The translations under genes were made by a program, and so were the position numbers. Positions 1 through 64,000 of a stretch of DNA of 64,000 nt are shown here, one piece after another; within the stretch, counting starts at the first letter, position 1; every line of letters starts with the position of its first letter. Under the pieces are notes generated by a model. It was not told where the DNA came from, did no database searches, and worked only from the letters and a program-made list of their open reading frames with translations. The DNA is taken from positions 62,001 through 126,000 of the IMG/VR virus record IMGVR_UViG_3300021964_009390; one strand, written 5' to 3'.

Positions 1-17
1 AAAAACGTGGCAAGCTG

Positions 18-1163
18 TTGTTGATAGACGACAATTTCGCGTATGACTCGCAAGGTCAAGGCTTCAACCGCGCTAAAACTGTGGTGGAAATGCTATGCAA
101 AATGTTCCATGTGACTTTCATGCCAACTAACTATCGACCATGTGATCATGATCGAATAGAACATTACCATACGTTGGGTGTGAATGTGGTGCTGGAGCGT
201 CGCGATCATCATGGTATGAAAATATTTGATGTGGTGGGTGAACATATAAAGCAACATGCCGGTGAATACGATGTGATATATTTCAGCCGACCTCACAACT
301 TTGGATATGTGATAGATTACTGCCGCGAGCATTCTCCATCTAGCAAAATAGTGTATGATGCAGAAGCGTTGTTTTACAAGCGTATACAAGCTCAATACAA
401 CACCACCGGGCAGATCAGCATCTGGCCACCATGTGACACACCGTCACAGCAAGTGGTGGATCAAGAGAAGGCAAAAGAATTTGACATGTTGTCCAAAACG
501 GACAATGTTATTGTTGTGTCAGATTCAGAACGTGAAAGTGTGGTCAAAAACGTACCGGCTTTGAAGGGTAAAGTTGCAGTGTATGGACATGCTATACCAC
601 CTCGACCTACCGATAACAACTATCATGAGCGAGCGCACATGCTGTTTGTAGGTTCTTTCGGTAAGGATGACACACCCAATTCTGACGCCATGATACATTT
701 TGTGAACAACATGTTTGACAAGATACATGAACGTACCGGTAGCAAATTGTACATCATAGGTACAAACCCAACCGAGACCATTTTGTCTCTGACCAGTGAC
801 AAGGTGGAGGTTCTAGGTTATGTAGAGGACATAACACCGTACTACAATAATTGTCGATTGTTTGTGGCCCCACATCGCTTCGCCGGAGGTATACCATGGA
901 AAATATCGGAATCCATGTCGAGAGGTTTACCGGTCGTCATCACAAAACTACTGGCCGATCAGTTGGGTATCGGGAGAGAATGTTGCGGTGTGGGTGATAA
1001 CGATACTCAATTCATAAACCAAGCGGTACAAATATACAACTACTCAACCCGGTGGGACAATTGTAGGAACAAAAGCTTACAATACATAAAAAACACACAT
1101 GACCCCATGACACATAGAAAGCAGCTACTAAACAGTATAAACAAGGCATTAAAAACACCATGA
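18..1163 (+). CDS. Glycosyltransferase family 4 (GT-B), probably 5'-partial
   Basis: FVGSF..PNSDA, VEVLGYVEDI, FVAPHRFAGGIPWKISESMSRGLPVV = GT4 C-terminal signature; frame is open back to the window start. Confidence 0.85.
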   Translation: MLIDDNFAYDSQGQGFNRAKTVVEMLCKMFHVTFMPTNYRPCDHDRIEHYHTLGVNVVLERRDHHGMKIFDVVGEHIKQHAGEYDVIYFSRPHNFGYVIDYCREHSPSSKIVYDAEALFYKRIQAQYNTTGQISIWPPCDTPSQQVVDQEKAKEFDMLSKTDNVIVVSDSERESVVKNVPALKGKVAVYGHAIPPRPTDNNYHERAHMLFVGSFGKDDTPNSDAMIHFVNNMFDKIHERTGSKLYIIGTNPTETILSLTSDKVEVLGYVEDITPYYNNCRLFVAPHRFAGGIPWKISESMSRGLPVVITKLLADQLGIGRECCGVGDNDTQFINQAVQIYNYSTRWDNCRNKSLQYIKNTHDPMTHRKQLLNSINKALKTP

Positions 1164-1945
1164 AAAAATATAAAGACAACTTTTTAATTATGTGCGAGTC
1201 ACGGACCGGTAGTACCATGTTGAGTACTGCACTCTGGAACCATCCGCAGGTGTGCATGCATGGAGAGATATTGCAACCTCGGCAGTTCAATAAACAAAAA
1301 CGCGATGACAAATTAGAATTTTTCGGGCTGAGCTACGATACACCAGGAGCTTTGCTCGATCTGTTACGTGATGAGCTGGTGAATGATCCGGTAAAATATA
1401 TAAGCAGGTACGGTTTCTATACCGGTAGATACAAACGTGGAGGTTTCAAATTTAAATATGAAGAGATGTCATGTGGATTGTTTGATCCAGTATTAGAGTT
1501 TATAGTCACACATCCGGAGATCAAAATAATACATTTGACCCGGGACAATCTGTGGCACCGGTATAGATCTTCATATGTAGCCACAAAAATTACAAAACAA
1601 TACAACTCGGTAACAGACACGATATCAATCGATACTGACACTGACAAGGTCAAATTGAATATACAAGATATTGAATCGAGTTTCAAGCGGACAGTTCAAT
1701 GGCAAAGGAAATATAGAAACATGTTCAAACACCATGCGATGTTAAACATAACATACGAATCACTCCTGGCTGACCCGCAAGGAACTTTTGACCAAGTGAC
1801 CGGTTTCTTAAAAATATCCAACCAAAAATGGAAACCATGGACAAAGCAAGTACAACCAGTACAGGACGATGACATAATCCGAAACATGGATAAGATCAGA
1901 GAGCATTTCATTTCCAGTAAATACGGTGTATATTTCGATAAATAA
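1160..1945 (+). CDS. Sulfotransferase (Stf0-like)
   Basis: 5'PSB loop CESRTGSTML, HGEI, IIHLTRDNL..RYRS, ITYESL. Confidence 0.8.
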   Translation: MKKYKDNFLIMCESRTGSTMLSTALWNHPQVCMHGEILQPRQFNKQKRDDKLEFFGLSYDTPGALLDLLRDELVNDPVKYISRYGFYTGRYKRGGFKFKYEEMSCGLFDPVLEFIVTHPEIKIIHLTRDNLWHRYRSSYVATKITKQYNSVTDTISIDTDTDKVKLNIQDIESSFKRTVQWQRKYRNMFKHHAMLNITYESLLADPQGTFDQVTGFLKISNQKWKPWTKQVQPVQDDDIIRNMDKIREHFISSKYGVYFDK

Positions 1946-2020
1946 TATTATTGATGAATCTTAAAAAAAAATAAATACTATTATATCAATATGGACAGCT
2001 CGGGTGGAAAGATTTAACAA

Positions 2021-2989
2021 ATGAATGTAGGTTTTTTTACACCTGGATTTAACTACCGCGGTACAGGAGTCGCGATATATGATTATGCAAACTACAATGA
2101 AAGTATCTTAGGTAATCAATCGTATATAATATCTTGCGGCACCGGGGCAAGTAGCGACATCCGTCGTAAGTTTGAGGACCGGTTCGGTGACAGAATGCTA
2201 GGGTGTGGTCATTCTAAATCAAAGCTAGAGTCGCATCTGAACGATCATAACATCACTCATCTATACCGGCTTATCGCAGGAACCAAGTGCGAATTCGAAA
2301 ACCCGGATAACCCTAGGGAGCTGAGTACCATGGTCAAGGAGTGTATACATTGTGTTTTCAACGCTAGCGAACCTCATGGTGATGTCTATGCCGCTATATC
2401 AGATCAAGTCAAAGGATATCATGCATCTGTACCGGTAGTACCTCATATGATATCGTTACCCAACGATACACATAATTTGAGAGCAGAACTAAATATACCT
2501 GATACTGCAACAGTATTTGGTGGTTATGGTGGTAAATGTAAATTTAGTATTCAAGCGGCACGAGATGCTGTTTATCAAGTCGCGAAAGCTCGGACTGATA
2601 TATATTTCCTCTTCGCGAATTTTGATAGATTCTGTGAACATTTACCTAACATTATACATGTACCAACTATATACAATGTAGATGATAAAGTGAGTTTCAT
2701 AAACACATGTGACGCGATGCTGTGGGCCCGTAATGATGGAGAAACGTTTGGTATAGCTATTGGTGAATTTTCCTCAAAAAACAAACCGGTGATTGCAAAA
2801 AAATGCGGTAAGTTAGCCCATGCAAACATTTTAAAGAACAAGGGTATATGGTATGAAGGCAAACAGGATTTAATTGATATATTGCACGCGTTTGATAGGT
2901 GCAAATCTGTAACCGGTGACTGGAATGCATATACTGATTATACACCGGAAAAGGTAATAAATATATTTAACAAAGTATTTTTGAAATGA
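2021..2989 (+). CDS. GT-B glycosyltransferase (large-virus type)
   Basis: RGTGVAIYDYA N-terminus; CDAMLWARNDGETFGIAIGEF GT4-like E-x7-E motif. Confidence 0.75.
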   Translation: MNVGFFTPGFNYRGTGVAIYDYANYNESILGNQSYIISCGTGASSDIRRKFEDRFGDRMLGCGHSKSKLESHLNDHNITHLYRLIAGTKCEFENPDNPRELSTMVKECIHCVFNASEPHGDVYAAISDQVKGYHASVPVVPHMISLPNDTHNLRAELNIPDTATVFGGYGGKCKFSIQAARDAVYQVAKARTDIYFLFANFDRFCEHLPNIIHVPTIYNVDDKVSFINTCDAMLWARNDGETFGIAIGEFSSKNKPVIAKKCGKLAHANILKNKGIWYEGKQDLIDILHAFDRCKSVTGDWNAYTDYTPEKVINIFNKVFLK

Positions 2990-3591
2990 TAAACCATGAG
3001 CACAAATGTATTTTTATACATATACCAAAATGTGGTGGGTCTAGTGTTGAACGACATATAGATAACCGAGACTGGTGGGTACATGCCCCGGCGGAGAAAC
3101 ATTTAACCGCCAATGATGCACGGAACAAATATGCGCAATATTGGGATGATTATTTTAAGTTTTCTATAGTACGTAACCCGTATGATATAGAAGTCTCATG
3201 GTACCATTTCAAAAAACACCCATTTATCCATGGACGGGAGATAGGCTTTTCAGAGTTTATCAAAGACGAGAGTATTAACACAGTAGCGAAAATTAGTCAC
3301 GGTCTTACGGACAAAAGATGGGAGAATATTATACCGAGTGTTACCGACTGCTATGAGTATTTGTCTATTGACGATACTATCGCGATGGATTATATCGGTA
3401 AACTCGAAAATATTCGACAAGACTTCAATACAATCTGTGACAAAATAGGGATACCACGGCAACAACTTCTACATGTAAACAAAACAAACCACAAACACTA
3501 CACTGAATACTATGATGATGAAACAAAGCAAATCGTTGCGGAAAAATACGCAAAAGACATTGAGTATTTTGGTTATGAATTTGGAGAATGA
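2986..3591 (+). CDS. Sulfotransferase family 2
   Basis: FIHIPKCGGSS, FSIVRNPYD..VSWY, YIGKLEN, C-terminal HYTEYYDDET..AKDIEYFGY. Confidence 0.9.
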   Translation: MINHEHKCIFIHIPKCGGSSVERHIDNRDWWVHAPAEKHLTANDARNKYAQYWDDYFKFSIVRNPYDIEVSWYHFKKHPFIHGREIGFSEFIKDESINTVAKISHGLTDKRWENIIPSVTDCYEYLSIDDTIAMDYIGKLENIRQDFNTICDKIGIPRQQLLHVNKTNHKHYTEYYDDETKQIVAEKYAKDIEYFGYEFGE

Positions 3592-3594
3592 GGG

Positions 3595-4209
3595 ATGATA
3601 AGTCATAAACATAAATTTGTATTTATATGCGCCCCTAAAACGGGAAGCACTTCAGTATCAAAAGCATTAGATGAATATTGTATTAAATTTTCACCTCGTA
3701 AAAAGCATTTTACATATTCTGAGTATTTGGATAACAAACGGGTTGGTGAAACGGTTAATAAAGATTATTTTTTCTTTGCATTTGTGAGAAATCCATTTGA
3801 TAGACTTGTGTCACAATTCAAATTTACGGGAAAGAAATGGTGGAAGAAAGCAGGACTTTCGCAATCCTCGTTGTGTTTTGAAAATTATGTTAAGCAAATA
3901 GTTGCCTGCAACTTACCATTTTCTGTTCATCGATACAATTCAAAAATAAAATCAGATCAAACAGATAAAGATTGGTCACAATTGCAGTTTCTAAGTGAAG
4001 ACATAGATTTCATCGGAAGATATGAAAACCTCCAAGAAGACTTTAATATTGTGTGCGACAAAATTGGAATTCCAAAACAACAACTTCCACACAAAAATGC
4101 CACAAAACACAAACACTACACCGAATACTACGATGATGAAACTCGTCAACTTGTTGCGGAAAAGTATGCAAAAGACATTGAGTTGTTCGGATACAAATTT
4201 GGAGAATAA
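3595..4209 (+). CDS. Sulfotransferase family 2
   Basis: FICAPKTGSTS, FVRNPFDRLVS, FIGRYENL, shared C-terminus. Confidence 0.9.
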   Translation: MISHKHKFVFICAPKTGSTSVSKALDEYCIKFSPRKKHFTYSEYLDNKRVGETVNKDYFFFAFVRNPFDRLVSQFKFTGKKWWKKAGLSQSSLCFENYVKQIVACNLPFSVHRYNSKIKSDQTDKDWSQLQFLSEDIDFIGRYENLQEDFNIVCDKIGIPKQQLPHKNATKHKHYTEYYDDETRQLVAEKYAKDIELFGYKFGE

Positions 4210-4210
4210 G

Positions 4211-4780
4211 ATGGATAAGAAGACTGCAATATCACTTGGAAATGTATGTACCTCGGCAGTATACGGTTTACGGGAAGGCTTAAGACCATCCAAGAAGGGT
4301 GGGTACAAAACATGTCCTTTTGATCTGATGTGTACAAACATAGATGGTATAATAGATTGTTTAAATACGGATTTTAAATACTTTTGTGATCCCAAATTTC
4401 TGAAAGTAAAAGATCTAGGAACTGAAAATGGTGAAGACCGATTCATGATTAGACATACAAAGTATAAATGGAAATTCAACCACGAATCATTTGCTCCTGG
4501 TGAAGCATATTTGTACGCACGTGAAAACTGGGAAAATGGTGTTTATACGTTTGTAAATAATAATTTCGAGAAACTCGTTGAGAGATACACAAAACGGATT
4601 GATAATTTTAAATATTATTGTGAATCTGATTACTATGTAACTTTCATTTTGCAGTTATGTCGTGAAGAATATTCGGATGGACTTATGGAGCGATTACATG
4701 ATGCAATAAAAACTAGATTTTCAAAATTGGAATATGAGATAAAGGTTATATCAAATGACTACAAGATTAGGAAGAAATAA
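4211..4780 (+). CDS. DUF1796-like (putative papain-like peptidase) protein
   Basis: ISLGNVC...CPFDL...FNHE...RYTKRIDNF pattern; true start is ATG 4211 just after the upstream stop (the ORF-track extension from 4022 is a shadow). Confidence 0.65.
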   Translation: MDKKTAISLGNVCTSAVYGLREGLRPSKKGGYKTCPFDLMCTNIDGIIDCLNTDFKYFCDPKFLKVKDLGTENGEDRFMIRHTKYKWKFNHESFAPGEAYLYARENWENGVYTFVNNNFEKLVERYTKRIDNFKYYCESDYYVTFILQLCREEYSDGLMERLHDAIKTRFSKLEYEIKVISNDYKIRKK

Positions 4781-4892
4781 ACATATAATAATTCATGTTG
4801 CACCACCAAAGACTGACGATGAAACAAAATCTACCGTTGCGGAAAAATTTGCAAAAGACATTGAATATTTCGGATACAAATTTGGAGAATAA
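4755..4892 (+). pseudogene. 45-aa internally deleted sulfotransferase (N-terminal PSB loop fused to constant C-terminus)
   Basis: Translates MTTRLGRNKHIIIHVAPPKT-DDETKSTVAEKFAKDIEYFGYKFGE*; 5' part matches the start of the 5745 gene, 3' part matches the shared sulfotransferase tail. Confidence 0.75.
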
Positions 4893-4895
4893 GAT

Positions 4896-5675
4896 GTGAG
4901 ATATAAGAAGCAGATCGGATATTCCCCTACAAGGACCCACTGGTCCAAGGCGTATTATCATATTGTAATTGATTACCTTGGGGCTCTATATAAATTTATT
5001 GACACAGATTTAACAAATTATAATTTAGTTTTCCATCCATGTTGGAGGAGTAAAAAATTTGCAGAACAGTGGACCAACATTGTTGTACCTGAACTAAAAA
5101 ATTCAGTTGTATATCACAAGAGATTGAAAAATTTAGAAGAATCTATTGTGATTGATTCGAAAATATCAATTGACAGTGATAAAATGCCACATAAACACAA
5201 AGAAAACATTGTTTTATTTTTAAGAAAAAAAGTAAATGATTATCTGATAGGAATAGAAACAAAACAAAATAAAATGCTTTTGATAAAAAGAACAAAAATT
5301 AGGTGTACTAACAACTTTGATGAACTTTTAATTTTATGCAAAAAATATTGTGACAAATTAAATCTTGAACTTGATGTATTTGATGATTCGGAAAATCTTG
5401 GAAGTGTGGGGGAACAATTACAGAGATACAGATCATCAAAAATTGTCATTGGACAGCATGGTGCAGGATTTATTAATTTGCTTGCCTGTCTACGGAACGT
5501 ACATTTTATTGAATTTAAATCAATATGCAGAGGACCCCGTGGGAATAAACAAGATCCAGTGTGCTTTGAGGTAATGGCTAATATATTAGGAATTTCTCAC
5601 CAATGTATACAGAACAACGAAAATCAAGATATTGATTTAAATCAAGTCAATAAATACCTAGAGGAGGTAACATAA
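4896..5675 (+). CDS. Glycosyltransferase family 61 (DUF563)-like
   Basis: YYH near N-terminus; EQLQRYRSSKIVIGQHGAGFINL..HFIEF. Confidence 0.8.
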   Translation: MRYKKQIGYSPTRTHWSKAYYHIVIDYLGALYKFIDTDLTNYNLVFHPCWRSKKFAEQWTNIVVPELKNSVVYHKRLKNLEESIVIDSKISIDSDKMPHKHKENIVLFLRKKVNDYLIGIETKQNKMLLIKRTKIRCTNNFDELLILCKKYCDKLNLELDVFDDSENLGSVGEQLQRYRSSKIVIGQHGAGFINLLACLRNVHFIEFKSICRGPRGNKQDPVCFEVMANILGISHQCIQNNENQDIDLNQVNKYLEEVT

Positions 5676-5744
5676 CTTTGATTGCCGGAAGTTATTTTTA
5701 CAATTCACACTTGTTACGAAGACGATACATTGATTCAGATATAA

Positions 5745-6767
5745 ATGAAATTTCCAATAATGAAAAATAAACATATAATAATTCATGTTGGACCAGCAAA
5801 AACTGGAACATCTGCATTACAATATTTTTTATTAAAAAATCGCGAAGAACTCGAGAAAGCTGGATACTATTATCCGGATCACCGGGTAGATCAAAACGGT
5901 GTAGGTGGAGGTCATGCGAATCCACGTAGATTTAATATTAAAAATATCATAAACAATTTTTTAGAATCAAATTCAAAACATCATACATTAATATTATCAT
6001 CAGAAGACTTCTTCGTAAAGATAAACGAACTCAATAAAATATGCGCAAGTATTAAGTTTGTCTCGTTTTATCGTTGTAGTATTTACCAGTCATTATCCGG
6101 TTATATTCAAAAAATAAAACGTAAAAATCAAACCGATAAATTTAAACGGCACAAAATAGATAGATCGCCTAATGATACCCACCTTGATAATTTGAAAATT
6201 AAAAATATTAATTACACAATAATTCCGTATATGTTCGATTTTGATAACACTTGGTCAATTGTTAATGAATTTTTGAGGTTTATTGATAATAGTAACGTAT
6301 TGAGTCATATGTATGAAAACAAAATAAAAATTGTGAATCCATCATACTGTATAGAGGCAATAGAACTTAAGAGGTTTATTAATAACAATATTAACGATAT
6401 CAACGTTGATAATAATAAATCTACCATACTTGAGTTGGATGTAATACTACAGAAATTTACAGAGGGTGTGAATGATTTTTCTTTTTTAAAAGATGAACAA
6501 TTTGAAGAAAATAAAAAAATAGAAATATTGTTTTTAGAAAATATAATTATAAATTACAAACAACCGCAATTGAAAGTGATTTTAAATCATATGCAAAAAT
6601 CTAAAAATAAAAAATTTATAACACAACAATTATCAAAACAACAAATTGTTAAAATAGTGAAACATATTGCAAATGAGGATATAAACATACTTAAAAATAT
6701 TTTGCCTTATATTTCAAAAGATACGAATAATCCAATATACATAGAGATTAAAAATATTATCGAATGA
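5745..6767 (+). CDS. Sulfotransferase-fold protein
   Basis: IIHVGPAKTGTSALQ, YYP, LILSSEDF; very AT-rich; start could be 5760. Confidence 0.7.
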   Translation: MKFPIMKNKHIIIHVGPAKTGTSALQYFLLKNREELEKAGYYYPDHRVDQNGVGGGHANPRRFNIKNIINNFLESNSKHHTLILSSEDFFVKINELNKICASIKFVSFYRCSIYQSLSGYIQKIKRKNQTDKFKRHKIDRSPNDTHLDNLKIKNINYTIIPYMFDFDNTWSIVNEFLRFIDNSNVLSHMYENKIKIVNPSYCIEAIELKRFINNNINDINVDNNKSTILELDVILQKFTEGVNDFSFLKDEQFEENKKIEILFLENIIINYKQPQLKVILNHMQKSKNKKFITQQLSKQQIVKIVKHIANEDINILKNILPYISKDTNNPIYIEIKNIIE

Positions 6768-6774
6768 TCACAAG

Positions 6775-6861
6775 ATGAAATATTATTATATAAATTTGAG
6801 AAGTTCAACAGAACGCAGTGAGCATATGGAGAGATTGACAGACTATACACTGGTTATGTAG
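6775..6861 (+). pseudogene. Truncated GT25 N-terminal fragment
   Basis: MKYYYINLRSSTERSEHMERL.. resembles the GT25 start (YxINLxxxxxRxxxM); stops after 28 codons. Confidence 0.55.
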
Positions 6862-6987
6862 AACATAGCTACTGCATTAACAACATGATCCTGTGGAGAC
6901 GCAACGTTGAGTCGGATATCAATCGAGTGTCAAGAAAATAATGTAACATGAGTTGCGTAATTGCATGACACACTATATTATATAGGT

Positions 6988-7221
6988 GTGTTTAAAAACA
7001 AAGCAGCATGGCGAGAAGCGATAAGTGACACGGTCATAGGTACCGTAATCAACTTTCCGCTCAACATGCTGGCCATGTGGTTCATATTCAAAGCAGAACT
7101 GACCGTATTGCAATCATCTGCGCTATTGTGGTTCATATTCACCAGCGTGGCTATTGTACGTAAATACTGTTTGAGAGTTTACTTTGAAAAAAAGTCAAAA
7201 GAAATAGTTGACTCAGAATAA
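6988..7221 (+). CDS. Small membrane protein (GtrA-like topology)
   Basis: Two hydrophobic helices; GTG 6 nt after TATTAT of promoter TTGCGT(6953)-17-TATTAT. Confidence 0.7.
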   Translation: MFKNKAAWREAISDTVIGTVINFPLNMLAMWFIFKAELTVLQSSALLWFIFTSVAIVRKYCLRVYFEKKSKEIVDSE

Positions 7222-7277
7222 TAAGCCTATATACTATATAAGTATACGCCGCTGAGGTGGCATCGTTCTTTCACAAT
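7208..7277 (+). promoter_or_regulatory. Promoter followed by a boxB-like hairpin and boxA-like antitermination site
   Basis: TTGACT 7208, TATACT 7230; hairpin GCCGC-TGAG-GTGGC 7248-7261; GTTCTTTCACAAT 7265-7277 resembles rrn boxA GCTCTTTAACAAT. Confidence 0.6.
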
Positions 7278-7291
7278 CAAATCAATTTAAT

Positions 7292-7918
7292 TTATCAGAT
7301 CGACGGATCTGATAATGGGACGCTAGTAGAAGGAGCAACCTTAGCTCCACTAGCACACATGTCCTCGCTGCGGCGGGGGGTCGACGATCTAGTGATTGAG
7401 GCTAGCTGAAGGACAGCGATGTGGATACAATCCATCATGTGGTACATGTCTGCCAACCCTATAACTGAACTATAGGTATGATTCCTGGAGGTGAGCTGTA
7501 AAAGGCAAGGCCTTCCTTTGTCGCATAACAATGGATCTAGGAACATAGTGCGAACAAGATCTCGGTAGTAGAGGCTCAACGATCAAGTGATTCAGAGCGG
7601 GTTAAACACCCATCAAGTTGCAGAATCATTCTGGCGGTAACTAGAGACATGTTGAGAGAAGGCTGAAGAGTAGTCTCTCCCCAATCAATTTCATAAGGTG
7701 GTAACTGCGTAGCGGGCGCTGCCTTTAATTTGAATCCGGAACACCGGCTGTCTGTCACAACCCGCGGGACCCACTATATTAATATCCACGTCGTGTTACA
7801 CAGCAGCCGGTTTCCCCATTTTAACTTTGAGCGACACATGTGGGCCCGGAACGAACCACGGCGAGATAGAGCGCCCGGCAGGAACCGCGCAACCTGAACT
7901 CACGCTCCCTAGGCTCAA
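7292..7918 (+). ncRNA. Candidate large structured ncRNA or ncRNA cluster, family unassigned
   Basis: No credible ORF; more than 12 helices including perfect 10-bp stem 7292-7315, long-range ACATGTCT/AGACATGT, TTCCTGGA/TCTAGGAA, TGATTC/GAATCA, ACCGGCTG/CAGCCGGT, TTGAGC/GCTCAA. Confidence 0.7.
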
Positions 7919-7970
7919 CAATTTAGGTCGAAACACACACACTAATACAAAGAAAGGAAACAAACAAATC

Positions 7971-8177
7971 ATGGCAAGATCTGGATATGAAATACGTCTC
8001 GATGTGCTACGAATGGCAAAAGACCTGGCTGATGACCGATACCATCAGGAGCTGAACCGCCGGCAAGAAATTGCTACCCGGAACAACACTGAATGGTCAT
8101 TACCTAGCGACACAAGAGAGAAAGACTCTCTTAAAATCGCTGACGAGCTTTACGCCTTTGTAGAAGCGAAAGACTAA
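7971..8177 (+). CDS. Conserved small myovirus hypothetical protein (YEIRLxxLxMAK type)
   Basis: RBS AAGAAAGGA upstream of ATG 7971; followed by terminator. Confidence 0.75.
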   Translation: MARSGYEIRLDVLRMAKDLADDRYHQELNRRQEIATRNNTEWSLPSDTREKDSLKIADELYAFVEAKD

Positions 8178-8191
8178 TCGCTCGACGAGCG

Positions 8192-8216
8192 ACCCACCTT
8201 CGGGTGGGTTTTTTTT
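8192..8216 (+). terminator. Rho-independent terminator
   Basis: ACCCACC-TTCG-GGTGGGT followed by T-run. Confidence 0.9.
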
Positions 8217-8251
8217 GTGGAAATTGTAAGAACAAGCATATATAATAAGGT

Positions 8252-8650
8252 ATGAAAATGTTACTCATTATCTCTGTTGCCGCACCAACACTAGCGTTGT
8301 TACTAGGTTACTCCCATCCCGGTACCGACCCTGTCGGGGACCCAACACCCGTGGTTCCCACCAGAGAGGTGGCGGTGTACAAAGTGAACGAGTACAATGT
8401 ACCCAAGAGCGATGTGGTGATCACGGTGAACACTTTCCCGTTTGATGTCGGTGGAAGCCGCCCATTCCAGATCAGTGCTCATGGTAAAAAATATCGGTTC
8501 AAACCAGAAGACGTTCGTGAGTTTCTCAAAAAAGGTGTGCAGATGGACATCCCTAGCGAGCCTCTACCCACCGGAACCTGGATAGGTCCATTTCCTTTTG
8601 TTGGAGACATGTCCAAGCAAATCAAACCGGTACGACTCAACATCAACTGA
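8252..8650 (+). CDS. Hypothetical secreted or membrane-anchored protein
   Basis: Hydrophobic N-terminus, Pro-rich linker. Confidence 0.65.
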   Translation: MKMLLIISVAAPTLALLLGYSHPGTDPVGDPTPVVPTREVAVYKVNEYNVPKSDVVITVNTFPFDVGGSRPFQISAHGKKYRFKPEDVREFLKKGVQMDIPSEPLPTGTWIGPFPFVGDMSKQIKPVRLNIN

Positions 8651-8660
8651 CCCACACGCA

Positions 8661-8736
8661 CAGGCCGAGTGGCGGAACTGGTAGACGCTGCATCGACCAC
8701 CATACATCGGCAACAGCGCGTAGCGCTCTCAGCCTG
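8661..8736 (+). ncRNA. tRNA-like element (Leu-type D-arm; non-canonical anticodon and T arms)
   Basis: GGCCGAG-TG-GCGGAACTGGTAGACGC; outer stem CAGGCCGAG/CTCAGCCTG; no TTCG T-loop, no CCA. Confidence 0.45.
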
Positions 8737-8770
8737 CCGCCGCCCATGTTTGGCTCATCTCAAAAAAAAG

Positions 8771-8798
8771 TTGCGATCTCGCTGAGATGAGCCATAAT
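8771..8798 (+). promoter_or_regulatory. Early-type promoter
   Basis: AAAAAG-TTGCGA-16-CATAAT. Confidence 0.6.
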
Positions 8799-8838
8799 TG
8801 AAGTATATTAAGATTTTTAACTACCAACACACTACAAC

Positions 8839-9768
8839 ATGAATCTAGACATTGACACTACTACATTTCAAAAAGTCAGCACGATCAAAGTGCCTGACAT
8901 CTTCAACAGACGACTCAAAACCGGCATCAGCAAAATGGATGACATGCTCGGAGGCGGCTTCTTGCCAGGCAGCAGCTTCACTTTGTGTGCACCGGCCGGT
9001 TGCGGCAAGACCACGCTGATGCTTCAGACATTGGACTCGATGGTCAATCTGGGTTATCGTGTGGCTTACGCCAGTGGTGAGGAGAGCATCTTCCAGCTGG
9101 CGCACACATGCTCACGACTCAAAGTGACCAACGTGGACATCGCCAACGAGACTGATGTGGAGACTCTGGTTGACGTGCTGAAAGATTATGACATCTTGAT
9201 CGTCGACTCGTTTCAAGCTCTCACCACTCGCAAAGCCAAGGGCTTTCGAGCAGTCGAGAAACACGCGGTGCAGCGTCTGGTCAAAGCTGCTAAAGACCAC
9301 GAGTGTGTGCTTGGCATGATCATGCACCTGACCAAGAGTGGTGAGCTCAAGGGCAGCACCATCGTGCCTCACACTGTTGACATGAACATCAAGGTGGGTC
9401 CCATGCCTGACACTGATGACGAGATGGCCAGACTGGTGTACATCGACGGCAAGAATCGTTTCGGACCGCTGGGTGACTTCGAGGCCACTCTGGGTTACGG
9501 TGGATACGATTTCAACGCCTCTGTCAAGAAAATTGAAAAAGAGGACAAGACCAAAGTCAAGAGCAAGAGCTCCAGAAAGCAAGAGGAGCTCGAGACTCTG
9601 GAACAACATGACCATTTGAGCATTCGCACCACATGTGAGTTGTTGAGCATCGCGCCGCTTCGTGCGCAGCATCTGTTACGCGAGCTTGTGATGTGTGAGA
9701 AGTATGTCAAATCTGGTCGTGGTCCTGACAGCAGATGGACTCGTGTGGGTTACTCAGGAGTGAGTTGA
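8839..9768 (+). CDS. RadA/Sms-like RecA-fold ATPase with C-terminal HTH-like tail
   Basis: KTGISKMDDMLGGG, Walker A APAGCGKTT, YASGEES, IVDSFQ, HLTKSG.LKG....H.VD, KNRFG. Confidence 0.85.
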   Translation: MNLDIDTTTFQKVSTIKVPDIFNRRLKTGISKMDDMLGGGFLPGSSFTLCAPAGCGKTTLMLQTLDSMVNLGYRVAYASGEESIFQLAHTCSRLKVTNVDIANETDVETLVDVLKDYDILIVDSFQALTTRKAKGFRAVEKHAVQRLVKAAKDHECVLGMIMHLTKSGELKGSTIVPHTVDMNIKVGPMPDTDDEMARLVYIDGKNRFGPLGDFEATLGYGGYDFNASVKKIEKEDKTKVKSKSSRKQEELETLEQHDHLSIRTTCELLSIAPLRAQHLLRELVMCEKYVKSGRGPDSRWTRVGYSGVS

Positions 9769-9799
9769 TGTTTTGCATGTTAATATAAATAGCTATACA

Positions 9800-10369
9800 A
9801 TGTCAGCACATTTTGATTTCAGCAAGTACCTGTCACCTATTTTCATAGAGACGGGTACACATGTAGGTACCGGATGTAAACGTGCCATAAACGCCGGGTT
9901 CAAAACTTTACACTCTATAGAAATCCACCCGGAGATCCACCAGATGGGTAAGAAGAATCTAGACGAATATATCAACTCTAACAACTTGCAGGTGGACATT
10001 CATCTGCACCTAGGTAACAGTGTAGACATGTTGCGCGAGATACTGGATACAATAGATAATCAGTGCACATTTTGGTTAGATGGTCATGGCGGTTATTATG
10101 ATACATCTGTTGAGAAACAATTACGTAACACTGGCACGGTCAACTGCCCGCTCATGCAGGAATTGGAAGCTATAGGTAGTCACCATATTAAGGAACATAT
10201 AATTATGATTGACGATTTGCGTATGATAAACAAAGGAGCTTGGAGAACACCTGGTATTAATGAATCGACAATAAAGGCCGCGATAGACAAAATCAACCCC
10301 GGATACAAATATGTATATGAACCAGGTTGCAGACCTAATGATTGTCTGGTTGCCATGGTACACCAATAA
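9800..10369 (+). CDS. Class I SAM-methyltransferase-like protein
   Basis: FIETGT..G, SIEI, LGNS, FWLDGH, IMIDDLR; TATAAATA upstream at 9784. Confidence 0.7.
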   Translation: MSAHFDFSKYLSPIFIETGTHVGTGCKRAINAGFKTLHSIEIHPEIHQMGKKNLDEYINSNNLQVDIHLHLGNSVDMLREILDTIDNQCTFWLDGHGGYYDTSVEKQLRNTGTVNCPLMQELEAIGSHHIKEHIIMIDDLRMINKGAWRTPGINESTIKAAIDKINPGYKYVYEPGCRPNDCLVAMVHQ

Positions 10370-10411
10370 AAAGTTGTACTATTTAAATTTTAACACTAAT
10401 ATAAACATACA

Positions 10412-10969
10412 ATGAAACTTAAAATACTAGCATTTCTCGCAGCAGCAACCATGGTTGCCACAGCTGCACAGGCATCAACACAACCAGGTTGGGGATCCAA
10501 AACCACTCAGCGTACCATCGGAGGTATTCTTGGTGGAGCCACCATCGGTGGCATCATCGGTCATCAACACGACAAGCAGAAAGAAGGTATCATCATCGGT
10601 ACTGTGCTAGGTGGATTGATTGGAAACAGATCCGGAGCAAACAAAGACTATCGCAACGCGCAAAAGGAACAAGCAGCCTGGGAGGCGCAGAAACGTCGAC
10701 AAGCAGCTGAACGAGCACGTTGGGAACAACAGCGCCGCGCTCGTAGCCAACCTATCATACACACACCAGTATACACTGGCAGCAACTCCGGTAGTTTACA
10801 CAACGACCCGGAGATTGTGGCGGCCAGACAACGTGCCGAGCAACTGGAGCTGGAGCTTCAACGTCAACAACAAGCACGTGAGAGCGCGCTACAGAAGCAA
10901 CGTCTGTTACAAGAGTACGCTGAACGGCAAGCCAGAGCCAGTCAACAATTGGGCAACAGTCAATACTGA
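10412..10969 (+). CDS. Glycine-zipper exported protein with coiled coil
   Basis: Signal peptide (AQA cleavage), GGILGGATIGGIIG..GIIIGTVLGGLIG, Gln/Arg/Glu coiled coil. Confidence 0.8.
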   Translation: MKLKILAFLAAATMVATAAQASTQPGWGSKTTQRTIGGILGGATIGGIIGHQHDKQKEGIIIGTVLGGLIGNRSGANKDYRNAQKEQAAWEAQKRRQAAERARWEQQRRARSQPIIHTPVYTGSNSGSLHNDPEIVAARQRAEQLELELQRQQQARESALQKQRLLQEYAERQARASQQLGNSQY

Positions 10970-11115
10970 TGAAAGCACGCGCCGAGCTATCCGAAGGGCA
11001 GCTCGTGTTCGTGTTGATGGATGAATCAGGTGAGTCAGTGGCCATCATGAAACAGACAACCACCACCACGCTCAAGAAATTTTTGAAACTGGTACATGAC
11101 ATGTTGGATGATTGA
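10969..11115 (+). CDS. Small hypothetical protein
   Basis: 48-codon ORF coupled by TGATG overlap to the upstream gene. Confidence 0.45.
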   Translation: MKARAELSEGQLVFVLMDESGESVAIMKQTTTTTLKKFLKLVHDMLDD

Positions 11116-11914
11116 CGCGTACGACATCATGAACGAGTACGGGAGCGACCCCAAGCGTGATGACGATCTGAACAGATGGAGAGGCGATCTGAATCACAAC
11201 GATTTTCGTCATTGGAAACGCGCCCTCAACTCGCTAGACCCGATGGAAATACAGAGCATGCTAGACGACCATCACCTGAGCCCTGAACTGAGCTGCACCT
11301 ATCACAACAGATACAATCGCACTCGCTGGAGAAGAGCCGAAGATCTGATCAACAAACACACCAGCATGAACGATCTGGTTGTGGACATCGGAGCCGGTAG
11401 TCATGCATCAGTTGTTGACAACATGTTGCGCAAGTATCCTAGACGCAAATACATCATATGCGATCTGGTGAGCCCGTTGCTGCTAGCGTATTACAATTTG
11501 TCCAAGAGCGGTCACAACGTGAGGTACATTCGAGAGGATGATGTGAGTTTCGATTCTTTGAACCCGCTCGATTTGATACACAAGTACGATTGTTTGTTGT
11601 TACCACATCACATGTGTGACGCGTTGTATCACGTGCCCCCACACACCACATTTTACAACTCGTACAGTTTCAGCGAGATGAGCACCGATGAGGTGGAGCA
11701 GTACATGGACATAATAGGCACCTCACAAGGGGTGCTGATCAGCGAGAATTACTGGGCTCGTAACGACATGACTTGTCACCTGTGTGATGAACCAGTCATG
11801 CCAATACATCACATGTTACCGTACGGTTACACATGCAAGTACAATCGTCAACCACATGTTCGAACCAATCCCGGAGCAAGCATTGTTGTGTACACACCAT
11901 CCAACAGAGCGTGA
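11108..11914 (+). CDS. Putative sugar O-methyltransferase
   Basis: VVDIGAG, YIICDL...L.LAYY, FYNSYSFSEM....EQY. Confidence 0.65.
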   Translation: MIDAYDIMNEYGSDPKRDDDLNRWRGDLNHNDFRHWKRALNSLDPMEIQSMLDDHHLSPELSCTYHNRYNRTRWRRAEDLINKHTSMNDLVVDIGAGSHASVVDNMLRKYPRRKYIICDLVSPLLLAYYNLSKSGHNVRYIREDDVSFDSLNPLDLIHKYDCLLLPHHMCDALYHVPPHTTFYNSYSFSEMSTDEVEQYMDIIGTSQGVLISENYWARNDMTCHLCDEPVMPIHHMLPYGYTCKYNRQPHVRTNPGASIVVYTPSNRA

Positions 11915-11916
11915 AC

Positions 11917-11943
11917 AAAAAAAGGCGGTGACTAGCACCGCCT
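11917..11943 (-). terminator. Rho-independent terminator of hsp20
   Basis: AGGCGGTG-5nt-CACCGCCT with T-run on the minus strand. Confidence 0.8.
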
Positions 11944-11967
11944 CAGACAATTGTTCCCAGGAACATG

Positions 11968-12420
11968 TCAAAGAATCTTCACCTTTTTAGGCTCGTCTTT
12001 TTCACGTTTTGGAACTGTGACAAGCAACAGACCATTGTCGAAATCGGCCTGAATTTTTTTCACATTCAGATTGTCTCCTAGTTTGAATGAACGCTTGAAT
12101 GAGGAGCGTTTCAACTCTTTACGTATGTAACGAGCACCTTCATCATTTTTCATCTCACGTTTACCACCAGAGATCATGAGCACCTGTGATTCAAGATCCA
12201 CACTCACATCATCCTTGGCAAGCCCGGGAATTTCTGCTTCAATTGTGATCTTGTCATCGTAGTCCTTCACATCCACTTTAGGATAACTGTTGTTGCCGAA
12301 GAACTCTACACCGTAGTCCTGACCGAACCCGGGCATGGCCTCGTTGAAGAAACGGTCGAGTAAACTATCGACCGGAGTCAGGAAATCATCCCGACTGATT
12401 AACCAGTTGTTATTTTTCAT
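11968..12420 (-). CDS. Small heat shock protein Hsp20
   Basis: YPKVDV, AEIPGLAKDDV, FKRSFKL, ADFDNGLLLVTVPK; SD AGAAAGGAGGT. Confidence 0.95.
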   Translation of the reverse strand: MKNNNWLISRDDFLTPVDSLLDRFFNEAMPGFGQDYGVEFFGNNSYPKVDVKDYDDKITIEAEIPGLAKDDVSVDLESQVLMISGGKREMKNDEGARYIRKELKRSSFKRSFKLGDNLNVKKIQADFDNGLLLVTVPKREKDEPKKVKIL

Positions 12421-12560
12421 GTGTATTTCACCTCCTTTCTAAACTTTATGTCTTAGCGTGCAGCCTCGATCGAGCACTGTACATATATAATTTAGTCTAG
12501 CGATGAATATATTTCAACAAAAAAGTTGCGATTGTGAGTGATGGTTACTATAATGTAGTT

Positions 12561-13535
12561 ATGATTAGTCAATTAATTAGCTTAGATGAACGGGCAGGGA
12601 CAAACGTCAGTGGTTACGATACCATCGATGACGTGTTGGGCGCTGCATCACTCAATTTTAACGTCGAGAAGACCCCTGCACATGATCCGGAAGGAAACGA
12701 AGTGCCAGGTGTCAATTTGATCCGTCGGACAGACACCAACGCTGTGCTCGGTACATGTGGTAAACGTTACCAGTGTATCGACAATCGTGAGATGTTCGAA
12801 CCATTCGCTAGCGTCGTGGAGAACACTGGAGCTAAATATGAAAGCGCCGGTACCATAGGCGGTGGCAAGATCAACTGGATCAGTGCACGTCTCCCCAAGG
12901 AACTCACGGTCAATGTTGGTAAGACCAAAGACCTATACGAGCAGCGTCTGGTGATGATGAGCTATCATGACGGGTTGCGACGTAACAGTTATTTCAGTTT
13001 CAACAAGCGCGTGATTTGCAACAACATGCTTAGCCAATTGAGCCGAGCCGCTAGCAAGTCGTTAGGTGTGAGACACACTCCAAGCTGGGAGGCTCAACTG
13101 GATGTGGCCAATCAAGCGTTCTCCGAGAGTGTCAAGGACATGTACGCTTTCCAGGAGAATGGTGAGTGGTTGGCCAAGCAACAGATGAGCGAGGAACAGG
13201 CGCTGATGTTTGGTTATCGTTTCTTTGGTCGTTGGATTGAAAACGAGGAGCGTGAGAAAAAAGACAAAGAACGATCCGATCGGTCCAAGACTCTTGAAGA
13301 GACCAAGGTTGCTACTCTGATGAAGCTGTTCAACGAAGGTCTGGGTAACGAAGGCAAGACCCGATACGACATGCTCAACGCTGTGACTGAGTACCTTGAT
13401 CACCACGCGGTCAAGAAGAACACCAACAGTGGCAAGAGATTGCTCAGCAATTTGAATGGTGCTCAACGCACGCTCAAGAGCCGCGCGCTTCAAGAACTGA
13501 GCAACACCGAGGGTTATTTGAAACTAGCAGCATGA
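12561..13535 (+). CDS. DUF932 family phage/plasmid protein
   Basis: RRTDTNAVLG..GKRYQCIDN, SAG..GGG, HDG, RVICNN, RHT, NAVTEYLDH; leaderless ATG 6 nt after TATAAT. Confidence 0.85.
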   Translation: MISQLISLDERAGTNVSGYDTIDDVLGAASLNFNVEKTPAHDPEGNEVPGVNLIRRTDTNAVLGTCGKRYQCIDNREMFEPFASVVENTGAKYESAGTIGGGKINWISARLPKELTVNVGKTKDLYEQRLVMMSYHDGLRRNSYFSFNKRVICNNMLSQLSRAASKSLGVRHTPSWEAQLDVANQAFSESVKDMYAFQENGEWLAKQQMSEEQALMFGYRFFGRWIENEEREKKDKERSDRSKTLEETKVATLMKLFNEGLGNEGKTRYDMLNAVTEYLDHHAVKKNTNSGKRLLSNLNGAQRTLKSRALQELSNTEGYLKLAA

Positions 13536-13735
13536 GTTTAGATGTACAAGCCAATGCGAAACTACCATTGAGAAGATATCGCCGGATCGATTGGGGCAAA
13601 CCGGCTCCACCGATCCCGGGATGGAACGAGCCACGAGCGATGTTGACGTTATGGGAAGCACAGGAAAAAAATCGAGCGTTCCGGTTCAACAGGGCCACAT
13701 ATCGTTGGATACTAGATGACCCAGATGCTGAGTGA
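13532..13735 (+). CDS. Hypothetical protein
   Basis: ATGA overlap with the upstream stop. Confidence 0.55.
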   Translation: MSLDVQANAKLPLRRYRRIDWGKPAPPIPGWNEPRAMLTLWEAQEKNRAFRFNRATYRWILDDPDAE

Positions 13736-14261
13736 CATGGGGTTCAAGACACGCTTAGACTGGTTAGACATACAACTGTGTGTGGGTAAGATTGTAGATC
13801 AAATAATTGAATCTGGATTCAAACCCAAACACATTGTGGGGCTGAGCCGTGGTGGTCTAGTTCCGGCCACCATGCTGGCTAACGCACTCAACGTACGAGA
13901 GGTGTATGTACATGGCTATCACAGCTACGATGATGATACCAACATGCGTGATATCGACAACCCACATGGAGTGATGTATCAAGATGTTGTACCAGATTTA
14001 ATGTGCAACTGTCAAGGACGTGAAGTTTTGATTGTAGACGATTTGTGTGACGAAGGTATCACCATGCTAGGCTTGCTCCGCCGACTGGAGAAAAAGTTCC
14101 ACGACGGTGCGATCAAAGTGAGGTGCGCGGCTTTGTACTGCAAGCAACGCAGTCAGTTTGAGCCATTGTATGTTGGAGAACATGTGGACAACGACTGGCT
14201 GGTTTTTCCATGGGAACAACAGTTGCCAAAACAATCAATACGAGATAAAATATACAAATGA
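13716..14261 (+). CDS. Purine phosphoribosyltransferase (Gpt-like)
   Basis: IVGLSRGGLVPA, PRPP-binding loop VLIVDDLCDEGITM, WLVFPWE. Confidence 0.9.
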   Translation: MTQMLSDMGFKTRLDWLDIQLCVGKIVDQIIESGFKPKHIVGLSRGGLVPATMLANALNVREVYVHGYHSYDDDTNMRDIDNPHGVMYQDVVPDLMCNCQGREVLIVDDLCDEGITMLGLLRRLEKKFHDGAIKVRCAALYCKQRSQFEPLYVGEHVDNDWLVFPWEQQLPKQSIRDKIYK

Positions 14262-14446
14262 ACATAAACGAACAGACAGACGCATTCACCGGTGCATTGG
14301 ACAATTTGATTGACAAATTCAGTAGAGAGTTTGACTTGAACGTTCAAACAATTGTCGGTGTGTTAGAGGATAAAAAACTAGAATTGTTGCTCACTGGAGT
14401 CAACTTTGAAATAGATCAACCCGGTACATTCGATGAAGATCAGTGA
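14258..14446 (+). CDS. Hypothetical protein
   Basis: Operonic ATGA overlap. Confidence 0.6.
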   Translation: MNINEQTDAFTGALDNLIDKFSREFDLNVQTIVGVLEDKKLELLLTGVNFEIDQPGTFDEDQ

Positions 14447-14747
14447 AGTGGAGATAAAGGAGACTCCGGACGGTGACTTGTACTTCACACTTCCGGATGA
14501 GGTGTATGATCGTCTAGGGTGGAGAGAGGGTGACGAGCTGATATGGGACTGGAGACCCAAGCACAAAGATTTTATAATTAAAAAGTGCCGTTATGAATCT
14601 GTGGAACTGGACCTGGATGATGAAACATTCACCGGAATAGCTAAATTGGCTCATGACAACGACGTCACATTCAACAGACAAATAGAGATGATCATGAAAG
14701 AGTTTATCTCTCATCATGAACAAGTTGCCGATTCAACAGGCATTTGA
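14433..14747 (+). CDS. AbrB/MazE-like DNA-binding protein with second small domain
   Basis: GDLYFTLPDEVYDRLGWREGDELIW. Confidence 0.7.
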   Translation: MKISEVEIKETPDGDLYFTLPDEVYDRLGWREGDELIWDWRPKHKDFIIKKCRYESVELDLDDETFTGIAKLAHDNDVTFNRQIEMIMKEFISHHEQVADSTGI

Positions 14748-14753
14748 TACAAT

Positions 14754-14936
14754 ATGGGTATAACACAACAAGAACTCAAGGAACTAGAACACGACGTGAT
14801 GAAATATTTGAGCACCAAGCGTGGCTGTAAGCATTACAGAACGTTCGAACTAGTGTACGCTTTGATTGAAAAATACAAGTACAAGCGTAGCACCCTCAAC
14901 AAAATAACAGAAGAGATTAACCGTTTAACAGCATGA
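14754..14936 (+). CDS. Hypothetical protein
   Basis: Tightly packed operonic ORF. Confidence 0.55.
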   Translation: MGITQQELKELEHDVMKYLSTKRGCKHYRTFELVYALIEKYKYKRSTLNKITEEINRLTA

Positions 14937-15157
14937 AAACTAACACATTGATCAAAGATATTTTAGGTGAATTGGAACCTCCAGTGAAACAAGACGTGCA
15001 GCCCTACCGAGGTGTGATGGTGTATGATCACAAGACCGCCGGTACCATTCAAGTCATGAATGCCGAAACTTGGGGTGACTGGAAAAGCTATCAACCAGGA
15101 CGATTTGGTCGCTCAGCAGTCAAAAAAGCCGGTGGTAAGAACACGTGTCATATTTAA
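14933..15157 (+). CDS. Hypothetical protein
   Basis: ATGA overlap. Confidence 0.55.
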   Translation: MKTNTLIKDILGELEPPVKQDVQPYRGVMVYDHKTAGTIQVMNAETWGDWKSYQPGRFGRSAVKKAGGKNTCHI

Positions 15158-15158
15158 C

Positions 15159-15368
15159 ATGAACTATCAAGACATATACGTAGTAGAAGATTTTGACGAG
15201 GCTGAACAGTTTCGTTACGAACATAACAATCAAACTGTAGAAGTTGGTACCGCTGTTGCATACGATAAACTATTTGAGAGTATACCAGGTGACAAGGAGG
15301 GGATGACACAGATGATATGTTTCGATGGTATATACTACCAACCGGGAGACGACTATGAGCAAACCTAG
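15159..15368 (+). CDS. Hypothetical acidic protein
   Basis: ATG immediately after the upstream stop. Confidence 0.55.
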   Translation: MNYQDIYVVEDFDEAEQFRYEHNNQTVEVGTAVAYDKLFESIPGDKEGMTQMICFDGIYYQPGDDYEQT

Positions 15369-15606
15369 ATGGCACCCATTACCGGTTGACTCTCAAGTTG
15401 TAGCTGCAATTGAAGATCGGAGAACCGCGCTGAGAGATCTATACTCAAAAGAGGTATCAACTACTCCTGCTGCAGAGGACAGCTGGATATGGCACCATTT
15501 GTTCACCGTGCTAGACCATGCGGAGAAAATATTCAAACTCCCGGTTGAATCTTTGAAGCAAGAGATGGAAAACAATATCAAACAGAACAACGATCATGAC
15601 ACATGA
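15355..15606 (+). CDS. Hypothetical protein
   Basis: GGAG RBS, operonic. Confidence 0.55.
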   Translation: MSKPRWHPLPVDSQVVAAIEDRRTALRDLYSKEVSTTPAAEDSWIWHHLFTVLDHAEKIFKLPVESLKQEMENNIKQNNDHDT

Positions 15607-15949
15607 AGACATAATTGAACATGTAGCGTATGAACGTGGCAAGTACGCGAGCCAGTCACACACATATGGTACACCGGATGGGGAAGAATACTTCCACACC
15701 AGAAGCAAACGAGACATAAAATATAGAGCTCGTGAGTATGCGATGGATGAAGAGGATGTCAGCAACTTGAAGATGTCACACAAATTGACCCAGGAACTCG
15801 ACCATGTGCTGATACAACTAGAAGAACTACTGTACATGCTGGGAGACCAACCAACACCACCTACAGAAGACGAGGTGCTCAACTATGTGATCGGTATGAT
15901 CGAGAGTGTAAAAGTCAAAAAGAATAAAGTTGCGATCAACAACAAATGA
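15596..15949 (+). CDS. Hypothetical protein
   Basis: Operonic ORF. Confidence 0.6.
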   Translation: MTHEDIIEHVAYERGKYASQSHTYGTPDGEEYFHTRSKRDIKYRAREYAMDEEDVSNLKMSHKLTQELDHVLIQLEELLYMLGDQPTPPTEDEVLNYVIGMIESVKVKKNKVAINNK

Positions 15950-15964
15950 GAATAATATCGAGAT

Positions 15965-16204
15965 ATGGAAAGGCAATATGAGTATAGAATAAAGTATCAG
16001 CATGCTGATGATGTGTTGACTAACTATCACTATTATCAAGCAGAAACTGCTGAACAAGCGCTCAATTACCAACTAGAGATGGTGGAACATCATGGCTGGG
16101 ACATTGAAATTCTCCAAGTGGAACGCAAATGCCCGTGGTCCGGGAATTGGGAAGATAAAAGCGAAGTATTAACAAATCAAACAACTACACAAATAAATGA
16201 ATGA
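15965..16204 (+). CDS. Hypothetical protein
   Basis: Leaderless ATG after TTGCGA-17-TAATAT. Confidence 0.65.
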   Translation: MERQYEYRIKYQHADDVLTNYHYYQAETAEQALNYQLEMVEHHGWDIEILQVERKCPWSGNWEDKSEVLTNQTTTQINE

Positions 16205-16442
16205 AGACAATATAGATGCAAATGATCTGTTAGATCGTTGGTTCAACAGTGATGCGTGGAACACAATATGTAAAGATGCTGATGGTGATGATGCTGATAG
16301 CCTGGAGATACTAGAACAGGTTAATGAACAACTACAATCGCTGATATTTCATGTGCGCAACAACTCTGGTAACGCTCGTGTGGAATACGAACTACGCTAC
16401 TTCGCAGAACTATGTGAGATGTTTGAAGTACCTTTATTCTGA
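16197..16442 (+). CDS. Hypothetical acidic protein
   Basis: Operonic overlap. Confidence 0.6.
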   Translation: MNEDNIDANDLLDRWFNSDAWNTICKDADGDDADSLEILEQVNEQLQSLIFHVRNNSGNARVEYELRYFAELCEMFEVPLF

Positions 16443-16636
16443 TGAAAATAACAATAGAACCATACAGCGGGGGTGTGTTCACCGCGCAGAATGACGCGGA
16501 GCATATTGGTGAGGTCATCACCTTGTTCAAAGGTTTGCTAGTGAATGCTGGATATCACCCAAACACAGTTGACGAGTACTTGTCAGTTGAGGAGGAATGG
16601 TTCCCGGACAAAAATGAATCAGAAACAAACGACTAG
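16442..16636 (+). CDS. Hypothetical protein
   Basis: TGATG coupling. Confidence 0.6.
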   Translation: MKITIEPYSGGVFTAQNDAEHIGEVITLFKGLLVNAGYHPNTVDEYLSVEEEWFPDKNESETND

Positions 16637-16707
16637 GACCACCGCCAACGCAACCAGCATCGTGATTTGCTTAACTGTAACATGATGTATCATAACCATA
16701 TTTAATC

Positions 16708-16899
16708 ATGAACGACCAAGAAACAACTCCTATGACCCGTATCGTCAATGACGTGTTAGACGAATGGAAAGACACACAATTTAATATCGCCAGTGAATCC
16801 GCTAGATATCTACTGGCTTTAGCTGTAGCTGAACGTGTTGATGAACACGTGAAGCAATTGATAGAAGACATAGTCTGCCCTGGAGACACCTGGGGATAA
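16708..16899 (+). CDS. Hypothetical protein
   Basis: ORF upstream of tRNA. Confidence 0.55.
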   Translation: MNDQETTPMTRIVNDVLDEWKDTQFNIASESARYLLALAVAERVDEHVKQLIEDIVCPGDTWG

Positions 16900-16904
16900 C
16901 CCGC

Positions 16905-16980
<76 letters not shown>

Positions 16981-16987
16981 ATTTGAT

Positions 16988-17173
16988 GTGAAATACAAAT
17001 ACAACATAACATACACCAAAGATGGAACTAGAGACACAATGAACTTCAAGAACAAAGACACCATGATAAAATACCTTGAAACACACCGATACAAAATGTC
17101 CAGCTGGGGCAGAGTCACAGTCAATTTCAACCAGGTCTCCCTACCACTCAAAGCGACCGTGTGGAGCAGCTGA
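16988..17173 (+). CDS. Hypothetical protein
   Basis: ORF after tRNA. Confidence 0.5.
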   Translation: MKYKYNITYTKDGTRDTMNFKNKDTMIKYLETHRYKMSSWGRVTVNFNQVSLPLKATVWSS

Positions 17174-17174
17174 C

Positions 17175-17357
17175 ATGTTATACGAAATATCAGACGAAGA
17201 CATACAAGCGATCAAAAATGTTGAGATCATAGTGAATGAAATGTATGACTCTAGGCGCGTGGTAGAGGCTGATGATATAATAGCATTACGATCAATCAAT
17301 CGATTGAAACGGATTGTGAAGGCATGGGAACATGATGAACAGATGTGGGACCAATAA
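17175..17357 (+). CDS. Hypothetical protein
   Basis: GGAG RBS, ATG 17175. Confidence 0.55.
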   Translation: MLYEISDEDIQAIKNVEIIVNEMYDSRRVVEADDIIALRSINRLKRIVKAWEHDEQMWDQ

Positions 17358-17397
17358 ATGGTTGACATATATTACTGAACCAATATAATACACGTAC

Positions 17398-17673
17398 ATG
17401 TACACAAGCACACAACAAGCAGACGATGCATGGGACGAATACTTCTCATCATCAGACGACCGGCATGAGAGATATCATAGAGAACGTGAGGATCTTAGAA
17501 TCAACGACATGATAGAGCAGCAACACTATCATGACCTGTATTGTGCCGAGCAAATGGGTATGTTATCGTACGACAAGGATGGTGTACCGTGCATGGATGA
17601 ATATTATGAATACTGGAACAGATTAACTAAATACGCGCAACATGAAACAGACAGACAACCGACTAGCATTTGA
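17398..17673 (+). CDS. Hypothetical acidic protein
   Basis: TTGACA-16-TATAAT promoter upstream. Confidence 0.6.
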   Translation: MYTSTQQADDAWDEYFSSSDDRHERYHREREDLRINDMIEQQHYHDLYCAEQMGMLSYDKDGVPCMDEYYEYWNRLTKYAQHETDRQPTSI

Positions 17674-17854
17674 CCCACCTCATCGTAAGGAATTGGTCCG
17701 AGAGATAGCAGAACTACAATCCCGGTTACAACCTCACGATACTGGTCATATTCGCACCGCTATAAATGTACTCGAGCTACGAGTTCAGGAGATTGACCGT
17801 TTTCGGAAAAAAGAAAAAGACTGGAAAGATCCATTGCTGTTAGGTAAATACTGA
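17642..17854 (+). CDS. Hypothetical protein
   Basis: Contains HDTGHIRTAI.VL..R motif typical of small myovirus proteins. Confidence 0.6.
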   Translation: MKQTDNRLAFDPPHRKELVREIAELQSRLQPHDTGHIRTAINVLELRVQEIDRFRKKEKDWKDPLLLGKY

Positions 17855-17855
17855 T

Positions 17856-18302
17856 ATGCATAAACAAATTGTAGGCTTCACTGCAGGTAATTTTGACCTG
17901 TTACATCCCGGATATATATACACGTTTGAGGAGGCCAAGCGACATTGTGATCACTTCATGGTGTTTTTGCAACGTGACCCATCTGCCACTCGGTACACCA
18001 AATACAAACCCGTGATTCCGTATTATGAGAGATACAAAGCGTTGATGTCCATAAAGTATGTTGACGAGGTGTACATGTATCAAACCGAAGAGGAACTGGT
18101 TGAATTGATTAAGTTTTGGAAACCAGATGTACGTATACTTGGTGAGGACTATATTGGTAAAAGTTTCACTGGAGACGATCTACCACCTCGAGTGATATAC
18201 ACCACTCGATCTCACGAGTGGAGCACCACTCGATTGAAGGACTTGATAACCAAACAAACAATCAAACAAAACCCTGACATTTTGAATGAACCAGACAAAT
18301 AA
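17856..18302 (+). CDS. Cytidylyltransferase (TagD/HldE-like, HIGH superfamily)
   Basis: GFTAGNFDLLHPG, ER...L..IKYVDEV, LGEDY, RSHEWSTT. Confidence 0.85.
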   Translation: MHKQIVGFTAGNFDLLHPGYIYTFEEAKRHCDHFMVFLQRDPSATRYTKYKPVIPYYERYKALMSIKYVDEVYMYQTEEELVELIKFWKPDVRILGEDYIGKSFTGDDLPPRVIYTTRSHEWSTTRLKDLITKQTIKQNPDILNEPDK

Positions 18303-18306
18303 ACAC

Positions 18307-18382
18307 GCCACCTTAGCTCAGCTGGTAGAGCGGCTCACTTGTAATGAGCAGGTCGTCGGTTCGATCCCGACAGGTGGCTCCA
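18307..18382 (+). tRNA. tRNA-Thr(TGT)
   Basis: 76-nt cloverleaf, anticodon loop CTTGTAA, GGTTCGATC T-arm, encoded CCA. Confidence 0.95.
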
Positions 18383-18389
18383 TTTAACC

Positions 18390-18665
18390 ATGTGGAACTA
18401 CAGAATCATAAAGTTCAAGGACCATGTAGGGTTGTATGAAACAATGTACAACGACGCTGGAGAGATCTGCGCCCATTCTGAAAAACCGGAAATAGTTGGT
18501 GACACTTTCGAAGAAGTAGGAGAAACGCTCAAGCTCATGCTGCATGATTACAACAAGCATGTGGCGAACCCGGATCAAGTGTTGGATGGACCGAGTATCA
18601 AGTTTGGTACATTCTATGATCCAGATGACAAACTTGTACCATTCACAGATCTGGACGACATTTGA
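18390..18665 (+). CDS. Hypothetical phage protein (WNYRI type)
   Basis: MWNYRII...LYE.MY N-terminus common in phages. Confidence 0.65.
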   Translation: MWNYRIIKFKDHVGLYETMYNDAGEICAHSEKPEIVGDTFEEVGETLKLMLHDYNKHVANPDQVLDGPSIKFGTFYDPDDKLVPFTDLDDI

Positions 18666-18821
18666 TAGAGACGGTATTTGGTAGAGATTATGAAAGAACG
18701 GTTACAGTACATATGGTCGATCTGCTCCTTGTTCGTGGTTCTCCCGTGCATGTTGTGTGTGGTGATGTACGATGTCATGACAGAATGGATCTTCGCGCGA
18801 TATCGAGAGTGGAAAAAAAAG

Positions 18822-18864
18822 TTGCGCGTTTGATCATATGATCATATCATTATATCATAATCAG
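18822..18864 (+). promoter_or_regulatory. Early promoter with palindromic spacer and ATAATCAG leader start
   Basis: TTGCGC-17-TATCAT; TGATCATATGATCA 18831-18844; ATAATCAG 18857. Confidence 0.7.
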
Positions 18865-18890
18865 ATAACAATTTCAACAAAGGACAAGAT

Positions 18891-19193
18891 ATGATGAGAT
18901 GCGACAAAACCGGACTAACCGACAAGGATTGGAGAACCATTTTAGATGTGGTCAACGTGTTTGACCCGGGTGATATAGCCCATGTGTATCCTGAGATGGG
19001 TTCACCTGAGTTCATGCAGGACGTTCAATCAGCTTTCAAGGCTGTGTTAGCTCATGTGGAGCGTAACAACATACAGAAAAGCCACGGAGGTGTGAAAGTA
19101 CCTCAATATGGCCCGAACGGAGCAGACAGCACCAAACCTAAACCAGTAGACCATATGAGCCTCGCCTATCAACAATGGGTACACGACTCATGA
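18891..19193 (+). CDS. Hypothetical protein
   Basis: AAAGGA RBS. Confidence 0.65.
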   Translation: MMRCDKTGLTDKDWRTILDVVNVFDPGDIAHVYPEMGSPEFMQDVQSAFKAVLAHVERNNIQKSHGGVKVPQYGPNGADSTKPKPVDHMSLAYQQWVHDS

Positions 19194-19507
19194 GTAGCTT
19201 TGTAACATATGTAGGAGTGGCGGATTGTCACGGAATCGAAAGTTTTCAGCTCAAAGATGATACAAGCGATTTTGACAGAACCTGTCGTATCATGAGATCA
19301 GCTGCTAACGGACAAAGACATGCTGTGTACTACGAGGCCTCTATGGATGCCGCGGCAGCAAGCGTAGTGAAAGAGTTTCTAGACGACGGACAATACACTG
19401 AAGCACTAGAATGTTTGAAACGGGTCTCCATTGAGCTCAGCACTCTCCCAGAACAGGCGGATAGTCTAGAAAAAATTCCCAACCCTGAACTGGATCCGTA
19501 CGCATGA
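19190..19507 (+). CDS. Hypothetical protein
   Basis: ATGA overlap; GVADCHGIESF. Confidence 0.6.
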   Translation: MSSFVTYVGVADCHGIESFQLKDDTSDFDRTCRIMRSAANGQRHAVYYEASMDAAAASVVKEFLDDGQYTEALECLKRVSIELSTLPEQADSLEKIPNPELDPYA

Positions 19508-19579
19508 TCACATTTTTCGTGTTCCTCATGTTCGGGTTGATGCTGTTTGCCGTAGCTTGCGAATTCAGCGAATAAAAAG

Positions 19580-19621
19580 TTGCGCGTTTGCTCAGCAGCT
19601 CATACAATTAAGAATAATCAG
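19580..19621 (+). promoter_or_regulatory. Early promoter
   Basis: AAAAAG-TTGCGC-17-TACAAT then ATAATCAG. Confidence 0.7.
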
Positions 19622-19640
19622 ATAACCAAAGGATCAATCA

Positions 19641-20153
19641 ATGCATTACGAAAAATTACAGGACACAGTTGTTAACGCCGAAGACGATTTCTGGTTCGGG
19701 GACCCATGTTACGTGGTACCTGACTCACTCTGGGCACCATTTTGTGACAACTGGCAAGCATACGACAAGAAGCATCAAGACGATGCAGATTTCAAACATC
19801 ATTATGTGGCACGTGTCGAGCACGAATCGACCGGGTACGTGTTTTACGTGTGGAGCACCGCTTACGGAGACGGTACATACAGCCTGCAAGTCGACCACAA
19901 AGAGGTGGGTAAGCTACCAGTTGATGCTGGCTGTCTGAGCGCCATACCTGTAGGATTGATCAAGCACTGGAAAAAGGCTGGTGAGATCAGCAACTACGAG
20001 GACCTCGGCCATGTTGTAGACTTCGAAAATTTGCAGGGTGAGCTCGTGTGCGAGGGAGGAGACTTCTTCTGGGGACGAGTCAATTTACCCACCGGGTACG
20101 AGGAGGAACATGATGAGGAATATGAAGATTGTGACGAGTACAGTTATGTTTAG
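19641..20153 (+). CDS. Conserved phage protein (GDPCY / T.YGDG.Y / VDAG, DUF4241-like)
   Basis: Motifs FGDPCYV, STAYGDGTY, PVDAGCL; acidic tail. Confidence 0.7.
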   Translation: MHYEKLQDTVVNAEDDFWFGDPCYVVPDSLWAPFCDNWQAYDKKHQDDADFKHHYVARVEHESTGYVFYVWSTAYGDGTYSLQVDHKEVGKLPVDAGCLSAIPVGLIKHWKKAGEISNYEDLGHVVDFENLQGELVCEGGDFFWGRVNLPTGYEEEHDEEYEDCDEYSYV

Positions 20154-20243
20154 TGTCATGTTGCTACTTGCAGCAATCATGAGTACTGCAGACAGTCATA
20201 GCTGCCCGGAACCTGGTCATGGCCCATGCTATTTGTGCGACAA

Positions 20244-20453
20244 ATGAGCGACATGACTGAACAACAGCTAGACATGCTCCGTCGCAAGATCATCGAACGC
20301 GTCACCAGTGTGTTCACCAGTCGTCCCACGTGGGCCGCTCAACCATTTGTTGATCATGACACATACTCCAGCATCGAGCAAGCGATCAATGATGAGTTTG
20401 ACAAGCATCAGAAGTTGCATGTATCAGATGATGTTCATACTATAGAATCATGA
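20244..20453 (+). CDS. Hypothetical protein
   Basis: Operonic ORF. Confidence 0.5.
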   Translation: MSDMTEQQLDMLRRKIIERVTSVFTSRPTWAAQPFVDHDTYSSIEQAINDEFDKHQKLHVSDDVHTIES

Positions 20454-20809
20454 CAGATAACACCAAAACATTTAAAAATTTAAACTTTGTTCAAGACACA
20501 AACTACCCTCACGAACAACTCAATCAACCACCAAAATACAACGCTGAGTTCTCCACAGACGACTACACGTTGAGCGTGGTGTATGGTGGAATGACTTACA
20601 GTAGCTCATCTACTGACGGTGACGCCTCCTCTTATGAAGTGGCGTTGTGGGATTCAGATGATGAACTGGTAAAAATGGACGAGTATGACTCGGTACTAGG
20701 CTGGCAAACACCAGACGAAATCACAAGAATCATGAAATTGATTCAGTTGCGTCCGGATCTGCTCAAGCAAAAGACCGTCAAACAATTGTGTGATGCGGCG
20801 GGCGTTTGA
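20450..20809 (+). CDS. Hypothetical phage protein
   Basis: YTLSVV..G...YEVA...V.GWQT.DEI pattern seen in phage early proteins. Confidence 0.65.
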   Translation: MTDNTKTFKNLNFVQDTNYPHEQLNQPPKYNAEFSTDDYTLSVVYGGMTYSSSSTDGDASSYEVALWDSDDELVKMDEYDSVLGWQTPDEITRIMKLIQLRPDLLKQKTVKQLCDAAGV

Positions 20810-21137
20810 CAAACTCGCATCACTTGTGTTATACCATGTTGGTGACACCATTTGTGATCTATTCTTTTGGAAACATTTCCAAGACGAATGGGTTGTTGAC
20901 CACATGTACCGTGTGTACAGCTGGTGCATACTCAAGAGCGTAAAGCTGCAGCACCCGGAACTTGAAAATTTTGCTAACTCGCCGAGTGGATCGAATGTGA
21001 TCGAACCGGTACATATAGACTCTAAAGATGTAGTGTTGCAACCATCATTTGATGAATTTGTAGACGACAATGATCTGATGGAATGTCAAATAATGTTTCA
21101 AGAAGAAATCACACAACATTGGAGAGATCGAACATGA
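20793..21137 (+). CDS. Hypothetical protein
   Basis: Operonic ORF. Confidence 0.55.
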   Translation: MRRAFDKLASLVLYHVGDTICDLFFWKHFQDEWVVDHMYRVYSWCILKSVKLQHPELENFANSPSGSNVIEPVHIDSKDVVLQPSFDEFVDDNDLMECQIMFQEEITQHWRDRT

Positions 21138-21352
21138 ACGACACACCACAACTATCCGGAAAACAGAAACAACGACTCATGAAACATGCGCGTCGGGCAT
21201 TTGATCATGACCCGAACGATTATGATGGTATGGGTAACTCCGGCCGATTTCCACCGGAACAAACCGAACATCCTGGAGATAAAAAACACTCGGACCTGTT
21301 GCTGATCATGCTGGCTCTGGCACTACCTGTGATCTATTACCTACTCAAATAA
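21134..21352 (+). CDS. Small protein with C-terminal TM helix
   Basis: GGAG RBS, DYDGMGN.GRF, hydrophobic C-terminus. Confidence 0.6.
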   Translation: MNDTPQLSGKQKQRLMKHARRAFDHDPNDYDGMGNSGRFPPEQTEHPGDKKHSDLLLIMLALALPVIYYLLK

Positions 21353-21353
21353 C

Positions 21354-22064
21354 ATGTATCAACACCTGTCAAACGGTGACATGTACGACCCTAACCGGTT
21401 CATCTACATACAGATAGACAACACCAAACCACAACCACACAACAGAGTACAGACCCCTCTGTTTCATCTCAATGTGCGGAGGATAACTGACCTCACAAGT
21501 GAAGAGATCATGCATTTGATGAGCCAATGCAGAGTCGCCCCACAACCTTGCGTCAAGTCACAACTGTGGTACATAGAGGCGAATCGCAAACGTCGGAGAG
21601 AGTACGCGATACATAAATTGCAACATGATTACTGGTGGGAGGTTTGTGCTAAAATTCAGTACAAGTACACCAAGGAACAACTGGACAAAATGCCATGGAC
21701 TGAATCCAGACACAAGAAGCATGAACGTGTGCTGGGACCCACGCTATGGGAGTGGGTGGAGCAATGCAGACCCAACAGTTTTCACGCGCTGTGGGGCCGA
21801 AGAAAAACATTACCGGGAATCTCTCGTATGAGGACTAAATACACTTGTGGAGACAAACGAACTAGACGATTATCTTCGCGAGCTAGCTCGCGAGACAAGC
21901 GTGGGCGACGCGTTCAAAATGTCTCACCCGTCACGAAGTCGCATGCAATTTCATCTGTTGGCCGAAGAACAACGCGCTCATCGAGAAATGTTGGAAAGAC
22001 GACGCGAAGAGTTGCTAGAACTGGAAATAACAGGAGACAGTTCAGAAGACAGTTCAGAAGCTGA
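21354..22064 (+). CDS. Hypothetical protein; 3' end doubtful (possible frameshift near 21775)
   Basis: Arg/Ser-rich tail overlaps the 21847 gene by more than 200 nt. Confidence 0.4.
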   Translation: MYQHLSNGDMYDPNRFIYIQIDNTKPQPHNRVQTPLFHLNVRRITDLTSEEIMHLMSQCRVAPQPCVKSQLWYIEANRKRRREYAIHKLQHDYWWEVCAKIQYKYTKEQLDKMPWTESRHKKHERVLGPTLWEWVEQCRPNSFHALWGRRKTLPGISRMRTKYTCGDKRTRRLSSRASSRDKRGRRVQNVSPVTKSHAISSVGRRTTRSSRNVGKTTRRVARTGNNRRQFRRQFRS

Positions 22065-22287
22065 GCAACCTAAAAAGTATCCGTACAAAGTGAAAAACTG
22101 CGCCGATGATCATAAACACAACATACACGTGCATGACCAGCCGTTGATTGTAGGCAAGGTATACAATTTGAAATTCGCGAATCATCACCATGATGGTTGT
22201 TATCTGGTCACGAGCGAACATCCTCACGAAGCGTTATATGCTTGGCCAATCTCAGGTCCCTTTGACACCTGTGGTGAGTGTAGTTGA
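21847..22287 (+). CDS. Hypothetical His/Cys-rich late protein
   Basis: TAAATA-5nt-GTG; HHHDGC, CGEC. Confidence 0.6.
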   Translation: METNELDDYLRELARETSVGDAFKMSHPSRSRMQFHLLAEEQRAHREMLERRREELLELEITGDSSEDSSEAEQPKKYPYKVKNCADDHKHNIHVHDQPLIVGKVYNLKFANHHHDGCYLVTSEHPHEALYAWPISGPFDTCGECS

Positions 22288-22354
22288 AACAAAGTTGCAC
22301 ATTCACTCAAACGCAGATACAATAGAAGAATAATCAGAAAACAAAGGATCAAAC

Positions 22355-22606
22355 ATGACAGACACCGAATCAGACACACTACTTCACAATTATCCTGAGA
22401 TGGAACTCTCCGTGAAACTGAGCCAGATAGAAGGCTGCTTTAAGTTTCTACACTACATGAATTTTGACGAGTATGGAGATGTGATCGAACGCCCACGCAA
22501 CGAGACTGAACGTCAGAGCGTGGTGAACAATCTGGAACGAGTACGAGAGTGCCGCTCGTTGCTCAAGCGTGTGCTCAACGGACACAAACAAAAGTTGCAG
22601 CATTGA
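22355..22606 (+). CDS. Hypothetical protein
   Basis: Promoter 22295-22323, AAAGGA RBS. Confidence 0.65.
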   Translation: MTDTESDTLLHNYPEMELSVKLSQIEGCFKFLHYMNFDEYGDVIERPRNETERQSVVNNLERVRECRSLLKRVLNGHKQKLQH

Positions 22607-22652
22607 TCAGTTGTGTATATCATTAGATCATAATCAGTTAACCAAAGGTCAC

Positions 22653-22994
22653 ATGAGCAAGAACATTTCATTCATCAGTCACCACAAACCACAACGCGGC
22701 ATCACCGGCACCTCGTTACAATCGTACCTCAAGGCGAGTCGAGCGCATCTGGAGATGCTGTTTGGCCCTCCGCTGAACGAACCAGTGGACGATTACAAGA
22801 CCAGCTACGAGTGGCATGTGGAGGTCAAGCATGACGGAGAGTCCAGAGGATTTGTGGCCATTTACGATTACAAGAGCGATCATAGTGACGACATCGGCGA
22901 GGAGATTCACTGGCATGTAGGTGCCAAGGATGTGTATCTAGCGTCCGAGGTTGTTGATTTCGCCACCACCGGGAAAACTTTCAAAGTAACATAA
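22653..22994 (+). CDS. Hypothetical phage protein (GTSLQ..FG.P..K...EW..IYDYK..WHVG family)
   Basis: Promoter 22595-22623, AAAGG RBS, motif pattern. Confidence 0.7.
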   Translation: MSKNISFISHHKPQRGITGTSLQSYLKASRAHLEMLFGPPLNEPVDDYKTSYEWHVEVKHDGESRGFVAIYDYKSDHSDDIGEEIHWHVGAKDVYLASEVVDFATTGKTFKVT

Positions 22995-22995
22995 C

Positions 22996-23238
22996 ATGAG
23001 ACAGAAACGACATTACATCAAGCAAAACTGCTTCGGAGACCTGGAGGTGTTCATCGTGGAGGCAGTAGAAGTTAACAAACACCAACCACTCCGAGACCAG
23101 GTGAACAACTGGACCGCGTACTGCGTGTGCGACAACCGAGCCACGGCTGATGCGGTGATCAAAAAAGACATGGAGCGAGGAGACATTTTGAGAGGACGAA
23201 TCTCGTCCCACACCATTCAAACCAAGGAGATGATATGA
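22996..23238 (+). CDS. Hypothetical protein
   Basis: Operonic ORF. Confidence 0.55.
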   Translation: MRQKRHYIKQNCFGDLEVFIVEAVEVNKHQPLRDQVNNWTAYCVCDNRATADAVIKKDMERGDILRGRISSHTIQTKEMI

Positions 23239-23489
23239 TAACAGAACTAGCAAACACCAAAGTATTAGCCAAAACCCATTTATACAGCACCTGGAGCCGG
23301 AAAACTGTCGGCGAGGTGGTTGACAGCTGGAACTGGAACATGGGGATCTTTGAGATATACGATGAGATTCGAGACTGGGACCGGCGTGATCAAGAGAACG
23401 TGCTCCGGTATGCTTATGATTACTTCAACAAGGACAAGTTCATCAACGAGCTGGCCAGCCACTTGTTGGGTCAAGGTTTTGATGATTGA
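23235..23489 (+). CDS. Hypothetical protein
   Basis: AAGGAG RBS. Confidence 0.6.
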   Translation: MITELANTKVLAKTHLYSTWSRKTVGEVVDSWNWNMGIFEIYDEIRDWDRRDQENVLRYAYDYFNKDKFINELASHLLGQGFDD

Positions 23490-23595
23490 GCTATTGTTCC
23501 TGGTGGTGGTGTTGAGCCTGCCGATGATCGCCATATACATTTTTGATCAGATGTGAAAAGTTGCAGGTTTGATCGATCGTGCATACAATCATTAC

Positions 23596-23760
23596 ATGAC
23601 AGCGACAGATATAAAACACAAGAGACGTAAACAAGCCTGGGAGTCTTTACCAACACCTCGAGTGAGCTGGGAAGAGTTCAAAAGGATCAACGATCGTAGC
23701 AGCAGCATCGAACAAGCTGTGGTACGAGCCACAAGAATCACACAAAAGAAACACCGATGA
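23596..23760 (+). CDS. Small basic hypothetical protein
   Basis: Leaderless ATG after TTGCAG-17-TACAAT. Confidence 0.55.
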   Translation: MTATDIKHKRRKQAWESLPTPRVSWEEFKRINDRSSSIEQAVVRATRITQKKHR

Positions 23761-24011
23761 CACAACCAATGCAAACACAAACACCTTTTCCACCAGAACA
23801 ACACACCATCACTCGACCCGAACACACACGTTGGGATCGATTTGAAAAGGTGGAGTTCATAGAAGAAACCTCCACTCTCACCAGACATGACATGTTCAAT
23901 GAGTTGCTGGGCTGGATGAACGAAGAGGAGTTCAACAAATTCTACGACAATTTCTGCAGCAACTGGTCTCTAGCAAGGGATCATGAAGAGCTTGACACGC
24001 GTGTTGGATAA
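23757..24011 (+). CDS. Hypothetical protein
   Basis: ATGA overlap. Confidence 0.6.
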   Translation: MTQPMQTQTPFPPEQHTITRPEHTRWDRFEKVEFIEETSTLTRHDMFNELLGWMNEEEFNKFYDNFCSNWSLARDHEELDTRVG

Positions 24012-24289
24012 TGAAAACGTCACTACAAACGATGGACAACGACGGAACCGCATTGGACCAAGATCTTGATGTTGCAGATGTTGAGGCGGCAATAGCTCAA
24101 CGTGCAGCGGAACAGCTCAGCAGCGGCAAGGTGCGTGAAGCATACTACAACAGCTACGCATACTTACGAGATTTACAAGAATTCGCGCTGGACTCCAGAG
24201 ACATGGACTTGAAGGAACATATCAAACTCGCGTTGAGCTCACTGGACAATTTTGGTAGAACATTAGACATAGGATACAAATGGGATTGA
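24011..24289 (+). CDS. Hypothetical protein
   Basis: TAATG coupling. Confidence 0.6.
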   Translation: MKTSLQTMDNDGTALDQDLDVADVEAAIAQRAAEQLSSGKVREAYYNSYAYLRDLQEFALDSRDMDLKEHIKLALSSLDNFGRTLDIGYKWD

Positions 24290-24467
24290 GCTGGTTAGCA
24301 TGGTTGCTGTTGTTGTTCGTGCCGGTGAGTTGCACGTTGCTCGTGTGTTGGTACTGGTACACCTGTCACAAGATAGACCAACAGTACCGAGACAGACAGG
24401 ATGACGAATGAGAGAATTACACCGATACTTAGTTGCACAATCTGAAGCAACATCATACAATCATAAC

Positions 24468-24614
24468 ATGAACGACACACTAGACATCATAGTCACTTTG
24501 ATCATGCTCACGCCAATGTTTCTGGTCTGTGCAGGTTTGATATACGACCTGTTCGCCAGTCACAACACACAACAACGCGTGTTGTTCGGATCGGTGCATC
24601 CGGACGAGCGTTAA
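24468..24614 (+). CDS. Small membrane protein
   Basis: Leaderless ATG after TTGCAC-17-TACAAT; one TM helix. Confidence 0.55.
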   Translation: MNDTLDIIVTLIMLTPMFLVCAGLIYDLFASHNTQQRVLFGSVHPDER

Positions 24615-24815
24615 TGTCAGCAACAGATCAAATCAAACTTCACGTGAGCTGCATCAAGCGGCAGATCATACTGCACCACTACAAACAGATCTGGTTCCAT
24701 CTCAAAGGAATCTATCGAGCCATTTTCAACATATCGAACAGATGAACACACAAAAAGTTGCAGGTTTGATCTGCAGCTCATACAATAAAGAATAATCAGA
24801 CAACAAAACACATTT

Positions 24816-25202
24816 ATGAGTTACAAAACATTACATGACATCAAAGCGCGAGTCACCGCTCGCTGGAAACATCCCCGCTGCAAGTTTCAACGAGGCGATT
24901 ACGCCGAGGTGAGTGCTCAGGTGTTGCCCCGACAGTACGTGAAAATGGACGGAGGCATCGGCGAGGGTCACAGCTACGTGAGCCGGATCAAACGTCGACG
25001 CGTGGGACAGATCGGACGAGTCATCGCGGTGAGCTGCTTGCCTGACGGTCGCATCAGAAGCAACGATTTCAGCTACAGAAACGGTGGTGCGAGTCGCATG
25101 TACACCAGATACTACATTCAATTTCGAGACGGAACAATCATGGGCTACGACAGCCATCATCTGAAACCGGCGTTCAGCCTGGCCAGCCTCACCGGCGCAT
25201 GA
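24816..25202 (+). CDS. Basic hypothetical protein (SH3/KOW-like pattern)
   Basis: KFQRGD.....GQIGRVIAV....YYIQF.DG; promoter 24758-24786. Confidence 0.6.
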   Translation: MSYKTLHDIKARVTARWKHPRCKFQRGDYAEVSAQVLPRQYVKMDGGIGEGHSYVSRIKRRRVGQIGRVIAVSCLPDGRIRSNDFSYRNGGASRMYTRYYIQFRDGTIMGYDSHHLKPAFSLASLTGA

Positions 25203-25570
25203 TCAATCTGTCACACTTGCACAATCCTGCCGGAATCAACCTGGGACCCTATCGAACCATGCCAATCAAACAACGACAAACAAAAACCGCCCGCAAACAA
25301 CGTCGCAAGACCGAACAGGAGCGACTGGAAACCAAAGCCAGAAGCCCCGGCGTGCCACCCAACACGTGTCCGTACATCGACCTGACTCAGACCATGATAC
25401 AGGACCTGGTGAACAGCTACGACGATCTGAAGAGCAACAATCATCACAATCCCCTGGTGGAGGAGATAGGCGAACGAGCCAAAGACATGTTGGAGTACAT
25501 CAGACGAGCCAACGAGACCATGCGAGACAACAGCGCGTTCTGGTATCAACAGTACAAGAACAAACTATGA
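25199..25570 (+). CDS. Hypothetical protein
   Basis: VP..TCP.ID...LE.IR.AN..MR pattern. Confidence 0.6.
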   Translation: MINLSHLHNPAGINLGPYRTMPIKQRQTKTARKQRRKTEQERLETKARSPGVPPNTCPYIDLTQTMIQDLVNSYDDLKSNNHHNPLVEEIGERAKDMLEYIRRANETMRDNSAFWYQQYKNKL

Positions 25571-25803
25571 ACAACACACGCTTCTACATGCTCACCTGGC
25601 TCAACTGGATGGTGGGGGTGCTGCTATGCTGGTACGCCTGGACCGGAGACATGCCTCAACGTGAACAGATCGGCTGGTGCATCTTCGGACTCATGTACTT
25701 GGCCATGGACACACCCACCCGAGACGATGGCGGGCACGCGTGTCGAGTCATGGCAAGCTTCATGGCGTTGTTGCTTGCTGCGTGGCTGATATGGAACAGA
25801 TGA
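25567..25803 (+). CDS. Small multi-TM membrane protein
   Basis: ATGA overlap; three hydrophobic segments. Confidence 0.55.
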   Translation: MNNTRFYMLTWLNWMVGVLLCWYAWTGDMPQREQIGWCIFGLMYLAMDTPTRDDGGHACRVMASFMALLLAAWLIWNR

Positions 25804-25898
25804 AACCGAACAAATATTATTCACGTCACAATAAGTTAATGGGTTTGATATCAAGTGAACTAGTTGCCAGATCCCGCGCGTGACCATACAATCAACAT

Positions 25899-26048
25899 AT
25901 GATCAGAATAACCACACACATCATTTTAATGACAATGACACTCACCGGATTCCTCTGGTGGACACACACGCTGTGGCCGGCTTTCGAGATGGCGTACGAC
26001 TGCATCGTGAACGTGGTGAACCAGAACCTGCCGCCGGCCACTGAATAA
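25899..26048 (+). CDS. Small membrane protein
   Basis: Leaderless ATG after TTGCCA-17-TACAAT. Confidence 0.5.
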   Translation: MIRITTHIILMTMTLTGFLWWTHTLWPAFEMAYDCIVNVVNQNLPPATE

Positions 26049-26053
26049 TTGAC

Positions 26054-26353
26054 ATGATCACCATACGACAATTGAGACACATGCTGGATGTGGCGTGTGA
26101 ACAACACGAACTCACAGACGAGAGCGAGGTGAGGTTCATCACACGAGGCACGCACTCGGACGTGGTGCACTGGCAACTGGACAAATACACCAGCGTGGAC
26201 TGCAGCATGACGGATCAGATGGCGACGGTGCCTCCGGATCCATCGAACGGACCACCAGCTGACAGAAGGTTCGGAGCCGGAGTGTTGTTGCTGGGTGAGG
26301 AGTGCGTGATGAGATGCACGCCACAGGACATACTTGATCAACTTGACTGGTGA
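26054..26353 (+). CDS. Hypothetical protein
   Basis: Operonic ORF. Confidence 0.55.
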   Translation: MITIRQLRHMLDVACEQHELTDESEVRFITRGTHSDVVHWQLDKYTSVDCSMTDQMATVPPDPSNGPPADRRFGAGVLLLGEECVMRCTPQDILDQLDW

Positions 26354-26880
26354 ATGAGCCCGGTGTATTATAGACATGACTCGATCATCAGCTGCAGTGA
26401 CTCGGACCTGTCCACAATAGAATTTTGCGAACGTAACAATTATAAACAACACAAAATGAACAACATGATGAGACTATTAAAAGCGTTGGGTAATATAGCC
26501 CGTTACACCTGTCTGGGCTGGTACAACACGTACAATCACGTGATAGATTCGTTGGAACGACACGAGAACGTGTGTAAAAAGCGTGTGAATCGTGACAAAA
26601 ACACGGAAAAATATCAGAAAAACCAGCTGAATGAGGCGCCCAAGCTGTGAGAAACCTAGGAGCTTCATGGGAACAACCAGAAATACACGAAATACTAGGA
26701 AACAATTTAAACCAATGATACCACTACAGGATGAAAGGGCAACAAATAATATCCCCGTCCAGTGTAGTATGTATCCGGCAACTAATCATATGTCAACTGA
26801 AAAAAACAGGAGAAACAGTTGTTGCCATCTAATCATCTAGACTACATAATAATATAACAATCAGAAAACATTATCAGACC

Positions 26881-27099
26881 ATGCCAAGAACCAACACTCA
26901 AGCCGACTCGGCGCTAGCAGAAATGGTAGCAGATGCTGCCCCCGAGCAAACCTTCACACTGCAACAAATATCTGACAAGACCGGTCTGAGTGCCGAGCGA
27001 GTCAGACAGATCGAACGTCAGGCGCTACGACGATTCAGAAGCGGAATCGAGGACTGGCTCAAACGAGAAGGATTCGACGAGTACTTGCCAGACCTGTAA
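26881..27099 (+). CDS. Stand-alone sigma-70 region 4 HTH protein
   Basis: FTLQQISDKTGLSAERVRQIERQALRRFR matches sigma70 r4.2 (TL.E.G..F.VTRERIRQIE.KAL.KLR). Confidence 0.85.
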   Translation: MPRTNTQADSALAEMVADAAPEQTFTLQQISDKTGLSAERVRQIERQALRRFRSGIEDWLKREGFDEYLPDL

Positions 27100-27145
27100 C
27101 ACTTTCCCAAAGGCCGTCCCCACCTGATAATCCTGAACTAATCCC

Positions 27146-27181
27146 ACCTCTCGAGTCTGACGGCGCTCGAGAGGTTTTTTT
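27146..27181 (+). terminator. Rho-independent terminator
   Basis: CCTCTCGAG...CTCGAGAGG followed by T6. Confidence 0.75.
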
Positions 27182-27327
27182 GTGGTCGATTCAATCAACC
27201 TATTTGGTGGGACAGGTTGATAAAATGAAAAAATATCCACCTATCCCCTCCCACACAAACCATCACTCTACACTTTACTGTTGAGAAAAAAGTTGTCCTT
27301 TAGAGCAGCTTTTGATATAATTGTATT

Positions 27328-27420
27328 ATGTTCAGCGATAGAGGCAGTTAGAAAAAACAGACAGACCCACTTTCAGGGAAGGTGATTGAGTTTGCTGCTG
27401 TCCTATAATATCACGAATAT
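27328..27420 (+). ncRNA. Candidate rod-shaped small RNA
   Basis: Starts 6 nt after TTGTCC-17-TATAAT; only a 7-codon ORF; nested pairings ATGTTC/GAATAT, GATA/TATC, GGCAGT/GCTGTC, CAGAC/GTTTG, CACTTT/AAGGTG. Confidence 0.5.
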
Positions 27421-27461
27421 GGGGAGGACCATTCCGAAATATATATATATGGCCCACACAC

Positions 27462-27492
27462 AAAAAAAGAGTGGCCTGTTCTGACCACTCTT
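27462..27492 (-). terminator. Rho-independent terminator of the leftward island operon
   Basis: AAGAGTGG..CCACTCTT with T-run on the minus strand. Confidence 0.75.
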
Positions 27493-27517
27493 GACAGTTA
27501 TGGGTTAGGCTTAAATT

Positions 27518-27721
27518 CTACTGTTCTTCATCAACATCTCCACTTATATGGAACACACAATCCTCTTCTCCTGATCCTGAATGTTCTATAGAACTGATGA
27601 ACACACTACTATTACCATAATAGCTGGTTCGATGCTCTCCATCCAAACACACCTCAAATGAGATGTTGTCTGTATCTTGAAAATCTCTATCCAATCTCTC
27701 CTTCAATTCTCCTACTGTCAT
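27518..27721 (-). CDS. Small acidic early protein
   Basis: MTVGELKERL..; AGGAGG RBS. Confidence 0.7.
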   Translation of the reverse strand: MTVGELKERLDRDFQDTDNISFEVCLDGEHRTSYYGNSSVFISSIEHSGSGEEDCVFHISGDVDEEQ

Positions 27722-27722
27722 A

Positions 27723-27887
27723 TTATTTGTCCTCCTTACTGTAATCTGCAAATGAGTAGCTTTCAACACTATCCTGAATCATCTCCATCACAATATCAAA
27801 AGCCTCTTCTTCATCAAAATGATCTCCAGGAAATGTTGATTCAATTTGATCTATACATTCTTTAACTAATTCTTTTAACTTATCCAT
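27723..27887 (-). CDS. Small acidic early protein (54 aa, absent from ORF track)
   Basis: MDKLKELVKECIDQIESTFPGDHFDEEEAFDIVMEMIQDSVESYSFADYSKEDK; own TTGTCC-17-GATAAT promoter. Confidence 0.7.
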   Translation of the reverse strand: MDKLKELVKECIDQIESTFPGDHFDEEEAFDIVMEMIQDSVESYSFADYSKEDK

Positions 27888-27923
27888 AATTGTATTATCT
27901 TATAATTTGATCTAAAGGACAAC

Positions 27924-28091
27924 TTATTTGTAAAGTATGTCACTAAATTCATATTTCAAACTGTCTTTCAAATCCTCATAAACAGCTATTCTGATTCCTT
28001 CTTCTCCATAACTCTCATAATCTCCACTTCTCTTCAAATCAGCTCTCATCTGGTCCATCATATACTCTATCAATTCTTTCAACCTATCCAT
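27924..28091 (-). CDS. Small acidic early protein (55 aa, absent from ORF track)
   Basis: MDRLKELIEYMMDQMRADLKRSGDYESYGEEGIRIAVYEDLKDSLKYEFSDILYK; RBS AGAAAGGAAAGTT. Confidence 0.7.
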   Translation of the reverse strand: MDRLKELIEYMMDQMRADLKRSGDYESYGEEGIRIAVYEDLKDSLKYEFSDILYK

Positions 28092-28105
28092 AACTTTCCT
28101 TTCTA

Positions 28106-28345
28106 TTATTTTAAAACCTTATCTATTTCAGATTTAGCTACATCCTCAATAGCCATATTAGTATTTGTCATCACATTCTCTTCAGTATTCAACATCACTC
28201 CCTCTCTATCATCAGAAGAAGCTGCATCATACTCACCATCCTCCTCATTCATCTCTCTCAATTCAGTTAAGGATTGGAGATAGAATGTTTTGATGAAATG
28301 TTCAAACTGCTCAAAACTTATATCCTTTTCAGTATCAATTATCAT
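28106..28345 (-). CDS. Small acidic early protein
   Basis: Leaderless ATG after TTGTCC-17-TATAAT. Confidence 0.7.
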   Translation of the reverse strand: MIIDTEKDISFEQFEHFIKTFYLQSLTELREMNEEDGEYDAASSDDREGVMLNTEENVMTNTNMAIEDVAKSEIDKVLK

Positions 28346-28351
28346 AAAATG

Positions 28352-28453
28352 ATTATATGAAGAGCTGATGAAATGGACAACTTTTTCTCCCAGAAAAAAT
28401 CAGGTGCGCCAGGGAGAGAAAAAGTTGCAGGTTTGAGCAGTTTTCACTATCAT
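28352..28453. promoter_or_regulatory. Back-to-back divergent early promoters within a 12-bp inverted repeat
   Basis: CAACTTTTTCTC 28378-28389 / GAGAAAAAGTTG 28416-28427; -10 boxes at 28352-28357 (-) and 28448-28453 (+). Confidence 0.8.
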
Positions 28454-28459
28454 GTTAAT

Positions 28460-28579
28460 ATGGAAAGAGAATATTACATAATGGAAGTAGAAGGAGCAGG
28501 ATGTTATTGTTTATGTTATGATGATGTAGATGGTAATAGAGTTGTTGTGGATTGGGATTTAGAGATAAGGGAGGACTAA
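28460..28579 (+). CDS. 39-aa acidic early protein
   Basis: Leaderless ATG; only 3 C in 120 nt. Confidence 0.65.
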   Translation: MEREYYIMEVEGAGCYCLCYDDVDGNRVVVDWDLEIRED

Positions 28580-28642
28580 AAGTTGTCCTTTTTGCTAGGA
28601 GGATTTAAAATAAGATTTTAAATTAGTAAAGAAAGGAAAGTT

Positions 28643-28813
28643 ATGAGAGAAGAATTGAAAAAGATTTTAGTGATTAGTTTGTATGATGGAAGTAATGAGA
28701 TTGATGAAGTGGATGAGGAGATGATGAGAGAGATTGAGAGGAGTAGTGAGAAGTGTAAGAAGGGTGATAAGGTGATTTGGATGGATGAAGAGTTTATGTA
28801 TTTGGAATTGTAA
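28643..28813 (+). CDS. 56-aa acidic early protein encoded without any cytosine (absent from ORF track)
   Basis: MREELKKILVISLYDGSNEIDEVDEEMMREIERSSEKCKKGDKVIWMDEEFMYLEL; promoter TTGTCC(28583)-17-TAAAAT, RBS AGAAAGGAAAGTT. Confidence 0.75.
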   Translation: MREELKKILVISLYDGSNEIDEVDEEMMREIERSSEKCKKGDKVIWMDEEFMYLEL

Positions 28814-28851
28814 AAGTTGTCCTTTTCAAATGATCACCTTATAATTAGAGC

Positions 28852-29067
28852 ATGAAAAGGATTAGAAGTTACAGTTTTGGATATGATATTGACAACATTA
28901 AAGATGTGCAATCTTATGTGATTGACAATTATGATGAAGGAGATTACAACATCCATATTGCTAGAGGAGATGATGTGATGAATTATATGACAATCTTGAG
29001 AGGAGAAGATGAGGAGTTGGATGGATTGATCGACAGTTGTTATGGTGAGGGTGATTTTGAAGAATAA
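28852..29067 (+). CDS. Highly acidic small early protein
   Basis: Leaderless ATG after TTGTCC-17-TATAAT; Asp/Glu-rich. Confidence 0.7.
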   Translation: MKRIRSYSFGYDIDNIKDVQSYVIDNYDEGDYNIHIARGDDVMNYMTILRGEDEELDGLIDSCYGEGDFEE

Positions 29068-29106
29068 AAAGTTGTCCATTTGAGCAGCAGACACTATTAT
29101 CATAAT

Positions 29107-29322
29107 ATGGAAGAAGAAAACAACATATGGGAACAAATGGAAACGCACATGCACGAGAATCTGGGAACGTACGGACTCAAGATGATGGATGCATTTTTAG
29201 ATTTGAAAGAATCAGCTGAAGATTGCGGAATGTGTCCGCAAGACACTCCTGAACGTCAGGAACGATTTGAACAGATGAATGGAGAGGCTCATGCTCCAGG
29301 AAGCAGACAACCATCTGAATAA
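29107..29322 (+). CDS. Small acidic protein with CxxC
   Basis: Leaderless ATG after TTGTCC-17-TATTAT. Confidence 0.65.
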   Translation: MEEENNIWEQMETHMHENLGTYGLKMMDAFLDLKESAEDCGMCPQDTPERQERFEQMNGEAHAPGSRQPSE

Positions 29323-29362
29323 AAAGTTGTCCATTCAAGCAGCAGACGCTATTATATAAACA

Positions 29363-29479
29363 ATGAAGATAAGATCTACGATACGCGCCAAGGCCACTCA
29401 GGCCCACGCACGACACAACAAGACGCTGGATCGTAAGCGCAAACACAGGAAGGATTATAAGTTATGTTCACAATATTAA
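29363..29479 (+). CDS. 38-aa basic peptide (RKRKH motif)
   Basis: ATG 7 nt after TATTAT; MKIRSTIRAKATQAHARHNKTLDRKRKHRKDYKLCSQY. Confidence 0.45.
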   Translation: MKIRSTIRAKATQAHARHNKTLDRKRKHRKDYKLCSQY

Positions 29480-29658
29480 GAGGAAAGACCGCCATCATCG
29501 ACTGTCAAGATCTACAAGCCGCGATACGATTCGTGCAGAGTCTGGAGAGCGGAATGAATCGTCACAAGGATCATTCACCATACACCATCGTCAAGGCGGA
29601 GGATGTGGAACGACCAGGTGTGAAGATCGGAGCACCTGACGCGTTCGTCACAAACTAA
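29464..29658 (+). CDS. Hypothetical protein
   Basis: AAGGA RBS. Confidence 0.55.
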   Translation: MFTILRGKTAIIDCQDLQAAIRFVQSLESGMNRHKDHSPYTIVKAEDVERPGVKIGAPDAFVTN

Positions 29659-29744
29659 AAGTTGACCGTCTGAGCACCAGAGCATACAATTAAGAATAAT
29701 CAGGCAATCAAGCCATCAAACAAAATATAAGGAAAATAACAGTT

Positions 29745-30074
29745 ATGTCAAAAGGAAAAAACACTCGCAAAGCAAAAGTATTTTACACATTACAAGACGC
29801 GTACGGCAAGGACGTGCGCATCGACTTGAACAACTATCGAGTCATCTGCAACAAGACCGGCAAACGCAAGAGCTTCTATCACAAGTACTTGTTCAATCTG
29901 ATCAGTCGCAAGTACGAAAGCAACATCGATCGCTTCAGAACCGAGTATACTAGCAGAGAGGCCGCTCCCAGCAAGAACGAACGACGCGCCAAGCAGCTTC
30001 AGGCACGCATCGATCGTCTGTACAACCAGATTCGAGAGCTCAAAGCCACAAGAAACGAGCTGGTTGTTGACTAA
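29745..30074 (+). CDS. Basic hypothetical protein (C..TG..Y..Y.SREA), related to 40983
   Basis: Promoter 29662-29690, AAGGA RBS, terminator downstream. Confidence 0.7.
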   Translation: MSKGKNTRKAKVFYTLQDAYGKDVRIDLNNYRVICNKTGKRKSFYHKYLFNLISRKYESNIDRFRTEYTSREAAPSKNERRAKQLQARIDRLYNQIRELKATRNELVVD

Positions 30075-30099
30075 ATTTCTTCCATAACTGATCCTAACC

Positions 30100-30138
30100 A
30101 GGGGCTGGTGAATAGAGTAGCCAGCCCCTCTTGTTTTT
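30100..30138 (+). terminator. Rho-independent terminator
   Basis: AGGGGCTGG...CCAGCCCCT followed by CTTGTTTTT. Confidence 0.7.
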
Positions 30139-30176
30139 AAGTTGACATCACCCATGAAACATCATACAATAAACAT

Positions 30177-30806
30177 ATGAAAACGATAACCACACTAGTC
30201 ACTCTGATGATCGTGTCAGTTGCATCAGCAGCGATCATCGACCGAAACAGGGACGGCATCCCTGACACCACTCGTGAATGGAACGTGCCAGAGTTCACCG
30301 ATCAGAACATTCATGGATTCACACCCAGCGACTCGTTGGCAGGAGCGTTACGAATGGCAGCACGCAACTCGCTGGAGCCTGATCCGTTCGGTGCCGACAC
30401 AACCAACACCAGAACACGACCTTTGACTCCTGATCAGAAACGATTGAACGAGCAGCTGTTGGCCAGATACAAACAAGAGTTAGAAGCTCATCTGAACAAC
30501 ATCACTCCTGAACCAGATGAGGACACGCTGCAGGCTCAGATCGCTCGATTGAACCAAGAGTATGTGAACCGAGCTGCAGAACTTGACCGAGTGATTCAAC
30601 TGGATGGTACAGTGGTGACACGTGACAACACTGACGCCAACTCGACTGGTCAATCATCCGCTTACGAATCAGATTCAGAATCGAATCAACTGGCCATGGC
30701 CGCCATTGGAGGTGGAGGCTTGCTTGCCGGACTCGCCAGTGGTGTTGTGGCATGGAGAAGGCGTCGAGAAACTGACCCGGCTGCTCTAGAAACAACCACG
30801 CTCTGA
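30177..30806 (+). CDS. Exported protein with DxNxDG Ca-binding-like loop and C-terminal TM plus RRRR anchor
   Basis: Signal peptide ..VASA; DRNRDGIPD; AMAAIGGGGLLAGLASGVVAWRRRR. Confidence 0.7.
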   Translation: MKTITTLVTLMIVSVASAAIIDRNRDGIPDTTREWNVPEFTDQNIHGFTPSDSLAGALRMAARNSLEPDPFGADTTNTRTRPLTPDQKRLNEQLLARYKQELEAHLNNITPEPDEDTLQAQIARLNQEYVNRAAELDRVIQLDGTVVTRDNTDANSTGQSSAYESDSESNQLAMAAIGGGGLLAGLASGVVAWRRRRETDPAALETTTL

Positions 30807-31024
30807 GACCACAACACTCTCTGAGACTCAACCTGGTCTAGACCACAGGGTATGAAACTTTGTGATATACAGGCCAGGTTTGGTGTGTTCGAAAATGTGC
30901 ATGGGAAAATTTTTTTGCGCGATTTTTTGAGGCATGTATATAAGCGGTTTTGCCTGGTCCACGACCACCACGACCTGAGCGTAGCGAATGTAGATTATTG
31001 CATCTCGGAAACATAAATAGCCAC

Positions 31025-31360
31025 ATGACACAACCCATGATCGAATCTATCGGACTAGTCGCAGGTGCCACTGGTCTGATCGCGTGGATACCACAGTTAC
31101 AGACAGTGTGGTTCAAGCGAGAACACCGAGGTGTGAATCGAGGCACTCTGATGATCATATTCACAGCGTTGTGCATGTGGTGTGTGTACGGAGTGTTACG
31201 AGAGGCCTGGGCTGTATGTGCGAGCAACGCATGCAGCGGCATGCTGGTGGCCACGATATTCGCCCGTGTCACCTGGCTCAGATCACAGCAAACAGCACCA
31301 GATCCGGACATCCAACAGTACGAACAACACATCGTGAGCACCGACTCATGGGAGACATGA
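31025..31360 (+). CDS. SemiSWEET/PQ-loop (MtN3) transporter
   Basis: IGLVAG...IAWIPQ; G(V)N..T; MWCVYG; SN; three TM helices; TAAATA-5nt-ATG. Confidence 0.8.
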   Translation: MTQPMIESIGLVAGATGLIAWIPQLQTVWFKREHRGVNRGTLMIIFTALCMWCVYGVLREAWAVCASNACSGMLVATIFARVTWLRSQQTAPDPDIQQYEQHIVSTDSWET

Positions 31361-31425
31361 CACCTGGTCGGCGGCAGGCTGAAGGTTGCTACGCAACGTT
31401 GCCGATGACGCGCGGGGGTTGACGA

Positions 31426-32016
31426 ATGCTGAGCCATGAACATAAGTATATTTTTCTCCATGTACCCAAGTGCGGAGGTTCTTCTGTAGTTGCAGCACTG
31501 TCGAGACACCCACATAGCAAAAAATTCAAAACTGGGCACCCGGTGCTGGCTAGTTACTTCGATGAGTTCGGTGATAATGTCCGGGATTACTTTATTTTCT
31601 CCATTGTGAGGAATCCGTTCGCAAGAGCGGTCAGTGCGTTCAAGTACCTTCAAAAAGGAGGAAGTAAAAGTTCATCAGACATAAGAGACCGAGATCAATT
31701 TGACATGAAAGGCTTGGATTTTAATAAATTTGTATTGAAATATTTTGACCAAAAAACACCTCTACATTTTCGTTCTCAAGCGGCATTTATAGGTGAATAT
31801 TTTAAACATGTAGACTATATTGGTAAACTCGAAAATATACAGTTGGATTTTGATAATATTTGTGACAAAATTGGAATCTCAAGAAAAAAACTTCCACATG
31901 TGAATAAAACCAATCACTTGCATTACACCGAGTATTATGATGATGAAACTCGTGAACTTGTTACAGAACGATACGCAAGAGATATTGAATTGTTTGGTTA
32001 CGAATTTGGTGAATGA
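31426..32016 (+). CDS. Sulfotransferase family 2
   Basis: FLHVPKCGGSS, VRNPFARAVS, HFRSQ, shared tail. Confidence 0.9.
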   Translation: MLSHEHKYIFLHVPKCGGSSVVAALSRHPHSKKFKTGHPVLASYFDEFGDNVRDYFIFSIVRNPFARAVSAFKYLQKGGSKSSSDIRDRDQFDMKGLDFNKFVLKYFDQKTPLHFRSQAAFIGEYFKHVDYIGKLENIQLDFDNICDKIGISRKKLPHVNKTNHLHYTEYYDDETRELVTERYARDIELFGYEFGE

Positions 32017-32630
32017 TATATGGACCTCGATGTATGAAGAAAACAATTTATATAAGGATGCCAAGATGTGGATCTTTTACAGTGGTCAGTCTTTGTGAAA
32101 AAAATAATATTAAATATTACGGTGGTAGAGATATGGGTTTTTGGAACTATAATACAAACCATACAAAGAATACTTCACCGAAACTGTACAAATGCGTAGA
32201 AAACTATGTAAATGAAAAAGTGTATAATGAAAGTTTCATCTTTACAACTGTAAGGAATCCGTATTCCCGTGCAGTTTCAATGTATAAACACGAATCATGG
32301 GACTCCGCGAGAACTTTCAGCGACTTTTGTAATAAACTTATAAGAGATGAATACCCTTCAAAATTTGCAAAATGGCATAGCTCCACCTTGACAGAGCATA
32401 TTGTCGATAAGGATATTCTCAAAGTTGATTTTGTAGTCAAACTTGAAAATTTTCAACAAGACTTCGATACGGTCTGCGACAAAATAGGGATACCACGTCA
32501 ACAACTTCCACATGAAAACAAATCAAAACACAAACACTACACCGAATACTATGATGAAGAAACAAAACAAATTGTTGCGGAACGATACGCACGTGACATC
32601 GAGTTGTTCGGGTATGAATTTGATAAATAA
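32013..32630 (+). CDS. Sulfotransferase family 2
   Basis: YIRMPRCGS, VRNPYSRAVS, shared tail. Confidence 0.88.
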   Translation: MIYGPRCMKKTIYIRMPRCGSFTVVSLCEKNNIKYYGGRDMGFWNYNTNHTKNTSPKLYKCVENYVNEKVYNESFIFTTVRNPYSRAVSMYKHESWDSARTFSDFCNKLIRDEYPSKFAKWHSSTLTEHIVDKDILKVDFVVKLENFQQDFDTVCDKIGIPRQQLPHENKSKHKHYTEYYDEETKQIVAERYARDIELFGYEFDK

Positions 32631-32635
32631 CTAAC

Positions 32636-33364
32636 ATGAAAGCTATAGTGCAGAGTTGCGACAGATATCACAGTATGGCTCAAAACATGCTGGTTCAATA
32701 CGAAAAATTATGGCCATCTAATCCTTTTACATTCAGGGTCCCATGGAATGAAAAATATCCAGAAGTTATAGAAAATCAATTTGGAAGTAAAATAGAATTA
32801 ATTAACGCTGGAATTAAATTTAAGCAAACATTTCATGCACTAACTAAAGATCTTGATGACAATGACTGGGTTTATTGGTGTATTGATGACAGATACCTAA
32901 TAAGCATTGAAGAAGGGGAAGCTAATCAAGTTCTTAATTTTGTAGAATCAATTAAAAACCCTAACATCATTAATGTGTGCTTTCATTTTGTCAGGTATAT
33001 AAAAGATTCTGCAAATTGTATACAAAGAGAAGGCTCAGGTGTAGAAATTTATTTTGAAAACTTGAGATTTATACAACACAAATCTTTTATCAACAATTGG
33101 TTGCACCAATTTTTTAGAGTTAAAGCGTTAAGAGAGTTCTGGAGGCACATAGAAGAGCCACCTCAATATCAAGCCATACAAATGGATTACAGCACAAAAC
33201 CTTTAAATGGAATTTCTTTAACTTTAGACCATAATATATCCAGGTACGGAGAAAGCACGGAGGGGGGAACGATCACAAAAAATTGTCAAAATAGTTGTAT
33301 TGAAAATAATATATCAATCCCAAAAATTTTTTTATCAAAAAAACAAAAAACAATTATTATTTAA
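32636..33364 (+). CDS. Putative GT-A-like glycosyltransferase
   Basis: VQSCDRY, WP, VYWCIDDRY (DxD-like); AT-rich cargo gene. Confidence 0.5.
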   Translation: MKAIVQSCDRYHSMAQNMLVQYEKLWPSNPFTFRVPWNEKYPEVIENQFGSKIELINAGIKFKQTFHALTKDLDDNDWVYWCIDDRYLISIEEGEANQVLNFVESIKNPNIINVCFHFVRYIKDSANCIQREGSGVEIYFENLRFIQHKSFINNWLHQFFRVKALREFWRHIEEPPQYQAIQMDYSTKPLNGISLTLDHNISRYGESTEGGTITKNCQNSCIENNISIPKIFLSKKQKTIII

Positions 33365-33367
33365 AAT

Positions 33368-33400
33368 CAGGACATTGAGTATTTTGGGTACGAATTCGAA
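33368..33400 (+). repeat. Orphan copy of the sulfotransferase 3' constant sequence
   Basis: 30/33 identical to 34006-34038 (encodes QDIE.FGYEFE) but intergenic. Confidence 0.8.
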
Positions 33401-33462
33401 CAAACGTCCAAAAAAGAATGGTAATACAGTAATGGATCAGGCTAAATAATTATATTATTAAT

Positions 33463-34044
33463 ATGATCAACCACAAACACAAATTTATTTTTATTCACAT
33501 ACCAAGAACTGGTGGGACTAGTATAGAGCAACAGTTTAGTTATAATGGAGATCGTTCTGGAGACGGAAAAAAACATTGGAATCTAGATCAATACAAAGAT
33601 GTATTATCCAACGAACAATTTGATAATTATTTTAAATTCACTTTCATCAGGAACCCCTGGGATATTGTAATTTCTAAATATATGGATAGAGGTTGGTATT
33701 CTAGCCCCATCAAAGGAAGGGGCGGTAAAATTGGATATTATTCCGGGCAAAAGTTAAGTTATTTTTTAAATCATTATCAACCCGCCAGACATGAGTATGG
33801 AGATAGTTTTTTTGATTATTTCAACCCCAAACAAATTGATTTTGTTGGCCGTTTTGAAGATAGAAGGAAAGGTTTAAATTTTATATCAAAAAAAATCGGC
33901 ATTAATCTTAATCCTCAAACTAAATCTAGATCCAATTCTGACAAAAAACACTACACCGAATACTACGATGATGAGACAAGACAAATGGTTGCGGAAAGAT
34001 ATGCACAGGACATTGAGTTGTTCGGGTACGAATTCGAATCGTGA
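33463..34044 (+). CDS. Sulfotransferase family 2
   Basis: FIHIPRTGGTS, IRNPWD..IS, VGRFE, shared tail. Confidence 0.9.
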   Translation: MINHKHKFIFIHIPRTGGTSIEQQFSYNGDRSGDGKKHWNLDQYKDVLSNEQFDNYFKFTFIRNPWDIVISKYMDRGWYSSPIKGRGGKIGYYSGQKLSYFLNHYQPARHEYGDSFFDYFNPKQIDFVGRFEDRRKGLNFISKKIGINLNPQTKSRSNSDKKHYTEYYDDETRQMVAERYAQDIELFGYEFES

Positions 34045-34856
34045 ATATAAAAAATATTAATACAATTAAGTTATTTTCTGATCCACTGTTCGATGCGCAT
34101 TTTTCTGTCGATCCTGGTTCTAAATTTTTAATATTTAAATCAATAGATTTTAAAACGGTAAGTGCTACATTAAAAGTAGATCCGGTGAGTCTGGTTAAAT
34201 TTTTAAACGATATATGTATGGAGATGTATAGAAATGGTAAAACTAATGGTATACCTCGAGATGTGTCGATAAATTTACATGATCATTATTTTTGTGCGGA
34301 AACTATAAGAGATATATATTCAGGTATTATTTCTGACCTGCTAGCGGACAATAGTGAATGGAGTACAAACGAAATTGTTTCATTTGGGTTTTTATGCGGT
34401 AACACTAAACCTCAAAGATTGAAATACATTGAAATGGGTAAAAGTTTTTCTCAACTAAACTACATATCGACAAAAAAATACAATAGGTACTCCAAAGATA
34501 CAGACGGCTTCACAAGCGTGATAAAATTAAAAAAAGATTATAAGTATTTTATCGATTTAACCGGTCATAGCTACAGTACTAAAACATATCAATTTCTAGC
34601 ATCCAAACGCGTATACTTCACTTCTAAACATAATGAGATTTTAGACTGGGAAGCAAATCACTTAAAACCCTGGGAAAATTACATCCCGGTTGAAGATGAT
34701 CTTTCAGATCTTATAAGTAAATATCAAACAATAGAATCAAACCCGGTATTATATAAAAAAATTATTAAAAATAATACCAATTTGATAGCAAATCAACTCT
34801 CTCATAAATTAATGTTACAGCATTTAATAAAGACTATTTCAGCGTACATTATATAA
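34041..34856 (+). CDS. Glycosyltransferase family 90 (CAP10-like)
   Basis: YKYFIDLTGHSYS....L, LKPWENYIPV..DLSDL. Confidence 0.75.
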   Translation: MNIKNINTIKLFSDPLFDAHFSVDPGSKFLIFKSIDFKTVSATLKVDPVSLVKFLNDICMEMYRNGKTNGIPRDVSINLHDHYFCAETIRDIYSGIISDLLADNSEWSTNEIVSFGFLCGNTKPQRLKYIEMGKSFSQLNYISTKKYNRYSKDTDGFTSVIKLKKDYKYFIDLTGHSYSTKTYQFLASKRVYFTSKHNEILDWEANHLKPWENYIPVEDDLSDLISKYQTIESNPVLYKKIIKNNTNLIANQLSHKLMLQHLIKTISAYII

Positions 34857-34903
34857 ATATAAGGAAGTTGAAAAATAATCAATTGTAGTTAATTATATAT
34901 ATT

Positions 34904-34975
34904 ATGAGAGTAGCTGTAACTGGAACTGCGTGTGTAGGTAAAAGCACATTTGTGAATGATTTTTTAAAAAATTGA
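34904..34975 (+). pseudogene. Truncated P-loop kinase/ATPase N-terminus
   Basis: MRVAVTGTACVGKSTFVNDFLKN*: intact Walker A then stop. Confidence 0.65.
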
Positions 34976-34976
34976 T

Positions 34977-35612
34977 ATGAACATCAATTTATATGTGTCA
35001 TACTATAAGGATAAAATAAACGAGAGGAATCTGGAGCTAGAGCAGTGCCTGCTCGGTAATCTAACCAATGCCGCGGTAGACAACGTATATCTGCTAGCTG
35101 AAAACACCCCACCAAAACGGTTTCGGACTAACAGTAAAGTCACTGTCATACCACATAAACGACCCACGTTCACCAATTTTTTCAACATTGTGAACGACAC
35201 AACAGGTGCAAAGGATCTGAACATAGTCGTGAACAGTGACATCTACCTACCGGACAACATCGCGGACATACACCCTCATGTGAGTATGGACACAGTAGCA
35301 TGCATGTCCCGGTGGGAGTTACAATCTGATGGTTCGCTTGTACAGGCACGCGGACCACGTGGTGACAGCCAGGACGCGTGGATGTGGAGAGGCAAGATTC
35401 GCGAGGTGGATTACAGTGACTTCAACCTGGGTGTACTGGGTTGTGACAATCGAATAGCCTGGGAGTTCATGAACGTGGGTTATCGATTGATAAATCCATG
35501 CGAGACATTCAAAATAGCCCATGTACACAACTCCAAAGTCAGAAATTACAGATACAATGATCTGAATGACAAAGTGTCTGGACCATACCAGTTTGTGTCA
35601 CATAGCGCATGA
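34977..35612 (+). CDS. Putative glycosyltransferase-like protein
   Basis: VVNSDIY, SRWE, DSQDAW, LG..GCDNRI, HVH. Confidence 0.6.
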   Translation: MNINLYVSYYKDKINERNLELEQCLLGNLTNAAVDNVYLLAENTPPKRFRTNSKVTVIPHKRPTFTNFFNIVNDTTGAKDLNIVVNSDIYLPDNIADIHPHVSMDTVACMSRWELQSDGSLVQARGPRGDSQDAWMWRGKIREVDYSDFNLGVLGCDNRIAWEFMNVGYRLINPCETFKIAHVHNSKVRNYRYNDLNDKVSGPYQFVSHSA

Positions 35613-36199
35613 TAAGTCACGAGCATAAATTTCTTTTCATTCATGTGCCACGGACAAGTGGTAGCAGCATCGAGATACAGTTTAAATACAACGATGCAGG
35701 TATGTGGATGGTAAACTATGATGGTCGTAAGCATTGGACATTGAACCAATGGAAAGAACATTTAGAACCGGAAGTATTTGAAACATATTTCAAATTCACA
35801 ATTGTCCGGAATCCTTGGGACCGGGTAATCAGCAAATATTGTACACGTAATGAGTTTGGACCGATCGGACAACCGGCCGGAAAATCACTGAAATATTTTC
35901 TAGACAATTACAAAACTCCCGGGAACGAACATGGAGAGACCTTGATTGATTATTTCGATCCGGAGCAGATGGATTACATCGGTAGATTTGAATCTAGAGA
36001 GGACACATTAACATATGTGTCACAGAAAATTGGTGTAGAAATAGACAATAGCTACAAGCTTAGACCAGTACAAGCCACGATCAAGCAACAAAACGATAAC
36101 CATCATTACACCGAATACTATGATGAAGAAACAAAACAAATTGTTGCGGAACGATACGCACGTGACATCGAGTTGTTCGGGTATGAATTTGGTGACTAA
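35609..36199 (+). CDS. Sulfotransferase family 2
   Basis: FIHVPRTSGSS, VRNPWDRVIS, IGRFE, shared tail. Confidence 0.9.
   Translation: MISHEHKFLFIHVPRTSGSSIEIQFKYNDAGMWMVNYDGRKHWTLNQWKEHLEPEVFETYFKFTIVRNPWDRVISKYCTRNEFGPIGQPAGKSLKYFLDNYKTPGNEHGETLIDYFDPEQMDYIGRFESREDTLTYVSQKIGVEIDNSYKLRPVQATIKQQNDNHHYTEYYDEETKQIVAERYARDIELFGYEFGD
36107..36191 (+). repeat. 85-nt perfect direct repeat of 32538-32622
   Basis: TACACCGAATACTATGATGAAG...GGGTATGAATTTG identical in both copies. Confidence 0.9.
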
Positions 36200-36246
36200 T
36201 TATATCTGACTCGGTTCAAAAGTAACAGTTTAGAATAAATATATAT

Positions 36247-36507
36247 ATGGAAGGTCAGGATTACTTGATCGCTGTGTTAGGAGCAGTGATCAGCATATTA
36301 GGGTGGTTTGTTCGCCGCGAAGTGTTGCGTGTGGAACACAAACTACAATTACTCAAAGAACAAGTGAAAGAGCTACAGATAGAGTGGCAAATAAATGACA
36401 CACGGGACCGCGAGCGATGGAGATGGATAGATAAAAACATGGAGGACCGGAGACAGGATATCCGGAAATTGTTTGATAGTATCTATGAACTTACAAAAAA
36501 CAAATAA
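36247..36507 (+). CDS. TM plus coiled-coil late protein (holin-like topology)
   Basis: N-terminal TM helix; TAAATA-5nt-ATG. Confidence 0.6.
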   Translation: MEGQDYLIAVLGAVISILGWFVRREVLRVEHKLQLLKEQVKELQIEWQINDTRDRERWRWIDKNMEDRRQDIRKLFDSIYELTKNK

Positions 36508-36533
36508 ATTTGGGGAATAAAGATATATAAATT

Positions 36534-36842
36534 ATGAAACATATATTAAAACATTTGAAAGATTTGACGATATTCTCGGACGAGGTGGATATAATGTATG
36601 GGCGAACAGACACATTGCATTTACTAGATTATGTGAACGAACTGAGCGAGCATAAAGAACTCATCATGACATTACTACAAGACCATATCAAGCGACTGGA
36701 ATTTTGTGAGTACAAATACAGAGGCATGGAAGAATCTAAATATACAGAAGAGAAACAACAGTACATACAACTATACAAAATAATGGGTGTACTGGTTGGT
36801 GTACCAGTTGTAGATGAATTTTTGAACAACTGGAAGAATTAA
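36534..36842 (+). CDS. Hypothetical protein
   Basis: ORF. Confidence 0.6.
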   Translation: MKHILKHLKDLTIFSDEVDIMYGRTDTLHLLDYVNELSEHKELIMTLLQDHIKRLEFCEYKYRGMEESKYTEEKQQYIQLYKIMGVLVGVPVVDEFLNNWKN

Positions 36843-36892
36843 TTAACCGGTTCCACCGGTTGATATGTCCGGGACAATATATACATATTGGT

Positions 36893-37219
36893 ATGATACA
36901 ACCCAAACTAGACAATCAACAAAGGGAACTTTATGCAACTGTATTGGTTAGAACATACACCAGTGATGTGTATGTAGGACCGGACATACGTTGGGAGTGT
37001 CTAGAACAAATGGCCAATTGTGATGATCAATCGTCTGTGTATCTAGAGCCAGTACAGGGATCTCAAAGACGGGTGATTGTCGCGGTACTCAAGAATGAAG
37101 AGCAGATGAGCGACATATGCAAACAACTGATACCTCTGTGTTATGCAATAACACAATGTGTCAAAGACAGCACTAACAACAGATTGGTGGTCAAATGGAT
37201 GAACATATGTGATGTCTGA
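36893..37219 (+). CDS. Hypothetical protein
   Basis: ORF. Confidence 0.55.
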   Translation: MIQPKLDNQQRELYATVLVRTYTSDVYVGPDIRWECLEQMANCDDQSSVYLEPVQGSQRRVIVAVLKNEEQMSDICKQLIPLCYAITQCVKDSTNNRLVVKWMNICDV

Positions 37220-37508
37220 CGATTGGATATCACATGCCCAGGTCACCTCACAACCACAACGCAAACATGCGGATCTGGGTGGTATGGATCATGTGTACAA
37301 CATCTGGCATGAACCCACAGGTATCATACTGATGACACAAAAACCTCCCGGGGAAGATATTGTATATCTAGGACAGCTAGGTGTGGGGCCCAATTTCACT
37401 AAGCACTACACACAACAACAAATAGATGATGTTATTGAGTCATGTGGAGAGCTAATAGAGAGCCGGAGGAACTATTTGAAGCCTAAAAAGCGTAAAAAAC
37501 GCAAGTGA
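37212..37508 (+). CDS. Hypothetical protein
   Basis: Operonic ORF. Confidence 0.55.
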   Translation: MSDDWISHAQVTSQPQRKHADLGGMDHVYNIWHEPTGIILMTQKPPGEDIVYLGQLGVGPNFTKHYTQQQIDDVIESCGELIESRRNYLKPKKRKKRK

Positions 37509-37510
37509 CA

Positions 37511-37837
37511 TCAATAACGTGTATATGCTCTCAAACTGGCTAGAATCCGGTTCAGATTCCCGGACCAGAATCGACGCGCGTGTACAGCGCAAGGGGTAGT
37601 ATCACTTACAATCACACCAGCTTCTTCTCCAGGGTGTATTATGTCATCAACATAATCGAACGCACCATGCGCAGTCAGGTATTTGTAGCATGTGTCCACA
37701 TGATGTGGTTCCGACTCAATAACAACATCATGTTCAGTGTACACTTTGGTGTACAGCGTGATGTCGCGGAACACACTGATCTCACTAGGTGGAAATATTA
37801 AATCGTTTTTTATAATGATAATGTTTGATACTCTCAT
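37511..37837 (-). CDS. Hypothetical protein
   Basis: ORF divergent from cysC. Confidence 0.55.
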   Translation of the reverse strand: MRVSNIIIIKNDLIFPPSEISVFRDITLYTKVYTEHDVVIESEPHHVDTCYKYLTAHGAFDYVDDIIHPGEEAGVIVSDTTPCAVHARRFWSGNLNRILASLRAYTRY

Positions 37838-37859
37838 GCTCAGGTATAAATAACTATTT

Positions 37860-38732
37860 ATGAAACTCAAGAGAAAAATTTTGATAATGGGGCTCCCGGG
37901 TGCAGGTAAAACTACACTGGCGGAATTGTTGGTACAAAAGCTATGCGCAGTGTGGTTCAATGCGGACGCTGTTCGTCAAGAGATCAGCAAAGATCTTGGT
38001 TTCACAGCAAATGATAGACTAGAGCATTCACGACGCATGGGTAAAATGTGTGAATTCGCTAGTAAATTCGGAACCTGGGCCATAGCCGATTTTGTATGTC
38101 CCACCAATAAAGCTAGAGAGCTGTTCGATGCAGACTACATAATCTGGGTGGATCGAATCAAGGAAGGTAGATTTGAAGATACAAACAAGATGTTCGAACC
38201 ACCAGCGAATGCAGATCTTGTGTTGAGAGACGGTACACCACAAGAGTGGTTGGAACAGTCCATGGATCTTTTGAAACCGGAGCTATGGGACAATCAAGCT
38301 CCAACCGCGTTGTTGATTGGCCGTTATCAACCATTCCATAAAGGACATAAAACACTAGTGGCCGAAGCCATCAAACGTACCGGGCAATGCTGCATAGCTC
38401 TTAGAGACGTGGGGGGAAAGGATGATAGTAATCCATATGACTTTCAGCAAGTGAAACGTGAGATACACGCGGCATGTCCGGAGTTTGGTGACAAAATAAA
38501 AGTTGTCGAGCTCCCCAACATCACCGATGTATTTTACGGTAGAGGTGTGGGTTACAACATAGAACAACTGGAACTAGACAAGAGCATCCAGGAAATATCG
38601 GCCACCAAGATTCGCAAAGGTGAGATAGACCAACAAGGTAACAAATTGAACAAAAACACAGGTGGTCACAATCCGTTCACTGGAGAAGGTCTCCAAGTTG
38701 ACACACAAAACACAGACCGACGTTACGAGTGA
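37860..38732 (+). CDS. cysC: Adenylyl-sulfate kinase (CysC-like) fused to HIGH nucleotidyltransferase
   Basis: MGLPGAGKTT, NADAVR...DLGFT..DR, FVCP, FEPP; second domain IGRYQPFHKGH ... ISATKIR. Confidence 0.8.
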   Translation: MKLKRKILIMGLPGAGKTTLAELLVQKLCAVWFNADAVRQEISKDLGFTANDRLEHSRRMGKMCEFASKFGTWAIADFVCPTNKARELFDADYIIWVDRIKEGRFEDTNKMFEPPANADLVLRDGTPQEWLEQSMDLLKPELWDNQAPTALLIGRYQPFHKGHKTLVAEAIKRTGQCCIALRDVGGKDDSNPYDFQQVKREIHAACPEFGDKIKVVELPNITDVFYGRGVGYNIEQLELDKSIQEISATKIRKGEIDQQGNKLNKNTGGHNPFTGEGLQVDTQNTDRRYE

Positions 38733-38733
38733 G

Positions 38734-38988
38734 TCAGTTATCCTCCCACTGACTGGTACGATACTTGGCTAGCTCCTCCGGTTCTGGCAACAGCGTGGAA
38801 TGTATAATCTCGCGTTCTTGTAGGTACTGACTTCGATTGAATGCAAACCGGTAATATGCTCTGTACATTTTACATATTGTCATCCATACATACAGCACGA
38901 TCAACGTTGCACCTTCATACAACACTTCCACAATCCACAACAAAACAACAAACGGCAACACGAACAACAACCATATTATGAAATTCAT
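38734..38988 (-). CDS. Small membrane protein
   Basis: Hydrophobic N-terminal half; ATG 6 nt after TATAAT. Confidence 0.55.
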   Translation of the reverse strand: MNFIIWLLFVLPFVVLLWIVEVLYEGATLIVLYVWMTICKMYRAYYRFAFNRSQYLQEREIIHSTLLPEPEELAKYRTSQWEDN

Positions 38989-39045
38989 AACATTATTATA
39001 CAATATCTAGTAGAGTTTGCAACAACAAGTATATATAATATATAG

Positions 39046-39342
39046 ATGAACAAACATATGGAGACAAGTATCAAGGGCATATATCATGAGTATGCCGGTC
39101 AACGCATGCAGGTGCTAGCTGATTTGCACGTACTATTAGACAAACCGATCGGGGTGGGTGACCATGCAGTGCACAGCAAAGACATCAAAGACAAAATCGA
39201 GCAACTGGATCGACTGAATAGTTTGATCGACACCATAAACGAAGAGTTTCACGATGTCACCATGCCGGACCAGAATGTAGATGAGATGAAAAAGGAACAA
39301 CAAGCATCGGACTGTTGTGATGACGGTGCTTGTGATTGTTAA
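39046..39342 (+). CDS. Conserved myovirus hypothetical protein (P.GVGDH motif)
   Basis: L..LLDKPIGVGDH pattern. Confidence 0.65.
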   Translation: MNKHMETSIKGIYHEYAGQRMQVLADLHVLLDKPIGVGDHAVHSKDIKDKIEQLDRLNSLIDTINEEFHDVTMPDQNVDEMKKEQQASDCCDDGACDC

Positions 39343-39372
39343 TAATTACATGTTGTCCGCATAAATAACATT

Positions 39373-40239
39373 ATGAACAAAGATATCGAGAACATTTTTG
39401 AAAATTACCGGTGCAGTATAAATGAATCACCAGAGGCTGTTGCGGCAGCACCAGCGGCAACAGGTGATCCAGTGGCCGATGTAGAAGCAGCGTTTGCCAA
39501 TGGCCCTGGGCAGGATGCTGAAACTTTACAGGCGCAAGTACAAGCTCTCAAAGTTGCATCTGACACAATCACTTCACAAATAGACCAGCTTGGACTAGAG
39601 CGAGACAAAGTTGTTTCCCGGGCGCGAAAAGGAGTCCCCATGCCGGACGACATGAATCCAGCCACTGGCGAGTACCGAGTTACAGACCAGATACAACAGC
39701 TCAACCAGCAATTAACACAAATGAGTCAACTAGCAGCGACCATTCAACAACCAGCTGCTCAAATGGGAGTGGACTTGAGCCCCATCATGGAAGCCATGGA
39801 ACGGTTGTTTGTCACATTGAAAGAACATGCCAACTGGTATGTCAAGTGTTTGATACCAGAGAACAATGGCTCATCACTGCACAAAAGACATCAATTGAAA
39901 CAAATGATTTTTGAAAACAACATACCGGTTCTCGATGAAGGTGATGATGACAACTACCTTAGGGATGTGCTAGGCATGGAACCAGAAGATTTCGAACATG
40001 ATGACCCGGATCAAGCAGCTATGGACAGGCATGATGCACATGACGCTGTTGAATTGTCTAGACATGATAGACCATCCAGTGGACCAGAAGATGGTTTGAT
40101 GGGTGATGTTGAAGCTCTTGAACGTCTGTTGGATGATGAGACTCGTGCAGTGATGGATGATGAAGGTGGTACCATGAGTCGTAGAGAGGCTCGGGAAACG
40201 GCCAAAGACATCATCAAACAAATGATTGATCGATTGTAA
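39373..40239 (+). CDS. Acidic late protein, possible internal head protein
   Basis: TAAATA-5nt-ATG; DIENIFENY..INE and several [IL]xE sites like prohead-protease substrates. Confidence 0.55.
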   Translation: MNKDIENIFENYRCSINESPEAVAAAPAATGDPVADVEAAFANGPGQDAETLQAQVQALKVASDTITSQIDQLGLERDKVVSRARKGVPMPDDMNPATGEYRVTDQIQQLNQQLTQMSQLAATIQQPAAQMGVDLSPIMEAMERLFVTLKEHANWYVKCLIPENNGSSLHKRHQLKQMIFENNIPVLDEGDDDNYLRDVLGMEPEDFEHDDPDQAAMDRHDAHDAVELSRHDRPSSGPEDGLMGDVEALERLLDDETRAVMDDEGGTMSRREARETAKDIIKQMIDRL

Positions 40240-40281
40240 TTGGTAGTTGCTATAACCACATGATGTTCATATCATTTATAT

Positions 40282-40605
40282 ATGAGCAGAACTACACAAA
40301 TACACTTAACACTTGAACAGCTCGACGACTGGAGTCGTGAGAACAATCATCACACATCTTTAGATTATACTAATGTAGAGAACTACATCTGGACATGCAG
40401 CATGCGGCCACCTAAACAGCTGCTGAGACGGTTGTACAAGCTTGTGCATGATGAGGCTGTTGCACCAGAAGATATAGTTATATGGGTGACAGATGAATCT
40501 ACTGGTGAGCAGTACAATTATAACCCCAGAATTGTTGATATATTCTCACATGTACATGAACCAGTACATGTTGAAACTGCTGTATTAACTGGGTTGTTTG
40601 ATTAA
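40282..40605 (+). CDS. Hypothetical protein
   Basis: Leaderless ATG after TTGCTA-17-TATCAT. Confidence 0.6.
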   Translation: MSRTTQIHLTLEQLDDWSRENNHHTSLDYTNVENYIWTCSMRPPKQLLRRLYKLVHDEAVAPEDIVIWVTDESTGEQYNYNPRIVDIFSHVHEPVHVETAVLTGLFD

Positions 40606-40931
40606 GTTATATCCGATACCGGGACGTCGAATACATGTTCTTCAGACGGTAATTCTATCGTGACTGTCATAGATTTTTTATCTACATACACCACGTTCAC
40701 ATCTTCTCCAGTTATGTCATACTTTACCTGGTCCCCTATCTCTGGTAGATGTGTGTCATTATCTTCTTCAAAATAACTGGCGTATGACAAGCGTTGATTT
40801 GGATTACCACGAGCTCTCAATTTAGGTGTGAATTGGTCCTGACCAGTAGAGTATTTTGTGTTCAGATGGTCTAGACCCTCAGCATACAGATTCATTAAAT
40901 TGTCATCATCACTTGTGTAATCTTGTCTCAT
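40602..40931 (-). CDS. Late hypothetical protein with C-terminal SH3/KOW-like segment
   Basis: TAAATA-5nt-ATG; IGDQVKY..TGE..NV. Confidence 0.55.
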   Translation of the reverse strand: MRQDYTSDDDNLMNLYAEGLDHLNTKYSTGQDQFTPKLRARGNPNQRLSYASYFEEDNDTHLPEIGDQVKYDITGEDVNVVYVDKKSMTVTIELPSEEHVFDVPVSDIT

Positions 40932-40982
40932 GTTTATATTTATATTAAACATTGATTAAACTCTAGATTATACTATAATATA

Positions 40983-41351
40983 ATGATGGCTAGAACAAGA
41001 AAAACTAAACGTTTAAAGTGTATCATAACCGGGCGAGAGTTGATATTGTCAAAAGACTATTACCAATCCAAGCTTGAGAAAGCTGGTGACGAGCAGACAT
41101 TGCATGAAACATACATATGTAAGGAAGCCAAAGACCTGATAAAGCGTGGGTATGACGTGGATAAAACTAGAGATTTATTGGGTATACAAGATGATCAGCT
41201 CGGTGATGTGGATTCGAAGATAGTTGAACAAATTCAAAATGATTCCAGAATCAAATACCGTAATATTCCTAAGTTTAATATAAATAACTATACATCAGTG
41301 AAAACCGATCCTGATGTTAAAGAATTTTTAAACCGTATATTGAAACAATAA
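40983..41351 (+). CDS. Hypothetical protein related to 29745
   Basis: LKCIITG...Y....Y.CKEA. Confidence 0.65.
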   Translation: MMARTRKTKRLKCIITGRELILSKDYYQSKLEKAGDEQTLHETYICKEAKDLIKRGYDVDKTRDLLGIQDDQLGDVDSKIVEQIQNDSRIKYRNIPKFNINNYTSVKTDPDVKEFLNRILKQ

Positions 41352-41353
41352 CC

Positions 41354-41569
41354 ATGCTAACAGCCACCACACAAGGAAATTACATTAAAATAATAGATGC
41401 AAAGACAGGTACGACCAAAAGACGTATCCAATACGCCGGGCATTTGATACAAGGACCCATAGTCACCGGTGATGAATGTTCTATCACAGTGCGTATCAAC
41501 CCAAGCGTCACATATTTGATTGTGTATAACATGATGTCTGGTACTTTGCGCCGTAGAGTACGGGTTTAA
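41354..41569 (+). CDS. Hypothetical beta-rich protein
   Basis: Operonic ORF. Confidence 0.55.
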   Translation: MLTATTQGNYIKIIDAKTGTTKRRIQYAGHLIQGPIVTGDECSITVRINPSVTYLIVYNMMSGTLRRRVRV

Positions 41570-41621
41570 TTAGTAATAACTTTTTGTTGAATTACTCCTG
41601 TTACTTGCATAATATACAGTG

Positions 41622-44069
41622 ATGAACGTTACTAAAAGAAACGGTAAGAAAGAAAATTTTAATGAGGACAAAATACTAGCCTGTGTACGGAGAGCTTGTG
41701 ACGGTGATGAAGAACTTGTACAAAAAGTATATTGGAACACCAAACTAAATTTATATGATGGTGTCAAAACCAAAGAAATAGATGAATCTGTGATCAAATC
41801 TGCTCGGTCGTTGATAGAGAAAGACCCTAGATGTAAATACGTTGCTGCAAAGCTGTTGCTAGCTACAATATACAAAGAGGTGTTTGGTGAAGGTGCAGAT
41901 AGTGATGCTTTTGTGTTACAGTACAAAAAAACGTTCATTGTCAATCTGAAAAAACTTATCAAAGAGAAGATTGTTAACAAAGAGTTGGCTAAGTTTGATT
42001 TACAAAAACTGTCAGATGCGTTGGAAATTGATAGAGATTACAGGTTTGAATATCTAGGTTTGCAGACAGTATACGATAGATATCTTATGCATATCAATGA
42101 TGTGAGGATGGAGACTCCTCAAGCATTTTGGATGAGAGTTGCTATGGGGCTCGCGTTGAAGGAGGACCCGAATACTCGCGAAGAATGGGCCATAAAATTT
42201 TACAAGCAGATAAGCAGTTTCGATTTCATGTGCAGTACACCCACATTGTTCAACAGTGGTGGTACATTCAATCAATTGAGTAGTTGTTTTTTAAACACGT
42301 TCGAAGACAGTATCAACGGAATATTTGATGGTTTACATCAAGAAGCTTTGAAGAACAAATACGCTGGTGGTTTGGGTATGGATTTGACAAATTTCCGGGC
42401 ATGTAACAGTTACATTCGAGGGACTAATGGTTACACACAGGGTGCTGTGTATTTCTGGAAACTGTACGGTGACATGCTCACCGCGGTGAATCAAGGTGGT
42501 AAACGACGAGGCGCTGGATGCGCTTATTTAGAGACCTGGCATGCCGACATCGAGGATTTTATACAGCTCAGAAAAAACACTGGAGATGATCGCAAACGCA
42601 CACATGACATGAACACAGCCAACTGGATACCAGACTTGTTCATGAAATGTGTACAAAACGATGAACCATGGTATCTATTCAGTCCTAATGAAGTACCAGA
42701 GTTACATGAATTACATGGTCGTGAGTTTGAAAAAAAATATAAAGAGTATGTCAAGCGCGGAAAGAGGGGTGAGCTTAGAATATTCCGGGAAATTAATGCA
42801 AAAGATTTGTGGAAAAAAATGCTGAGAAGTTTATTCGAGACCGGGCACCCATGGATTACTTTCAAAGACCCTAGCAACACTAGATATAGTAATCAGCATG
42901 CCGGTGTAGTGCATAGCAGCAATTTATGTACCGAGATTTTATTACACACCAAAGCTACTCAATATCATGAAAACAGTCGGAAGGTGAAGTCTCACGGTGA
43001 AACGGCAGTGTGTAATCTGGGTAGTGTGAATCTGAAAAACCACGTAAAAACTGATGCAAACGGTAACGTTAGTATTGATTATAACAAATTGAAAAACACT
43101 GTCTCGTTAGGTTTACGTATGTTAGACAACGTGATAGATATCAATTTCTACCCGACAGAAGAGACTAAAAAAAGTAACATGACTCACCGGCCGGTTGGAA
43201 TGGGTAGCATGGGGTGGCATGACATGTACTATGCTCTAGGTATTGAATTTGATAGTGATGAAGCTGTGAAAATGAGCAGCGATTTGTATGAGTTCATATC
43301 ACATGCTTCGATTGAAGCAAGTTGTGGCCTGGCTAAAGAGCGTGGTAAATATCAGAGTTACGATGGTTCGTTGTGGAGTAAAAATGTTTTCCCTATGGAT
43401 ACATATAAAGATGTGATGAAGTTACGTGAGCATCGTGCCATGAGTCGTTCACGTGGTGATCTCGATTGGACCAAGTTGCGTGACAAAGTTAGTAAACATG
43501 GCATGAGAAACAGCAACACCATGGCGATCGCACCAACCGCTACTATATCTTCAATAACCGGATGTAGTCCGAGCATCGAACCGTATTTCTCTGTATTGTA
43601 TGTGTATAGTACACTAAGTGGTGAGTTCACAATGATTAACGAACATTTTGTAACAGACATGAAAAAATTAGGTAAGTGGGATGAATCATTGGTTGACGAC
43701 CTCAAGAGGACCGATGGAGATGTTTCTCAAATACCTACCGTACCTGAAGAGATAAGAAGGAAATATAAAACGGCATTCCAACAAGACCAAATGAAAATGA
43801 TCGAACAAGCCGGTGCCCGGCAGCGTTGGATAGATCAGGGGCAAAGTTTAAATTTATACAACAACGAGACCAGTCTGAAATACTTGAACGATTTGTACTT
43901 CCATGCGTGGAATCAAGGTCTCAAAACAACATATTACCTGAGGAATCAGAGCGCTAGCAAAATTGAGAAGAGTACAGTTTCTAAAGTGAGTGATCCAGCC
44001 ACTCCGGAGATTGAAAATATATCGGCATGTAGTCTCAATAATCCGGGGGAATGTGAGAGTTGTCAATAG
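41622..44069 (+). CDS. nrdA: Ribonucleotide reductase class Ia alpha subunit with ATP cone
   Basis: VTKRNG ATP cone, STPTLFN, QLSSC, SNLCTEI, AIAPTATIS, KTTYY, C-terminal C..CESCQ. Confidence 0.97.
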   Translation: MNVTKRNGKKENFNEDKILACVRRACDGDEELVQKVYWNTKLNLYDGVKTKEIDESVIKSARSLIEKDPRCKYVAAKLLLATIYKEVFGEGADSDAFVLQYKKTFIVNLKKLIKEKIVNKELAKFDLQKLSDALEIDRDYRFEYLGLQTVYDRYLMHINDVRMETPQAFWMRVAMGLALKEDPNTREEWAIKFYKQISSFDFMCSTPTLFNSGGTFNQLSSCFLNTFEDSINGIFDGLHQEALKNKYAGGLGMDLTNFRACNSYIRGTNGYTQGAVYFWKLYGDMLTAVNQGGKRRGAGCAYLETWHADIEDFIQLRKNTGDDRKRTHDMNTANWIPDLFMKCVQNDEPWYLFSPNEVPELHELHGREFEKKYKEYVKRGKRGELRIFREINAKDLWKKMLRSLFETGHPWITFKDPSNTRYSNQHAGVVHSSNLCTEILLHTKATQYHENSRKVKSHGETAVCNLGSVNLKNHVKTDANGNVSIDYNKLKNTVSLGLRMLDNVIDINFYPTEETKKSNMTHRPVGMGSMGWHDMYYALGIEFDSDEAVKMSSDLYEFISHASIEASCGLAKERGKYQSYDGSLWSKNVFPMDTYKDVMKLREHRAMSRSRGDLDWTKLRDKVSKHGMRNSNTMAIAPTATISSITGCSPSIEPYFSVLYVYSTLSGEFTMINEHFVTDMKKLGKWDESLVDDLKRTDGDVSQIPTVPEEIRRKYKTAFQQDQMKMIEQAGARQRWIDQGQSLNLYNNETSLKYLNDLYFHAWNQGLKTTYYLRNQSASKIEKSTVSKVSDPATPEIENISACSLNNPGECESCQ

Positions 44070-44717
44070 ATGAGACCCCAAGTGTTAATTGTAGGTTGGG
44101 GAGGAGCTGGTCAAACATATCTACTGGAACAATTTAACAAACATGGAGTCCGGACGAATCATTGGAATGATGAAGACAAAGTAAAACATTGTACGTATAA
44201 CTACTTTATAAACCATAACATATACAATATCACCAGAGAACATTTGAATACAATTCCAATTATATACATGTATTGTGATCCGGTAGTTGCTATCAACAGT
44301 TATTATCGTAGAAACTTCGCTAATGCACAACATTACAAAATGAACAGAGATCATGATATATCTAGTATGGAAGCCGAGCAGAATGGGTTGTATACTGCTA
44401 TACCCAATGATAGAACCAAATACATACACCGGGTCATGACAGCCAAGCGAGACTTGTTCAATTATATAAATCACGCTAGAGGGTGGATGAACGCGCCTAG
44501 AATATTTCCAATGTCATTGGAGGACATCATCAAATACAAATCACAATTGTCAGACAAGTTACGTGTACCGTTGAACGTGTTCAACGGTCTGGAAATAAAG
44601 CCTAGAAGTTCTAAAAACCAGGCCCCACAAGCATTCCGCGACGTGTATCTTAAGGTGTATAATGATGTTAGAATTTTGTGCCGGAAATACTTGAATAACA
44701 GTCTCAAAAAAATTTAA
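44070..44717 (+). CDS. Sulfotransferase-fold-like protein between nrdA and nrdB
   Basis: IVGWGGAGQT loop, K(V)KH, YMYCDP..AINSYYRR. Confidence 0.5.
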   Translation: MRPQVLIVGWGGAGQTYLLEQFNKHGVRTNHWNDEDKVKHCTYNYFINHNIYNITREHLNTIPIIYMYCDPVVAINSYYRRNFANAQHYKMNRDHDISSMEAEQNGLYTAIPNDRTKYIHRVMTAKRDLFNYINHARGWMNAPRIFPMSLEDIIKYKSQLSDKLRVPLNVFNGLEIKPRSSKNQAPQAFRDVYLKVYNDVRILCRKYLNNSLKKI

Positions 44718-44734
44718 TCTCAATAAATAAACAT

Positions 44735-45739
44735 ATGTCTACTAAATCAGGAAAAGTACTGGATGGAGATTCAGCCGGAGTCAATCAAATATTACCACAT
44801 GTCAACAAATGGGCATGGGACTTGTACAAGCAAGGTAAAAACAACAATTGGACTCCGGAGGAGGTGCCAATGACTAAAGACATACAAAACTGGAAACAAG
44901 ACGGTGTAATTAGTGATGATGAGCGTTTACTTATCAAAAGATGTTTGGGTTTTTTCGCTGGAAGTGAAAGTCTTGTAGGTAACAACTTGTTCACACTGTT
45001 CAAGTATGTAACTGATCCAGAGTGTCGCCAGTATATGGCTAGACAAATGTATGAAGAGTGTTTACATAATGATACAATAGTGTATATATGTGACAGTTTA
45101 GATCTAGATATAGACGAGGTATACGAGGCATACAACACGATCCCTAGTATTAAAGCTAAGGATGATTTTCTAATGAATGTGACCAAGGGTCTCGGTAAAC
45201 AGATTGACACATCAACAACTGAGGGTCAACGTGAATTGATCAAAGGAGCATTCATATATTGGATTGTATGTGAAGGTACATTCTTCTTCAGCGGTTTTGC
45301 TATGTTGTTAGCGTTATCTAGAAAAATCCCGGGTGTTTGTGAACAGATACAATATACATTGAGAGACGAGAGTATTCATATCAAATTCGGTACTACATTG
45401 TTGAACAAAATCAAAGAACAATACCCAGATGCATGGGATGACACCTTAGAGAATGAACTAGTAGAGAATCTAAAATCTGCTGTTGAGCTAGAGATACAGT
45501 ATGCTAAAGATGTATTGCCTCGAGGTATACTAGGGTTAAATGCTGATATGTTTGTCGATTACATGCAACATATTGCTAACCGTCGGTTGTCTGGGTTGGG
45601 TATGAAGTTCCGATACGACAAAGACACAAATCCGTTTCCTTGGTTGAGTGAAACAATCGATTTACAAAAGCAAAAGAACTTTTTTGAAACCAAAGTTACT
45701 GATTACCAAAATTCAGGGGCTTTGGATGACGATTTTTAA
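44735..45739 (+). CDS. nrdB: Ribonucleotide reductase class Ia beta subunit
   Basis: WTPEE, EECLH, EGTFFFSGF, RDESIH, NFFETKV..Y. Confidence 0.97.
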   Translation: MSTKSGKVLDGDSAGVNQILPHVNKWAWDLYKQGKNNNWTPEEVPMTKDIQNWKQDGVISDDERLLIKRCLGFFAGSESLVGNNLFTLFKYVTDPECRQYMARQMYEECLHNDTIVYICDSLDLDIDEVYEAYNTIPSIKAKDDFLMNVTKGLGKQIDTSTTEGQRELIKGAFIYWIVCEGTFFFSGFAMLLALSRKIPGVCEQIQYTLRDESIHIKFGTTLLNKIKEQYPDAWDDTLENELVENLKSAVELEIQYAKDVLPRGILGLNADMFVDYMQHIANRRLSGLGMKFRYDKDTNPFPWLSETIDLQKQKNFFETKVTDYQNSGALDDDF

Positions 45740-45919
45740 AATATTGAGATCGCTTGTCAGATACATATACCGGTCATTTGTACCACATACTGATAGGAAG
45801 TATCATGGGGTGGACTGGATTAGAATCAGACGGAATCAAGAAAAGCCTCTACGATTGACTAAATACCGATAGCTGGGTGCATTATTGTATCGAAAGGGGT
45901 GGGTTGAGCGGGAATTTTT

Positions 45920-46645
45920 TTATAGGTGTCCACCATGTCCACCATGGTGTGTAGCTCGATTGTCTTGATGGTTTTTACCATAAACATCTGCTGCTGCTTT
46001 CGCTAGGACTCGTTGCAACCGGGGCCAGTCACCACTTCTTGTGTCACCGTTCGGGTTACTATCCAGTATACCTTCTTCAACAGTTCTTTTTTGTAAATCC
46101 TGGTTCAAGTGTGTGGAAAAGTCTCTCCATGATTTTGAACGATAACCACCACTATGACCACCGTGCGGACCATGGTATGTGCCTCGATCATCTTGATGTG
46201 CTTTACCATATGTATCCGCGAAGGCCTTGGCTACAACTCGGAGCAAACGGGGCCAGTCACCACTTCTAGCCACTCCGTTAGGGTTACTATCAAACAAACC
46301 TTCTTCTGCAGTACGTTTATGCAATGCGCGTTCCATGTGACGATAAAAGTCGTTCCATGACCGATCCGGTGGAAAGTGTAACACATAGTGAGACGCAATG
46401 GGTAGCTGTGGTATATACGGTTTCCCATGCGGACAAAATATATGGTACGAACCCCTATCTGCTGAATGGTTAGGCTGGTACGTGTCAGCTGATGCTTTGG
46501 CTATCACTCGCTCCAGTCTAGGCCAGTCCCCCATTCTCGTGTCACCATTGGAATTACTATCCAATATACCTTCCTCAACCAGTCTTTTTCTCAAACTTCT
46601 CTGCATGTGACCTTTGAAACTGTTCCATGACATGTCTGTAAACAT
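45920..46645 (-). CDS. Protein of three tandem ~63-aa repeats with His/Gly linkers
   Basis: SW..F..H....L.KR..EEG..DSN.NG..R.GDWPRL.RV.AKA.AD.Y...H...R...H x3; TAAATA-5nt-ATG. Confidence 0.8.
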   Translation of the reverse strand: MFTDMSWNSFKGHMQRSLRKRLVEEGILDSNSNGDTRMGDWPRLERVIAKASADTYQPNHSADRGSYHIFCPHGKPYIPQLPIASHYVLHFPPDRSWNDFYRHMERALHKRTAEEGLFDSNPNGVARSGDWPRLLRVVAKAFADTYGKAHQDDRGTYHGPHGGHSGGYRSKSWRDFSTHLNQDLQKRTVEEGILDSNPNGDTRSGDWPRLQRVLAKAAADVYGKNHQDNRATHHGGHGGHL

Positions 46646-46699
46646 GTATATATTTACACCATTGTTGACAATGATCAATCTATAGCTTAATATAATAAC

Positions 46700-46876
46700 A
46701 TGAACAGACATTTGAAATACCATCTCCGTTGGCAATGCGGGTTTCTTGTATGTTACCCGACCATGTGGCTGTTCTCAGACTACATGCAATTACCATTGTG
46801 GTTGAGCGTGGTCCTGTTTCAATTTGTTGGTGCATCAATATTTTACCATGTGGATAGGTACATTTTTAAAAAATAG
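46700..46876 (+). CDS. Small 2-TM membrane protein (absent from ORF track)
   Basis: MNRHLKYHLRWQCGFLV...FYHVDRYIFKK; leaderless ATG after TTGACA-17-TAATAT. Confidence 0.6.
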   Translation: MNRHLKYHLRWQCGFLVCYPTMWLFSDYMQLPLWLSVVLFQFVGASIFYHVDRYIFKK

Positions 46877-46912
46877 TTGGACATATTACAATCTAGACTA
46901 TATAATAACTAT

Positions 46913-47596
46913 ATGAAAACAACAAAAGTTGTAACAACCATCGTGGCTTTTGTAGCAGCAGCTGCAGCAGTCTCTAGTGTTCACGCAGATTCTCATGGAT
47001 CCAACCTCCGGGGCTCCGCCAGTGTAGGTTTCGCTAATGAGAACTATTACAGAGGTGCCGATCTAGGTGATGACACAATCAAAGTTGGAGTCGAGGCTAG
47101 ATCCAATCTAGGTGGTGTGGGAGTGTTCGGTAGTGTTGTAGCTGACCAATCCACAGGATCTGCAGCAGATCAATACTACATTTCCGCCGGGTTAGCTAGT
47201 AAATTGTTCGAAGACTCAGTCAATTTCTCTGGTGGTTACTTGCACCGAGAAGGTGTACCGGGTGATGCCACAGGAGAGCTATTCACCAGTTTCGGACTAG
47301 ATGTCGCATTGTCACCAACAGGCATTGTGTACTATGATATTGATAATGAGTTGTGGACTCTAGAGCTCGGCATCAAGCATGAGTTTGATCTAGAAGTGGC
47401 CAAGCTATGTGTACATGGTACCATTGGAGAAACTGAAGCAACTGCAGCAATTGATCGTACATATTGGTCTACTGGTGCAAAACTCACCAGAGGTGTGACC
47501 GACAATGCAGATGCAGTGCTAGGTCTTGACTACGTAGATGCAGACGGTATTGAAGATGATCTCGTGTTGACCGCTGGACTTACATTTAAATTTTAG
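46913..47596 (+). CDS. Outer-membrane beta-barrel (TIGR02001-like porin)
   Basis: Signal peptide ..VHA, Y.YRG, alternating amphipathic strands, C-terminal Phe (LTFKF). Confidence 0.8.
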   Translation: MKTTKVVTTIVAFVAAAAAVSSVHADSHGSNLRGSASVGFANENYYRGADLGDDTIKVGVEARSNLGGVGVFGSVVADQSTGSAADQYYISAGLASKLFEDSVNFSGGYLHREGVPGDATGELFTSFGLDVALSPTGIVYYDIDNELWTLELGIKHEFDLEVAKLCVHGTIGETEATAAIDRTYWSTGAKLTRGVTDNADAVLGLDYVDADGIEDDLVLTAGLTFKF

Positions 47597-47625
47597 TGTA
47601 GTAGTTATCTGATTAATAACAACCT

Positions 47626-47655
47626 AAGCTGCGGGGTAACCCGCGGCTTTTTTTT
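47626..47655 (+). terminator. Rho-independent terminator
   Basis: AAGCTGCGGG-GTAA-CCCGCGGCTT followed by T-run. Confidence 0.85.
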
Positions 47656-47726
47656 GTATATTTTTACTCCGGAACTTGTTCAAAACTAACGAGCTAGAAT
47701 AAATATTAGTGGATTAGGAGGTAACA

Positions 47727-48059
47727 ATGGATAAACAAGGTAATTACATACCAAAGCCATTCACCCCGGAGCTAGCTGTACAAGCGGCCATGGAGATGGA
47801 TGAGACTTATGATGAGAAACGCACATTATGTAATGTGTTGAAACAAGCGTACAGATGCAGCCGCGAGGATAGCTACAACTTGACCGCGCTCCGAGCGTTG
47901 ATATTAGAAGCTTTCTGGATGGGTAAACGCATGAGTCGCAAATTAGGTGATAATGCGAGACATGTCCTTGAACAAGAGACATCACAACATGCAGAAGAAT
48001 TCATGTTCAGTGTTGATTGGAATGAAGACATAGATCTCTCACAAGGTAATTGGGACTAA
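47727..48059 (+). CDS. Hypothetical late protein
   Basis: TAAATA upstream, AGGAGGT RBS. Confidence 0.65.
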   Translation: MDKQGNYIPKPFTPELAVQAAMEMDETYDEKRTLCNVLKQAYRCSREDSYNLTALRALILEAFWMGKRMSRKLGDNARHVLEQETSQHAEEFMFSVDWNEDIDLSQGNWD

Positions 48060-48125
48060 TTTTTTGACCAACGGGCCCTGAGTTTATGGTTCAGGTGTAT
48101 ACGTGGTGGTAGAATAAATAATAGT

Positions 48126-48536
48126 ATGAAACAGCAACAACCAGGGACCCCGTTGGTCAACAAAGATTTAGATGTACCCGTATTCAAACCTAGGATACCT
48201 AGTTATTTAATGAAACAAATGGATGATCATAACAAATTTTTATTAGAACAAATATCTGTCATGAAACAACAAAATGAATGGCAGACGGATCTGGTCAGCA
48301 AGATATATAATTACACCAAAACTATAAACGGTAAAGTGGTGGAACTGGAAAACTTCCGGCATCGAATGGAAATAGAGATGGAACTAGATTCCAAGTGGGA
48401 CAAACGAGAGGCCAAATTGAACCGGATCAAAAAATGGAGTGTTATAGCTTTTTTAGGATTGCTATACCCGTTGTACTTGACAATAGTCAACCACATAGGC
48501 TTTGGTAACATTGTAGAGAATCTTTTGAAATTTTAA
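48126..48536 (+). CDS. Coiled-coil protein with C-terminal TM helix
   Basis: TAAATA-5nt-ATG. Confidence 0.65.
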   Translation: MKQQQPGTPLVNKDLDVPVFKPRIPSYLMKQMDDHNKFLLEQISVMKQQNEWQTDLVSKIYNYTKTINGKVVELENFRHRMEIEMELDSKWDKREAKLNRIKKWSVIAFLGLLYPLYLTIVNHIGFGNIVENLLKF

Positions 48537-48538
48537 AT

Positions 48539-49867
48539 ATGTTAGAGAGAACAAATCAAAAATCATTTATATTCATGCTGGCGATGACCGCGACGTTCAT
48601 CGCTGGATGTGCAGCTTTTTTCAGCGTGAGAGGTATATCGTTATTGTTCGCCGGGAGCATGATACCGGTGGCCATCATGGCCAGTAGTTTGGAAGTAGGT
48701 AAGCTGATGGCCGCAAGTTTTTTATATAGACAATGGAAACGTCTCAAATTGCTCATGAAGTTTTACCTATCAGTGGCGGTGGTGTTGCTGATAGGTATCA
48801 CGTCTTTGGGTGTGTATGGTTATTTGAGTGATGCGTTTGATAAGACAATGAGTCAAGTCAAGCTATACGAGACCAATATTGAACAGACTCAAAAACAAAT
48901 AGACACATATCAAAAAGAGATAAACAAAATAGAGGGAGCAGCTGATCTAATAGACACCAAAGCCAATGAATCTATCACCCAATATCAAAAAATATATGAT
49001 GATTTTGTCGCAGACCAGCGAGCTCGTCAACAAGCGTTGAGGGATCAATTGAAAATGTTGAACGAGGCTGTTGCAGTTGTAGAGAATCAGCCTGGTGGTT
49101 TGTTCAGTAACAAAAAGAAAAAATTACAGGAACTGAAAGACCAGCAAGCAGAAGACAGGAATACCATCTCCAATTCGTTGAAAGAAATTGACGTGTCTAT
49201 CAGCGACGAATATAAAAAATTCACTGTCAAGGTGGAGAGGTTGAGAGAATCAACAGAACAAGTACCAGACAATGTTCAAGACGTGAATACGATATACGAT
49301 AAAATTCGCGGCAAGGAACTAGAGATACTAAAGCTCCGTGAAGATATACGTAATACTGATATTGGTAGTTTCAAATTTATTGCACGTTCTTTTGATATGG
49401 AATTGGAGCAAGTAGTCAAATGGTTTATATTCATAATATGTGTAGTTTTTGACCCATTGGCTGTAGTGCTAGTGGTCGGGTTAAACATGATGATCGCGGA
49501 CAGATGGCAGCAATTAGAAAAACCAGTTGCAACAGAGCATAAAAAAAAAGTAGCTCAACCGACTGAAAATCAACCAATTGTCACGACTATATCACCAACT
49601 ACAACCACTCCAAACAAGGTGCATGTAAAGTATTACACTGATACAGATATCATGGAGTCACAAACCACGGTCACACAACCGGTTAGTGTTATACAGGTTG
49701 AAAAAATCGTGGAGGTTGAAAAACCTGTGGAGGTTGAAAAGATTGTGGAGGTTGAAAAACCTGTGGAGGTTGAAAAAATCGTAGAAGTTGAAAAACCGAT
49801 CGAGTCGAAACTCTCCCCGGCTGATGCTCTCAAGATGTATTGGAAGCAAAGACAGGATAAAAAATAA
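48539..49867 (+). CDS. Conserved large-phage membrane coiled-coil protein
   Basis: AAFFSV.G...LF..MASSLEVGKL..ITSLG.YGYLS...VFDPLAV; VEK repeats. Confidence 0.8.
   Translation: MLERTNQKSFIFMLAMTATFIAGCAAFFSVRGISLLFAGSMIPVAIMASSLEVGKLMAASFLYRQWKRLKLLMKFYLSVAVVLLIGITSLGVYGYLSDAFDKTMSQVKLYETNIEQTQKQIDTYQKEINKIEGAADLIDTKANESITQYQKIYDDFVADQRARQQALRDQLKMLNEAVAVVENQPGGLFSNKKKKLQELKDQQAEDRNTISNSLKEIDVSISDEYKKFTVKVERLRESTEQVPDNVQDVNTIYDKIRGKELEILKLREDIRNTDIGSFKFIARSFDMELEQVVKWFIFIICVVFDPLAVVLVVGLNMMIADRWQQLEKPVATEHKKKVAQPTENQPIVTTISPTTTTPNKVHVKYYTDTDIMESQTTVTQPVSVIQVEKIVEVEKPVEVEKIVEVEKPVEVEKIVEVEKPIESKLSPADALKMYWKQRQDKK
49697..49804 (+). repeat. Six tandem 18-nt coding repeats (VEK[I/P]VE)
   Basis: GTTGAAAAAnnnGTGGAG units alternating Ile/Pro. 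Confidence 0.9.
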
Positions 49868-50569
49868 TTATATAGTCGTTACGGCATGTTGATACAGCTT
49901 CATATCTAATGAATTGTGCATCATCTCACTAACTATCTGTCGCTCAAATGGTGTAGTGTTATTATTTTTTTGCCGGTTGAGTATTTCTAGCTTGCATGTT
50001 TGTTTATTTTCAATTTTAAAATCAGTGCATATATTTTTAATTACTTCTGTAAGTTGATCGTTTATTTTTTCTAGAATTAACGTGTATGTTATATTGTCAT
50101 AATCTTTACATATTGTATCTATATCATTGGATTGACTTACATACTCACACATCAAACTGGAGTAAGATAAACAGTATTTTTTGAGTGTTTCAGCCGGTAA
50201 CCTTCTCATAGGTTTATTGTCGAATTTAACTTTGTCAAAATAGTAATAATGACTTATCAAACGATCGACCGGATGTCTCAACACACATAATGATTTGCAG
50301 CTGTCAGATCTAGTGACTACATCATTGTTTTTTGTGTGACATAACACTATTTTTATCTGTTCTAAATGTTCATTCAACACCCCCATTGCAGCTACGTAAT
50401 CATCATTTGTGGTTAAATTTATACCCTTGTAATCGCAGTCACCAAACAGTGTTTGCGGAAAGTATATCTGTTGATGGGTGTATTTTGTAATAAATGCTTT
50501 GTATAGTAGTGAACGTACGCTAGTACCACCGCATTTTGGTATATGATAAAATATAAATTCCGGATTCAC
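49868..50569 (-). CDS. Sulfotransferase family 2
   Basis: FYHIPKCGGTS, LRHPVDRLISHYYY; lacks the shared 3' tail. Confidence 0.85.
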   Translation of the reverse strand: MNPEFIFYHIPKCGGTSVRSLLYKAFITKYTHQQIYFPQTLFGDCDYKGINLTTNDDYVAAMGVLNEHLEQIKIVLCHTKNNDVVTRSDSCKSLCVLRHPVDRLISHYYYFDKVKFDNKPMRRLPAETLKKYCLSYSSLMCEYVSQSNDIDTICKDYDNITYTLILEKINDQLTEVIKNICTDFKIENKQTCKLEILNRQKNNNTTPFERQIVSEMMHNSLDMKLYQHAVTTI

Positions 50570-52389
50570 GTGTTTATAAATTTTAACAAGTTTTTAGCAA
50601 AGTGATCGTGCTGTATATCGTCTTTGTTCATTGTTTTCAAATATTCATGACCCCGGGCGAGCATGCATGACAACTGCGTTTGAGAGTTCAATATGTGTTG
50701 TAGGTGTGTCACATTTGAGTAATAGCATGGATATGTATCACCTAGGTACTCCTGTACTGCCGGGTGCTTGTTTATCAACACAGGTATGTTACCGGCGATC
50801 ATTTCCAGTATTGTGTTGTTTGCAGATGCGTCTATAACGTTAACTACTACAATGTTGTTGCTCACAATATATTTATATTCGTCTGGGTTTTGTACATATT
50901 TTAACTCTACGCTAGACGTATCTATATATTCCTGTAGCATGGCGGATTCATTACCCAGCAACGTTTTCATTTTACTAGATTCTTTCCACCCACTCAACCA
51001 TAGTTTTTTTCTAGTTGTATTCACACGATATAGTGTAGACATGTATCTCATTTGCTGCCCGATCTGTACAATACATGTATCTGGATCGTTAATAATTCTG
51101 TCAATATTACACGGTGGCATGCTGTTTAAATCAACCGGGTGTTTGGTAGATAATACCGGGATATTTCCAACACGAGGTTCAATATACGATTTTAAATACT
51201 CAGACATCACGATCAATCCTTTGCACCATGGTATACTGGCTACGTAGTTTCGGTTTTTTAGTAATGTGTTAACATTGGCGATATCTAAATAATCTGGAGT
51301 GTTTGGAGTGATGTGAATTATACCAACCCAATCACTCGTCATGGGTTGGTTGTTGTCCCACACAAAATATTGTTCTGTACAGTCTAATAAATTAATATTT
51401 CCATGATCATGTAAGATCCCAGTTTTTTCTAAATTGTGAATAACATCCGGCCAACCACCGGCGTGTTGACGTGCATCACCTTTACTAAACGTGGTTGTAT
51501 GCAATTTATATGTATTATACATACTAGTCCAATATAATCTGGAGCTACCAGACAACCATGGTTGATGCATGCCTAATGAGTTTTCTTGCCATGATGTTTC
51601 ACTTGAAAACTGATGACCTACATCTCGAGGAGCAACACGACCTAGATCATGTTCTAGAATGGTTTTACTATAAAAAACATCCTCCGGTGGGTAGTCTAGT
51701 GGTTTGTTTAAATGTTCCAACCCGTTCATGTAGTTTCTGGTACTATCGTTGATGGTCAAATTTTTCGGTGAATGTGTGTTCAAACAATCGATCATAACTT
51801 GTCTTGTGCGTAGTGAAAAGCCTCCATTACCTACACCCAGTTCATTATCATCCTGTCCAACCGGCCACGGTGCACCAACATAGTCGTATTTCATGAACAT
51901 GTCAATACCGCCATGATTAATGTCTGTGTCCTGTTGATATACTAGAATTTTCTCACCGGTTAGTGCCTCCCATAACGGTTTGGATAACATCATGTTGTTG
52001 TACACGTTCTGGTCAAATTCATGCTCATGCGTCCATCCCATCTCATTCGCATTTATCACCTGTATATCGTTGCTGATATTGTTACACATGGATTTGATAA
52101 ATTCATGGTTAGTGTTTGTGCATATCACACAATGCTCCCAGCTTGAACCCATCAAGTGCACCACTTTTCTAATTATATATTCTATATGGGGAAGTTTTCT
52201 GTTTTCTATAATTACTGTTTGATTGACTGCTGAAATTGATTGAGGTATATTTAGTTTCCGTGCATGTGGTATTTGAGATATACAATTGACCGCATGGTGG
52301 TATTGTTTGTTGATAATGATCTCATGCCACGGGTCGTTCGTGTATGTACGTAGTCCGGTCTTTTGATCACATGCATGCTTTATTTGCAT
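50566..52389 (-). CDS. DUF5672 domain fused to a GT-B-like domain
   Basis: IIENR, LVYQQD, YDYVGAPW..GNGGFSLR, PEDVFY; second half DASANNTILE..P.LIN.HPA.EYLG..YP. Confidence 0.75.
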   Translation of the reverse strand: MQIKHACDQKTGLRTYTNDPWHEIIINKQYHHAVNCISQIPHARKLNIPQSISAVNQTVIIENRKLPHIEYIIRKVVHLMGSSWEHCVICTNTNHEFIKSMCNNISNDIQVINANEMGWTHEHEFDQNVYNNMMLSKPLWEALTGEKILVYQQDTDINHGGIDMFMKYDYVGAPWPVGQDDNELGVGNGGFSLRTRQVMIDCLNTHSPKNLTINDSTRNYMNGLEHLNKPLDYPPEDVFYSKTILEHDLGRVAPRDVGHQFSSETSWQENSLGMHQPWLSGSSRLYWTSMYNTYKLHTTTFSKGDARQHAGGWPDVIHNLEKTGILHDHGNINLLDCTEQYFVWDNNQPMTSDWVGIIHITPNTPDYLDIANVNTLLKNRNYVASIPWCKGLIVMSEYLKSYIEPRVGNIPVLSTKHPVDLNSMPPCNIDRIINDPDTCIVQIGQQMRYMSTLYRVNTTRKKLWLSGWKESSKMKTLLGNESAMLQEYIDTSSVELKYVQNPDEYKYIVSNNIVVVNVIDASANNTILEMIAGNIPVLINKHPAVQEYLGDTYPCYYSNVTHLQHILNSQTQLSCMLARGHEYLKTMNKDDIQHDHFAKNLLKFINT

Positions 52390-52475
52390 GTATATAATTA
52401 TTGTTACAATATTTGATTATCAATACAAATATAAAGTTGAACATCGATATAAATAAGTTTATAATATAAAGTATC

Positions 52476-52805
52476 ATGAATGGAAAAGGTAGCAAACAAC
52501 GACCTACAGATTTAAAAAAGTATGGTAAAAATTACAAAAAAGTTTTTGATAAAAAAACAAACAATGCTCAAGTCGATGAAATGACCGGAGTGATTAAGAT
52601 CGAAACAGAAGCGAGTGGTCGCCGACAAGAGCGCAAGGTGAAAGTCATTAAAGAATATACAGACGAAAACGGTACTGACATGGTCATAATCAATATTAAT
52701 GATTCGTTTACAAATAAAATCATACCTAAACAGTTGTTACAAACAATGGATAGAGAGATAATCAATCAAGACAATCCGTATCCGGTTCCGGAAGATACTA
52801 AATAA
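52476..52805 (+). CDS. Hypothetical protein (GKGSKQRP N-terminus)
   Basis: TTGAAC-17-TATAAT promoter. Confidence 0.6.
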   Translation: MNGKGSKQRPTDLKKYGKNYKKVFDKKTNNAQVDEMTGVIKIETEASGRRQERKVKVIKEYTDENGTDMVIININDSFTNKIIPKQLLQTMDREIINQDNPYPVPEDTK

Positions 52806-52812
52806 TTTAATC

Positions 52813-53253
52813 ATGATATCATCAGAAATTAGCAAAAGAATTAATGAGAGTTTGAGTAAACTCAGAGCTGAAACCGAACCTACGGTTGATTTGGACAGTG
52901 TAACATACCACGCTAGTTACAATAATACATGCACACAAGAGCATATCAACCCTAATCAAATGCTGCTAGATATGTGGGAACAAGACTCATGCTACGGTAA
53001 AGTAGGTGCATCTCACACTTCAGACCCAGAAGATGTATCCAGTGTTACATGTCAAGATTTTTATCAGGAAATTGCACAAGCCGCAAAGGAGTGGACGGAT
53101 AAGCCTAGCGATCGGAGAAAAATTATAGAGGCACTAGAATATGTTCTACATACTGCTGAACGGGCCCCTGAAATAAACAATAAACTAGCGGATCGATTGA
53201 AACATCAAGATTACATGAGAATTATCAATAAGCTAGTGAATTATATTAAATAA
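52813..53253 (+). CDS. Hypothetical protein
   Basis: TAAATA upstream. Confidence 0.6.
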   Translation: MISSEISKRINESLSKLRAETEPTVDLDSVTYHASYNNTCTQEHINPNQMLLDMWEQDSCYGKVGASHTSDPEDVSSVTCQDFYQEIAQAAKEWTDKPSDRRKIIEALEYVLHTAERAPEINNKLADRLKHQDYMRIINKLVNYIK

Positions 53254-53257
53254 CTCT

Positions 53258-55852
53258 TTACCTTTTAGGTGGCGCACCGTATTTACCTTTGGCTACGGAT
53301 TTAGCATCTCCACATTTCTTTTCATGCCGGACCGGTTCAGCAGGTACACGGCCTTTTTTGTAGTCATTACATTTTTTACCCTTCAACCGTACATCATGAT
53401 GCTCACGATGTAAAGTTAATGGTATGTTACGAAACAAATGACTATGTGACCATACACCTACGCAGTTTGGGTCACTGGCAAAGGCCGGGCCGAAATTGGC
53501 TTTGACCGGGATTGGTAATGGGTTGTACACCGGGCAGCATGCACCAATCAACACACGCCCTGGTGGTATCCACGCGACAGTTCTATTCGCGAGAGTGGTT
53601 CCAGTTACATCTGTCTCTTCTGTTTGCTGTATTTCACATGGTGCGGTGACATGATTCAATGACACTTCACCCTCAACATGCACTCCTCCGCCTATAACTA
53701 CATTTGTTTTCACACCTAAGTTACCATCCACTAGCACTTGCTCGTCCTGTTGTTTGTTATCCTTGTTCCTAGCGCGTAGGCATAAAATATCTGCAGACAA
53801 GTTCAAACGTCTACCACCGTCTATATTGATTTCATATTCAGAGCCAATGTTTACTTGGTTACCTGACACGTTAGTGATAGTACCACTGAGATCCACCGGT
53901 CCGTATGTCTTCATGTTTATCCCCCCGGCTCCAACTTGAATGTTGTATCGGTTACATACATTTAATGTGTAATTTCCTCCGGGGAGATCATCTACATGTA
54001 CATATTCAATCATGGGACTTTCTTGCTGACTAGTGTAAACTCCTTCCTTGTTGACCACAATCTCGTTGTTGTGTATCTTACCTACCGTGTCAACTCGAAT
54101 ACTACCAAAATCGTTCATCACCAGGCCTATTGTCTCAATTTTATGCTTGGTTATGTCTATAATCTCGTTACCACCAATTCCCATTTTAGCTTCTTGGTCA
54201 CTAAGCGCTTCGATGTTCGTTTTTATAAAATTATCTAAATCTTTTTTGAGCGATTCTGTTGCCCATGTACCGTCCATACTGCTCGGGCTCTTGCCAGAAC
54301 CACCGCAACATTTACATGTTTCACCAAATATTTTACCGCTAGTTCCAGCTTTTTTAAATGTAGCTTTCTTTTGTTCACCCTTAGGTTTACATTCTTGGTA
54401 TTTATCTGCACCATCGTCTTGACCGGTTGAAGACATGCTTCCACCTAGCATGGCGCGCTCACCAGGTCCCCAGGTCATGCCTTTGTCACCGGCACGTATC
54501 TGCGTGACTTCGGTACTGTTGAATTTATTGTTCAAATGCCAGTATTTTTCCTGTGTACCATGTCCTCCTGTGTCTGTCACTTTTGCTGCGCAGACCGGGC
54601 AGGGACCGTTAGATCCGCTCTTGGATTGCTGTTTGCTAGTGAGCTTGCGAGTTTTATCTTTTATCGCGTCTGTCCGCTTTATCTCAAACAGCTGCTTGAA
54701 ATCTGCAATAACAACACCTAAATTGTACCACTCTTTCATGTATTCTTCTTTCATGTTACCGATCTTCCGGTAACTATCACCACGTATGATACTATCAACA
54801 TCATGTTCAACATACATGTTTTGATAACCTCTCACCGTCAGATACTGATCTTCCAACACTAATTTTTGGTCATTATGGACCGCTAATTCTGTAGTGGTAT
54901 GATTGTTAAACTCTTTGAATGAACCACTGTAATGAGTCATTTTCATCATCTCTTTGTTGTCACTGTTGATAATCTCTATCACCCCCCCTTTTTGATTCAA
55001 TACATATTTGTTTCGGTACTGCTCGGTGTTGTGATCATAATCTTTATCATCACTAGGTGATTTGTTCTCGTATGTACCCGGGTAATCGATCCCAGGGTCT
55101 TTGTCTTCTCCTAGTGTATCGTATATACCTTTCCAGTCTTCTTGACCATATGTTGTGGCCCAAAATACAGGGTCCAGTGGGTCACCTTCTCTGAAGAATA
55201 CCCATACATGAGATCCAACATTAGGTATAGAAAAACTTCCCTTGGCGCAGTTACTGTAGCTGCTGGGAGTGTAGTTGTAGCTATATTTATTTATACGCAG
55301 TTCCGGCCATTGTGTGGTGTTGTGTTTGTTACTACCACCCTTTTCACTGTAACCCAAGCCAAGCTGCCCGGATTGGTCGTAATTACCTTCTCCACCATTG
55401 TCATTCCATGCATCAGCAAGTTTAAGTTCTTCAACTTCATATATTCTAGCGGGTTTCTCACCTATATCATCTTTGTTTAACGCGTAATCTGTTTTTGGTT
55501 CTTTGACTTTACCGGGTGGTTCCAACTTAGGGTCTGTCTCTTCAAGTCTGTTACTGTCACTGATGCTACCAGTTTTGTTATGAGCGTTGTATCTACCACT
55601 ACCAACCGCTCCGGTGATTGGCACCGCGCACTCGGCCCATGGGAGTATGTCTTTTATATCATCAATTATGTCATTTAAACTACTAGTTACATTTTCACCT
55701 ACAAACCTGAAACGTTTGTCTCTAGGATTTTCATTCCATTTGTCATAAACAGTGACAGACACATGTGGTACAAAAACCTTGACACGACCTCTCTTGTCTG
55801 GATCGTTGTTTTGAACAACGATACCCATGTAATTACCGTAGTATTTTTTCAT
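53258..55852 (-). CDS. T4 gp5-like baseplate hub/spike protein
   Basis: GIVVQNNDPDKRGRVKV OB-fold, P.VGS.VWVFF..GD...P, beta-helix-like repeats, terminal HSH. Confidence 0.8.
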   Translation of the reverse strand: MKKYYGNYMGIVVQNNDPDKRGRVKVFVPHVSVTVYDKWNENPRDKRFRFVGENVTSSLNDIIDDIKDILPWAECAVPITGAVGSGRYNAHNKTGSISDSNRLEETDPKLEPPGKVKEPKTDYALNKDDIGEKPARIYEVEELKLADAWNDNGGEGNYDQSGQLGLGYSEKGGSNKHNTTQWPELRINKYSYNYTPSSYSNCAKGSFSIPNVGSHVWVFFREGDPLDPVFWATTYGQEDWKGIYDTLGEDKDPGIDYPGTYENKSPSDDKDYDHNTEQYRNKYVLNQKGGVIEIINSDNKEMMKMTHYSGSFKEFNNHTTTELAVHNDQKLVLEDQYLTVRGYQNMYVEHDVDSIIRGDSYRKIGNMKEEYMKEWYNLGVVIADFKQLFEIKRTDAIKDKTRKLTSKQQSKSGSNGPCPVCAAKVTDTGGHGTQEKYWHLNNKFNSTEVTQIRAGDKGMTWGPGERAMLGGSMSSTGQDDGADKYQECKPKGEQKKATFKKAGTSGKIFGETCKCCGGSGKSPSSMDGTWATESLKKDLDNFIKTNIEALSDQEAKMGIGGNEIIDITKHKIETIGLVMNDFGSIRVDTVGKIHNNEIVVNKEGVYTSQQESPMIEYVHVDDLPGGNYTLNVCNRYNIQVGAGGINMKTYGPVDLSGTITNVSGNQVNIGSEYEINIDGGRRLNLSADILCLRARNKDNKQQDEQVLVDGNLGVKTNVVIGGGVHVEGEVSLNHVTAPCEIQQTEETDVTGTTLANRTVAWIPPGRVLIGACCPVYNPLPIPVKANFGPAFASDPNCVGVWSHSHLFRNIPLTLHREHHDVRLKGKKCNDYKKGRVPAEPVRHEKKCGDAKSVAKGKYGAPPKR

Positions 55853-56676
55853 TTGTTATCCACAAAGTCTCTAACTTTACCAGACAACCCGGCTCTGCTG
55901 AATGCAGAATCAGTCATGTTTTTCCTAGCTTCATTACAACGCTGGTCGATAAAATTTTTCAACGCGTTCGGGTCTTTTTTGAGTATTTGTCTCAAAACAG
56001 GGGGTAATTTTTTGAAGATGTCTTTCATCGCATCATCTTTACGTTTTTTGGTGTTGCTAATGTCATTCACTTTACGTTTGTTGCGTTTCAATTTGTCTAA
56101 CATCTCTTGCAACTGGTCGTCCAGTCCTACCCGATCTGCTAGTAAAGCAGCTCCCGCTAGAGCTGCTTTTTTACCTAAATTTTTAATGTCCTTAACACCT
56201 AGACCGTCTTTCAACAAACTATCCACAGCTCCCTTACCGATACCTTTGAGAGCGTTGCCAAATGTACCGGCGGTCATCTCACCCTTGAGCAGGGCCTGTA
56301 CAGCGGTGCTGATTTCATCACAAGTACTGTCACCTACCCGGGCGATAGTCCTGTCTATTTGATATGCTTGGTTTCTAGGGCTACGTATTTTTTTGATGTT
56401 GTCAGTGGTGACATCTTCCAAAATTTTACTCTGCTCATCCATCTCAGCCTGTGCTGGATTTTTCTTTGCGAACTCTAATGGATCGATACCTAGACTGTTA
56501 GAAGCTTCTTCCGCAGTTCCGTCGTCTCCTCCGGGATCTAGTTCTTGAATTTCATTTGCATATTCGTCAAATTGTAAACCTTGGTTCTGCATGTATGCTA
56601 GAAACGCATCTTGTTGGTTCTCTCTGCTATCGGAACCCAACACACTATCTTTTATCAAATCAGTCGGACCGGCCAT
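55849..56676 (-). CDS. Hypothetical virion-module protein
   Basis: Operonic with gp5-like gene. Confidence 0.65.
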   Translation of the reverse strand: MAGPTDLIKDSVLGSDSRENQQDAFLAYMQNQGLQFDEYANEIQELDPGGDDGTAEEASNSLGIDPLEFAKKNPAQAEMDEQSKILEDVTTDNIKKIRSPRNQAYQIDRTIARVGDSTCDEISTAVQALLKGEMTAGTFGNALKGIGKGAVDSLLKDGLGVKDIKNLGKKAALAGAALLADRVGLDDQLQEMLDKLKRNKRKVNDISNTKKRKDDAMKDIFKKLPPVLRQILKKDPNALKNFIDQRCNEARKNMTDSAFSRAGLSGKVRDFVDNK

Positions 56677-56678
56677 AA

Positions 56679-57914
56679 CTAATCGTCATCTGAGTATTTA
56701 TGAGCTGTTATAGGTAACGAGTCGGTACTGTCATCATCTATTGTACCGAACAATGGTACACCGTACCATGTTTTCGCGTCGGCGTTTGCTGATACTCCCG
56801 CATTTGGATGCGCGGCAATCGCTAGATACAGAGTAGGAACCCCGTTGTACACATTCCATCTGATCTCACCTATTTGTGCCGGGACTTGCGCAGACGCATC
56901 ATTATGTGTCAAATCGTGCACTAATGGATTGCTACCGTCCACATGTTTACCGGCCAGCACGATAGGTACGTTGAACACTGCGCGGCGAACCTCGGTGTTC
57001 CCAGTGGTGTTGGCGCTGTTGCTCAATGTGCTCGAGGTGTTGTTATATTGAGCGTGTGTCACCATGGCAGCTGCCGTGATTGGTTGTGATGTCGAGCTAT
57101 TTATTTGCTCAGTCACAACAGGAAGCATGCTGTCATTAGATGATATCTCTAAATCCGCAGTAGTCTTGTTCACCACATTAGTAGTACTAGACAATTGTAA
57201 TCCGGAGCTTGCTGTCCCAAGAAACAACTCTCCACTACTACCCACACTCAATATGTTACCGGCGTAATTACCAGTGTCACTGGTGATTGATCGCGCTGTT
57301 CCTAGCGCAGCAGTTAGATTTTGAAACGTTAATCTACCACTACTATCTACAGTGGCAAACAACCCGGCGTTACCAGCAGCTGCTATTGGTTCTTGTGCCA
57401 CCAACGACTGTAAACTCAAACCAAAACCATCAATACGACCAGAGGTGTTACTACAAAATATACCTCTAGTGAGAGTCCTTGTGTTGTTGTTTCTATCGTA
57501 GAGTAGACCAGGATATGTAGCAGTACCACCCACCGTGATCGCATTACCGACTGTCAAAGTGCCGGTCACGTCCATGTTGTTGTACGAAGCGGTTGCAAAA
57601 TTAGATGTGCCCGTGACAGTGATGTCTCCAACCTGCAAGGTGGGGATCTCCACCGGGTAACTAGTTCGTCCTATCACCAGTTTTTCATTCAAATCAAAAT
57701 CTGTACCATCAGCTGCAGGAGCGGATTGCTGCAACACGAATCTCATCAACTCACGAGAAGTTATCGTCATTGTTGTTTTCACTGTCGCATTGGACTTGTC
57801 AGTAACAGCGATGGGTAGATAATCTGCAGAAGTTGCAGTCACTGTGGTACCTGTAGCATTTGGTATAAATGTTATACGTGGTAGTTCAGATATTTTTATG
57901 CGCTTGTTTGCCAT
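56679..57914 (-). CDS. Tail fibre-like structural protein
   Basis: IKISELP N-terminus, Thr/Ser/Gly/Ala-rich, GEIRWN motif. Confidence 0.65.
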   Translation of the reverse strand: MANKRIKISELPRITFIPNATGTTVTATSADYLPIAVTDKSNATVKTTMTITSRELMRFVLQQSAPAADGTDFDLNEKLVIGRTSYPVEIPTLQVGDITVTGTSNFATASYNNMDVTGTLTVGNAITVGGTATYPGLLYDRNNNTRTLTRGIFCSNTSGRIDGFGLSLQSLVAQEPIAAAGNAGLFATVDSSGRLTFQNLTAALGTARSITSDTGNYAGNILSVGSSGELFLGTASSGLQLSSTTNVVNKTTADLEISSNDSMLPVVTEQINSSTSQPITAAAMVTHAQYNNTSSTLSNSANTTGNTEVRRAVFNVPIVLAGKHVDGSNPLVHDLTHNDASAQVPAQIGEIRWNVYNGVPTLYLAIAAHPNAGVSANADAKTWYGVPLFGTIDDDSTDSLPITAHKYSDDD

Positions 57915-57965
57915 GTGATATTACCCTAATATTTATCTAATAACTGGTGTGTTCAACGTGTTTAA

Positions 57966-60900
57966 TCAGTCCAGTATCTCGTTATACCAATTGACACCTA
58001 CGATCTTTGTACCTGCTGGTGTTATTTGATCTAACGTCTTACGTAATTTATTGGTTATATACTGTTGTAACTGAGTGGATTTAATTTCTGAATTTCTCAC
58101 ATTCATATTAAAATTATTACTCTTTCGCGGAGGTAGAGAATGATTGAACACCTGATCAACCCCTTCTATTAAGTTTCTCAACCCATTAGGCAAAGCCCAC
58201 TTGATATCATCCACCTCACTATATGATAACATCAAACATACAATGTCAGCTCTGGTCAAACATTTATTTACTATGTTTATATTTTTTACGCAAGTATCTC
58301 TGGTTGTGTATGTTGTGTAGTTCTTAATTTTCGATTGGACTGTGGTTTCGTTTAAATAAGGGGAAGCTCCAACTAGTAACTCTCTAGTAAACATGTTGTT
58401 GAAAGTATATTTACCTGGTTCGAATGTGTAAACATTATCTGTTTCATTCAAATGACCATCGATATACACTTCCACTCTACCGGTATTGTTGTTTATATTC
58501 ACACATATGTTATGGTAACCGGTGTAAGGTAGATTAGAATTCCATTCAGACAGATCTATTTTCAGATTGACTAGGTCTGGTTCTGCTGCCGCGAATTTGG
58601 GTTGCAATAACATTTTTAAATTTAAACCATGTTTGTGGTATTTTTCAAAATTGTTTTTTGTATATGCATGCGAGGTTATCATGCTAGGAAAATTGTTTAT
58701 GTCTGTCACCGTTAGTGTAGGTAGTTGTATTGTATCTACTATCTTGTTAGTTACTGGATCTATGTTTTCGACAAATATAGTGTCATCAACCTCGGTGACT
58801 AGATAGTCAAAATCTTCTGTGAGTGCGCTGTAGTCGTCATTCAATACAATCCCGGTTCGGTCAGTAGAAACTATGGTGTCTATGTCTTGCACATGTGTAC
58901 CAAATCTGGAATCACCTTCAATGAATGGGTATATTATATGTTGTGTATCATCAAATGGTACAGTTTCATCGTCAGTATCATAATTAACAATCTCCGCAGT
59001 CGTTGTGGGTCTAGAATAAAACGTACCAGATTGATACCACCCACTAGCTTTCCGGTAAGCGCGACCGTTTAACAGAGCTGTTGGGTGTGATGATGGTCCT
59101 ATCTGTACACCTAGTTCTTCACCACCTATTGATCTGGACAATACCAACAAGTTCTCTACAATATCCCCTGATTCAAAACTTCGTGTTATCACGATGGACA
59201 TGACTTCTCTTTCATCTAATATTTGTGTGGAGATAATGTCTCTGTTTTTGGTGAATTTGCTTAACACATTTCCAGAGTGTATAACCCACAAATTATCTGC
59301 AGTATCAACTGTATAGTCTTGTACCGATAATTTTAAATTTGTATCTTCGACCCCTGTATCATACATTTTACCCGGAAGAAGTTGCAATGTTTTTATGTCC
59401 AACCCATATACAGCATCATGTTTTGTTTGAAAACCAGAAAGAGAATCTCGTAACCCCTTCACATGGATCCATAATGTATCATCACCCACTTTAATAGAGT
59501 CTCCATAACCAACATATATGTTACGTGTATGTTGATATGGTGGTGGGTCATCTTTGACAGTTAACAAATTAGGTGGCCCGGATTTAATTCCGCGACCGTA
59601 ATCGTATACACTGTTGTCTATAAATTCGTCAGGTACCGGTATAGCAACTTGACATACTGTACTGTTGACTGTAAAAGTTTTGTTAACCATATCAAATGTG
59701 TTGATATCATAGTCATGTTCCCCAGTTCCGGTGTGTGTTAATATATAAATGTATCTGTTATCATATGTCAGGTCGGATATAGTGTTGGTGAATCCAGTAC
59801 CGTAGTGTTTGTTCCATGAATTGTAACTTGCTAATACTACACCATCATGGTCGATTTCCAATATATCACCGGTTGATAGTAGCGCGTATATATTGTCTGG
59901 AAATTCTCGTACTACAATGTCTACAAAATAACCGGGCGTGTCAGTGTCTTTGAGGTGACCGTTATTAGTTACATAGTTGTACAGTTTGAATTTTTTATCA
60001 TAAATTCGTATACTTGTGTTTTGTGTAACTTGGCCTACACTTGTACCGTCACTACCCAACACAAATACAAACGGACTCACATCGTTTGTATTGAACAGAC
60101 CTATTCCGGAATTTGTGTAATTACCGAACAATTGGTGGCCTACAGGTGATTGCCAATTCTTTATATTTATATCAAATGCTATACTCAATTCGGTACCCAT
60201 CTCGTTACCCAACTGTTTTGTATTTTTAATTTTACCATATGTAGATCCATCCAACACGTATTCTTGGTTGTCGTTTGTTATAGTTTTTGGTAGATTTGTT
60301 GTGGATGTGTATTCATCTAAACCTTTTTGTATATATACAGGATCAAATTGCTTCAAATTGTTTACCATGTCTCTAGACGACACTCGGTAATATGCGTACA
60401 TACATCCAGGTTCCAGTGTTAGATCACTAGTCTTGTCATACACACCATCACCTCGGGCAAATATAGCATCTGCTTGTACTGATGTATATGTGTTGTGCGG
60501 ATCTGAAACACTAGTTAGCGCTGAAATGTAACTGGATGTAGACGGGTTGTAATATCGATCAACCCATACCGGTTGGACACTCGGATCATCACCAGCAGAC
60601 AACCAAGTGCATAACCACGTACCTGTATGTTCATCAGTAGGATCTCCCCATCTAGTAGTGTCAGAATAATTGGCACGTTGTTTGTATATTTTATCTGATC
60701 TGCTAGGGTTATCCGAGCCTATCGCGCCACATTCATACAATTTCGAGTCATTTATATTCAATCTCTTGACCGGATCCATATTTTGCGGTGTATTGAAATA
60801 ATTCATACCGGATCGAAATTCAATTTCAAATTGTTTGACCGTATAGTCAAAATATATTCTATCTGCACCTTGTAATTGATTCGTCCCTGTAAACAACTTG

Positions 60901-62120
60901 TTGTAATCTCGTTGCTGATGTCCAGATTCTCCGCTCCATAAGTTTTGTGTACTCAATCTTTCTTTACCTGTCAATTGATTTTTGAGTGTCAACATATTTA
61001 CTGGTAGGGAATTTCCAGTTAGATAATAATATTCAGAATGTAACAAATGATTACTGAGCAATCCTTGGGTCGAGGTGTTTGTATTTACATTCAAATTGCT
61101 CAAATCATTGGATTGCTCATAGTTTACAATTTTAGAATCTAACCTAACATCACTTAATTTTGTTGTCGGTGGTCTAACACGCATGGCAGTCCGGTCTGTG
61201 AGTTCCAGTACGTTAGGGTAATTAGTGTCAATATCAAAATCGCTCCCGGGATCTGAGACATGATATTCCGGGAGTATAGTTGTCAATCGTAATGGTGGTA
61301 CCCCTGCGAACGCTGGTTTGGCGCGGTCTTCATCCGATATTAACTCCACAATTTTCATTTTCGAAAAATGTTCCTTGTATAATCGTATGATATTATGATC
61401 TCTGTAGTATGTATATTTAAATAAGTGTCGTTCATCAGAAAATAGTGCAATGATTTCCTCCGGGTCATGTTCTAGACCCGGTTCCAATACACCTTCTTCA
61501 AATTGCAGTTCTGCTGATCCATCGTCTCTATGACATAAATAGTATCTAGATTCACCATCCACGTGACTCACAACACAATCAACACCGTTTATAAAAGTTA
61601 TATTGAAGTAAAATTTTTGTTCTAGAGTGTCTCTCAATTTAGCTCCAATAAATTTTTCAGCGCTTAATTTTTTTGTCACGGTAGTGAGGTCTGCCCCAGT
61701 AGATCTTCCGGTTTGGTCTGTCAATATAGTCAAATATTCTGACACTGTATCATCTTCAGCAAGAGCACTCACCGCGCTAGCAGCGGTCAAACAAGTTTCT
61801 CCACTCAAAGCGCTCAAGCCACTCAATGGATCGTTGTTCAGTCTATTGAATGCTAAATATGTTGAAATCGTCTCCGGGTATTCATCCGGTAGTGGTTTTA
61901 ATCTAATTATATCAGATATTTTATGCTGATCTGTAAGATAAAAATTGGTAAACTTGTTAAAAGTAATGTCGTTAGTGTTGTTGAGCCCACTATGATATTT
62001 AAACGAAATACCTTGTTCAAATGAAATTGGTTCATGTATAACCTCAATAGTAGGGTCTAATCGATAGTCCAGCTGCAACGGAGGCATGACCTGTATACCA
62101 TCTATTGTGTTTGATTGCAT
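57966..62120 (-). CDS. Large baseplate/virion protein with LamG-like and propeller-like segments
   Basis: 1384 aa; HNI.VN.N...G..EVYIDG; late promoter. Confidence 0.65.
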   Translation of the reverse strand: MQSNTIDGIQVMPPLQLDYRLDPTIEVIHEPISFEQGISFKYHSGLNNTNDITFNKFTNFYLTDQHKISDIIRLKPLPDEYPETISTYLAFNRLNNDPLSGLSALSGETCLTAASAVSALAEDDTVSEYLTILTDQTGRSTGADLTTVTKKLSAEKFIGAKLRDTLEQKFYFNITFINGVDCVVSHVDGESRYYLCHRDDGSAELQFEEGVLEPGLEHDPEEIIALFSDERHLFKYTYYRDHNIIRLYKEHFSKMKIVELISDEDRAKPAFAGVPPLRLTTILPEYHVSDPGSDFDIDTNYPNVLELTDRTAMRVRPPTTKLSDVRLDSKIVNYEQSNDLSNLNVNTNTSTQGLLSNHLLHSEYYYLTGNSLPVNMLTLKNQLTGKERLSTQNLWSGESGHQQRDYNKLFTGTNQLQGADRIYFDYTVKQFEIEFRSGMNYFNTPQNMDPVKRLNINDSKLYECGAIGSDNPSRSDKIYKQRANYSDTTRWGDPTDEHTGTWLCTWLSAGDDPSVQPVWVDRYYNPSTSSYISALTSVSDPHNTYTSVQADAIFARGDGVYDKTSDLTLEPGCMYAYYRVSSRDMVNNLKQFDPVYIQKGLDEYTSTTNLPKTITNDNQEYVLDGSTYGKIKNTKQLGNEMGTELSIAFDINIKNWQSPVGHQLFGNYTNSGIGLFNTNDVSPFVFVLGSDGTSVGQVTQNTSIRIYDKKFKLYNYVTNNGHLKDTDTPGYFVDIVVREFPDNIYALLSTGDILEIDHDGVVLASYNSWNKHYGTGFTNTISDLTYDNRYIYILTHTGTGEHDYDINTFDMVNKTFTVNSTVCQVAIPVPDEFIDNSVYDYGRGIKSGPPNLLTVKDDPPPYQHTRNIYVGYGDSIKVGDDTLWIHVKGLRDSLSGFQTKHDAVYGLDIKTLQLLPGKMYDTGVEDTNLKLSVQDYTVDTADNLWVIHSGNVLSKFTKNRDIISTQILDEREVMSIVITRSFESGDIVENLLVLSRSIGGEELGVQIGPSSHPTALLNGRAYRKASGWYQSGTFYSRPTTTAEIVNYDTDDETVPFDDTQHIIYPFIEGDSRFGTHVQDIDTIVSTDRTGIVLNDDYSALTEDFDYLVTEVDDTIFVENIDPVTNKIVDTIQLPTLTVTDINNFPSMITSHAYTKNNFEKYHKHGLNLKMLLQPKFAAAEPDLVNLKIDLSEWNSNLPYTGYHNICVNINNNTGRVEVYIDGHLNETDNVYTFEPGKYTFNNMFTRELLVGASPYLNETTVQSKIKNYTTYTTRDTCVKNINIVNKCLTRADIVCLMLSYSEVDDIKWALPNGLRNLIEGVDQVFNHSLPPRKSNNFNMNVRNSEIKSTQLQQYITNKLRKTLDQITPAGTKIVGVNWYNEILD

Positions 62121-62162
62121 TACTATTATTTATCGACACATACACTATTCACTACATGTATA

Positions 62163-62705
62163 TCAGTCTATAACTTGTAATGACATGTTTTGTATAGTCG
62201 AGTCCGTAAAAGGGTATTGTCTAGATGTAGAGATTGTATATCCAGCCGGGCCTTGTATTATCAAGTCCACTGACCCCACTTTAGTTGGTACTGGTAATTC
62301 AAATGTGATTGTGTTATCATTAAACTCATCCCATTGAGGAACAACCACACCAGTGAATTTAGGGTATTCTGTTTTCAACCGATTGGTGTAGTTTTTTTCA
62401 AAATAACCGTATTGTTGTTCATTTATGAACATGTCAGGTACACTAGCACTTAAAAATATATTGTTAGTGTCGTACATTCTGTAACCCCTTACATACACTG
62501 TTGGTGTTTCTCCAATCCCGACCACCATTTGCTTGGTTGTGTTACTCAAAGAAAACCATGTTATATCTGGTGCGCCCCGAAAGACATCCCCCCGGTTTCC
62601 TGAGCGGCTGCCTAAATTATCTTGTTTCACATTGTCAGCGTATTCGTCTAGGGCTTGTTTATCAATAATTTTTGTACGTAGCGTGTTGTTCGGGTCTTTG
62701 TTCAT
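62163..62705 (-). CDS. Structural protein with Ig/IPT-like C-terminus
   Basis: NTITFELP...GSVDLII.GPAGY. Confidence 0.55.
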   Translation of the reverse strand: MNKDPNNTLRTKIIDKQALDEYADNVKQDNLGSRSGNRGDVFRGAPDITWFSLSNTTKQMVVGIGETPTVYVRGYRMYDTNNIFLSASVPDMFINEQQYGYFEKNYTNRLKTEYPKFTGVVVPQWDEFNDNTITFELPVPTKVGSVDLIIQGPAGYTISTSRQYPFTDSTIQNMSLQVID

Positions 62706-62706
62706 G

Positions 62707-63471
62707 TCATTGCGGATTGTCTGGATTATTATTCAGGTTTTTCCAATCAGTCAAACTACCTCCAGTGATATCATCTAGTGACGAAACATTGACGTAGTTT
62801 GTTTGGATGTCAAAAATCGTACCGGTGCCTGTCGATCTAGGTTTAGTAAACAACCAGCCTTTTATCGTGAATCCTGTGTTAGCCGATACTCGGTATGCGG
62901 AGCTGGCTTGCAAATCTTTCGGGTAATCCATGTTAATGGTACCATTCCACAGCACTTCCGACCGGATTTCTTGTATTGGTGCATCTGGGTCTAGAAATGG
63001 GTCAACACTTTTACTACCTTGCGGTATTTTCCATGATAATATTATGTACGGGTTCGCATAAGGTGCAAAATTAGTAATTATCTGGTCTAAATCAGACTGA
63101 TATTTTGTCATAATGTCCATCGTAACCTCTATATTCACTGGGTTCACCGGAGGTAATTTATCGAATGCATTACTAGCTTCTCGGTGACTGTATCTTTGGG
63201 GGTATGAGAAACCTTCAATTTTGTTAAAAACTCTACCCGGGTCACGCGCGATACTATTCATGGACACGGCGATCACCGGTAATTGAATATGCTGACTCTT
63301 GTTTATAAGGTCGTGTACAACGCGTTGCTTATGCGCGTAAACATATCTCGGTTCAAAAGATTTTGTAGGTTTTCTATCTTTATTGTATCTCTTTACAATT
63401 GTCTCATCAAAAGCTGATAAAAATTGTGTTATTAAATCTTTTACCTCAAAGTTAAATGTATGATATCTCAC
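62707..63471 (-). CDS. T4 gp15-like tail sheath stabiliser/completion protein
   Basis: F...F....VKR, Y.HKQR, LP.IAV, P.PVNI...M.I.TKYQ.D.DQI, FTIKGWLF; GTG 5 nt after TAAATA. Confidence 0.8.
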   Translation of the reverse strand: MRYHTFNFEVKDLITQFLSAFDETIVKRYNKDRKPTKSFEPRYVYAHKQRVVHDLINKSQHIQLPVIAVSMNSIARDPGRVFNKIEGFSYPQRYSHREASNAFDKLPPVNPVNIEVTMDIMTKYQSDLDQIITNFAPYANPYIILSWKIPQGSKSVDPFLDPDAPIQEIRSEVLWNGTINMDYPKDLQASSAYRVSANTGFTIKGWLFTKPRSTGTGTIFDIQTNYVNVSSLDDITGGSLTDWKNLNNNPDNPQ

Positions 63472-63482
63472 ATAATTATTTA

Positions 63483-64000
63483 TCAAACAAACCGTTGTAA
63501 GAACCAACCCGGTAGTTTCTCTTTACATTTAGGTAGTACCCTGGATATCATACCGTCTAGTATGTATGTAGTTGAATAATCATCCTTAGATCTTGTACAT
63601 CTACCACAAGACTGTACTAATATATTTAACATTTTATTCTCATACCAGTCTGGGTCGGCTTCTAAAATGGTCTTAACCCGTTTGTCGTTAAACGGTAGAT
63701 AGGGTAGTTTCACTACAATTTGAAATCTGGCTAGATCGTCTTTTAAATCTACACCATGAGTTAGTGATGGTGACATCAATATTGTTGGTTCGTCAGACTG
63801 TTTATGTATGTTGATTATATCTTCATTTGTAACCCCGGGCTCTCTGTATACGAGCCGGTCACATTGAAGCGTTTCATATATAAATTGTGTTATATGATGT
63901 GAATGTGTATGTATCACACCCTTCTCGTCGCCATGATGAGATACTATCTCATTGATATTATCTACTATTTTAGGTAAAAATTTATCTATTGTATTTCTAC
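63483..64000 (-). CDS. DinG/XPD-like SF2 helicase, C-terminal part (partial)
   Basis: KGVIHT.S, SPS..HGVDL, KLPY, Q.CGR..RS.DD...TYILD. Confidence 0.85.
   Translation of the reverse strand, partial: RNTIDKFLPKIVDNINEIVSHHGDEKGVIHTHSHHITQFIYETLQCDRLVYREPGVTNEDIINIHKQSDEPTILMSPSLTHGVDLKDDLARFQIVVKLPYLPFNDKRVKTILEADPDWYENKMLNILVQSCGRCTRSKDDYSTTYILDGMISRVLPKCKEKLPGWFLQRFV

Follow-up and report, generated by a model that had tools for sequence, protein, structure and literature searches.

A large structured RNA gene, new to Rfam, in a marine jumbo phage and its relatives

The stretch of DNA analysed here (in the following, the window) comprises 64,000 nucleotides, positions 62,001 to 126,000 of the 222,461-bp contig IMGVR_UViG_3300021964_009390 of an uncultivated virus. 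The region 7208-7830 of the window is a genuine gene for a large structured RNA, encoded on the + strand and non-coding, that is new to Rfam; the RNA occurs widely in marine phage contigs, and its core is highly represented in marine RNA libraries. The RNA is likely a stand-alone, stable and trans-acting species made under Nus-type anti-termination; of this reading, the binding of Nus factors, the trimming of the transcript and the role in trans are inferred.

Very few large RNAs with an intricate fold have been described from bacteria and phages, and RNase P, tmRNA, OLE, ROOL, GOLLD and manA each opened new biochemistry, the latest being RNA-only cages. The RNA described here has no counterpart in Rfam 15 or in the deposited phage genomes searched. 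It is widespread in ocean metagenomes, and in ocean metatranscriptomes few sequences at its locus are covered as deeply.

Locus, homologues and covariation

The source phage is a marine jumbo phage; its contig carries phage baseplate, ribonucleotide reductase and helicase-like genes as well as two tRNAs. A gene-free gap at 7222-7970 was verified, flanked by an 86-aa ORF of membrane type (DUF7220; 6961-7221) and a 68-aa ORF (7971-8177), and a gene for a DnaB/RadA-like ATPase is located 870 nt downstream. The part of the gap at 7822-7970 (+ strand) represents the upstream region and leader of the 68-aa gene and is outside the RNA unit. In 50,697 deposited phage records, blastn and megablast detected no DNA-level matches to the RNA region or to 21 kb of the genome.

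Homologues were reached by a protein search with the 68-aa product, which yielded 33 relatives and, through these, their contigs; many of them have gene-free gaps of 590-900 nt upstream of the 68-aa homologue. The gaps of a first contig set aligned to 7203-7824 of the window in nhmmer searches (E 1e-123 to 1e-146), and a profile made from this set detected more distant relatives at E 1e-129 to 1e-171. Conservation of the RNA by far exceeds that of the neighbouring proteins: E values for the RNA are still 1e-129 to 1e-162 in phages whose adjacent 68-aa protein has an identity of just 44-53%. With an invariant 21-mer of the core, 50 contigs from marine metagenomes and one more from IMG/VR were retrieved, and more than 50 homologous copies are present in marine metagenomes. 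Exact matches to the same 21-mer are absent from 185,579 bacterial and archaeal species genomes, which provided no clue to a host or prophage. A degenerate pattern for the 3' end was also run against IMG/VR and was discarded, its matches being mostly chance matches in coding sequence. The closest IMG/VR relative (68-aa gene at 85% identity) is without the RNA and has two ORFs upstream instead; its similarity to the window starts about 75 nt before the start codon of the 68-aa gene, near 7892.

The homologues show a covariation-supported fold of a + strand RNA. For 33 unique full-length copies, 97.3% of the cells at 173 predicted pairs are canonical, compared to 36-44% in slid controls (pairing partners moved by 1-3 columns), and 53 pairs are changed on both sides, compared to 8-19 in the controls. 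For the 3' domain (7442-7691), 43 distinct sequences gave 99.3% paired cells (41-50% when slid) and 11 pairs changed on both sides (0-2 when slid); the covariation score of this domain is 0.142 versus 0.017-0.036 for slid controls, and none of 500 shuffles reached the observed value. A consensus fold from 11 sequences contains 137 pairs, of which 29 have compensatory changes. Folding of the single sequence (+ strand, -160.8 kcal/mol, z -2.5; - strand, z -0.9) was moderately better than for shuffled sequences, which is suggestive, not decisive; hence, the structure is established because of the homologues and not because of folding energy. The + strand is fixed by the many G-U pairs that never vary, and is favoured also by the folding z-scores. 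Much of the core is invariant, and helices in these parts therefore rest on prediction only.

Architecture of the RNA unit

The unit begins with a sigma-70-type promoter (TTGACT-16-TATACT, 7208-7235, + strand; 10 of 12 consensus positions), which overlaps the end of the upstream DUF7220 gene and is kept in relatives, with the -35 element invariant and the -10 element reading TATAAT. The layout that follows resembles that of an rrn leader: the -10 element ends at 7235, a hairpin is positioned at 7248-7261, a boxA-like element starts at 7265, and a long untranslated transcript is headed by these. The hairpin (+ strand, conserved UGAG loop) takes the place of boxB in rrn leaders, and four of its six pairs covary, with GCCGC/GUGGC replaced by ACCGA/UCGGU or GCUGA/UCAGC in relatives.

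The boxA-like element GTTCTTTCACA (7265-7275, + strand) is located 4 nt past the hairpin that covaries, at a distance of about 25 nt to the predicted transcript start. It matches the gamma-proteobacterial consensus GYTCTTTAANA, which was the standard of comparison, at 10 of 11 positions including the critical C4; at position 8, the A of the consensus is replaced by C, and by T or G in relatives. The element is conserved in all full-length homologues, with a single substitution in one lineage. The pattern alone is no rarer than expected by chance in the window (3 matches, 1.4 expected); the boxA reading carries weight because of the position of the element, its conservation, and the recurrence of the design in a second RNA family of other phages, which is also headed by a hairpin and a boxA (GATCTTTGAAA or GTTCTTTGAAA), and not because of pattern rarity. 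The assignment of GTTCTTTCACA as boxA is thus supported at the level of sequence only, and is inferred, with no Nus-binding data. A further leader hairpin, H1 (7292-7315, + strand; TTATCAGATC/GATCTGATAA, GACG loop), is positioned just before the core and has nine of ten pairs covarying; its metatranscriptome depth is low next to that of the core.

The core comprises 368 nt (7316-7683, + strand) with a mean column identity of 89% in the 33 unique copies, and is closed by helix P1 (7316-7319 with 7680-7683). P1 covaries (G-C to A-U in L120 and L141), and in relatives of the L097 type one pair is deleted on both strands. Enclosed by P1, on the + strand, are the hairpin P2' (7322-7354; GCTAGT..GGAGC/GCTCC..ACTAGC), the multi-hairpin domain P3' (7356-7441), closed by CACATG/CATGTG at 7356-61/7436-41, the large multibranch domain P4' (7444-7652), and a terminal hairpin (7654-7679), which directly abuts the 3' strand of P1 at 7680-7683. 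Compensatory changes were found for P2', for the helix closing P3', and for GCT/AGT inside the terminal hairpin. P4' is closed by the long-range helix ACATGTCT/AGACATGT (7444-51/7645-52, + strand), again with compensatory changes, and by 7452-55/7632-35; a second long-range helix of the + strand, ATGATTC/GAATCAT (7478-84/7623-29), reads ATGTCTC/GAGACAT in relatives. In addition, the helix CCTATA/TATAGG is backed by compensatory changes, and a CCTCGC-TGCG-GCGGGG hairpin covaries.

One hairpin module, CGATC-NAGT-GATTG on a 4-bp base, is present twice on the + strand of the core, a repeat that is seen directly in the sequence. Copy 1 (7379-7403) is near-invariant; the nearly identical copy 2 (7574-7598) contains the 21-mer that was used for retrieval of homologues, and each of its helix pairs is of one pair type across the 33 copies, with 3% non-canonical cells. 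A pairing of the P2' loop (ACCUUA) with UAAGGU at 7694-7699 was considered and dropped, since it is not kept in relatives. A search for pseudoknots by pairwise covariation gave nothing usable, the signal being swamped by clade-linked substitutions.

The core is followed by two trailer hairpins on the + strand. Hairpin M1 (7695-7725; AAGGTGGT/GCTGCCTT) has a T-rich tail, is terminator-like and appeared in the list from the terminator scan; three of its pairs covary (AAGGUGGU/GCUGCCUU to AGAGCGGU/GCUGCUCU in relatives), and it is missing in the L097-type relatives. The long hairpin M2 (7744-7810, stem 7744-55/7800-10) is followed by a T-rich tract; its 12-bp stem is wholly rewritten between lineages, with 10 of the 12 pairs covarying, and its loop of about 44 nt is nearly invariant and contains a CCCGCGGG palindrome as well as a promoter-like -35/-10 pair (7752-7780). 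M2 is skipped in the transcript contig of one relative. Conservation extends to about 7824. For the motif CACTATATTA, which is repeated at 6971 and 7773, a grouping as a family was not supported.

Several helices of the original prediction, which had been proposed without homologues, were confirmed: the hairpin at 7248-7261, TTATCAGATC/GATCTGATAA, GCTAGT..GGAGC/GCTCC..ACTAGC, CACATG/CATGTG, CCTATA/TATAGG, ACATGTCT/AGACATGT and AAGGTGGT/GCTGCCTT held, and for a proposed AGGCT/AGTCT helix the GCT/AGT part was confirmed inside the last core hairpin. Three others were corrected or left unresolved. GAATCA had been paired with a nearby TGATTC, and the segment GAATCAT (7623-29) pairs long-range with ATGATTC (7478-84) instead; GTCCT/AGGAC is not kept, and the CCTCGC-TGCG-GCGGGG hairpin covaries instead. 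The helix TTCCTGGA/TCTAGGAA fits the sequences, yet it competes with two other consensus helices.

Expression, genomic neighbours and rival readings

The RNA is represented in 24 marine metatranscriptome runs from many studies, in which 19-30% of the sampled words were found, these being the conserved core. Contigs of four runs were placed on 6700-8700 and their word depth was summed: the depth over 7303-7704 peaks at about 26,000, 1,200, 344 and 15, the flanking genes have depths of 0-70 in the same placement, and the leader (7236-7302) and trailer (7705-7838) are low compared to the core. Within the same run, long contigs with neighbouring genes have depths of 8-110, and core contigs 400-2,100 each. 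These values stem from the word depths that the assembler assigned to contigs, with related phages added together, and the core-to-flank ratio is inflated, since the core is better conserved than the flanks. The transcript contig of one relative extends past the core into the region upstream of the 68-aa gene, and therefore some read-through occurs. The evidence favours the P1-closed core as the stable and abundant species, with the transcript ends unmapped.

Of all neighbours, the DUF7220 gene that directly precedes the RNA is the most constant. In only about one quarter of the metagenome loci, many of them short contigs, was the 68-aa gene detected downstream, and in some phages one or two ORFs are inserted between the RNA and the 68-aa gene; some loci have the helicase-like gene 5 kb upstream instead. 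In one locus (L158) a tRNA-Trp gene begins 3 nt after the RNA unit, and in others a tRNA-Asp gene is located some 150-680 nt downstream of the RNA.

No catalogued RNA was recognised. At gathering thresholds, Rfam 15 identified two distant tRNAs only in the whole window, a permissive scan of 7150-8000 (E up to 10) gave no match, and scans of five relatives (for manA to E up to 5) gave nothing relevant. There is no covariance-model match in the window or the five relatives to ROOL, GOLLD, OLE, HEARO, raiA, IMES or other large Rfam RNAs, and tRNA, tmRNA, RNase P RNA, 6S RNA and group I/II introns were not recognised by ARAGORN and Rfam (scope for tRNA and tmRNA, 7200-7830). No prior description was found in the literature searched on DUF7220, boxA-led phage RNAs and abundant marine phage RNAs.

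The remaining claims of the original prediction can be judged on these data. The gap at 7222-7970 and the promoter at 7208-7235 held, as did the + strand (by the invariant G-U pairs and the folding z-scores) and a structured RNA of at least 430 nt (by covariation), with the conserved unit being longer, to about 7824. Of the proposed boxB/boxA-type signal, the hairpin held by covariation and the boxA at the level of sequence only. That the RNA is stable is supported by the high depth in many marine metatranscriptomes, where the abundant part is the 368-nt core, and a possibly new class survives, with no match in Rfam 15. In short, of the checks by Rfam scan, homologue covariation and metatranscriptome coverage, the first gave no match, the second found covariation, and the third found the core deeply covered.

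A different RNA, of about 330 nt, is encoded at the same site in phages whose 68-aa homologue is 35-41% identical, with 29 of 89 pairs compensated in seven sequences. Two members (L070 and L071) are located inside tRNA arrays, without the 68-aa gene, and in a further phage (L017) the equivalent gap contains a tmRNA and tRNAs, the tmRNA immediately preceding the homologue of the 68-aa gene. Against the Rfam manA model, L071 and L070 gave full-length, sub-threshold matches of 30.1 and 22 bits (gathering threshold 55.2). A covariance model of the 330-nt family scored the window at 4.9 bits, i.e. below detection, and detected no window-type locus, and nhmmer gave no detection between the family and the window. 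Conversely, a covariance model for the window type, built on the 3' domain and not on the full core, placed its best match on the terminal hairpin, closing strand and tail in seven of eight members of the 330-nt family; the cross-matches are 10-13 bits (E 0.01-0.1), except for L070, where the module scores 9.9 bits, one rank below an off-target match. Hence, what both RNAs have in common is the position, the design of the leader, the overall topology and a 3' module of about 40 nt, and the rest cannot be aligned. Common ancestry of both RNAs, and with it a link of the window RNA to manA, is conceivable and remains unproven.

Three alternatives to a new stand-alone RNA were weighed. The reading that the region is not an RNA gene at all, i.e. 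a decayed protein gene, a gene for a small protein on either strand, or a DNA element such as a replication origin, can point to mechanical ORFs of 50-95 aa on both strands, to the DnaB/RadA-like ATPase gene downstream, and to the palindrome in the loop of the last hairpin. However, these ORFs are unconserved, with no reading frame conserved across the 33 homologues; variable sites are distributed over the codon positions without bias (39/34/32), indels are not multiples of three, and the compensatory changes and invariant G-U pairs are sensible only for a + strand RNA, which is moreover covered at high depth in metatranscriptomes. The protein-coding and replication-origin readings were rejected on the ORF and codon analysis and the covariation data, and this alternative is all but ruled out. 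A cis-acting 5' leader of the downstream operon (the 68-aa gene, the helicase-like gene and others) would be either a very large riboswitch or an element for processive anti-termination like lambda nut, HK022 put or Bacillus EAR, whose boxA would modify RNA polymerase for the benefit of the downstream genes and not of the RNA itself. In favour of it, the RNA shares its strand with the downstream genes and, in the window as in several relatives, immediately precedes the 68-aa gene, the transcript contig of one relative links the core with the upstream region of this gene, and boxA elements serve operons in lambda and at suhB. Against it, most metagenome loci are without the 68-aa gene downstream, and elsewhere ORFs or a tRNA intervene; two terminator-like hairpins and a promoter-like element are positioned between RNA and gene; the depth of the core exceeds that of the gene by one to three orders of magnitude; and, to our knowledge, no anti-termination RNA approaches the size of the near-invariant 368-nt core. 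A cis-leader is thus considered improbable.

The third alternative, which we cannot dismiss, is that the window RNA is a greatly expanded and very divergent member of manA (RF01745), and would share its self-assembling core fold. It is supported by the syntenic 330-nt RNA upstream of the same gene family with its full-length, sub-threshold manA matches, by the hairpin and boxA-like motif with which both RNAs begin, by the common order of terminal hairpin, 3' strand of the closing helix and A/T-rich tail with which both end, and by the weak preference (10-13 bits) of the window-type 3' domain model for this module in the 330-nt members. On the other hand, the Rfam model yields no match for the window or for five relatives even with E relaxed to 5-10, the model of the 330-nt family and nhmmer miss the window type, the inner domains are unalignable and differ in branching, the core has 368 nt compared to about 190 for manA, and the manA link of the 330-nt family is itself below threshold. 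A one-helix junction with an abutting last hairpin is seen in the window core, an arrangement too unspecific to prove homology. The junction nucleotides of manA (GUGaCUGAAUAA after the closing helix, UAAgG after the first hairpin) align in L071 and have no equivalent in the window core on reading of the sequence. Further, manA RNAs have been proposed as riboswitches (Weinberg 2010; PMC2864571), and a manA-like placement in a 5' UTR is not met by the window RNA: its downstream genes vary, ORFs or a tRNA are inserted, and it has terminator-like hairpins of its own.

Proposed role and comparison with known systems

For the preferred reading, a stand-alone RNA acting in trans, the following sequence of events is proposed. 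The conserved promoter of the RNA would yield a transcript with the core and the leader and trailer hairpins. The hairpin and boxA-like element may recruit host NusB/NusE and other Nus factors as in rRNA operons, and these would shield the long untranslated transcript from Rho and aid its folding during transcription; both steps are inferred. Leader and trailer would then be trimmed to leave the P1-closed core as the stable species, which is likewise an inference as the ends are unmapped. By analogy to ROOL, GOLLD and manA, the core may be a trans-acting RNA machine or scaffold that works by itself or together with partners, with its near-invariant loops and duplicated hairpin module as putative contact surfaces. 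If true, a phage would here have co-opted the rRNA-type boxA system for the production of a non-coding RNA.

A bolder reading is that the RNA is the founding member of an undescribed class of large phage RNAs, and not a variant of manA or of any catalogued RNA: a core of about 370 nt, conserved nearly base for base across diverged marine jumbo phages, Nus-anti-terminated in the manner of rRNA, very abundant in infection, and with its own kind of activity, e.g. self-assembly into a particle, catalysis as a ribozyme, or action as a decoy of some conserved machine of the host. Taken as a whole, this reading could as readily prove wrong as right. The 368-nt core provides a well-defined construct for cryo-EM, chemical probing and pull-down.

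Among known systems, manA RNAs form closed assemblies of 8, 10 and 60 subunits (cryo-EM; bioRxiv 10.64898/2026.07.01.735769). The window RNA resembles them in being marine and phage-borne, in its multi-stem junction with a single closing helix, and in a terminal hairpin whose loop has an AGUAAUC-type segment on its 3' side and which runs straight into the closing strand; it differs in a core twice as long with other inner domains, in its own promoter and boxA leader, and in not being the 5' UTR of metabolic genes.

The RNA meets the traits of the large ornate phage RNAs, i.e. it is phage-encoded, several hundred nucleotides in length, abundant as a transcript, and has a complex fold supported by covariation. 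ROOL and GOLLD, phage RNAs that often occur near tRNA islands and form cages (bioRxiv 10.1101/2024.12.08.627333), share with it the size, the elaborate conserved structure, the high abundance, the absence of a known protein partner, and the frequent proximity of tRNA genes (L158 for the window RNA; L070 and L071 for the 330-nt family). In contrast, the window RNA has no sequence or structure match in Rfam 15 and is found in marine jumbo phages, whereas ROOL and GOLLD are found in Lactobacillales or rumen phages; neither is known to have a boxA leader.

The likeness to rrn leaders (bioRxiv 10.1101/091223; PMC4807359) consists in a promoter-proximal hairpin and, within 4 nt, a boxA-like element with a 10/11 match, and in the kind of transcript that these lead, which is long, untranslated, highly structured and highly expressed and has a leader under-represented relative to the mature part; the differences are that the product is not rRNA, that position 8 is C and not A, and that no boxC was identified. 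Finally, phage tmRNA/tRNA clusters compare through the neighbourhood: no such features are present at 7200-7830 itself, and related phages have tRNA arrays and a tmRNA gene in the same neighbourhood, and therefore the locus points to a dedication to stable RNAs.

Genes and signals flanking the RNA gene

Just upstream of the gene for the large structured RNA, window positions 4896-6800 form a low-GC island (18-30% GC versus about 45% in the surroundings), in which a Glyco_transf_61 gene occupies 4896-5675 and an ORF of 340 aa, without a family match, occupies 5745-6767. At this position, the related phages bear other glycosyl-, sulfo- and methyl-transferase genes; because the transferase genes differ among relatives, the island has the look of an exchangeable sugar-modification cassette.

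The ORF directly upstream of the RNA gene (DUF7220; 6961-7221) was called mechanically, and its first codons contain an AT-rich inverted repeat without mismatches, ACACAC TATATTATATA GGTGTGT (6969-6992); this repeat might act as a terminator or an operator. A second copy of the repeat was suspected near position 7773, and was not upheld on checking.

Downstream, two signals lie behind the 68-aa gene in the interval 8191-8246: an intrinsic terminator, strong, with 8 bp and a T7 tail, and directly after it a new promoter-like site (8218-8246). The 68-aa gene therefore forms a small transcription unit of its own.

The trailer hairpin

The stem of the trailer hairpin (7744-7810) is wholly rewritten from lineage to lineage, and its loop of approximately 44 nt is nearly invariant; within the loop lie the palindrome CCCGCGGG and, at 7752-7780, a pair of -35/-10-like elements. 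The transcript contig of one relative omits positions 7720-7828 entirely. Three roles are conceivable for the hairpin: it may terminate transcription, serve the next gene as a promoter/operator, or represent a small RNA in its own right.

RNA elements at related loci

In one metagenome copy of the RNA (L111), some 50 nt within the P3' domain are duplicated in inverted orientation (505-560), which is most likely an assembly artefact; this copy was therefore excluded from the RNA statistics.

In another lineage (L038, L040 and L041), a gene-free gap of 702 nt (2299-3000) lies upstream of the homologue of the 68-aa gene; neither of the two RNA families (i.e. the large RNA and the syntenic RNA of ~330 nt found at the same site in distant phages), no boxA-like motif and no Rfam hit was detected in this gap, so that a third element, unrelated to the other two, may be present there.

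Dense tRNA arrays are located near the homologue of the 68-aa gene in related phages, as is tmRNA (L017, 2527-2840, 136.6 bits; L009, 3369-3812, 105 bits). In L017, the gap that holds the structured RNA in other phages is filled by the tmRNA and a tRNA.

A segment of 80 nt (L008, 2595-2674) from the syntenic family of ~330-nt RNAs shares 78% identity with a stretch of two 735-kb records of uncultured huge phages (LR756501 and LR756503), and on the basis of this match related RNAs might also exist in megaphages.

Follow-up and report, generated by a model that had tools for sequence, protein, structure and literature searches.

Nearly cytosine-free sense strands in a conserved array of tiny acidic, presumably early genes of a marine jumbo phage

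Several kinds of phage locus are known in which very small genes are clustered behind promoters recognised by the host polymerase. The hyperplastic regions of T4-type phages consist of arrays of very small genes of unknown function organised in PeSL (promoter-early stem-loop) cassettes, in which each gene has its own conserved early sigma-70 promoter, and gene content and order are shuffled between close relatives with the repeated promoter as the likely recombination site (PMC2839356, PMC4122927). The SPO1 host-takeover module, the T5 pre-early (first-step-transfer) genes and the T7 class I genes, including Ocr, are clusters of small, often acidic proteins expressed first from strong host-polymerase promoters, in part divergently arranged as in SPO1 and T5, and located in terminal repeats or at the entering end of the genome. 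At the level of nucleotide composition, the sense strands of bacterial genes are enriched in purines and poor in C relative to G, with pyrimidine-rich antisense strands, and this bias, which bends codon and amino-acid usage, has been explained by avoidance of the termination factor Rho, since Rho loads on C-rich, G-poor RNA and a purine bias with low excess C lets genes escape it (Dierksheide et al. 2026, PMC13323073). Furthermore, some mRNAs escape mRNA interferases because the recognised motif has been purged from them at the expense of codon and amino-acid choice, such as ACA-less mRNAs and MazF or the GCU-less mqsRA and MqsR. The locus analysed here shares features with each of these systems, but it differs in that a whole base, cytosine, is removed from the sense strand of a handful of mini-genes, and no nuclease matching such a specificity is known.

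The locus lies in a 64,000-nt stretch of IMG/VR record IMGVR_UViG_3300021964_009390 (positions 62,001 to 126,000 of that record), referred to as the window, whose coordinates are used throughout. Four leftward genes (L1 to L4) and four rightward genes (R1 to R4), encoding proteins of 39-79 aa, diverge from about 28400. The island and its borders comprise the following features.

26881..27099 (+), a stand-alone sigma-70 region 4.2 protein of 72 aa with normal composition (Pfam Sigma70_r4 at 4.5e-9; best PDB sequence matches region 4 of RpoH and RpoD, 5e-6), the last gene of the upstream operon, found at the same position next to the island in the related loci L011, L015, L024 and L028
27146..27175 (+), intrinsic terminator closing the upstream rightward operon, an 11-pair stem followed by TTTTTTT
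27293..27321 (+), promoter P1 (TTGTCC-17-TATAAT), pointing towards the leftward genes and conserved in five lineages
27328..27492 (+), candidate structured non-coding RNA made from P1, with an almost invariant core at 27366-27436; among 26 distinct copies two inner-hairpin pairs show 3-4 pair types each with none broken and the terminator stem also covaries, whereas the ORF is not conserved
27467..27492 (-), intrinsic terminator of the leftward operon, a 10-pair stem followed by a T-run on the minus strand
27518..27721 (-), L4, 67 aa from the ATG behind an AGGAGG, pI 4.12, about 10% C (21/204 nt from codon counts; 22/216 nt with upstream bases), dN/dS 0.09-0.20
27723..27887 (-), L3, 54 aa, pI 4.05, 8.5% C, leaderless, a paralogue of L2 (36.5% identity, E 3e-6)
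27894..27922 (-), promoter of L3 (TTGTCC-17-GATAAT), with the ATG 6 nt after the -10
27924..28091 (-), L2, 55 aa, pI 4.53, 5.4% C (9/168), dN/dS 0.04-0.21
28106..28345 (-), L1, 79 aa, pI 4.10, 9.6% C, leaderless, with 98 homologue clusters in metagenomes
28352..28380 (-), promoter of L1 (TTGTCC-17-TATAAT)
28425..28453 (+), promoter of R1 (AAAAGTTGCAGG...TATCAT), with the ATG 6 nt after the -10
28460..28579 (+), R1, 39 aa, pI 4.05, 3 C in 120 nt, the most conserved island protein (CYCLCYDD...DWDLEIRED), dN/dS 0.05-0.09
28583..28611 (+), promoter of R2 (TTGTCC-17-TAAAAT), followed by a C-free leader with a Shine-Dalgarno site, AAAGGAAAG
28596..28820 (+), a 225-nt C-free run reaching from the R2 promoter spacer through the transcription start, the leader and the whole R2 gene to the -35 of the next promoter
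28643..28813 (+), R2, 56 aa, pI 4.40, 0 C in 171 nt, a protein that uses none of P, H, Q, T or A
28817..28845 (+), promoter of R3 (TTGTCC-17-TATAAT), leaderless
28852..29067 (+), R3, 71 aa, pI 4.05, 6.9% C, with 41 homologue clusters and a predicted beta-alpha-beta-beta-alpha fold
29072..29100 (+), promoter of R4 (TTGTCC-17-TATTAT)
29107..29322 (+), R4, 71 aa from the ATG (80 aa from the TTG used in the sequence-only reading), pI 4.37, of normal composition (17.6% C, 8 CG), marking the right edge of the C-depleted block

The sequence-only reading had described a divergent island of tiny acidic genes with mirror-image C depletion, and this observation is confirmed, all its counts being reproduced, and is in fact stronger than first described. 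The 3 C in 120 nt of 28460-28579 and 9 in 168 nt of 27924-28091 were recovered as claimed. The C-free run of 225 nt is the longest in the window, where the longest one outside the island is 58 nt, and the longest G-free run is 77 nt (28054-28130). The dinucleotide CG occurs 5 times in 27400-29100, and 3 times in 27518-29067 against 22 GC. No CCGG is present between 26981 and 29857, although the window holds 270; however, CCGG-free gaps of 2.6 and 2.2 kb also occur in other low-GC blocks of the window and hence this gap is largely compositional. The motif AAAGTTGWCC occurs 7 times, all within 27289-29667, against 0.3 expected, and one more TAAGTTGTCC lies on the minus strand at 27925. Overall, nine to ten AAGTTG-type promoters are located within 27.3-30.2 kb. 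The earlier claim that the TTGTCC variant is seen only in this region needs one correction, since only this subtype is confined to the island, while the wider AAAAGTTG...TAnnnT promoter class occurs 17 more times in the window by a loose pattern, about a dozen of them convincing, mostly at 10-25 kb and upstream of normal-composition sequence.

Seven of the eight genes have 0-10% C on the coding strand, against 18-27% (23% overall) in neighbouring genes, and all eight proteins are acidic (pI 4.05-4.53). When 31 island genes from 5 genomes are pooled, C amounts to 5.8% against 23.3% in normal genes, with G at 0.271 and T at 0.31 against 0.21, and C is depleted at all three codon positions. CpG is depleted ten-fold beyond composition (observed/expected 0.10), whereas GpC is at 0.50. 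Codon choice is altered to the same end, as GAT:GAC is 207:36 against 60:89 in normal genes, Arg uses AGR in 71 of 72 codons and TGT:TGC is 43:0, while P, H, Q, T and A together make up 6.5% of residues against 23%. C-ending codons are avoided six- to ten-fold specifically before G-starting codons. Along the rightward array C rises from 0-3% to 4-7% and then to 14-20%. The remaining Cs show no strong position effect within genes beyond the first 30 nt. Folding energy of the fully C-free R2 mRNA is -0.053 kcal/mol per nt against a background of -0.233, and hence it is nearly structureless, but L4 and L1 fold about as well as ordinary genes, so that an explanation by RNA structure holds only for the fully C-free mRNAs.

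The island genes are real, since dN/dS is 0.04-0.33 with dS from 0.2 to above 2, and the ORFs stay open in at most 1.2% of shuffles. More than 60 related marine and estuarine phage loci keep the depletion, which points to selection on the RNA itself; 60 distinct genes homologous to R1 carry 0-6 C, and 25 of these 60 loci have C-free runs of at least 200 nt. The C-free runs start in or just after a promoter and end at the next -35 in the window and in the related loci L011, L014, L024 and L028, reaching 521 nt over three genes in L024, where the unit is driven by the same promoter type as R1. The depletion follows the coding strand when gene order changes, as in L008/L009 all island genes lie on one strand and are still C-poor on their sense strand. 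However, in L024 and L028 a gene with C 0.19 and 12-16 CpG sits between C-free genes, driven by a near-identical promoter, and R3, when moved outside the array in L017, rises to C 0.117 with 5 CpG. Similarly, R4 to R7 and a dozen or so AAAGTTG-class promoters elsewhere in the window go with normal composition. As R4 and R5 are leaderless and driven by TTGTCC promoters, neither leaderless translation nor promoter class explains the depletion.

Compared with T4-type hyperplastic regions, the locus likewise has a repeated promoter, found 5-8 times in each related locus, and gene sets and order differ between the window and L009, L011, L015, L017, L024 and L028. However, no stem-loop joins the cassettes, the only terminator-like hairpins being those at 27146-27175 (+) and 27492-27467 (-), and C-free RNA cannot form a G-C hairpin. 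PeSL cassettes have not been reported to show strand-specific base depletion, and the phage is unrelated to T4 at the sequence level. The early regions of T7, T5 and SPO1, to which the sequence-only reading had likened the island, contain no gene below 13.5% coding-strand C (range 13.5-26%), have a GC skew of 0.03-0.15 and C-free runs of at most 57 nt. With respect to Rho-avoiding bacterial genes, the sense strand here also has G well above C, but that bias is genome-wide and moderate, whereas here it is confined to a few mini-genes and goes to 0% C, T is raised rather than lowered and CpG is specifically avoided. The interferase-evading mRNAs lack one 3-nt motif only. Literature searches did not reveal any description of whole phage genes and operons that do without one of the four bases.

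Searches for relatives and functions gave little. With blastn (words of 11 bases) no DNA match for 26800-30200, and no tail-protein match, was found in 50,697 phage records, and the closest ribonucleotide reductase, from Acinetobacter and Pseudomonas phages, is only 47% identical. PHROGs, Pfam, PDB sequences and the ESM Atlas gave no informative match for the island proteins, Rfam found nothing in 26500-30500, including the candidate RNA, and the exact promoter pattern found no other multi-copy locus in IMG/VR. Of the two proteins modelled, L1 reached only pLDDT 60, too poor to judge its fold, while the confident R3 model (pLDDT 79) has no significant PDB match, the best one being ACT/PII-like with E 0.12, and a profile of R3 found nothing in PDB sequences. 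The best viral structural match of R3 is an uncharacterised protein of Cellulophaga phage phiST (E 3e-3), but tblastn found no sequence link and the first 50 kb of phiST hold no C-free genes, only the mild G-over-C skew of a 30% GC genome.

Taken together, the island is best explained as a fast-shuffling array of mini-gene cassettes in an uncultured marine or estuarine jumbo myovirus with contigs of about 222-230 kb, in which each cassette pairs a host-type sigma-70 promoter of the AAAGTTG family with an acidic protein of 39-79 aa, most cassettes being leaderless with the ATG 6-7 nt after the -10, and in which gene-specific selection acts against cytosine, and against CpG above all, on the sense strand, reshaping both codon choice and amino-acid content. 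The analysis itself establishes the depletion, its delimitation by transcription units, its persistence over saturating synonymous divergence, its dependence on gene and array position rather than on promoter class or region, and purifying selection on the genes. On the other hand, the reason for the selection, including any dependence on Rho, is inferred, as are the probable roles of the proteins in host takeover or counter-defence, and early timing is inferred from the promoters and from weak RNA-library evidence, namely that contigs of relatives from an oligo-dT RNA-seq library cover 27355-29690 but not the flanks, which fits an expressed early module. The preferred mechanism, held only tentatively, is that C-less, CpG-less RNA cannot be stopped, since it would offer no C-rich loading site for Rho, could not form the G-C hairpins needed for intrinsic termination or for masking a 5' AUG, would lack C-G pause steps and would not wait for CTP, usually the scarcest NTP. 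Mini-proteins would thus be made as fast and as reliably as possible in the first moments of infection, and the complementary C-rich, G-free antisense RNA would be an ideal Rho substrate, which would insulate the divergent units from each other. In T4, Rho restricts transcription to immediate-early RNA when translation is absent (PMC2988021). However, Rho needs roughly 80 nt of RNA and then time to act, so that for genes of 120-240 nt with their own promoters the gain from removing every C is not obvious, and the remaining Cs are not depleted in the YC context that Rho binds (TC observed/expected 1.21, CC 1.74).

A less likely but possible alternative is the evasion of a C-directed attack at the nucleotide level, whereby C-less transcripts could be made and survive when CTP is depleted or poisoned, for example by the chain terminator ddhCTP that prokaryotic viperins produce, or in the presence of a C-specific endoribonuclease or a C-to-U deaminase acting on phage RNA, with the C-less genes as the counter-measures that must be expressed despite the attack. 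Whole transcription units with exactly zero C are what an agent charging a cost per C would select, and more than Rho avoidance needs; the rise of C along the rightward array fits a priority order, the graded depletion is expected if each C carries an independent risk, and many known viperin-bearing bacteria are marine. However, no C-specific RNase, RNA deaminase or CTP-depleting defence is known to be present at the moment of infection, and inducible defences would act after immediate-early transcripts have been made. Moreover, all other phage genes, including early ones, contain normal amounts of C, the left-arm genes still carry 9-23 Cs each, literature searches found no precedent, and none of the mini-proteins resembles an enzyme that could detoxify such an attack.

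A purely mutational origin is unlikely. In this view, strand-specific C-to-T deamination of the exposed non-template strand, caused by very heavy transcription, R-loops or a host single-strand DNA deaminase, drove C out without selection, and it would account for the replacement of most of the lost C by T, for the richness of the proteins in Y, C, V, I, M and F, which C-to-T changes produce from H, R, A, T, S and L, and for the flip of the skew with the direction of transcription. However, the normal-composition gene has stayed inside the array in two lineages whose L1 proteins have diverged to about 55-59% identity, and R7 has the same promoter class yet 44% C at third codon positions. At Gly four-fold sites the lost C is replaced by A and not T, as GGA rises from 31% to 57%, and promoter Cs are retained. 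These findings, together with the avoidance of C before G and the purifying selection, argue against it, and a regional mutation bias was rejected because of the mosaic arrangement.

The interpretation offered by the sequence-only reading, an anti-defence or DNA-mimic module in site-depleted DNA at or near the leading end of the genome, is only partly supported. The divergent cluster of tiny acidic genes, most with their own sigma-70-type promoter, holds, and an anti-defence or host-takeover role is still plausible as an inference from sequence, but the remainder is unlikely. In its favour, a strand without C cannot carry any recognition site that contains both G and C, there is no CCGG in 26981-29857 and only 3 CpG in 1.55 kb, all the proteins are strongly acidic, as expected of Ocr/ArdA-type DNA mimics, and several metagenomic contigs break within 1-4 kb of the island. 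However, these breaks fall at different positions, as expected from strain variation. The location of the ends had been set as a test, and although contig ends are not proven physical ends, two contigs of about 222 and 229 kb place the island 132,001 and 132,072 bp from one shared end and 90.5 and 96.6 kb from the other, and it is also interior in a 173.8-kb contig. The depletion is of C on the sense strand and not of restriction sites. AT-only palindromes are at expectation and GATC (6) and AGCT (7) are present, which, with the gene carrying 12-16 CpG inside the array of relatives, led to rejection of restriction avoidance as the driver; besides, a cut anywhere kills the phage, and hence protecting 1.5 kb is useful only if that stretch enters first. 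As for DNA mimicry, nothing matches Ocr or ArdA in sequence, and the predicted R3 fold, the only confident model among the eight proteins, is not like either. Finally, a replication origin or R-loop-forming zone is very unlikely, since, although the GC skew changes from -0.20 to +0.20 at about 28 kb with origin polarity, strong divergent promoters flank the centre and G-rich RNA on a C-rich template favours R-loops that could prime bidirectional replication, the depletion persists without any mirror in the co-directional L008/L009 lineage, the skew is confined to 1.5 kb and follows individual genes, the sequences are conserved as proteins, and no G-clusters typical of R-loop initiation zones were seen on reading the sequence.

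A further possibility, unlikely on present evidence but not excluded, is that C-less transcription units represent a previously unrecognised kind of viral counter-defence written into base composition, in which a set of first-response genes is built so that it can be transcribed and stay intact without using cytosine at all, and would hence be immune to CTP depletion, to CTP-analogue chain terminators such as ddhCTP, to C-specific RNases or deaminases and to Rho. If so, base-free genes would be a searchable signature of what a host attacks. In any case, long one-base-free ORF-bearing runs behind promoters provide a sequence signature for finding immediate-early takeover genes in uncultured phages. 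The feature is conserved in a widespread marine phage lineage, costs preferred codons and five amino acids, and has edges that coincide with transcription-unit boundaries. Therefore, some process that reads C in RNA, or C during RNA synthesis, must in this view matter strongly in the first moments of infection, and its identification would reveal a new constraint on early viral gene expression or a new axis of the phage-host conflict.

The window belongs to the 222,461-bp contig IMGVR_UViG_3300021964_009390, with window positions corresponding to contig positions minus 62,000, and derives from an uncultured tailed jumbo phage encoding a baseplate hub, a tail-sheath stabiliser, a class I ribonucleotide reductase and two tRNAs. 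No DNA or tail-protein match was found among 50,697 deposited phage genomes, and public runs that hold the island are estuary and marine metagenomes. The window also carries at least nine sulfotransferase genes, an APS-kinase/cytidylyltransferase-like protein and several glycosyltransferases (GT1, GT61, GT90) at 1160-6767, 31426-36199, 37860-38732 and 49868-50569, mostly in low-GC (27-35%) blocks, which is an unusual phage-borne kit for making sulfated glycans, and relatives also carry Caps_synth, Glyco_transf_25 and UDP-glucose dehydrogenase genes. The observation made in the sequence-only reading, a divergent cluster of tiny acidic genes with C-poor coding strands and few CG and no CCGG sites, was confirmed, as every count given there was reproduced. 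The island and its immediate surroundings comprise the following features:

26881-27099 (+), a 72-aa protein consisting of sigma-70 region 4.2 alone
27146-27175 (+), terminator
27328-27492 (+), candidate structured RNA of about 165 nt made from promoter P1, with its core at 27366-27436
27492-27467 (-), terminator
27518-27721, leftward, L4, 67 aa, 10.2% coding-strand C
27723-27887, leftward, L3, 54 aa, 8.5% C
27924-28091, leftward, L2, 55 aa, 5.4% C
28106-28345, leftward, L1, 79 aa, 9.6% C
28460-28579, rightward, R1, 39 aa, 2.5% C
28643-28813, rightward, R2, 56 aa, 0% C
28852-29067, rightward, R3, 71 aa, 6.9% C
29107-29322, rightward, R4, 71 aa, normal composition

All eight island proteins have pI values of 4.05-4.53. 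From R4 onward coding-strand C is normal (17.6-25.8%), as it is in the gene preceding the island (27.4%). The longest C-free run in the window is 225 nt (28596-28820), while the longest outside the island is 58 nt, and CG occurs 3 times in 27518-29067 against 22 occurrences of GC. The CCGG-free gap 26981-29857 is real, but since gaps of 2.6 and 2.2 kb occur in the other low-GC blocks of the window, it is mostly compositional. Outside this gap, the palindromes CCGG and CTAG are over-represented 1.76-fold and 1.74-fold over maximal-order Markov expectation, which for CCGG amounts to 270 sites against 115 expected from base composition. As CTAG is usually avoided in bacteria and phages, this may point to DNA modification or to a recognition motif of the phage's own.

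These genes are real, since each ORF stays open in only 0.02-1.2% of shuffles of its own bases, and all three stop codons are C-free, so that open frames are hard to keep in such sequence. Pairwise dN/dS in five gene families is 0.04-0.33, with dS ranging from 0.2 to beyond saturation, and L2 and L3 are paralogues.

Concerning promoters, AAAGTTGWCC occurs seven times in the window, only within 27289-29667, against 0.3 expected, and a TAAGTTGTCC (minus strand, 27925) and an AAAAGTTGCAGG (28422) complete the set, which a consensus scan lists as TTGTCC-17-TATAAT-like sites. For L1, L3, R1, R3, R4 and the next gene (29363), the ATG lies 6-7 nt after the -10, and hence the mRNAs should be leaderless, whereas R2, L2 and L4 have Shine-Dalgarno sites. 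The two terminators bracket the left side. However, the wider AAAAGTTG...TAnnnT class is not special to the island, which corrects the sequence-only reading: a loose pattern finds seventeen more in the window, about a dozen of them convincing, mostly at 10-25 kb on the + strand and upstream of normal-composition sequence, with many sharing a conserved leader. Thus, the island lies inside a much larger early-type region, and only the TTGTCC subtype, the divergent orientation and the composition set it apart. A second promoter architecture, AAAAGTTGC(R)(S)G TTTGATC ... TACAAT followed by a conserved leader TAAGAATAATCAGAtAAC...AAGGA, is present at 18819, 19577, 22292, 22592, 24755 and 29659 (+), is repeated in front of many normal-composition genes, and may represent a shared translational or regulatory leader.

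In metagenomes, R3 has 41 and L1 has 98 homologue clusters. About 30 related loci were retrieved, followed by 80 more through R1 (related loci are designated by three-digit handles, such as L011). The architecture of a sigma-region-4 gene, a terminator, P1, four leftward genes and a rightward array recurs in L011, L015, L024 and L028. The region 4.2 protein, the helix-turn-helix that reads the -35 box, is conserved directly upstream of the island in relatives and could occlude or re-target AAAGTTG/-35-dependent promoters, for example to shut off early genes; a phage regulator that is a stand-alone region 4 is not known to us. The candidate RNA made from P1 converges on the leftward operon, and its core is nearly invariant in 26 distinct metagenomic copies, although neighbouring proteins diverge to 55-60% identity. 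Two of its hairpin pairs show 3-4 pair types each with none broken, the invariant part contains GTTGTCC directly abutting TATAAT, and no Rfam match was found.

The depletion is conserved in these relatives and is often stronger, with C-free coding-strand runs reaching 253 nt (L011), 295 nt (L014/L015), 290 nt (L017), 271 and 225 nt (L028), and 521 nt (L024/L025/L026/L056). Among 60 distinct R1 genes, the C count in about 117 nt is 0-6, and 25 of these 60 loci have a run of at least 200 nt. In L028 (5107-5382, minus strand), the 67-aa C-free gene family (MRERFDK...) carries an internal tandem duplication of about 24 residues (FDIGDFEKFKEYILNWDVLKRCVE, twice) and yet remains almost C-free (1 C in 276 nt). 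Pooled over 31 island genes from five genomes, C is 5.8% against 23.3% in 12 ordinary genes of the window, and the observed/expected ratio is 0.10 for CpG (9 against 88.5) and 0.50 for GpC. GAT:GAC is 207:36 as compared to 60:89 in ordinary genes, Arg is encoded by AGR in 71 of 72 codons, TGT:TGC is 43:0, and the residues that need a C in their codons (P, H, Q, T, A) make up 6.5% against 23%. C is depleted at all three codon positions. Furthermore, C-ending codons are specifically avoided before G-starting codons: as 41% of island codons start with G and about 135 codons end in C, about 56 such boundaries would be expected, yet only 9 CpG occur in all.

Five properties define what this pattern follows. 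First, it follows the sense strand, since in L008/L009 all island genes, including the L2 homologue, lie on one strand and are still C-poor on it. Second, it is delimited by transcription units: in the window, L011, L014, L024 and L028 the C-free runs begin inside or just after a promoter and end at the -35 of the next promoter, and the only Cs in these stretches are in promoter elements. Third, it is a mosaic, as in L024 and L028 a basic 110/111-aa gene (L028/L024) with a C fraction of 0.19 and 12-16 CpG sits between C-free genes and the R3-like gene in the same orientation, although its promoter (AAAGTTGCAGGTTTGATCA...) is almost identical to the one that drives the 521-nt C-free unit; the L1 proteins of these two lineages are about 55-59% identical to that of the window. 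Fourth, it depends on position, because an R3 homologue outside the array (L017 5215-5436) has a C fraction of 0.117 and 5 CpG, with seven synonymous T-to-C differences from the window, while an L4-like gene placed in the rightward array of L017 has a C fraction of 0.016. Fifth, along the rightward array C usually rises with distance, from 0-3% to 4-7%, then 14-20% and then 24%.

The interpretation offered in the sequence-only reading, an anti-defence or DNA-mimic module at or near the leading end of the genome, was only partly supported. R1 starts 132,001 bp from one end of the 222,461-bp contig (Ga0222719_10000014) and 132,072 bp from the corresponding end of an independent 228,717-bp contig (Ga0222718_10000012), with the other ends lying 90.5 and 96.6 kb away, and the island is also interior in a 173.8-kb contig. 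Several shorter contigs break within 0.2-4 kb of the island, but at different places, which is what strain variation in a hypervariable block would produce. The two independent assemblies thus end within about 70 bp of each other on one side and differ by 6.2 kb on the other, and this shared end, as judged from assembled contigs alone, suggests a fixed genome end or a terminal-repeat boundary far from the island rather than random circular permutation. In an oligo-dT RNA-seq library of a marine metagenome, contigs 85-95% similar to the window cover 27355-29690 and leave 26001-26776 and 29881-31238 empty, which is weak evidence but fits strong transcription of exactly the promoter-dense block.

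As far as protein function is concerned, family searches returned no matches. AlphaFold2 on a 41-sequence alignment gives R3 a predicted beta-alpha-beta-beta-alpha fold (pLDDT 79, pTM 0.65), for which the best PDB matches are insignificant (E 0.12, ACT/PII-like, TM below 0.5) and the best viral match is an uncharacterised protein of Cellulophaga phage phiST (E 3e-3, TM 0.68), a phage whose first 50 kb show no C-free genes. L1 models poorly (pLDDT 60, helical). Nothing supports a DNA mimic, and nothing excludes host-takeover or anti-defence roles.

In organisation, the island is closest to the hyperplastic regions of T4-type phages, where PeSL promoter cassettes shuffle small early ORFs (PMC2839356, PMC4122927), although it lacks their stem-loops, and in composition it is an extreme, gene-restricted version of Rho-linked purine bias. 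The classic early modules invoked in the sequence-only reading do not show the feature, since in the SPO1 takeover module, the T5 first-step-transfer DNA and T7 early genes the lowest coding-strand C is 13.5%, the coding GC skew is 0.03-0.15 and the longest C-free run is 35-57 nt. Searches of about 8.4 million papers and preprints found no description of phage genes or operons that lack cytosine. Hence, early takeover cassettes are as such already known, whereas the property of the putative takeover cassettes here is new and unexplained.

The depletion and its dependence on strand, transcription unit, gene and position are established by the sequence comparisons, and call for selection that acts on individual transcripts and reads cytosine, whereas the agent of this selection, the early timing of expression and any takeover or anti-defence role are inferred. 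One candidate is transcription that cannot be stopped. Rho is the known constitutive reader of C-rich, G-poor RNA, composition alone lets genes escape Rho (PMC13323073), and in T4 Rho limits transcription to immediate-early RNA when translation is absent (PMC2988021). C-less RNA also cannot form G-C hairpins and does not need CTP. It further avoids the C-G step, which favours pausing according to the elemental pause consensus. A second candidate is evasion of a C-directed attack, such as ddhCTP, CTP depletion, a C-specific RNase or a deaminase, which would explain why whole units reach exactly zero C. A regional or transcription-driven mutation bias is hard to hold, given the mosaic arrangement, the 44% C at third positions in R7, a further rightward gene behind the same promoter class, and the replacement of lost C by A rather than T at Gly four-fold sites. 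Neither promoter class nor leaderless translation is sufficient, as R4 and the rightward gene R5 have both and are normal in composition. Restriction-site avoidance is not the driver, because AT-only palindromes are at expectation, GATC and AGCT are present, and a CpG-normal gene lies inside the array in relatives. A replication-origin skew does not fit the co-directional arrangement in L009. Of the candidate agents, unstoppable transcription and a combination of both are favoured, but only with modest confidence, since Rho should matter little within genes of 120-240 nt, the residual Cs show no YC avoidance, and only the fully C-free mRNAs are structure-poor. In the combined view, every feature of the cassettes, namely a tiny ORF, its own strong promoter, no leader and no C, would shorten the time from DNA entry to finished protein.

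What the first reader, a model, noticed from the sequence alone, without database searches (positions are those of the whole stretch)
28596..28820. A complete gene and its leader written with no cytosine
Seen: 28596-28820 (225 nt) has no C on the + strand. It spans the -10 box (28606), the leader, RBS AGAAAGGA and the whole 56-codon ORF 28643-28813. The run ends at the CC of the next promoter's -35. The protein therefore lacks Ala, Pro, Thr, His and Gln, and Ser, Arg and Leu use only AGT, AGR and TTR codons. At about 20% C the chance is 0.8^225, and flanking early genes are C-rich on the coding strand. Inference: this looks like selection on an immediate-early counter-defence gene. A C-free unit (a) cannot contain any G/C-containing palindromic restriction site, (b) can be transcribed without CTP, so would ignore CTP depletion or viperin-made ddhCTP, (c) has no C-rich Rho rut site and no ACA MazF-type site, and (d) has a G-free template strand, which matters if G is modified or ADP-ribosylated.
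Basis: partly seen in the sequence, partly recalled or inferred. Interest (0 to 1): 0.88.

Follow-up and report, generated by a model that had tools for sequence, protein, structure and literature searches.

The report
Phage early genes written without cytosine
An uncultured marine jumbo phage and its relatives write a set of tiny, acidic, early-type genes with almost no cytosine on the coding strand (225 bases here, up to 2,197 bases and eight genes elsewhere), a bias too extreme to arise without a cytosine-specific purge and not described in any paper I could find.

Summary
In detail: 28596-28820 has no C, and the next longest C-free run in the window is 78 nt, in the adjacent gene. It is not one odd gene. 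It is the extreme of a 1.55-kb divergent cluster of seven tiny acidic genes, each behind a sigma-70-type promoter. Their coding strands carry 0-11% C, against 12-30% in the window's other called ORFs, on both arms. The 56-codon ORF is a conserved protein gene (75 metagenome loci, dN/dS about 0.17). In this phage it is an in-frame deletion fusion: the leader and five codons of gene X joined to gene Z. C avoidance acts on synonymous sites, amino-acid choice, leaders and spacers, in at least eight unrelated families. Relatives reach 345, 605 (one C), 1,343 and 2,197 C-free bases, with C-free promoters and A-U-only terminators. Plain mutation bias, protein composition and artefact do not explain this. 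The mechanism is unproven. My best guess is that C in these first messages is a per-base liability: C-dependent RNA cleavage, ddhCTP chain termination or CTP shortage. C is the only base a bacterial mRNA can lose entirely. Rivals act on the DNA strand. I found no prior report.

The parts
28596..28820 (+). C-free run of 225 nt. It runs from the promoter spacer and -10 through the leader and ORF to the base before the CC of the next -35.
28583..28611 (+). Sigma-70-type promoter of the unit: AAAGTTGTCC motif, -35 TTGTCC, 17-nt spacer, -10 TAAAAT. The last C before the run is at 28595.
28612..28642 (+). C-free leader with the Shine-Dalgarno-like AGAAAGGA (28630-28637). It is the same leader as that of gene X in relatives L005 and L008.
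28643..28813 (+). g6, a 56-codon ORF with 0% C and 34.5% G. It is an in-frame fusion of gene X codons 1-5 (MREEL) to gene Z codon 2 onward (KKILVISLYDG...). The Z family is conserved under purifying selection. The model is a small beta-beta-alpha-beta-beta fold; net charge is about -8.
28817..28845 (+). Next promoter (TTGTCC-17-TATAAT). Its CC ends the C-free run. The ATG of g7 follows the -10 by 6 nt, a leaderless design.
28852..29067 (+). g7, a 71-aa acidic protein with 6.9% C on the coding strand.
28373..28579 (+). g5, an acidic protein with 8.7% C. Its conserved C-terminal part (from about 28460) holds the 78-nt C-free run 28498-28575. Its 5' end overlaps the minus-strand promoter.
28106..28345 (-). 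g4, a 79-aa acidic protein with 9.6% C on its coding (minus) strand.
27924..28091 (-). g3, a 55-aa acidic protein with 5.4% C. It lies within G-free runs of the + strand (27994-28041 and 28054-28130). It is a paralogue of g2.
27723..27887 (-). g2, a 54-aa acidic protein with 8.5% C.
27518..27721 (-). g1, a 67-aa acidic protein (ATG start) with 10.3% C. It is the last gene of the minus arm.
28352..28380 (-). Minus-arm promoter (TTGTCC-17-TATAAT). The ATG of g4 lies 6 nt after the -10.
27894..27922 (-). Second minus-arm promoter (TTGTCC-17-GATAAT). The ATG of g2 lies 6 nt after the -10.
27467..27492 (-). Intrinsic-terminator-like hairpin plus T run that closes the minus arm.
29072..29322 (+). 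Boundary of the C-poor cluster: the same promoter type (29072-29100) drives g8 (29107-29322), which has 17.6% C.

Best explanation
What it is (high confidence, about 0.9). The 225-nt run is one transcription unit of a modular early-gene cassette region in an uncultured 222-kb marine or estuarine phage. In that region cytosine is excluded from the coding (non-template) strand by a C-specific purge. The exclusion follows the direction of transcription on both arms of a divergent promoter cluster. It acts on codon choice, on amino-acid choice and on non-coding transcribed sequence. In related phages it reaches whole operons of up to eight genes without one C.

How it most likely works (inferred, about 0.4 in total). 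Each C in these first messages is a liability at the RNA level. A message made only of A, G and U cannot be cut by endoribonucleases whose sites contain C; most MazF/ChpBK/MqsR-type toxins are of that kind. It also cannot be chain-terminated by viperin-made ddhCTP or stalled by CTP shortage. Of these, I rate RNA cleavage and decay slightly ahead of CTP/ddhCTP. The tiny acidic proteins can therefore still be made in a cell where C-containing transcripts fail. After that, the phage's ordinary C-containing genes can be expressed.

C is the base that is dropped because it is the only one a bacterial mRNA can do without. AUG/GUG/UUG, UAA/UAG/UGA and GGAGG all lack C.

Shown here: the anatomy, the conservation, the purge at every kind of site, and the link to transcription direction. 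Inferred: early timing, RNA rather than DNA as the level of selection, the nature of the threat, and the function of the proteins.
For: Real and extreme. A 0.95-Mb control set has no run of 200 nt or more.

Cluster-wide and tied to transcription direction: seven genes on two arms have 0-11% C on the coding strand, against 12-30% in the window's other called ORFs. GC skew goes from -0.72 to +1.0 across the divergent promoters.

Nucleotide-level purge:
- Arg is AGR in 19 of 20 codons (reference 39%)
- Leu is TTR in 25 of 27 (reference 52%)
- GAT is 45 of 55 Asp codons
- GGC, GTC and TGC are 0 of 27, 0 of 26 and 0 of 8
- A, P, T and Q are halved or worse

Leaders and spacers are also C-free. In window-type phages the Cs that remain between units sit in -35 boxes and promoter spacers.

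It is not a property of one protein family. At least eight unrelated families plus singletons are affected.

Conserved over deep divergence: Z homologues at 35-39% identity sit in C-free blocks of 1,018 and 1,343 nt. L193 and L194 hold a 2,197-nt block of eight genes bounded by normal DNA. L076 uses C-free promoters and two A-U-only 15-16-bp hairpin terminators.

It is a real protein gene, with dN/dS about 0.17. In the near-C-free clade, synonymous T-to-C changes arise at about 70% of the A/G rate per site but are seen only on tips.

Zero C in 2,197 nt puts the equilibrium C frequency below about 0.14%. Ordinary mutation bias cannot give that.

A per-C cost rather than a bulk RNA property: genes with 8-10% C fold as strongly as normal genes (-17 to -23 kcal/100 nt). 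Only fully C-free RNA is unstructured (-6.9).

Half of the early promoters (165 of 336) place ATG 6 nt after the -10. That is a leaderless design, which suits translation under RNase or ribosome stress.
Against: - There is no expression or host data. 'Early' rests only on promoter type.
- The same promoter type drives genes with normal C (g8, g9, 29745-30074).
- C content after these promoters is a continuum from 0 to 25%, and C has been regained inside the C-free clade (L004, L013).
- Residual C shows no avoidance of ACA (1.26x) or of TC/CC. It shows an unexplained five-fold avoidance of CpG, which no named RNase or ddhCTP predicts.
- In this window the first C lies 8 nt after the stop codon and no terminator follows. 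Strict CTP-free expression would leave the stop codon inside a stalled polymerase.
- In L193 and L076, stretches that look untranscribed (between a terminator and the next promoter) are also C-free. That fits a DNA-level cause better.
- Viperins are rare, and toxin RNases usually act after early genes are already made (my own knowledge).
Confidence: 0.4

Rival explanations
1. DNA-level protection of the displaced strand. During intense early transcription (bubbles, R-loops) the non-template strand is single-stranded. A host or phage single-strand-specific cytosine deaminase, or a dC-specific endonuclease, would then mutate or nick it at every C. Either such an enzyme has itself erased the Cs (enzyme-driven mutation), or selection has removed its substrate.
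For: - The bias is strand-specific and follows transcription on both arms.
- It extends into apparently untranscribed spacers in L193 and L076.
- C-free runs begin at about -13, where the promoter melts.
- New Cs appear only on tips, as expected if they are quickly converted.
- M, Y, F and C, which are products of C-to-T changes, are enriched.
Against: - At four-fold sites the lost C is not replaced mainly by T. Gly gains GGA, not GGT.
- C alternates with A, G and T about equally across the family.
- Residual C is enriched in TC and CC, the usual deaminase contexts.
- No anti-phage single-strand DNA cytosine deaminase turned up in the literature search.
- Units with the same promoters have normal C.
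Confidence: 0.2
2. A universal restriction-proof island. Removing C from one strand removes every palindromic site that contains G or C, whatever the host's enzymes. The cassette that makes the first (anti-restriction?) proteins therefore stays intact, for example if it enters the cell first, as in the T5 first-step-transfer region or the T7 leading end.
For: - The cluster has the fewest G/C-containing palindromes in the window: 24 four-mers and 3 six-mers, against means of 67.8 (minimum 30) and 22.4 (minimum 9).
- Residual C avoids CG (0.1-0.19x) and GC (0.6-0.7x), the cores of such sites.
- Six-mers are somewhat below the cluster's own composition (3 against 10.2, z = -2.3).
- The products are small acidic proteins, as Ocr-like DNA mimics are.
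Against: - A cut anywhere else still kills the genome.
- The cluster lies mid-contig, between ordinary genes on both sides, with divergent arms. That is not the layout of a leading end.
- Four-mer palindromes are no rarer than the composition predicts (23 against 28.2).
- Neighbouring genes with 5-10% C still carry GATC, AGCT and TGCA sites.
- There is no similarity to known anti-restriction proteins.
Confidence: 0.12
3. A bulk RNA property rather than a per-C cost. C-poor, G-rich sense RNA cannot be loaded by Rho, and when fully C-free it has almost no structure. The antisense RNA is C-rich and G-poor, an ideal Rho substrate. The asymmetry would then insulate densely packed divergent and convergent units and speed up translation of leaderless messages.
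For: - C is far below G over hundreds of bases.
- The g6 RNA folds at -6.9 kcal/100 nt, against about -20 for other genes.
- A promoter at 27293 fires into the minus arm in antisense.
- Many units are leaderless.
Against: - Returns diminish. Genes at 8-10% C fold like normal genes, and a rut site needs many Cs. Neither explains synonymous purging down to 0 in 2,197 nt.
- YC dinucleotides, Rho's binding unit, are over-represented among residual C.
- A-U hairpins are still used.
Confidence: 0.1
4. A G-free template. The injected DNA carries modified or damaged guanine (for example 7-deazaguanine derivatives, ADP-ribosyl-G or 8-oxoG) that host RNA polymerase reads badly. The first genes transcribed from the injected DNA are therefore written on a template without G.
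For: - The template strand of g6, and of the long blocks, has no G by construction.
- Only genes transcribed before replication would need this.
- The phage is rich in unusual transferases.
Against: - No guanine-modification gene was seen in the 64-kb window.
- Other units with the same promoters have normal G in the template.
- This does not explain CpG avoidance or the graded 5-10% state.
- It could not be tested here.
Confidence: 0.07
5. No selection at all: ordinary transcription- or replication-associated deamination bias (a purine-loading type of skew, perhaps around an origin at the divergent promoters) acting on fast-evolving, weakly constrained small genes.
For: - The cumulative GC skew has its minimum at about 28300, as at an origin.
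- The state is graded, 0-11% in the cluster and 0-8% among homologues.
- The region is hypervariable, and many contigs break there.
Against: - Zero C in 2,197, 1,343 and 1,018 nt needs C-loss rates about 700 times C-gain rates.
- The purge also reaches amino-acid choice in proteins under purifying selection (dN/dS 0.17).
- There is no T enrichment at Gly four-fold sites and no A-to-G shift.
- Adjacent genes are normal at synonymous sites.
Confidence: 0.06
6. Artefact or by-product: an assembly or bisulfite-like conversion error, or simply the codons of a very acidic protein.
For: Acidic residues use GAN codons. Some public runs are bisulfite libraries.
Against: - The same blocks, with normal C in their flanks, are found in independent JGI, ENA, TARA and Logan assemblies.
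- The ORFs are intact and conserved.
- Given the protein sequence, 13.2 C-containing codons are expected and none is seen.
- Non-coding parts are C-free too.
Confidence: 0.02

Closest known systems
Synthetic G-less / C-less cassettes used for in vitro transcription (my own knowledge, not checked here)
   Same: A transcribed unit that lacks one nucleotide throughout, so the polymerase can traverse it with three NTPs and halts at the first missing-base position just beyond it.
   Different: Those cassettes are man-made and non-coding. These are natural and protein-coding, up to eight genes long, with their own promoters, ribosome sites and, in L076, A-U-only terminators.
ACA-less mRNAs that resist MazF (single-protein-production system; my own knowledge)
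   Same: Synonymous recoding that removes a nuclease's recognition site from a message, so it alone is translated while other mRNAs are cut. Leaderless messages are also linked to MazF stress in the literature.
   Different: Only one trinucleotide is removed there. Here a whole base is removed, at the price of five amino acids. ACA is not specifically avoided among residual Cs (1.26x).
Sequence-avoidance footprints in viral genomes: restriction-site avoidance in phages, and the T5 first-step-transfer and T7 leading-end regions (my own knowledge)
   Same: A phage region expressed first, poor in restriction sites, encoding small acidic proteins.
   Different: The avoidance here is of a base on one strand, not of particular sites. 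The region is mid-contig and divergent. There is no similarity to Ocr, ArdA or T5 pre-early proteins.
Transcription- or replication-linked strand asymmetry: Szybalski purine loading, bacterial GC skew, vertebrate mitochondrial strand bias (my own knowledge)
   Same: G exceeds C on the coding or leading strand, and the skew changes sign at a divergence point.
   Different: Those biases are moderate, lie mainly at neutral sites and never reach zero. Here C is absent over kilobases, amino-acid use is reshaped, and genes a few hundred bases away are normal.
Modular early-gene cassettes: T4-type promoter-early stem-loop cassettes and the SPO1 host-takeover module (my own knowledge)
   Same: Arrays of very small ORFs, each with its own strong host-type promoter. 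Repeated regulatory sequences shuffle, delete and fuse cassettes; the X::Z fusion and the P-X-Y-Z, P-X-Z and P-X'Z variants show this.
   Different: There is no sequence relationship. C exclusion and the frequent leaderless layout are not features described for those modules.

Membership tests
Ordinary transcription/replication strand asymmetry (purine loading, GC skew) | The skew follows the direction of transcription or replication. | tested here: met
   Coding-strand C depletion is seen on both divergent arms. GC skew goes from -0.72 to +1.0.
Ordinary transcription/replication strand asymmetry (purine loading, GC skew) | The bias is moderate, concentrated at neutral sites, and does not reach zero. 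| tested here: not met
   There are 0 C in 225 nt here and in 2,197, 1,343 and 1,018 nt in relatives. The A, P, T, H and Q codons are eliminated.
Ordinary transcription/replication strand asymmetry (purine loading, GC skew) | A deamination signature: lost C replaced by T (and A by G). | tested here: inconclusive
   Val gains T and G. Gly gains A, not T. Purine-ending codons are unchanged. C alternates with A, G and T about equally.
C-less cassette logic (a message that can be made without CTP) | No C from the transcription start to the end of the unit. | tested here: met
   g6 is C-free from before the -10 to 8 nt past the stop codon. In L076 and L193 whole operons are C-free, including the A-U-only terminators.
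C-less cassette logic (a message that can be made without CTP) | Transcription and protein output persist without CTP or with ddhCTP. | not testable with these tools
   This needs in vitro transcription or expression assays.
Toxin-site-free mRNA (ACA-less, MazF-resistant) | The toxin's motif is depleted more than other contexts of the same base. | tested here: not met
   Among 1,993 residual Cs in 224 C-poor ORFs, ACA is 1.26x expectation and TCA is 2.1x. Only CG contexts are depleted (0.13-0.2x, apart from CCG at 0.61x).
Rho-resistant (rut-free) transcript | C far below G over 80 nt or more. | tested here: met
   The cluster genes have 0-11% C and 23-35% G.
Rho-resistant (rut-free) transcript | YC dinucleotides, the Rho primary binding unit, are preferentially removed. 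| tested here: not met
   Residual C is preceded by T at 1.36x and by C at 2.04x expectation.
First-entering anti-restriction region (T5 FST, T7 gene 0.3 type) | Depletion of restriction-type palindromes. | tested here: inconclusive
   Counts are the lowest in the window (24 and 3, against means of 67.8 and 22.4). Four-mers equal the composition expectation. Six-mers are mildly below it (z = -2.3).
First-entering anti-restriction region (T5 FST, T7 gene 0.3 type) | Location at the genome end that is injected first. | not testable with these tools
   The cluster lies at about 90 kb of a 222-kb contig, between ordinary genes. The physical ends are unknown.
First-entering anti-restriction region (T5 FST, T7 gene 0.3 type) | Encodes a recognisable anti-restriction protein (Ocr, ArdA and the like). 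| tested here: not met
   The seven proteins have no hit below the thresholds used: PHROG (best E 0.02-0.13), PADLOC (all seven) or Pfam (g4, g6 and g7 scanned). Foldseek against PDB gave no match below E = 0.5 for Z.
Modular early-gene cassettes (T4 PeSL type, SPO1 host-takeover type) | An array of tiny ORFs, each with its own host-type promoter of a repeated sequence. | tested here: met
   AAAGTTGTCC-N17-TAnnnT occurs 8 times in 27293-29690, against about 5 one-mismatch matches expected in the whole 64-kb window. There are 336-350 non-redundant copies in related loci.
Modular early-gene cassettes (T4 PeSL type, SPO1 host-takeover type) | Cassette gain, loss and fusion between relatives. | tested here: met
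   The layouts seen are P-X-Y-Z (L005, L008), P-X-Z (L012, L015) and P-X'::Z (window).
Modular early-gene cassettes (T4 PeSL type, SPO1 host-takeover type) | Sequence homology to T4 or SPO1 early genes, or a stem-loop after the promoter. | tested here: not met
   There is no DNA or protein match in 50,697 phage records. C-free leaders cannot form G-C stems.
Sequencing or assembly artefact (bisulfite-type conversion) | Conversion affects whole reads or contigs and is not reproducible between projects. | tested here: not met
   Flanks in the same contigs have normal C. The same blocks occur in JGI, ENA, TARA and Logan assemblies.

The most novel reading that the evidence does not exclude
Natural three-letter messages. 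A lineage of marine phages writes its first operons in A, G and U only, because C is the only base a translatable bacterial mRNA can lose. These messages can then be made and kept when cytidine is the host's point of attack: ddhCTP from viperins, CTP depletion, C-site RNases or cytosine deaminases. This would be a new layer of the phage-host arms race, fought at the level of the nucleotide alphabet, and a natural counterpart of the laboratory C-less cassette.
Probability: 0.3. Interest if true: 0.95.

Novelty: categorically new. Interest (0 to 1): 0.86.

Why it matters
If selection keeps whole operons free of one base, sequence composition itself can be a counter-defence or host-takeover device. 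A simple scan for base-free runs would then flag the very first genes a phage needs.

It would also point to a host activity that acts on cytidine in early phage RNA or on the displaced DNA strand. That activity may be a known one (viperin, C-site toxin RNases) with an unrecognised evolutionary footprint, or an unknown one.

The cassettes offer natural, compact test objects. Native and C-containing alleles of a 56-codon gene can be compared directly. The dozens of tiny acidic proteins are candidates for new inhibitors of host functions.

The finding also shows that functional proteins, promoters, ribosome sites and terminators can all be built from a 15-amino-acid, three-base repertoire.

Tried and rejected
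- Known phage relatives. There is no megablast, blastn or tblastn match of the region, of Z, of g4, of the 864-aa baseplate protein or of the L076 block in 50,697 phage records. RNR gives only distant hits. There is no Z homologue in 185,579 bacterial genomes, so neither host nor prophage could be named.
- Function of the proteins. PHROG gave only E of 0.02 or worse. Pfam and PADLOC gave nothing for the cluster proteins scanned. The AlphaFold model of Z has pLDDT 74, and Foldseek against PDB found nothing below E = 0.5.
- Non-coding RNA. There is no Rfam hit in 26500-30500.
- Promoter-motif scan of IMG/VR. The 15-mer was too unspecific and returned unrelated contigs. I reused them only as a composition control.
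- All units behind this promoter are C-free: rejected.
- Unstructured mRNA as the general driver: rejected for the 5-10% C genes.
- UV-dimer or TC-deaminase signature, ACA avoidance and YC avoidance: all rejected by the contexts of the residual C.
- UV robustness of the template: rejected by reasoning, because the template strand is 71% pyrimidine.
- tRNA or anticodon-nuclease explanations: rejected, because non-coding parts are C-free too and U-ending codons still need G34 tRNAs.
- Literature. Seven full-text searches and one passage lookup found no report of C-free phage genes. One search found no anti-phage single-strand DNA cytosine deaminase.
- Not attempted. I did not scan the public collections for long runs of 'not C', because the pattern would have had to be typed as a long repeated string.
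Full report
THE OBSERVATION. The + strand of 28596-28820 has no C. The window is 19.8% C. The next longest C-free runs are 78 nt (28498-28575, in the gene just upstream) and 58 nt. No run free of A, G or T exceeds 77 nt. The chance is about 2e-22 per position at uniform composition, and still about 7e-9 at the local level of about 8% C.

- promoter with -35 TTGTCC at 28583-28588 and -10 TAAAAT at 28606-28611
- a 31-nt leader with AGAAAGGA
- a 56-codon ORF at 28643-28813
- the end of the run at the CC of the next -35 (28817-28822)

Given the protein's own sequence and the window's codon usage, 13.2 codons with an avoidable C are expected and none is seen (P about 1e-8). For Ala, Pro, Thr, His and Gln together, 12.5 residues are expected and none is seen (P about 7e-7). 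As a control, 0.95 Mb of unrelated viral contigs contains no C- or G-free run of 200 nt or more; the longest is 154 nt.

THE SURROUNDINGS CHANGE THE PICTURE. The gene is not an island among C-rich neighbours. Positions 27518-29067 form a divergent cluster of seven tiny acidic ORFs: g1-g4 on the minus strand and g5-g7 on the plus strand (54-79 aa, net charge -5 to -14). Eight copies of the promoter AAAGTTGTCC-N17-TAnnnT lie in 27293-29690.

Coding-strand C is 10.3, 8.5, 5.4 and 9.6% on the minus arm and 8.7, 0.0 and 6.9% on the plus arm. The other ORFs called in the window, some of them shadow ORFs, have 12-30%. GC skew swings from -0.72 to +1.0 across the divergence point, so the bias follows the direction of transcription and not a fixed DNA strand. 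From g8 (29107) onward C is ordinary (17.6% and 23.6%), although the promoter type is the same.

Cluster-wide codon use shows a nucleotide-level purge:
- Arg is AGR in 19 of 20 codons (reference 39%)
- Leu is TTR in 25 of 27 (reference 52%)
- GAT is 45 of 55 Asp codons (reference 55%)
- GGC, GTC and TGC are absent
- P, T, A and Q are at 0.12-0.49 of the reference frequency, while E, D, M, Y and F are enriched

THE GENE IS REAL, AND IN THIS PHAGE IT IS A FUSION. The window belongs to a 222-kb IMG/VR contig from an estuarine or marine metagenome. It has no cultured relative. The ORF has 45 protein homologues and 75 metagenome loci. Median pairwise dN/dS is 0.17. The model is a small beta-beta-alpha-beta-beta fold with pLDDT 74 and has no structural or family match.

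Almost all homologues start at MKKILVISLYDG (gene Z). In relatives the same promoter and leader drive another gene, X (MREELEKIV...). X is followed either by Y and Z (L005, L008) or directly by Z (L012, L015). The window has the X leader and X codons 1-5 joined in frame to Z codon 2. This is a deletion across a short A-rich microhomology. The region is a set of shuffling cassettes, and many contigs break there.

THE PHENOMENON IS MUCH LARGER THAN THE FINDING. The 37 distinct Z genes carry 0-13 C per 159 nt. None has normal C. Third-position C is 0-5 of 53 codons. At least eight unrelated small acidic families plus singletons in these loci have under 10% C, and several have 0%. The C-free runs in relatives are listed below.

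| Locus | C-free run | Content |
|---|---|---|
| L015 | 345 nt | two genes |
| L008 | 322 + 282 nt, split by a single C | three genes |
| L005 | 339 + 173 nt | |
| L072 | 1,018 nt, runs off the contig | |
| L076 | 1,343 + 439 nt | |
| L193, L194 | 2,197 nt, bounded on both sides by DNA with ordinary C | 333 nt non-coding plus eight ORFs |

L072 and L076 carry Z homologues of only 35-39% identity, so the state has been held across deep divergence. In L076 the promoters are C-free (TTGATT-17-TATAAT). Two terminators there are 15-16-bp hairpins made only of A-U pairs, followed by nine U (z = -3.7 and -4.7). In window-type phages the runs start at about -13, inside the promoter, and stop at the next -35. 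The Cs that remain between those units sit in -35 boxes and promoter spacers.

WHAT KIND OF FORCE.
- Not protein composition: synonymous sites and non-coding parts are purged.
- Not an artefact: the same blocks, with normal flanks, occur in independent JGI, ENA, TARA and Logan assemblies.
- Not ordinary mutation bias: zero C in 2,197 nt bounds the equilibrium C frequency below about 0.14%. That would need C-loss rates about 700 times C-gain rates.
- Lost C is not simply turned into T. Gly shifts to GGA, Val to GTT and GTG, and purine-ending codons are unchanged. Across the family C alternates with A, G and T about equally.
- Within the near-C-free clade, synonymous divergence is substantial (dS 0.15-0.8). 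T/C changes arise at about 70% of the A/G rate per site, but the Cs are confined to tips. New Cs therefore appear and do not last.
- The purge is not absolute everywhere. Two lineages inside the clade regained 4-7 C. C content behind these promoters forms a continuum from 0 to 25%.

CLUES TO THE MECHANISM.
1. Genes with 8-10% C fold as strongly as ordinary genes (-17 to -23 kcal per 100 nt). Only fully C-free g6 (-6.9) and nearly C-free g3 (-9.9) are unstructured. Low RNA structure therefore cannot explain the partial state. A cost per C fits better than a bulk property.
2. Among 1,993 residual Cs in 224 C-poor ORFs, ACA is not avoided (1.26x), and TC and CC are over-represented (1.36x and 2.04x). 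That speaks against MazF-ACA, Rho YC units, UV dimers and TC-type deaminases. C followed by G is five-fold rare at all three codon positions. CpG observed/expected is 0.10 in the cluster against 0.90 window-wide. I cannot explain this.
3. The cluster has the fewest G/C-containing palindromes in the window (24 four-mers and 3 six-mers, against means of 67.8 and 22.4). This is mostly what its composition predicts.
4. Half of the related promoters (165 of 336) put ATG exactly 6 nt after the -10, a leaderless layout. Five promoters in the window do so.
5. In L193 and L076, stretches between a terminator and the next promoter are also C-free. That hints at a DNA-level cause, unless those stretches are read through.
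6. In the window the first C comes 8 nt after the stop codon with no terminator, so a strictly CTP-free cell would leave the stop codon inside a stalled polymerase.
7. C is the only base a bacterial message can lose. Start codons, stop codons and the Shine-Dalgarno core are all C-free. Any pressure to drop a base, or any base-directed threat that recoding can escape, must show up as loss of C.

VERDICT ON MECHANISM. I commit to an RNA-level, per-C liability (0.4 in total). C-less first messages escape C-dependent endoribonuclease cleavage, which I rate slightly first. They also escape ddhCTP chain termination and CTP shortage. Their small acidic products can therefore be made before the host's response is neutralised.

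The rivals are:
- protection of the displaced non-template DNA strand from a cytosine deaminase or dC-specific nuclease, or erasure of its Cs by such an enzyme (0.2)
- a universal restriction-proof island (0.12)
- Rho or structure insulation (0.1)
- a G-free template for modified or damaged G (0.07)
- plain mutation bias (0.06)
- artefact or by-product (0.02)

None of the first five can be settled without expression data, a host, or read-level population data.

COMPARISON WITH WHAT IS KNOWN. The layout (tiny ORFs, each behind a repeated strong host-type promoter, with cassettes shuffling) works like T4-type early cassettes or the SPO1 host-takeover module, but there is no homology. The composition works like a laboratory C-less cassette, or like an extreme extension of ACA-less, restriction-site-poor or purine-loaded sequences. 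It fails the defining features of each of these as a natural class (see the membership table). Seven full-text searches and one passage lookup found no report of C-free phage genes. I therefore rate it as a new kind of feature. The caveats are that the literature library is incomplete and that the mechanism is open.

Noticed in passing
window 28345, 27887, 28852, 29107, 29363 (ATG codons); related loci L002-L077: ATG lies exactly 6 nt after the -10 hexamer at five window promoters and at 165 of 336 non-redundant related promoters. Many of these early messages should therefore be leaderless. Others, such as g6, have a 31-nt leader with a strong ribosome site.
   Followed up: partly
window 27518-29067 and 224 C-poor ORFs in related loci: The few Cs that remain avoid being followed by G. 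CpG observed/expected is 0.10 in the cluster against 0.90 window-wide. NCG codons are 3% against 16%. C3 followed by G1 is 8% against 26%. No explanation was found.
   Followed up: partly
window 26881-27099 (+): A 72-aa protein that consists only of a sigma-70 region 4 domain (Pfam PF04545, E = 4.5e-9, above the cut-off). It lies next to the early cluster, ahead of a terminator. It could compete for -35 boxes or for the polymerase flap.
   Followed up: no
window 18-6767, 31426-36199, 37860-38732, 49868-52389: The window holds eight sulfotransferase-family ORFs, an APS-kinase-like ORF (37860-38732) and several glycosyltransferases (GT1, GT61, GT90, DUF5672). They sit mostly in low-GC islands (28-33% GC). 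This is an unusual load of sulfation genes for a phage. The target (host surface, virion or DNA) is unknown.
   Followed up: no
window 27293-27500 (+): An early-type promoter with an extended -10 (27293-27321) fires toward the end of the minus arm. It is followed by a 7-codon leaderless mini-ORF (27328) and about 140 nt without a convincing ORF. This may be a small or antisense RNA. The hairpin at 27467-27492 has a T run only on the minus-strand side.
   Followed up: no
L076 1250-1394: A 44-nt tandem duplication follows the A-U terminator. After it comes the only C-containing segment of the locus, which read on the minus strand is a near-consensus promoter (TTGACT-17-TATAAT with TG) pointing back into the C-free operon.
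   Followed up: no
window 27723-27887 and 27924-28091 (-): g2 and g3 share the N-terminus MD(K/R)LKEL and look like tandem paralogues. A related family member also occurs in L002.
   Followed up: no
window 16905-16980 and 18307-18382 (+): There are two phage tRNA genes, tRNA-Met (CAU) and tRNA-Thr (UGU). Thr is one of the five amino acids absent from g6.
   Followed up: no
L178 6075-6228; L160 4760-4889: In the unrelated control contigs the longest base-free runs are a 154-nt G-free stretch (contig with 31% GC) and a 130-nt C-free stretch (16% GC). They may be weaker cases of the same thing in other viruses.
   Followed up: no
loci L002, L014, L032, L033, L039, L042, L044, L066, L077: In many metagenome contigs the Z gene lies within about 1 kb of a contig end. 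The cassette region therefore tends to break assemblies, as expected for a hypervariable, repeat-flanked region.
   Followed up: no
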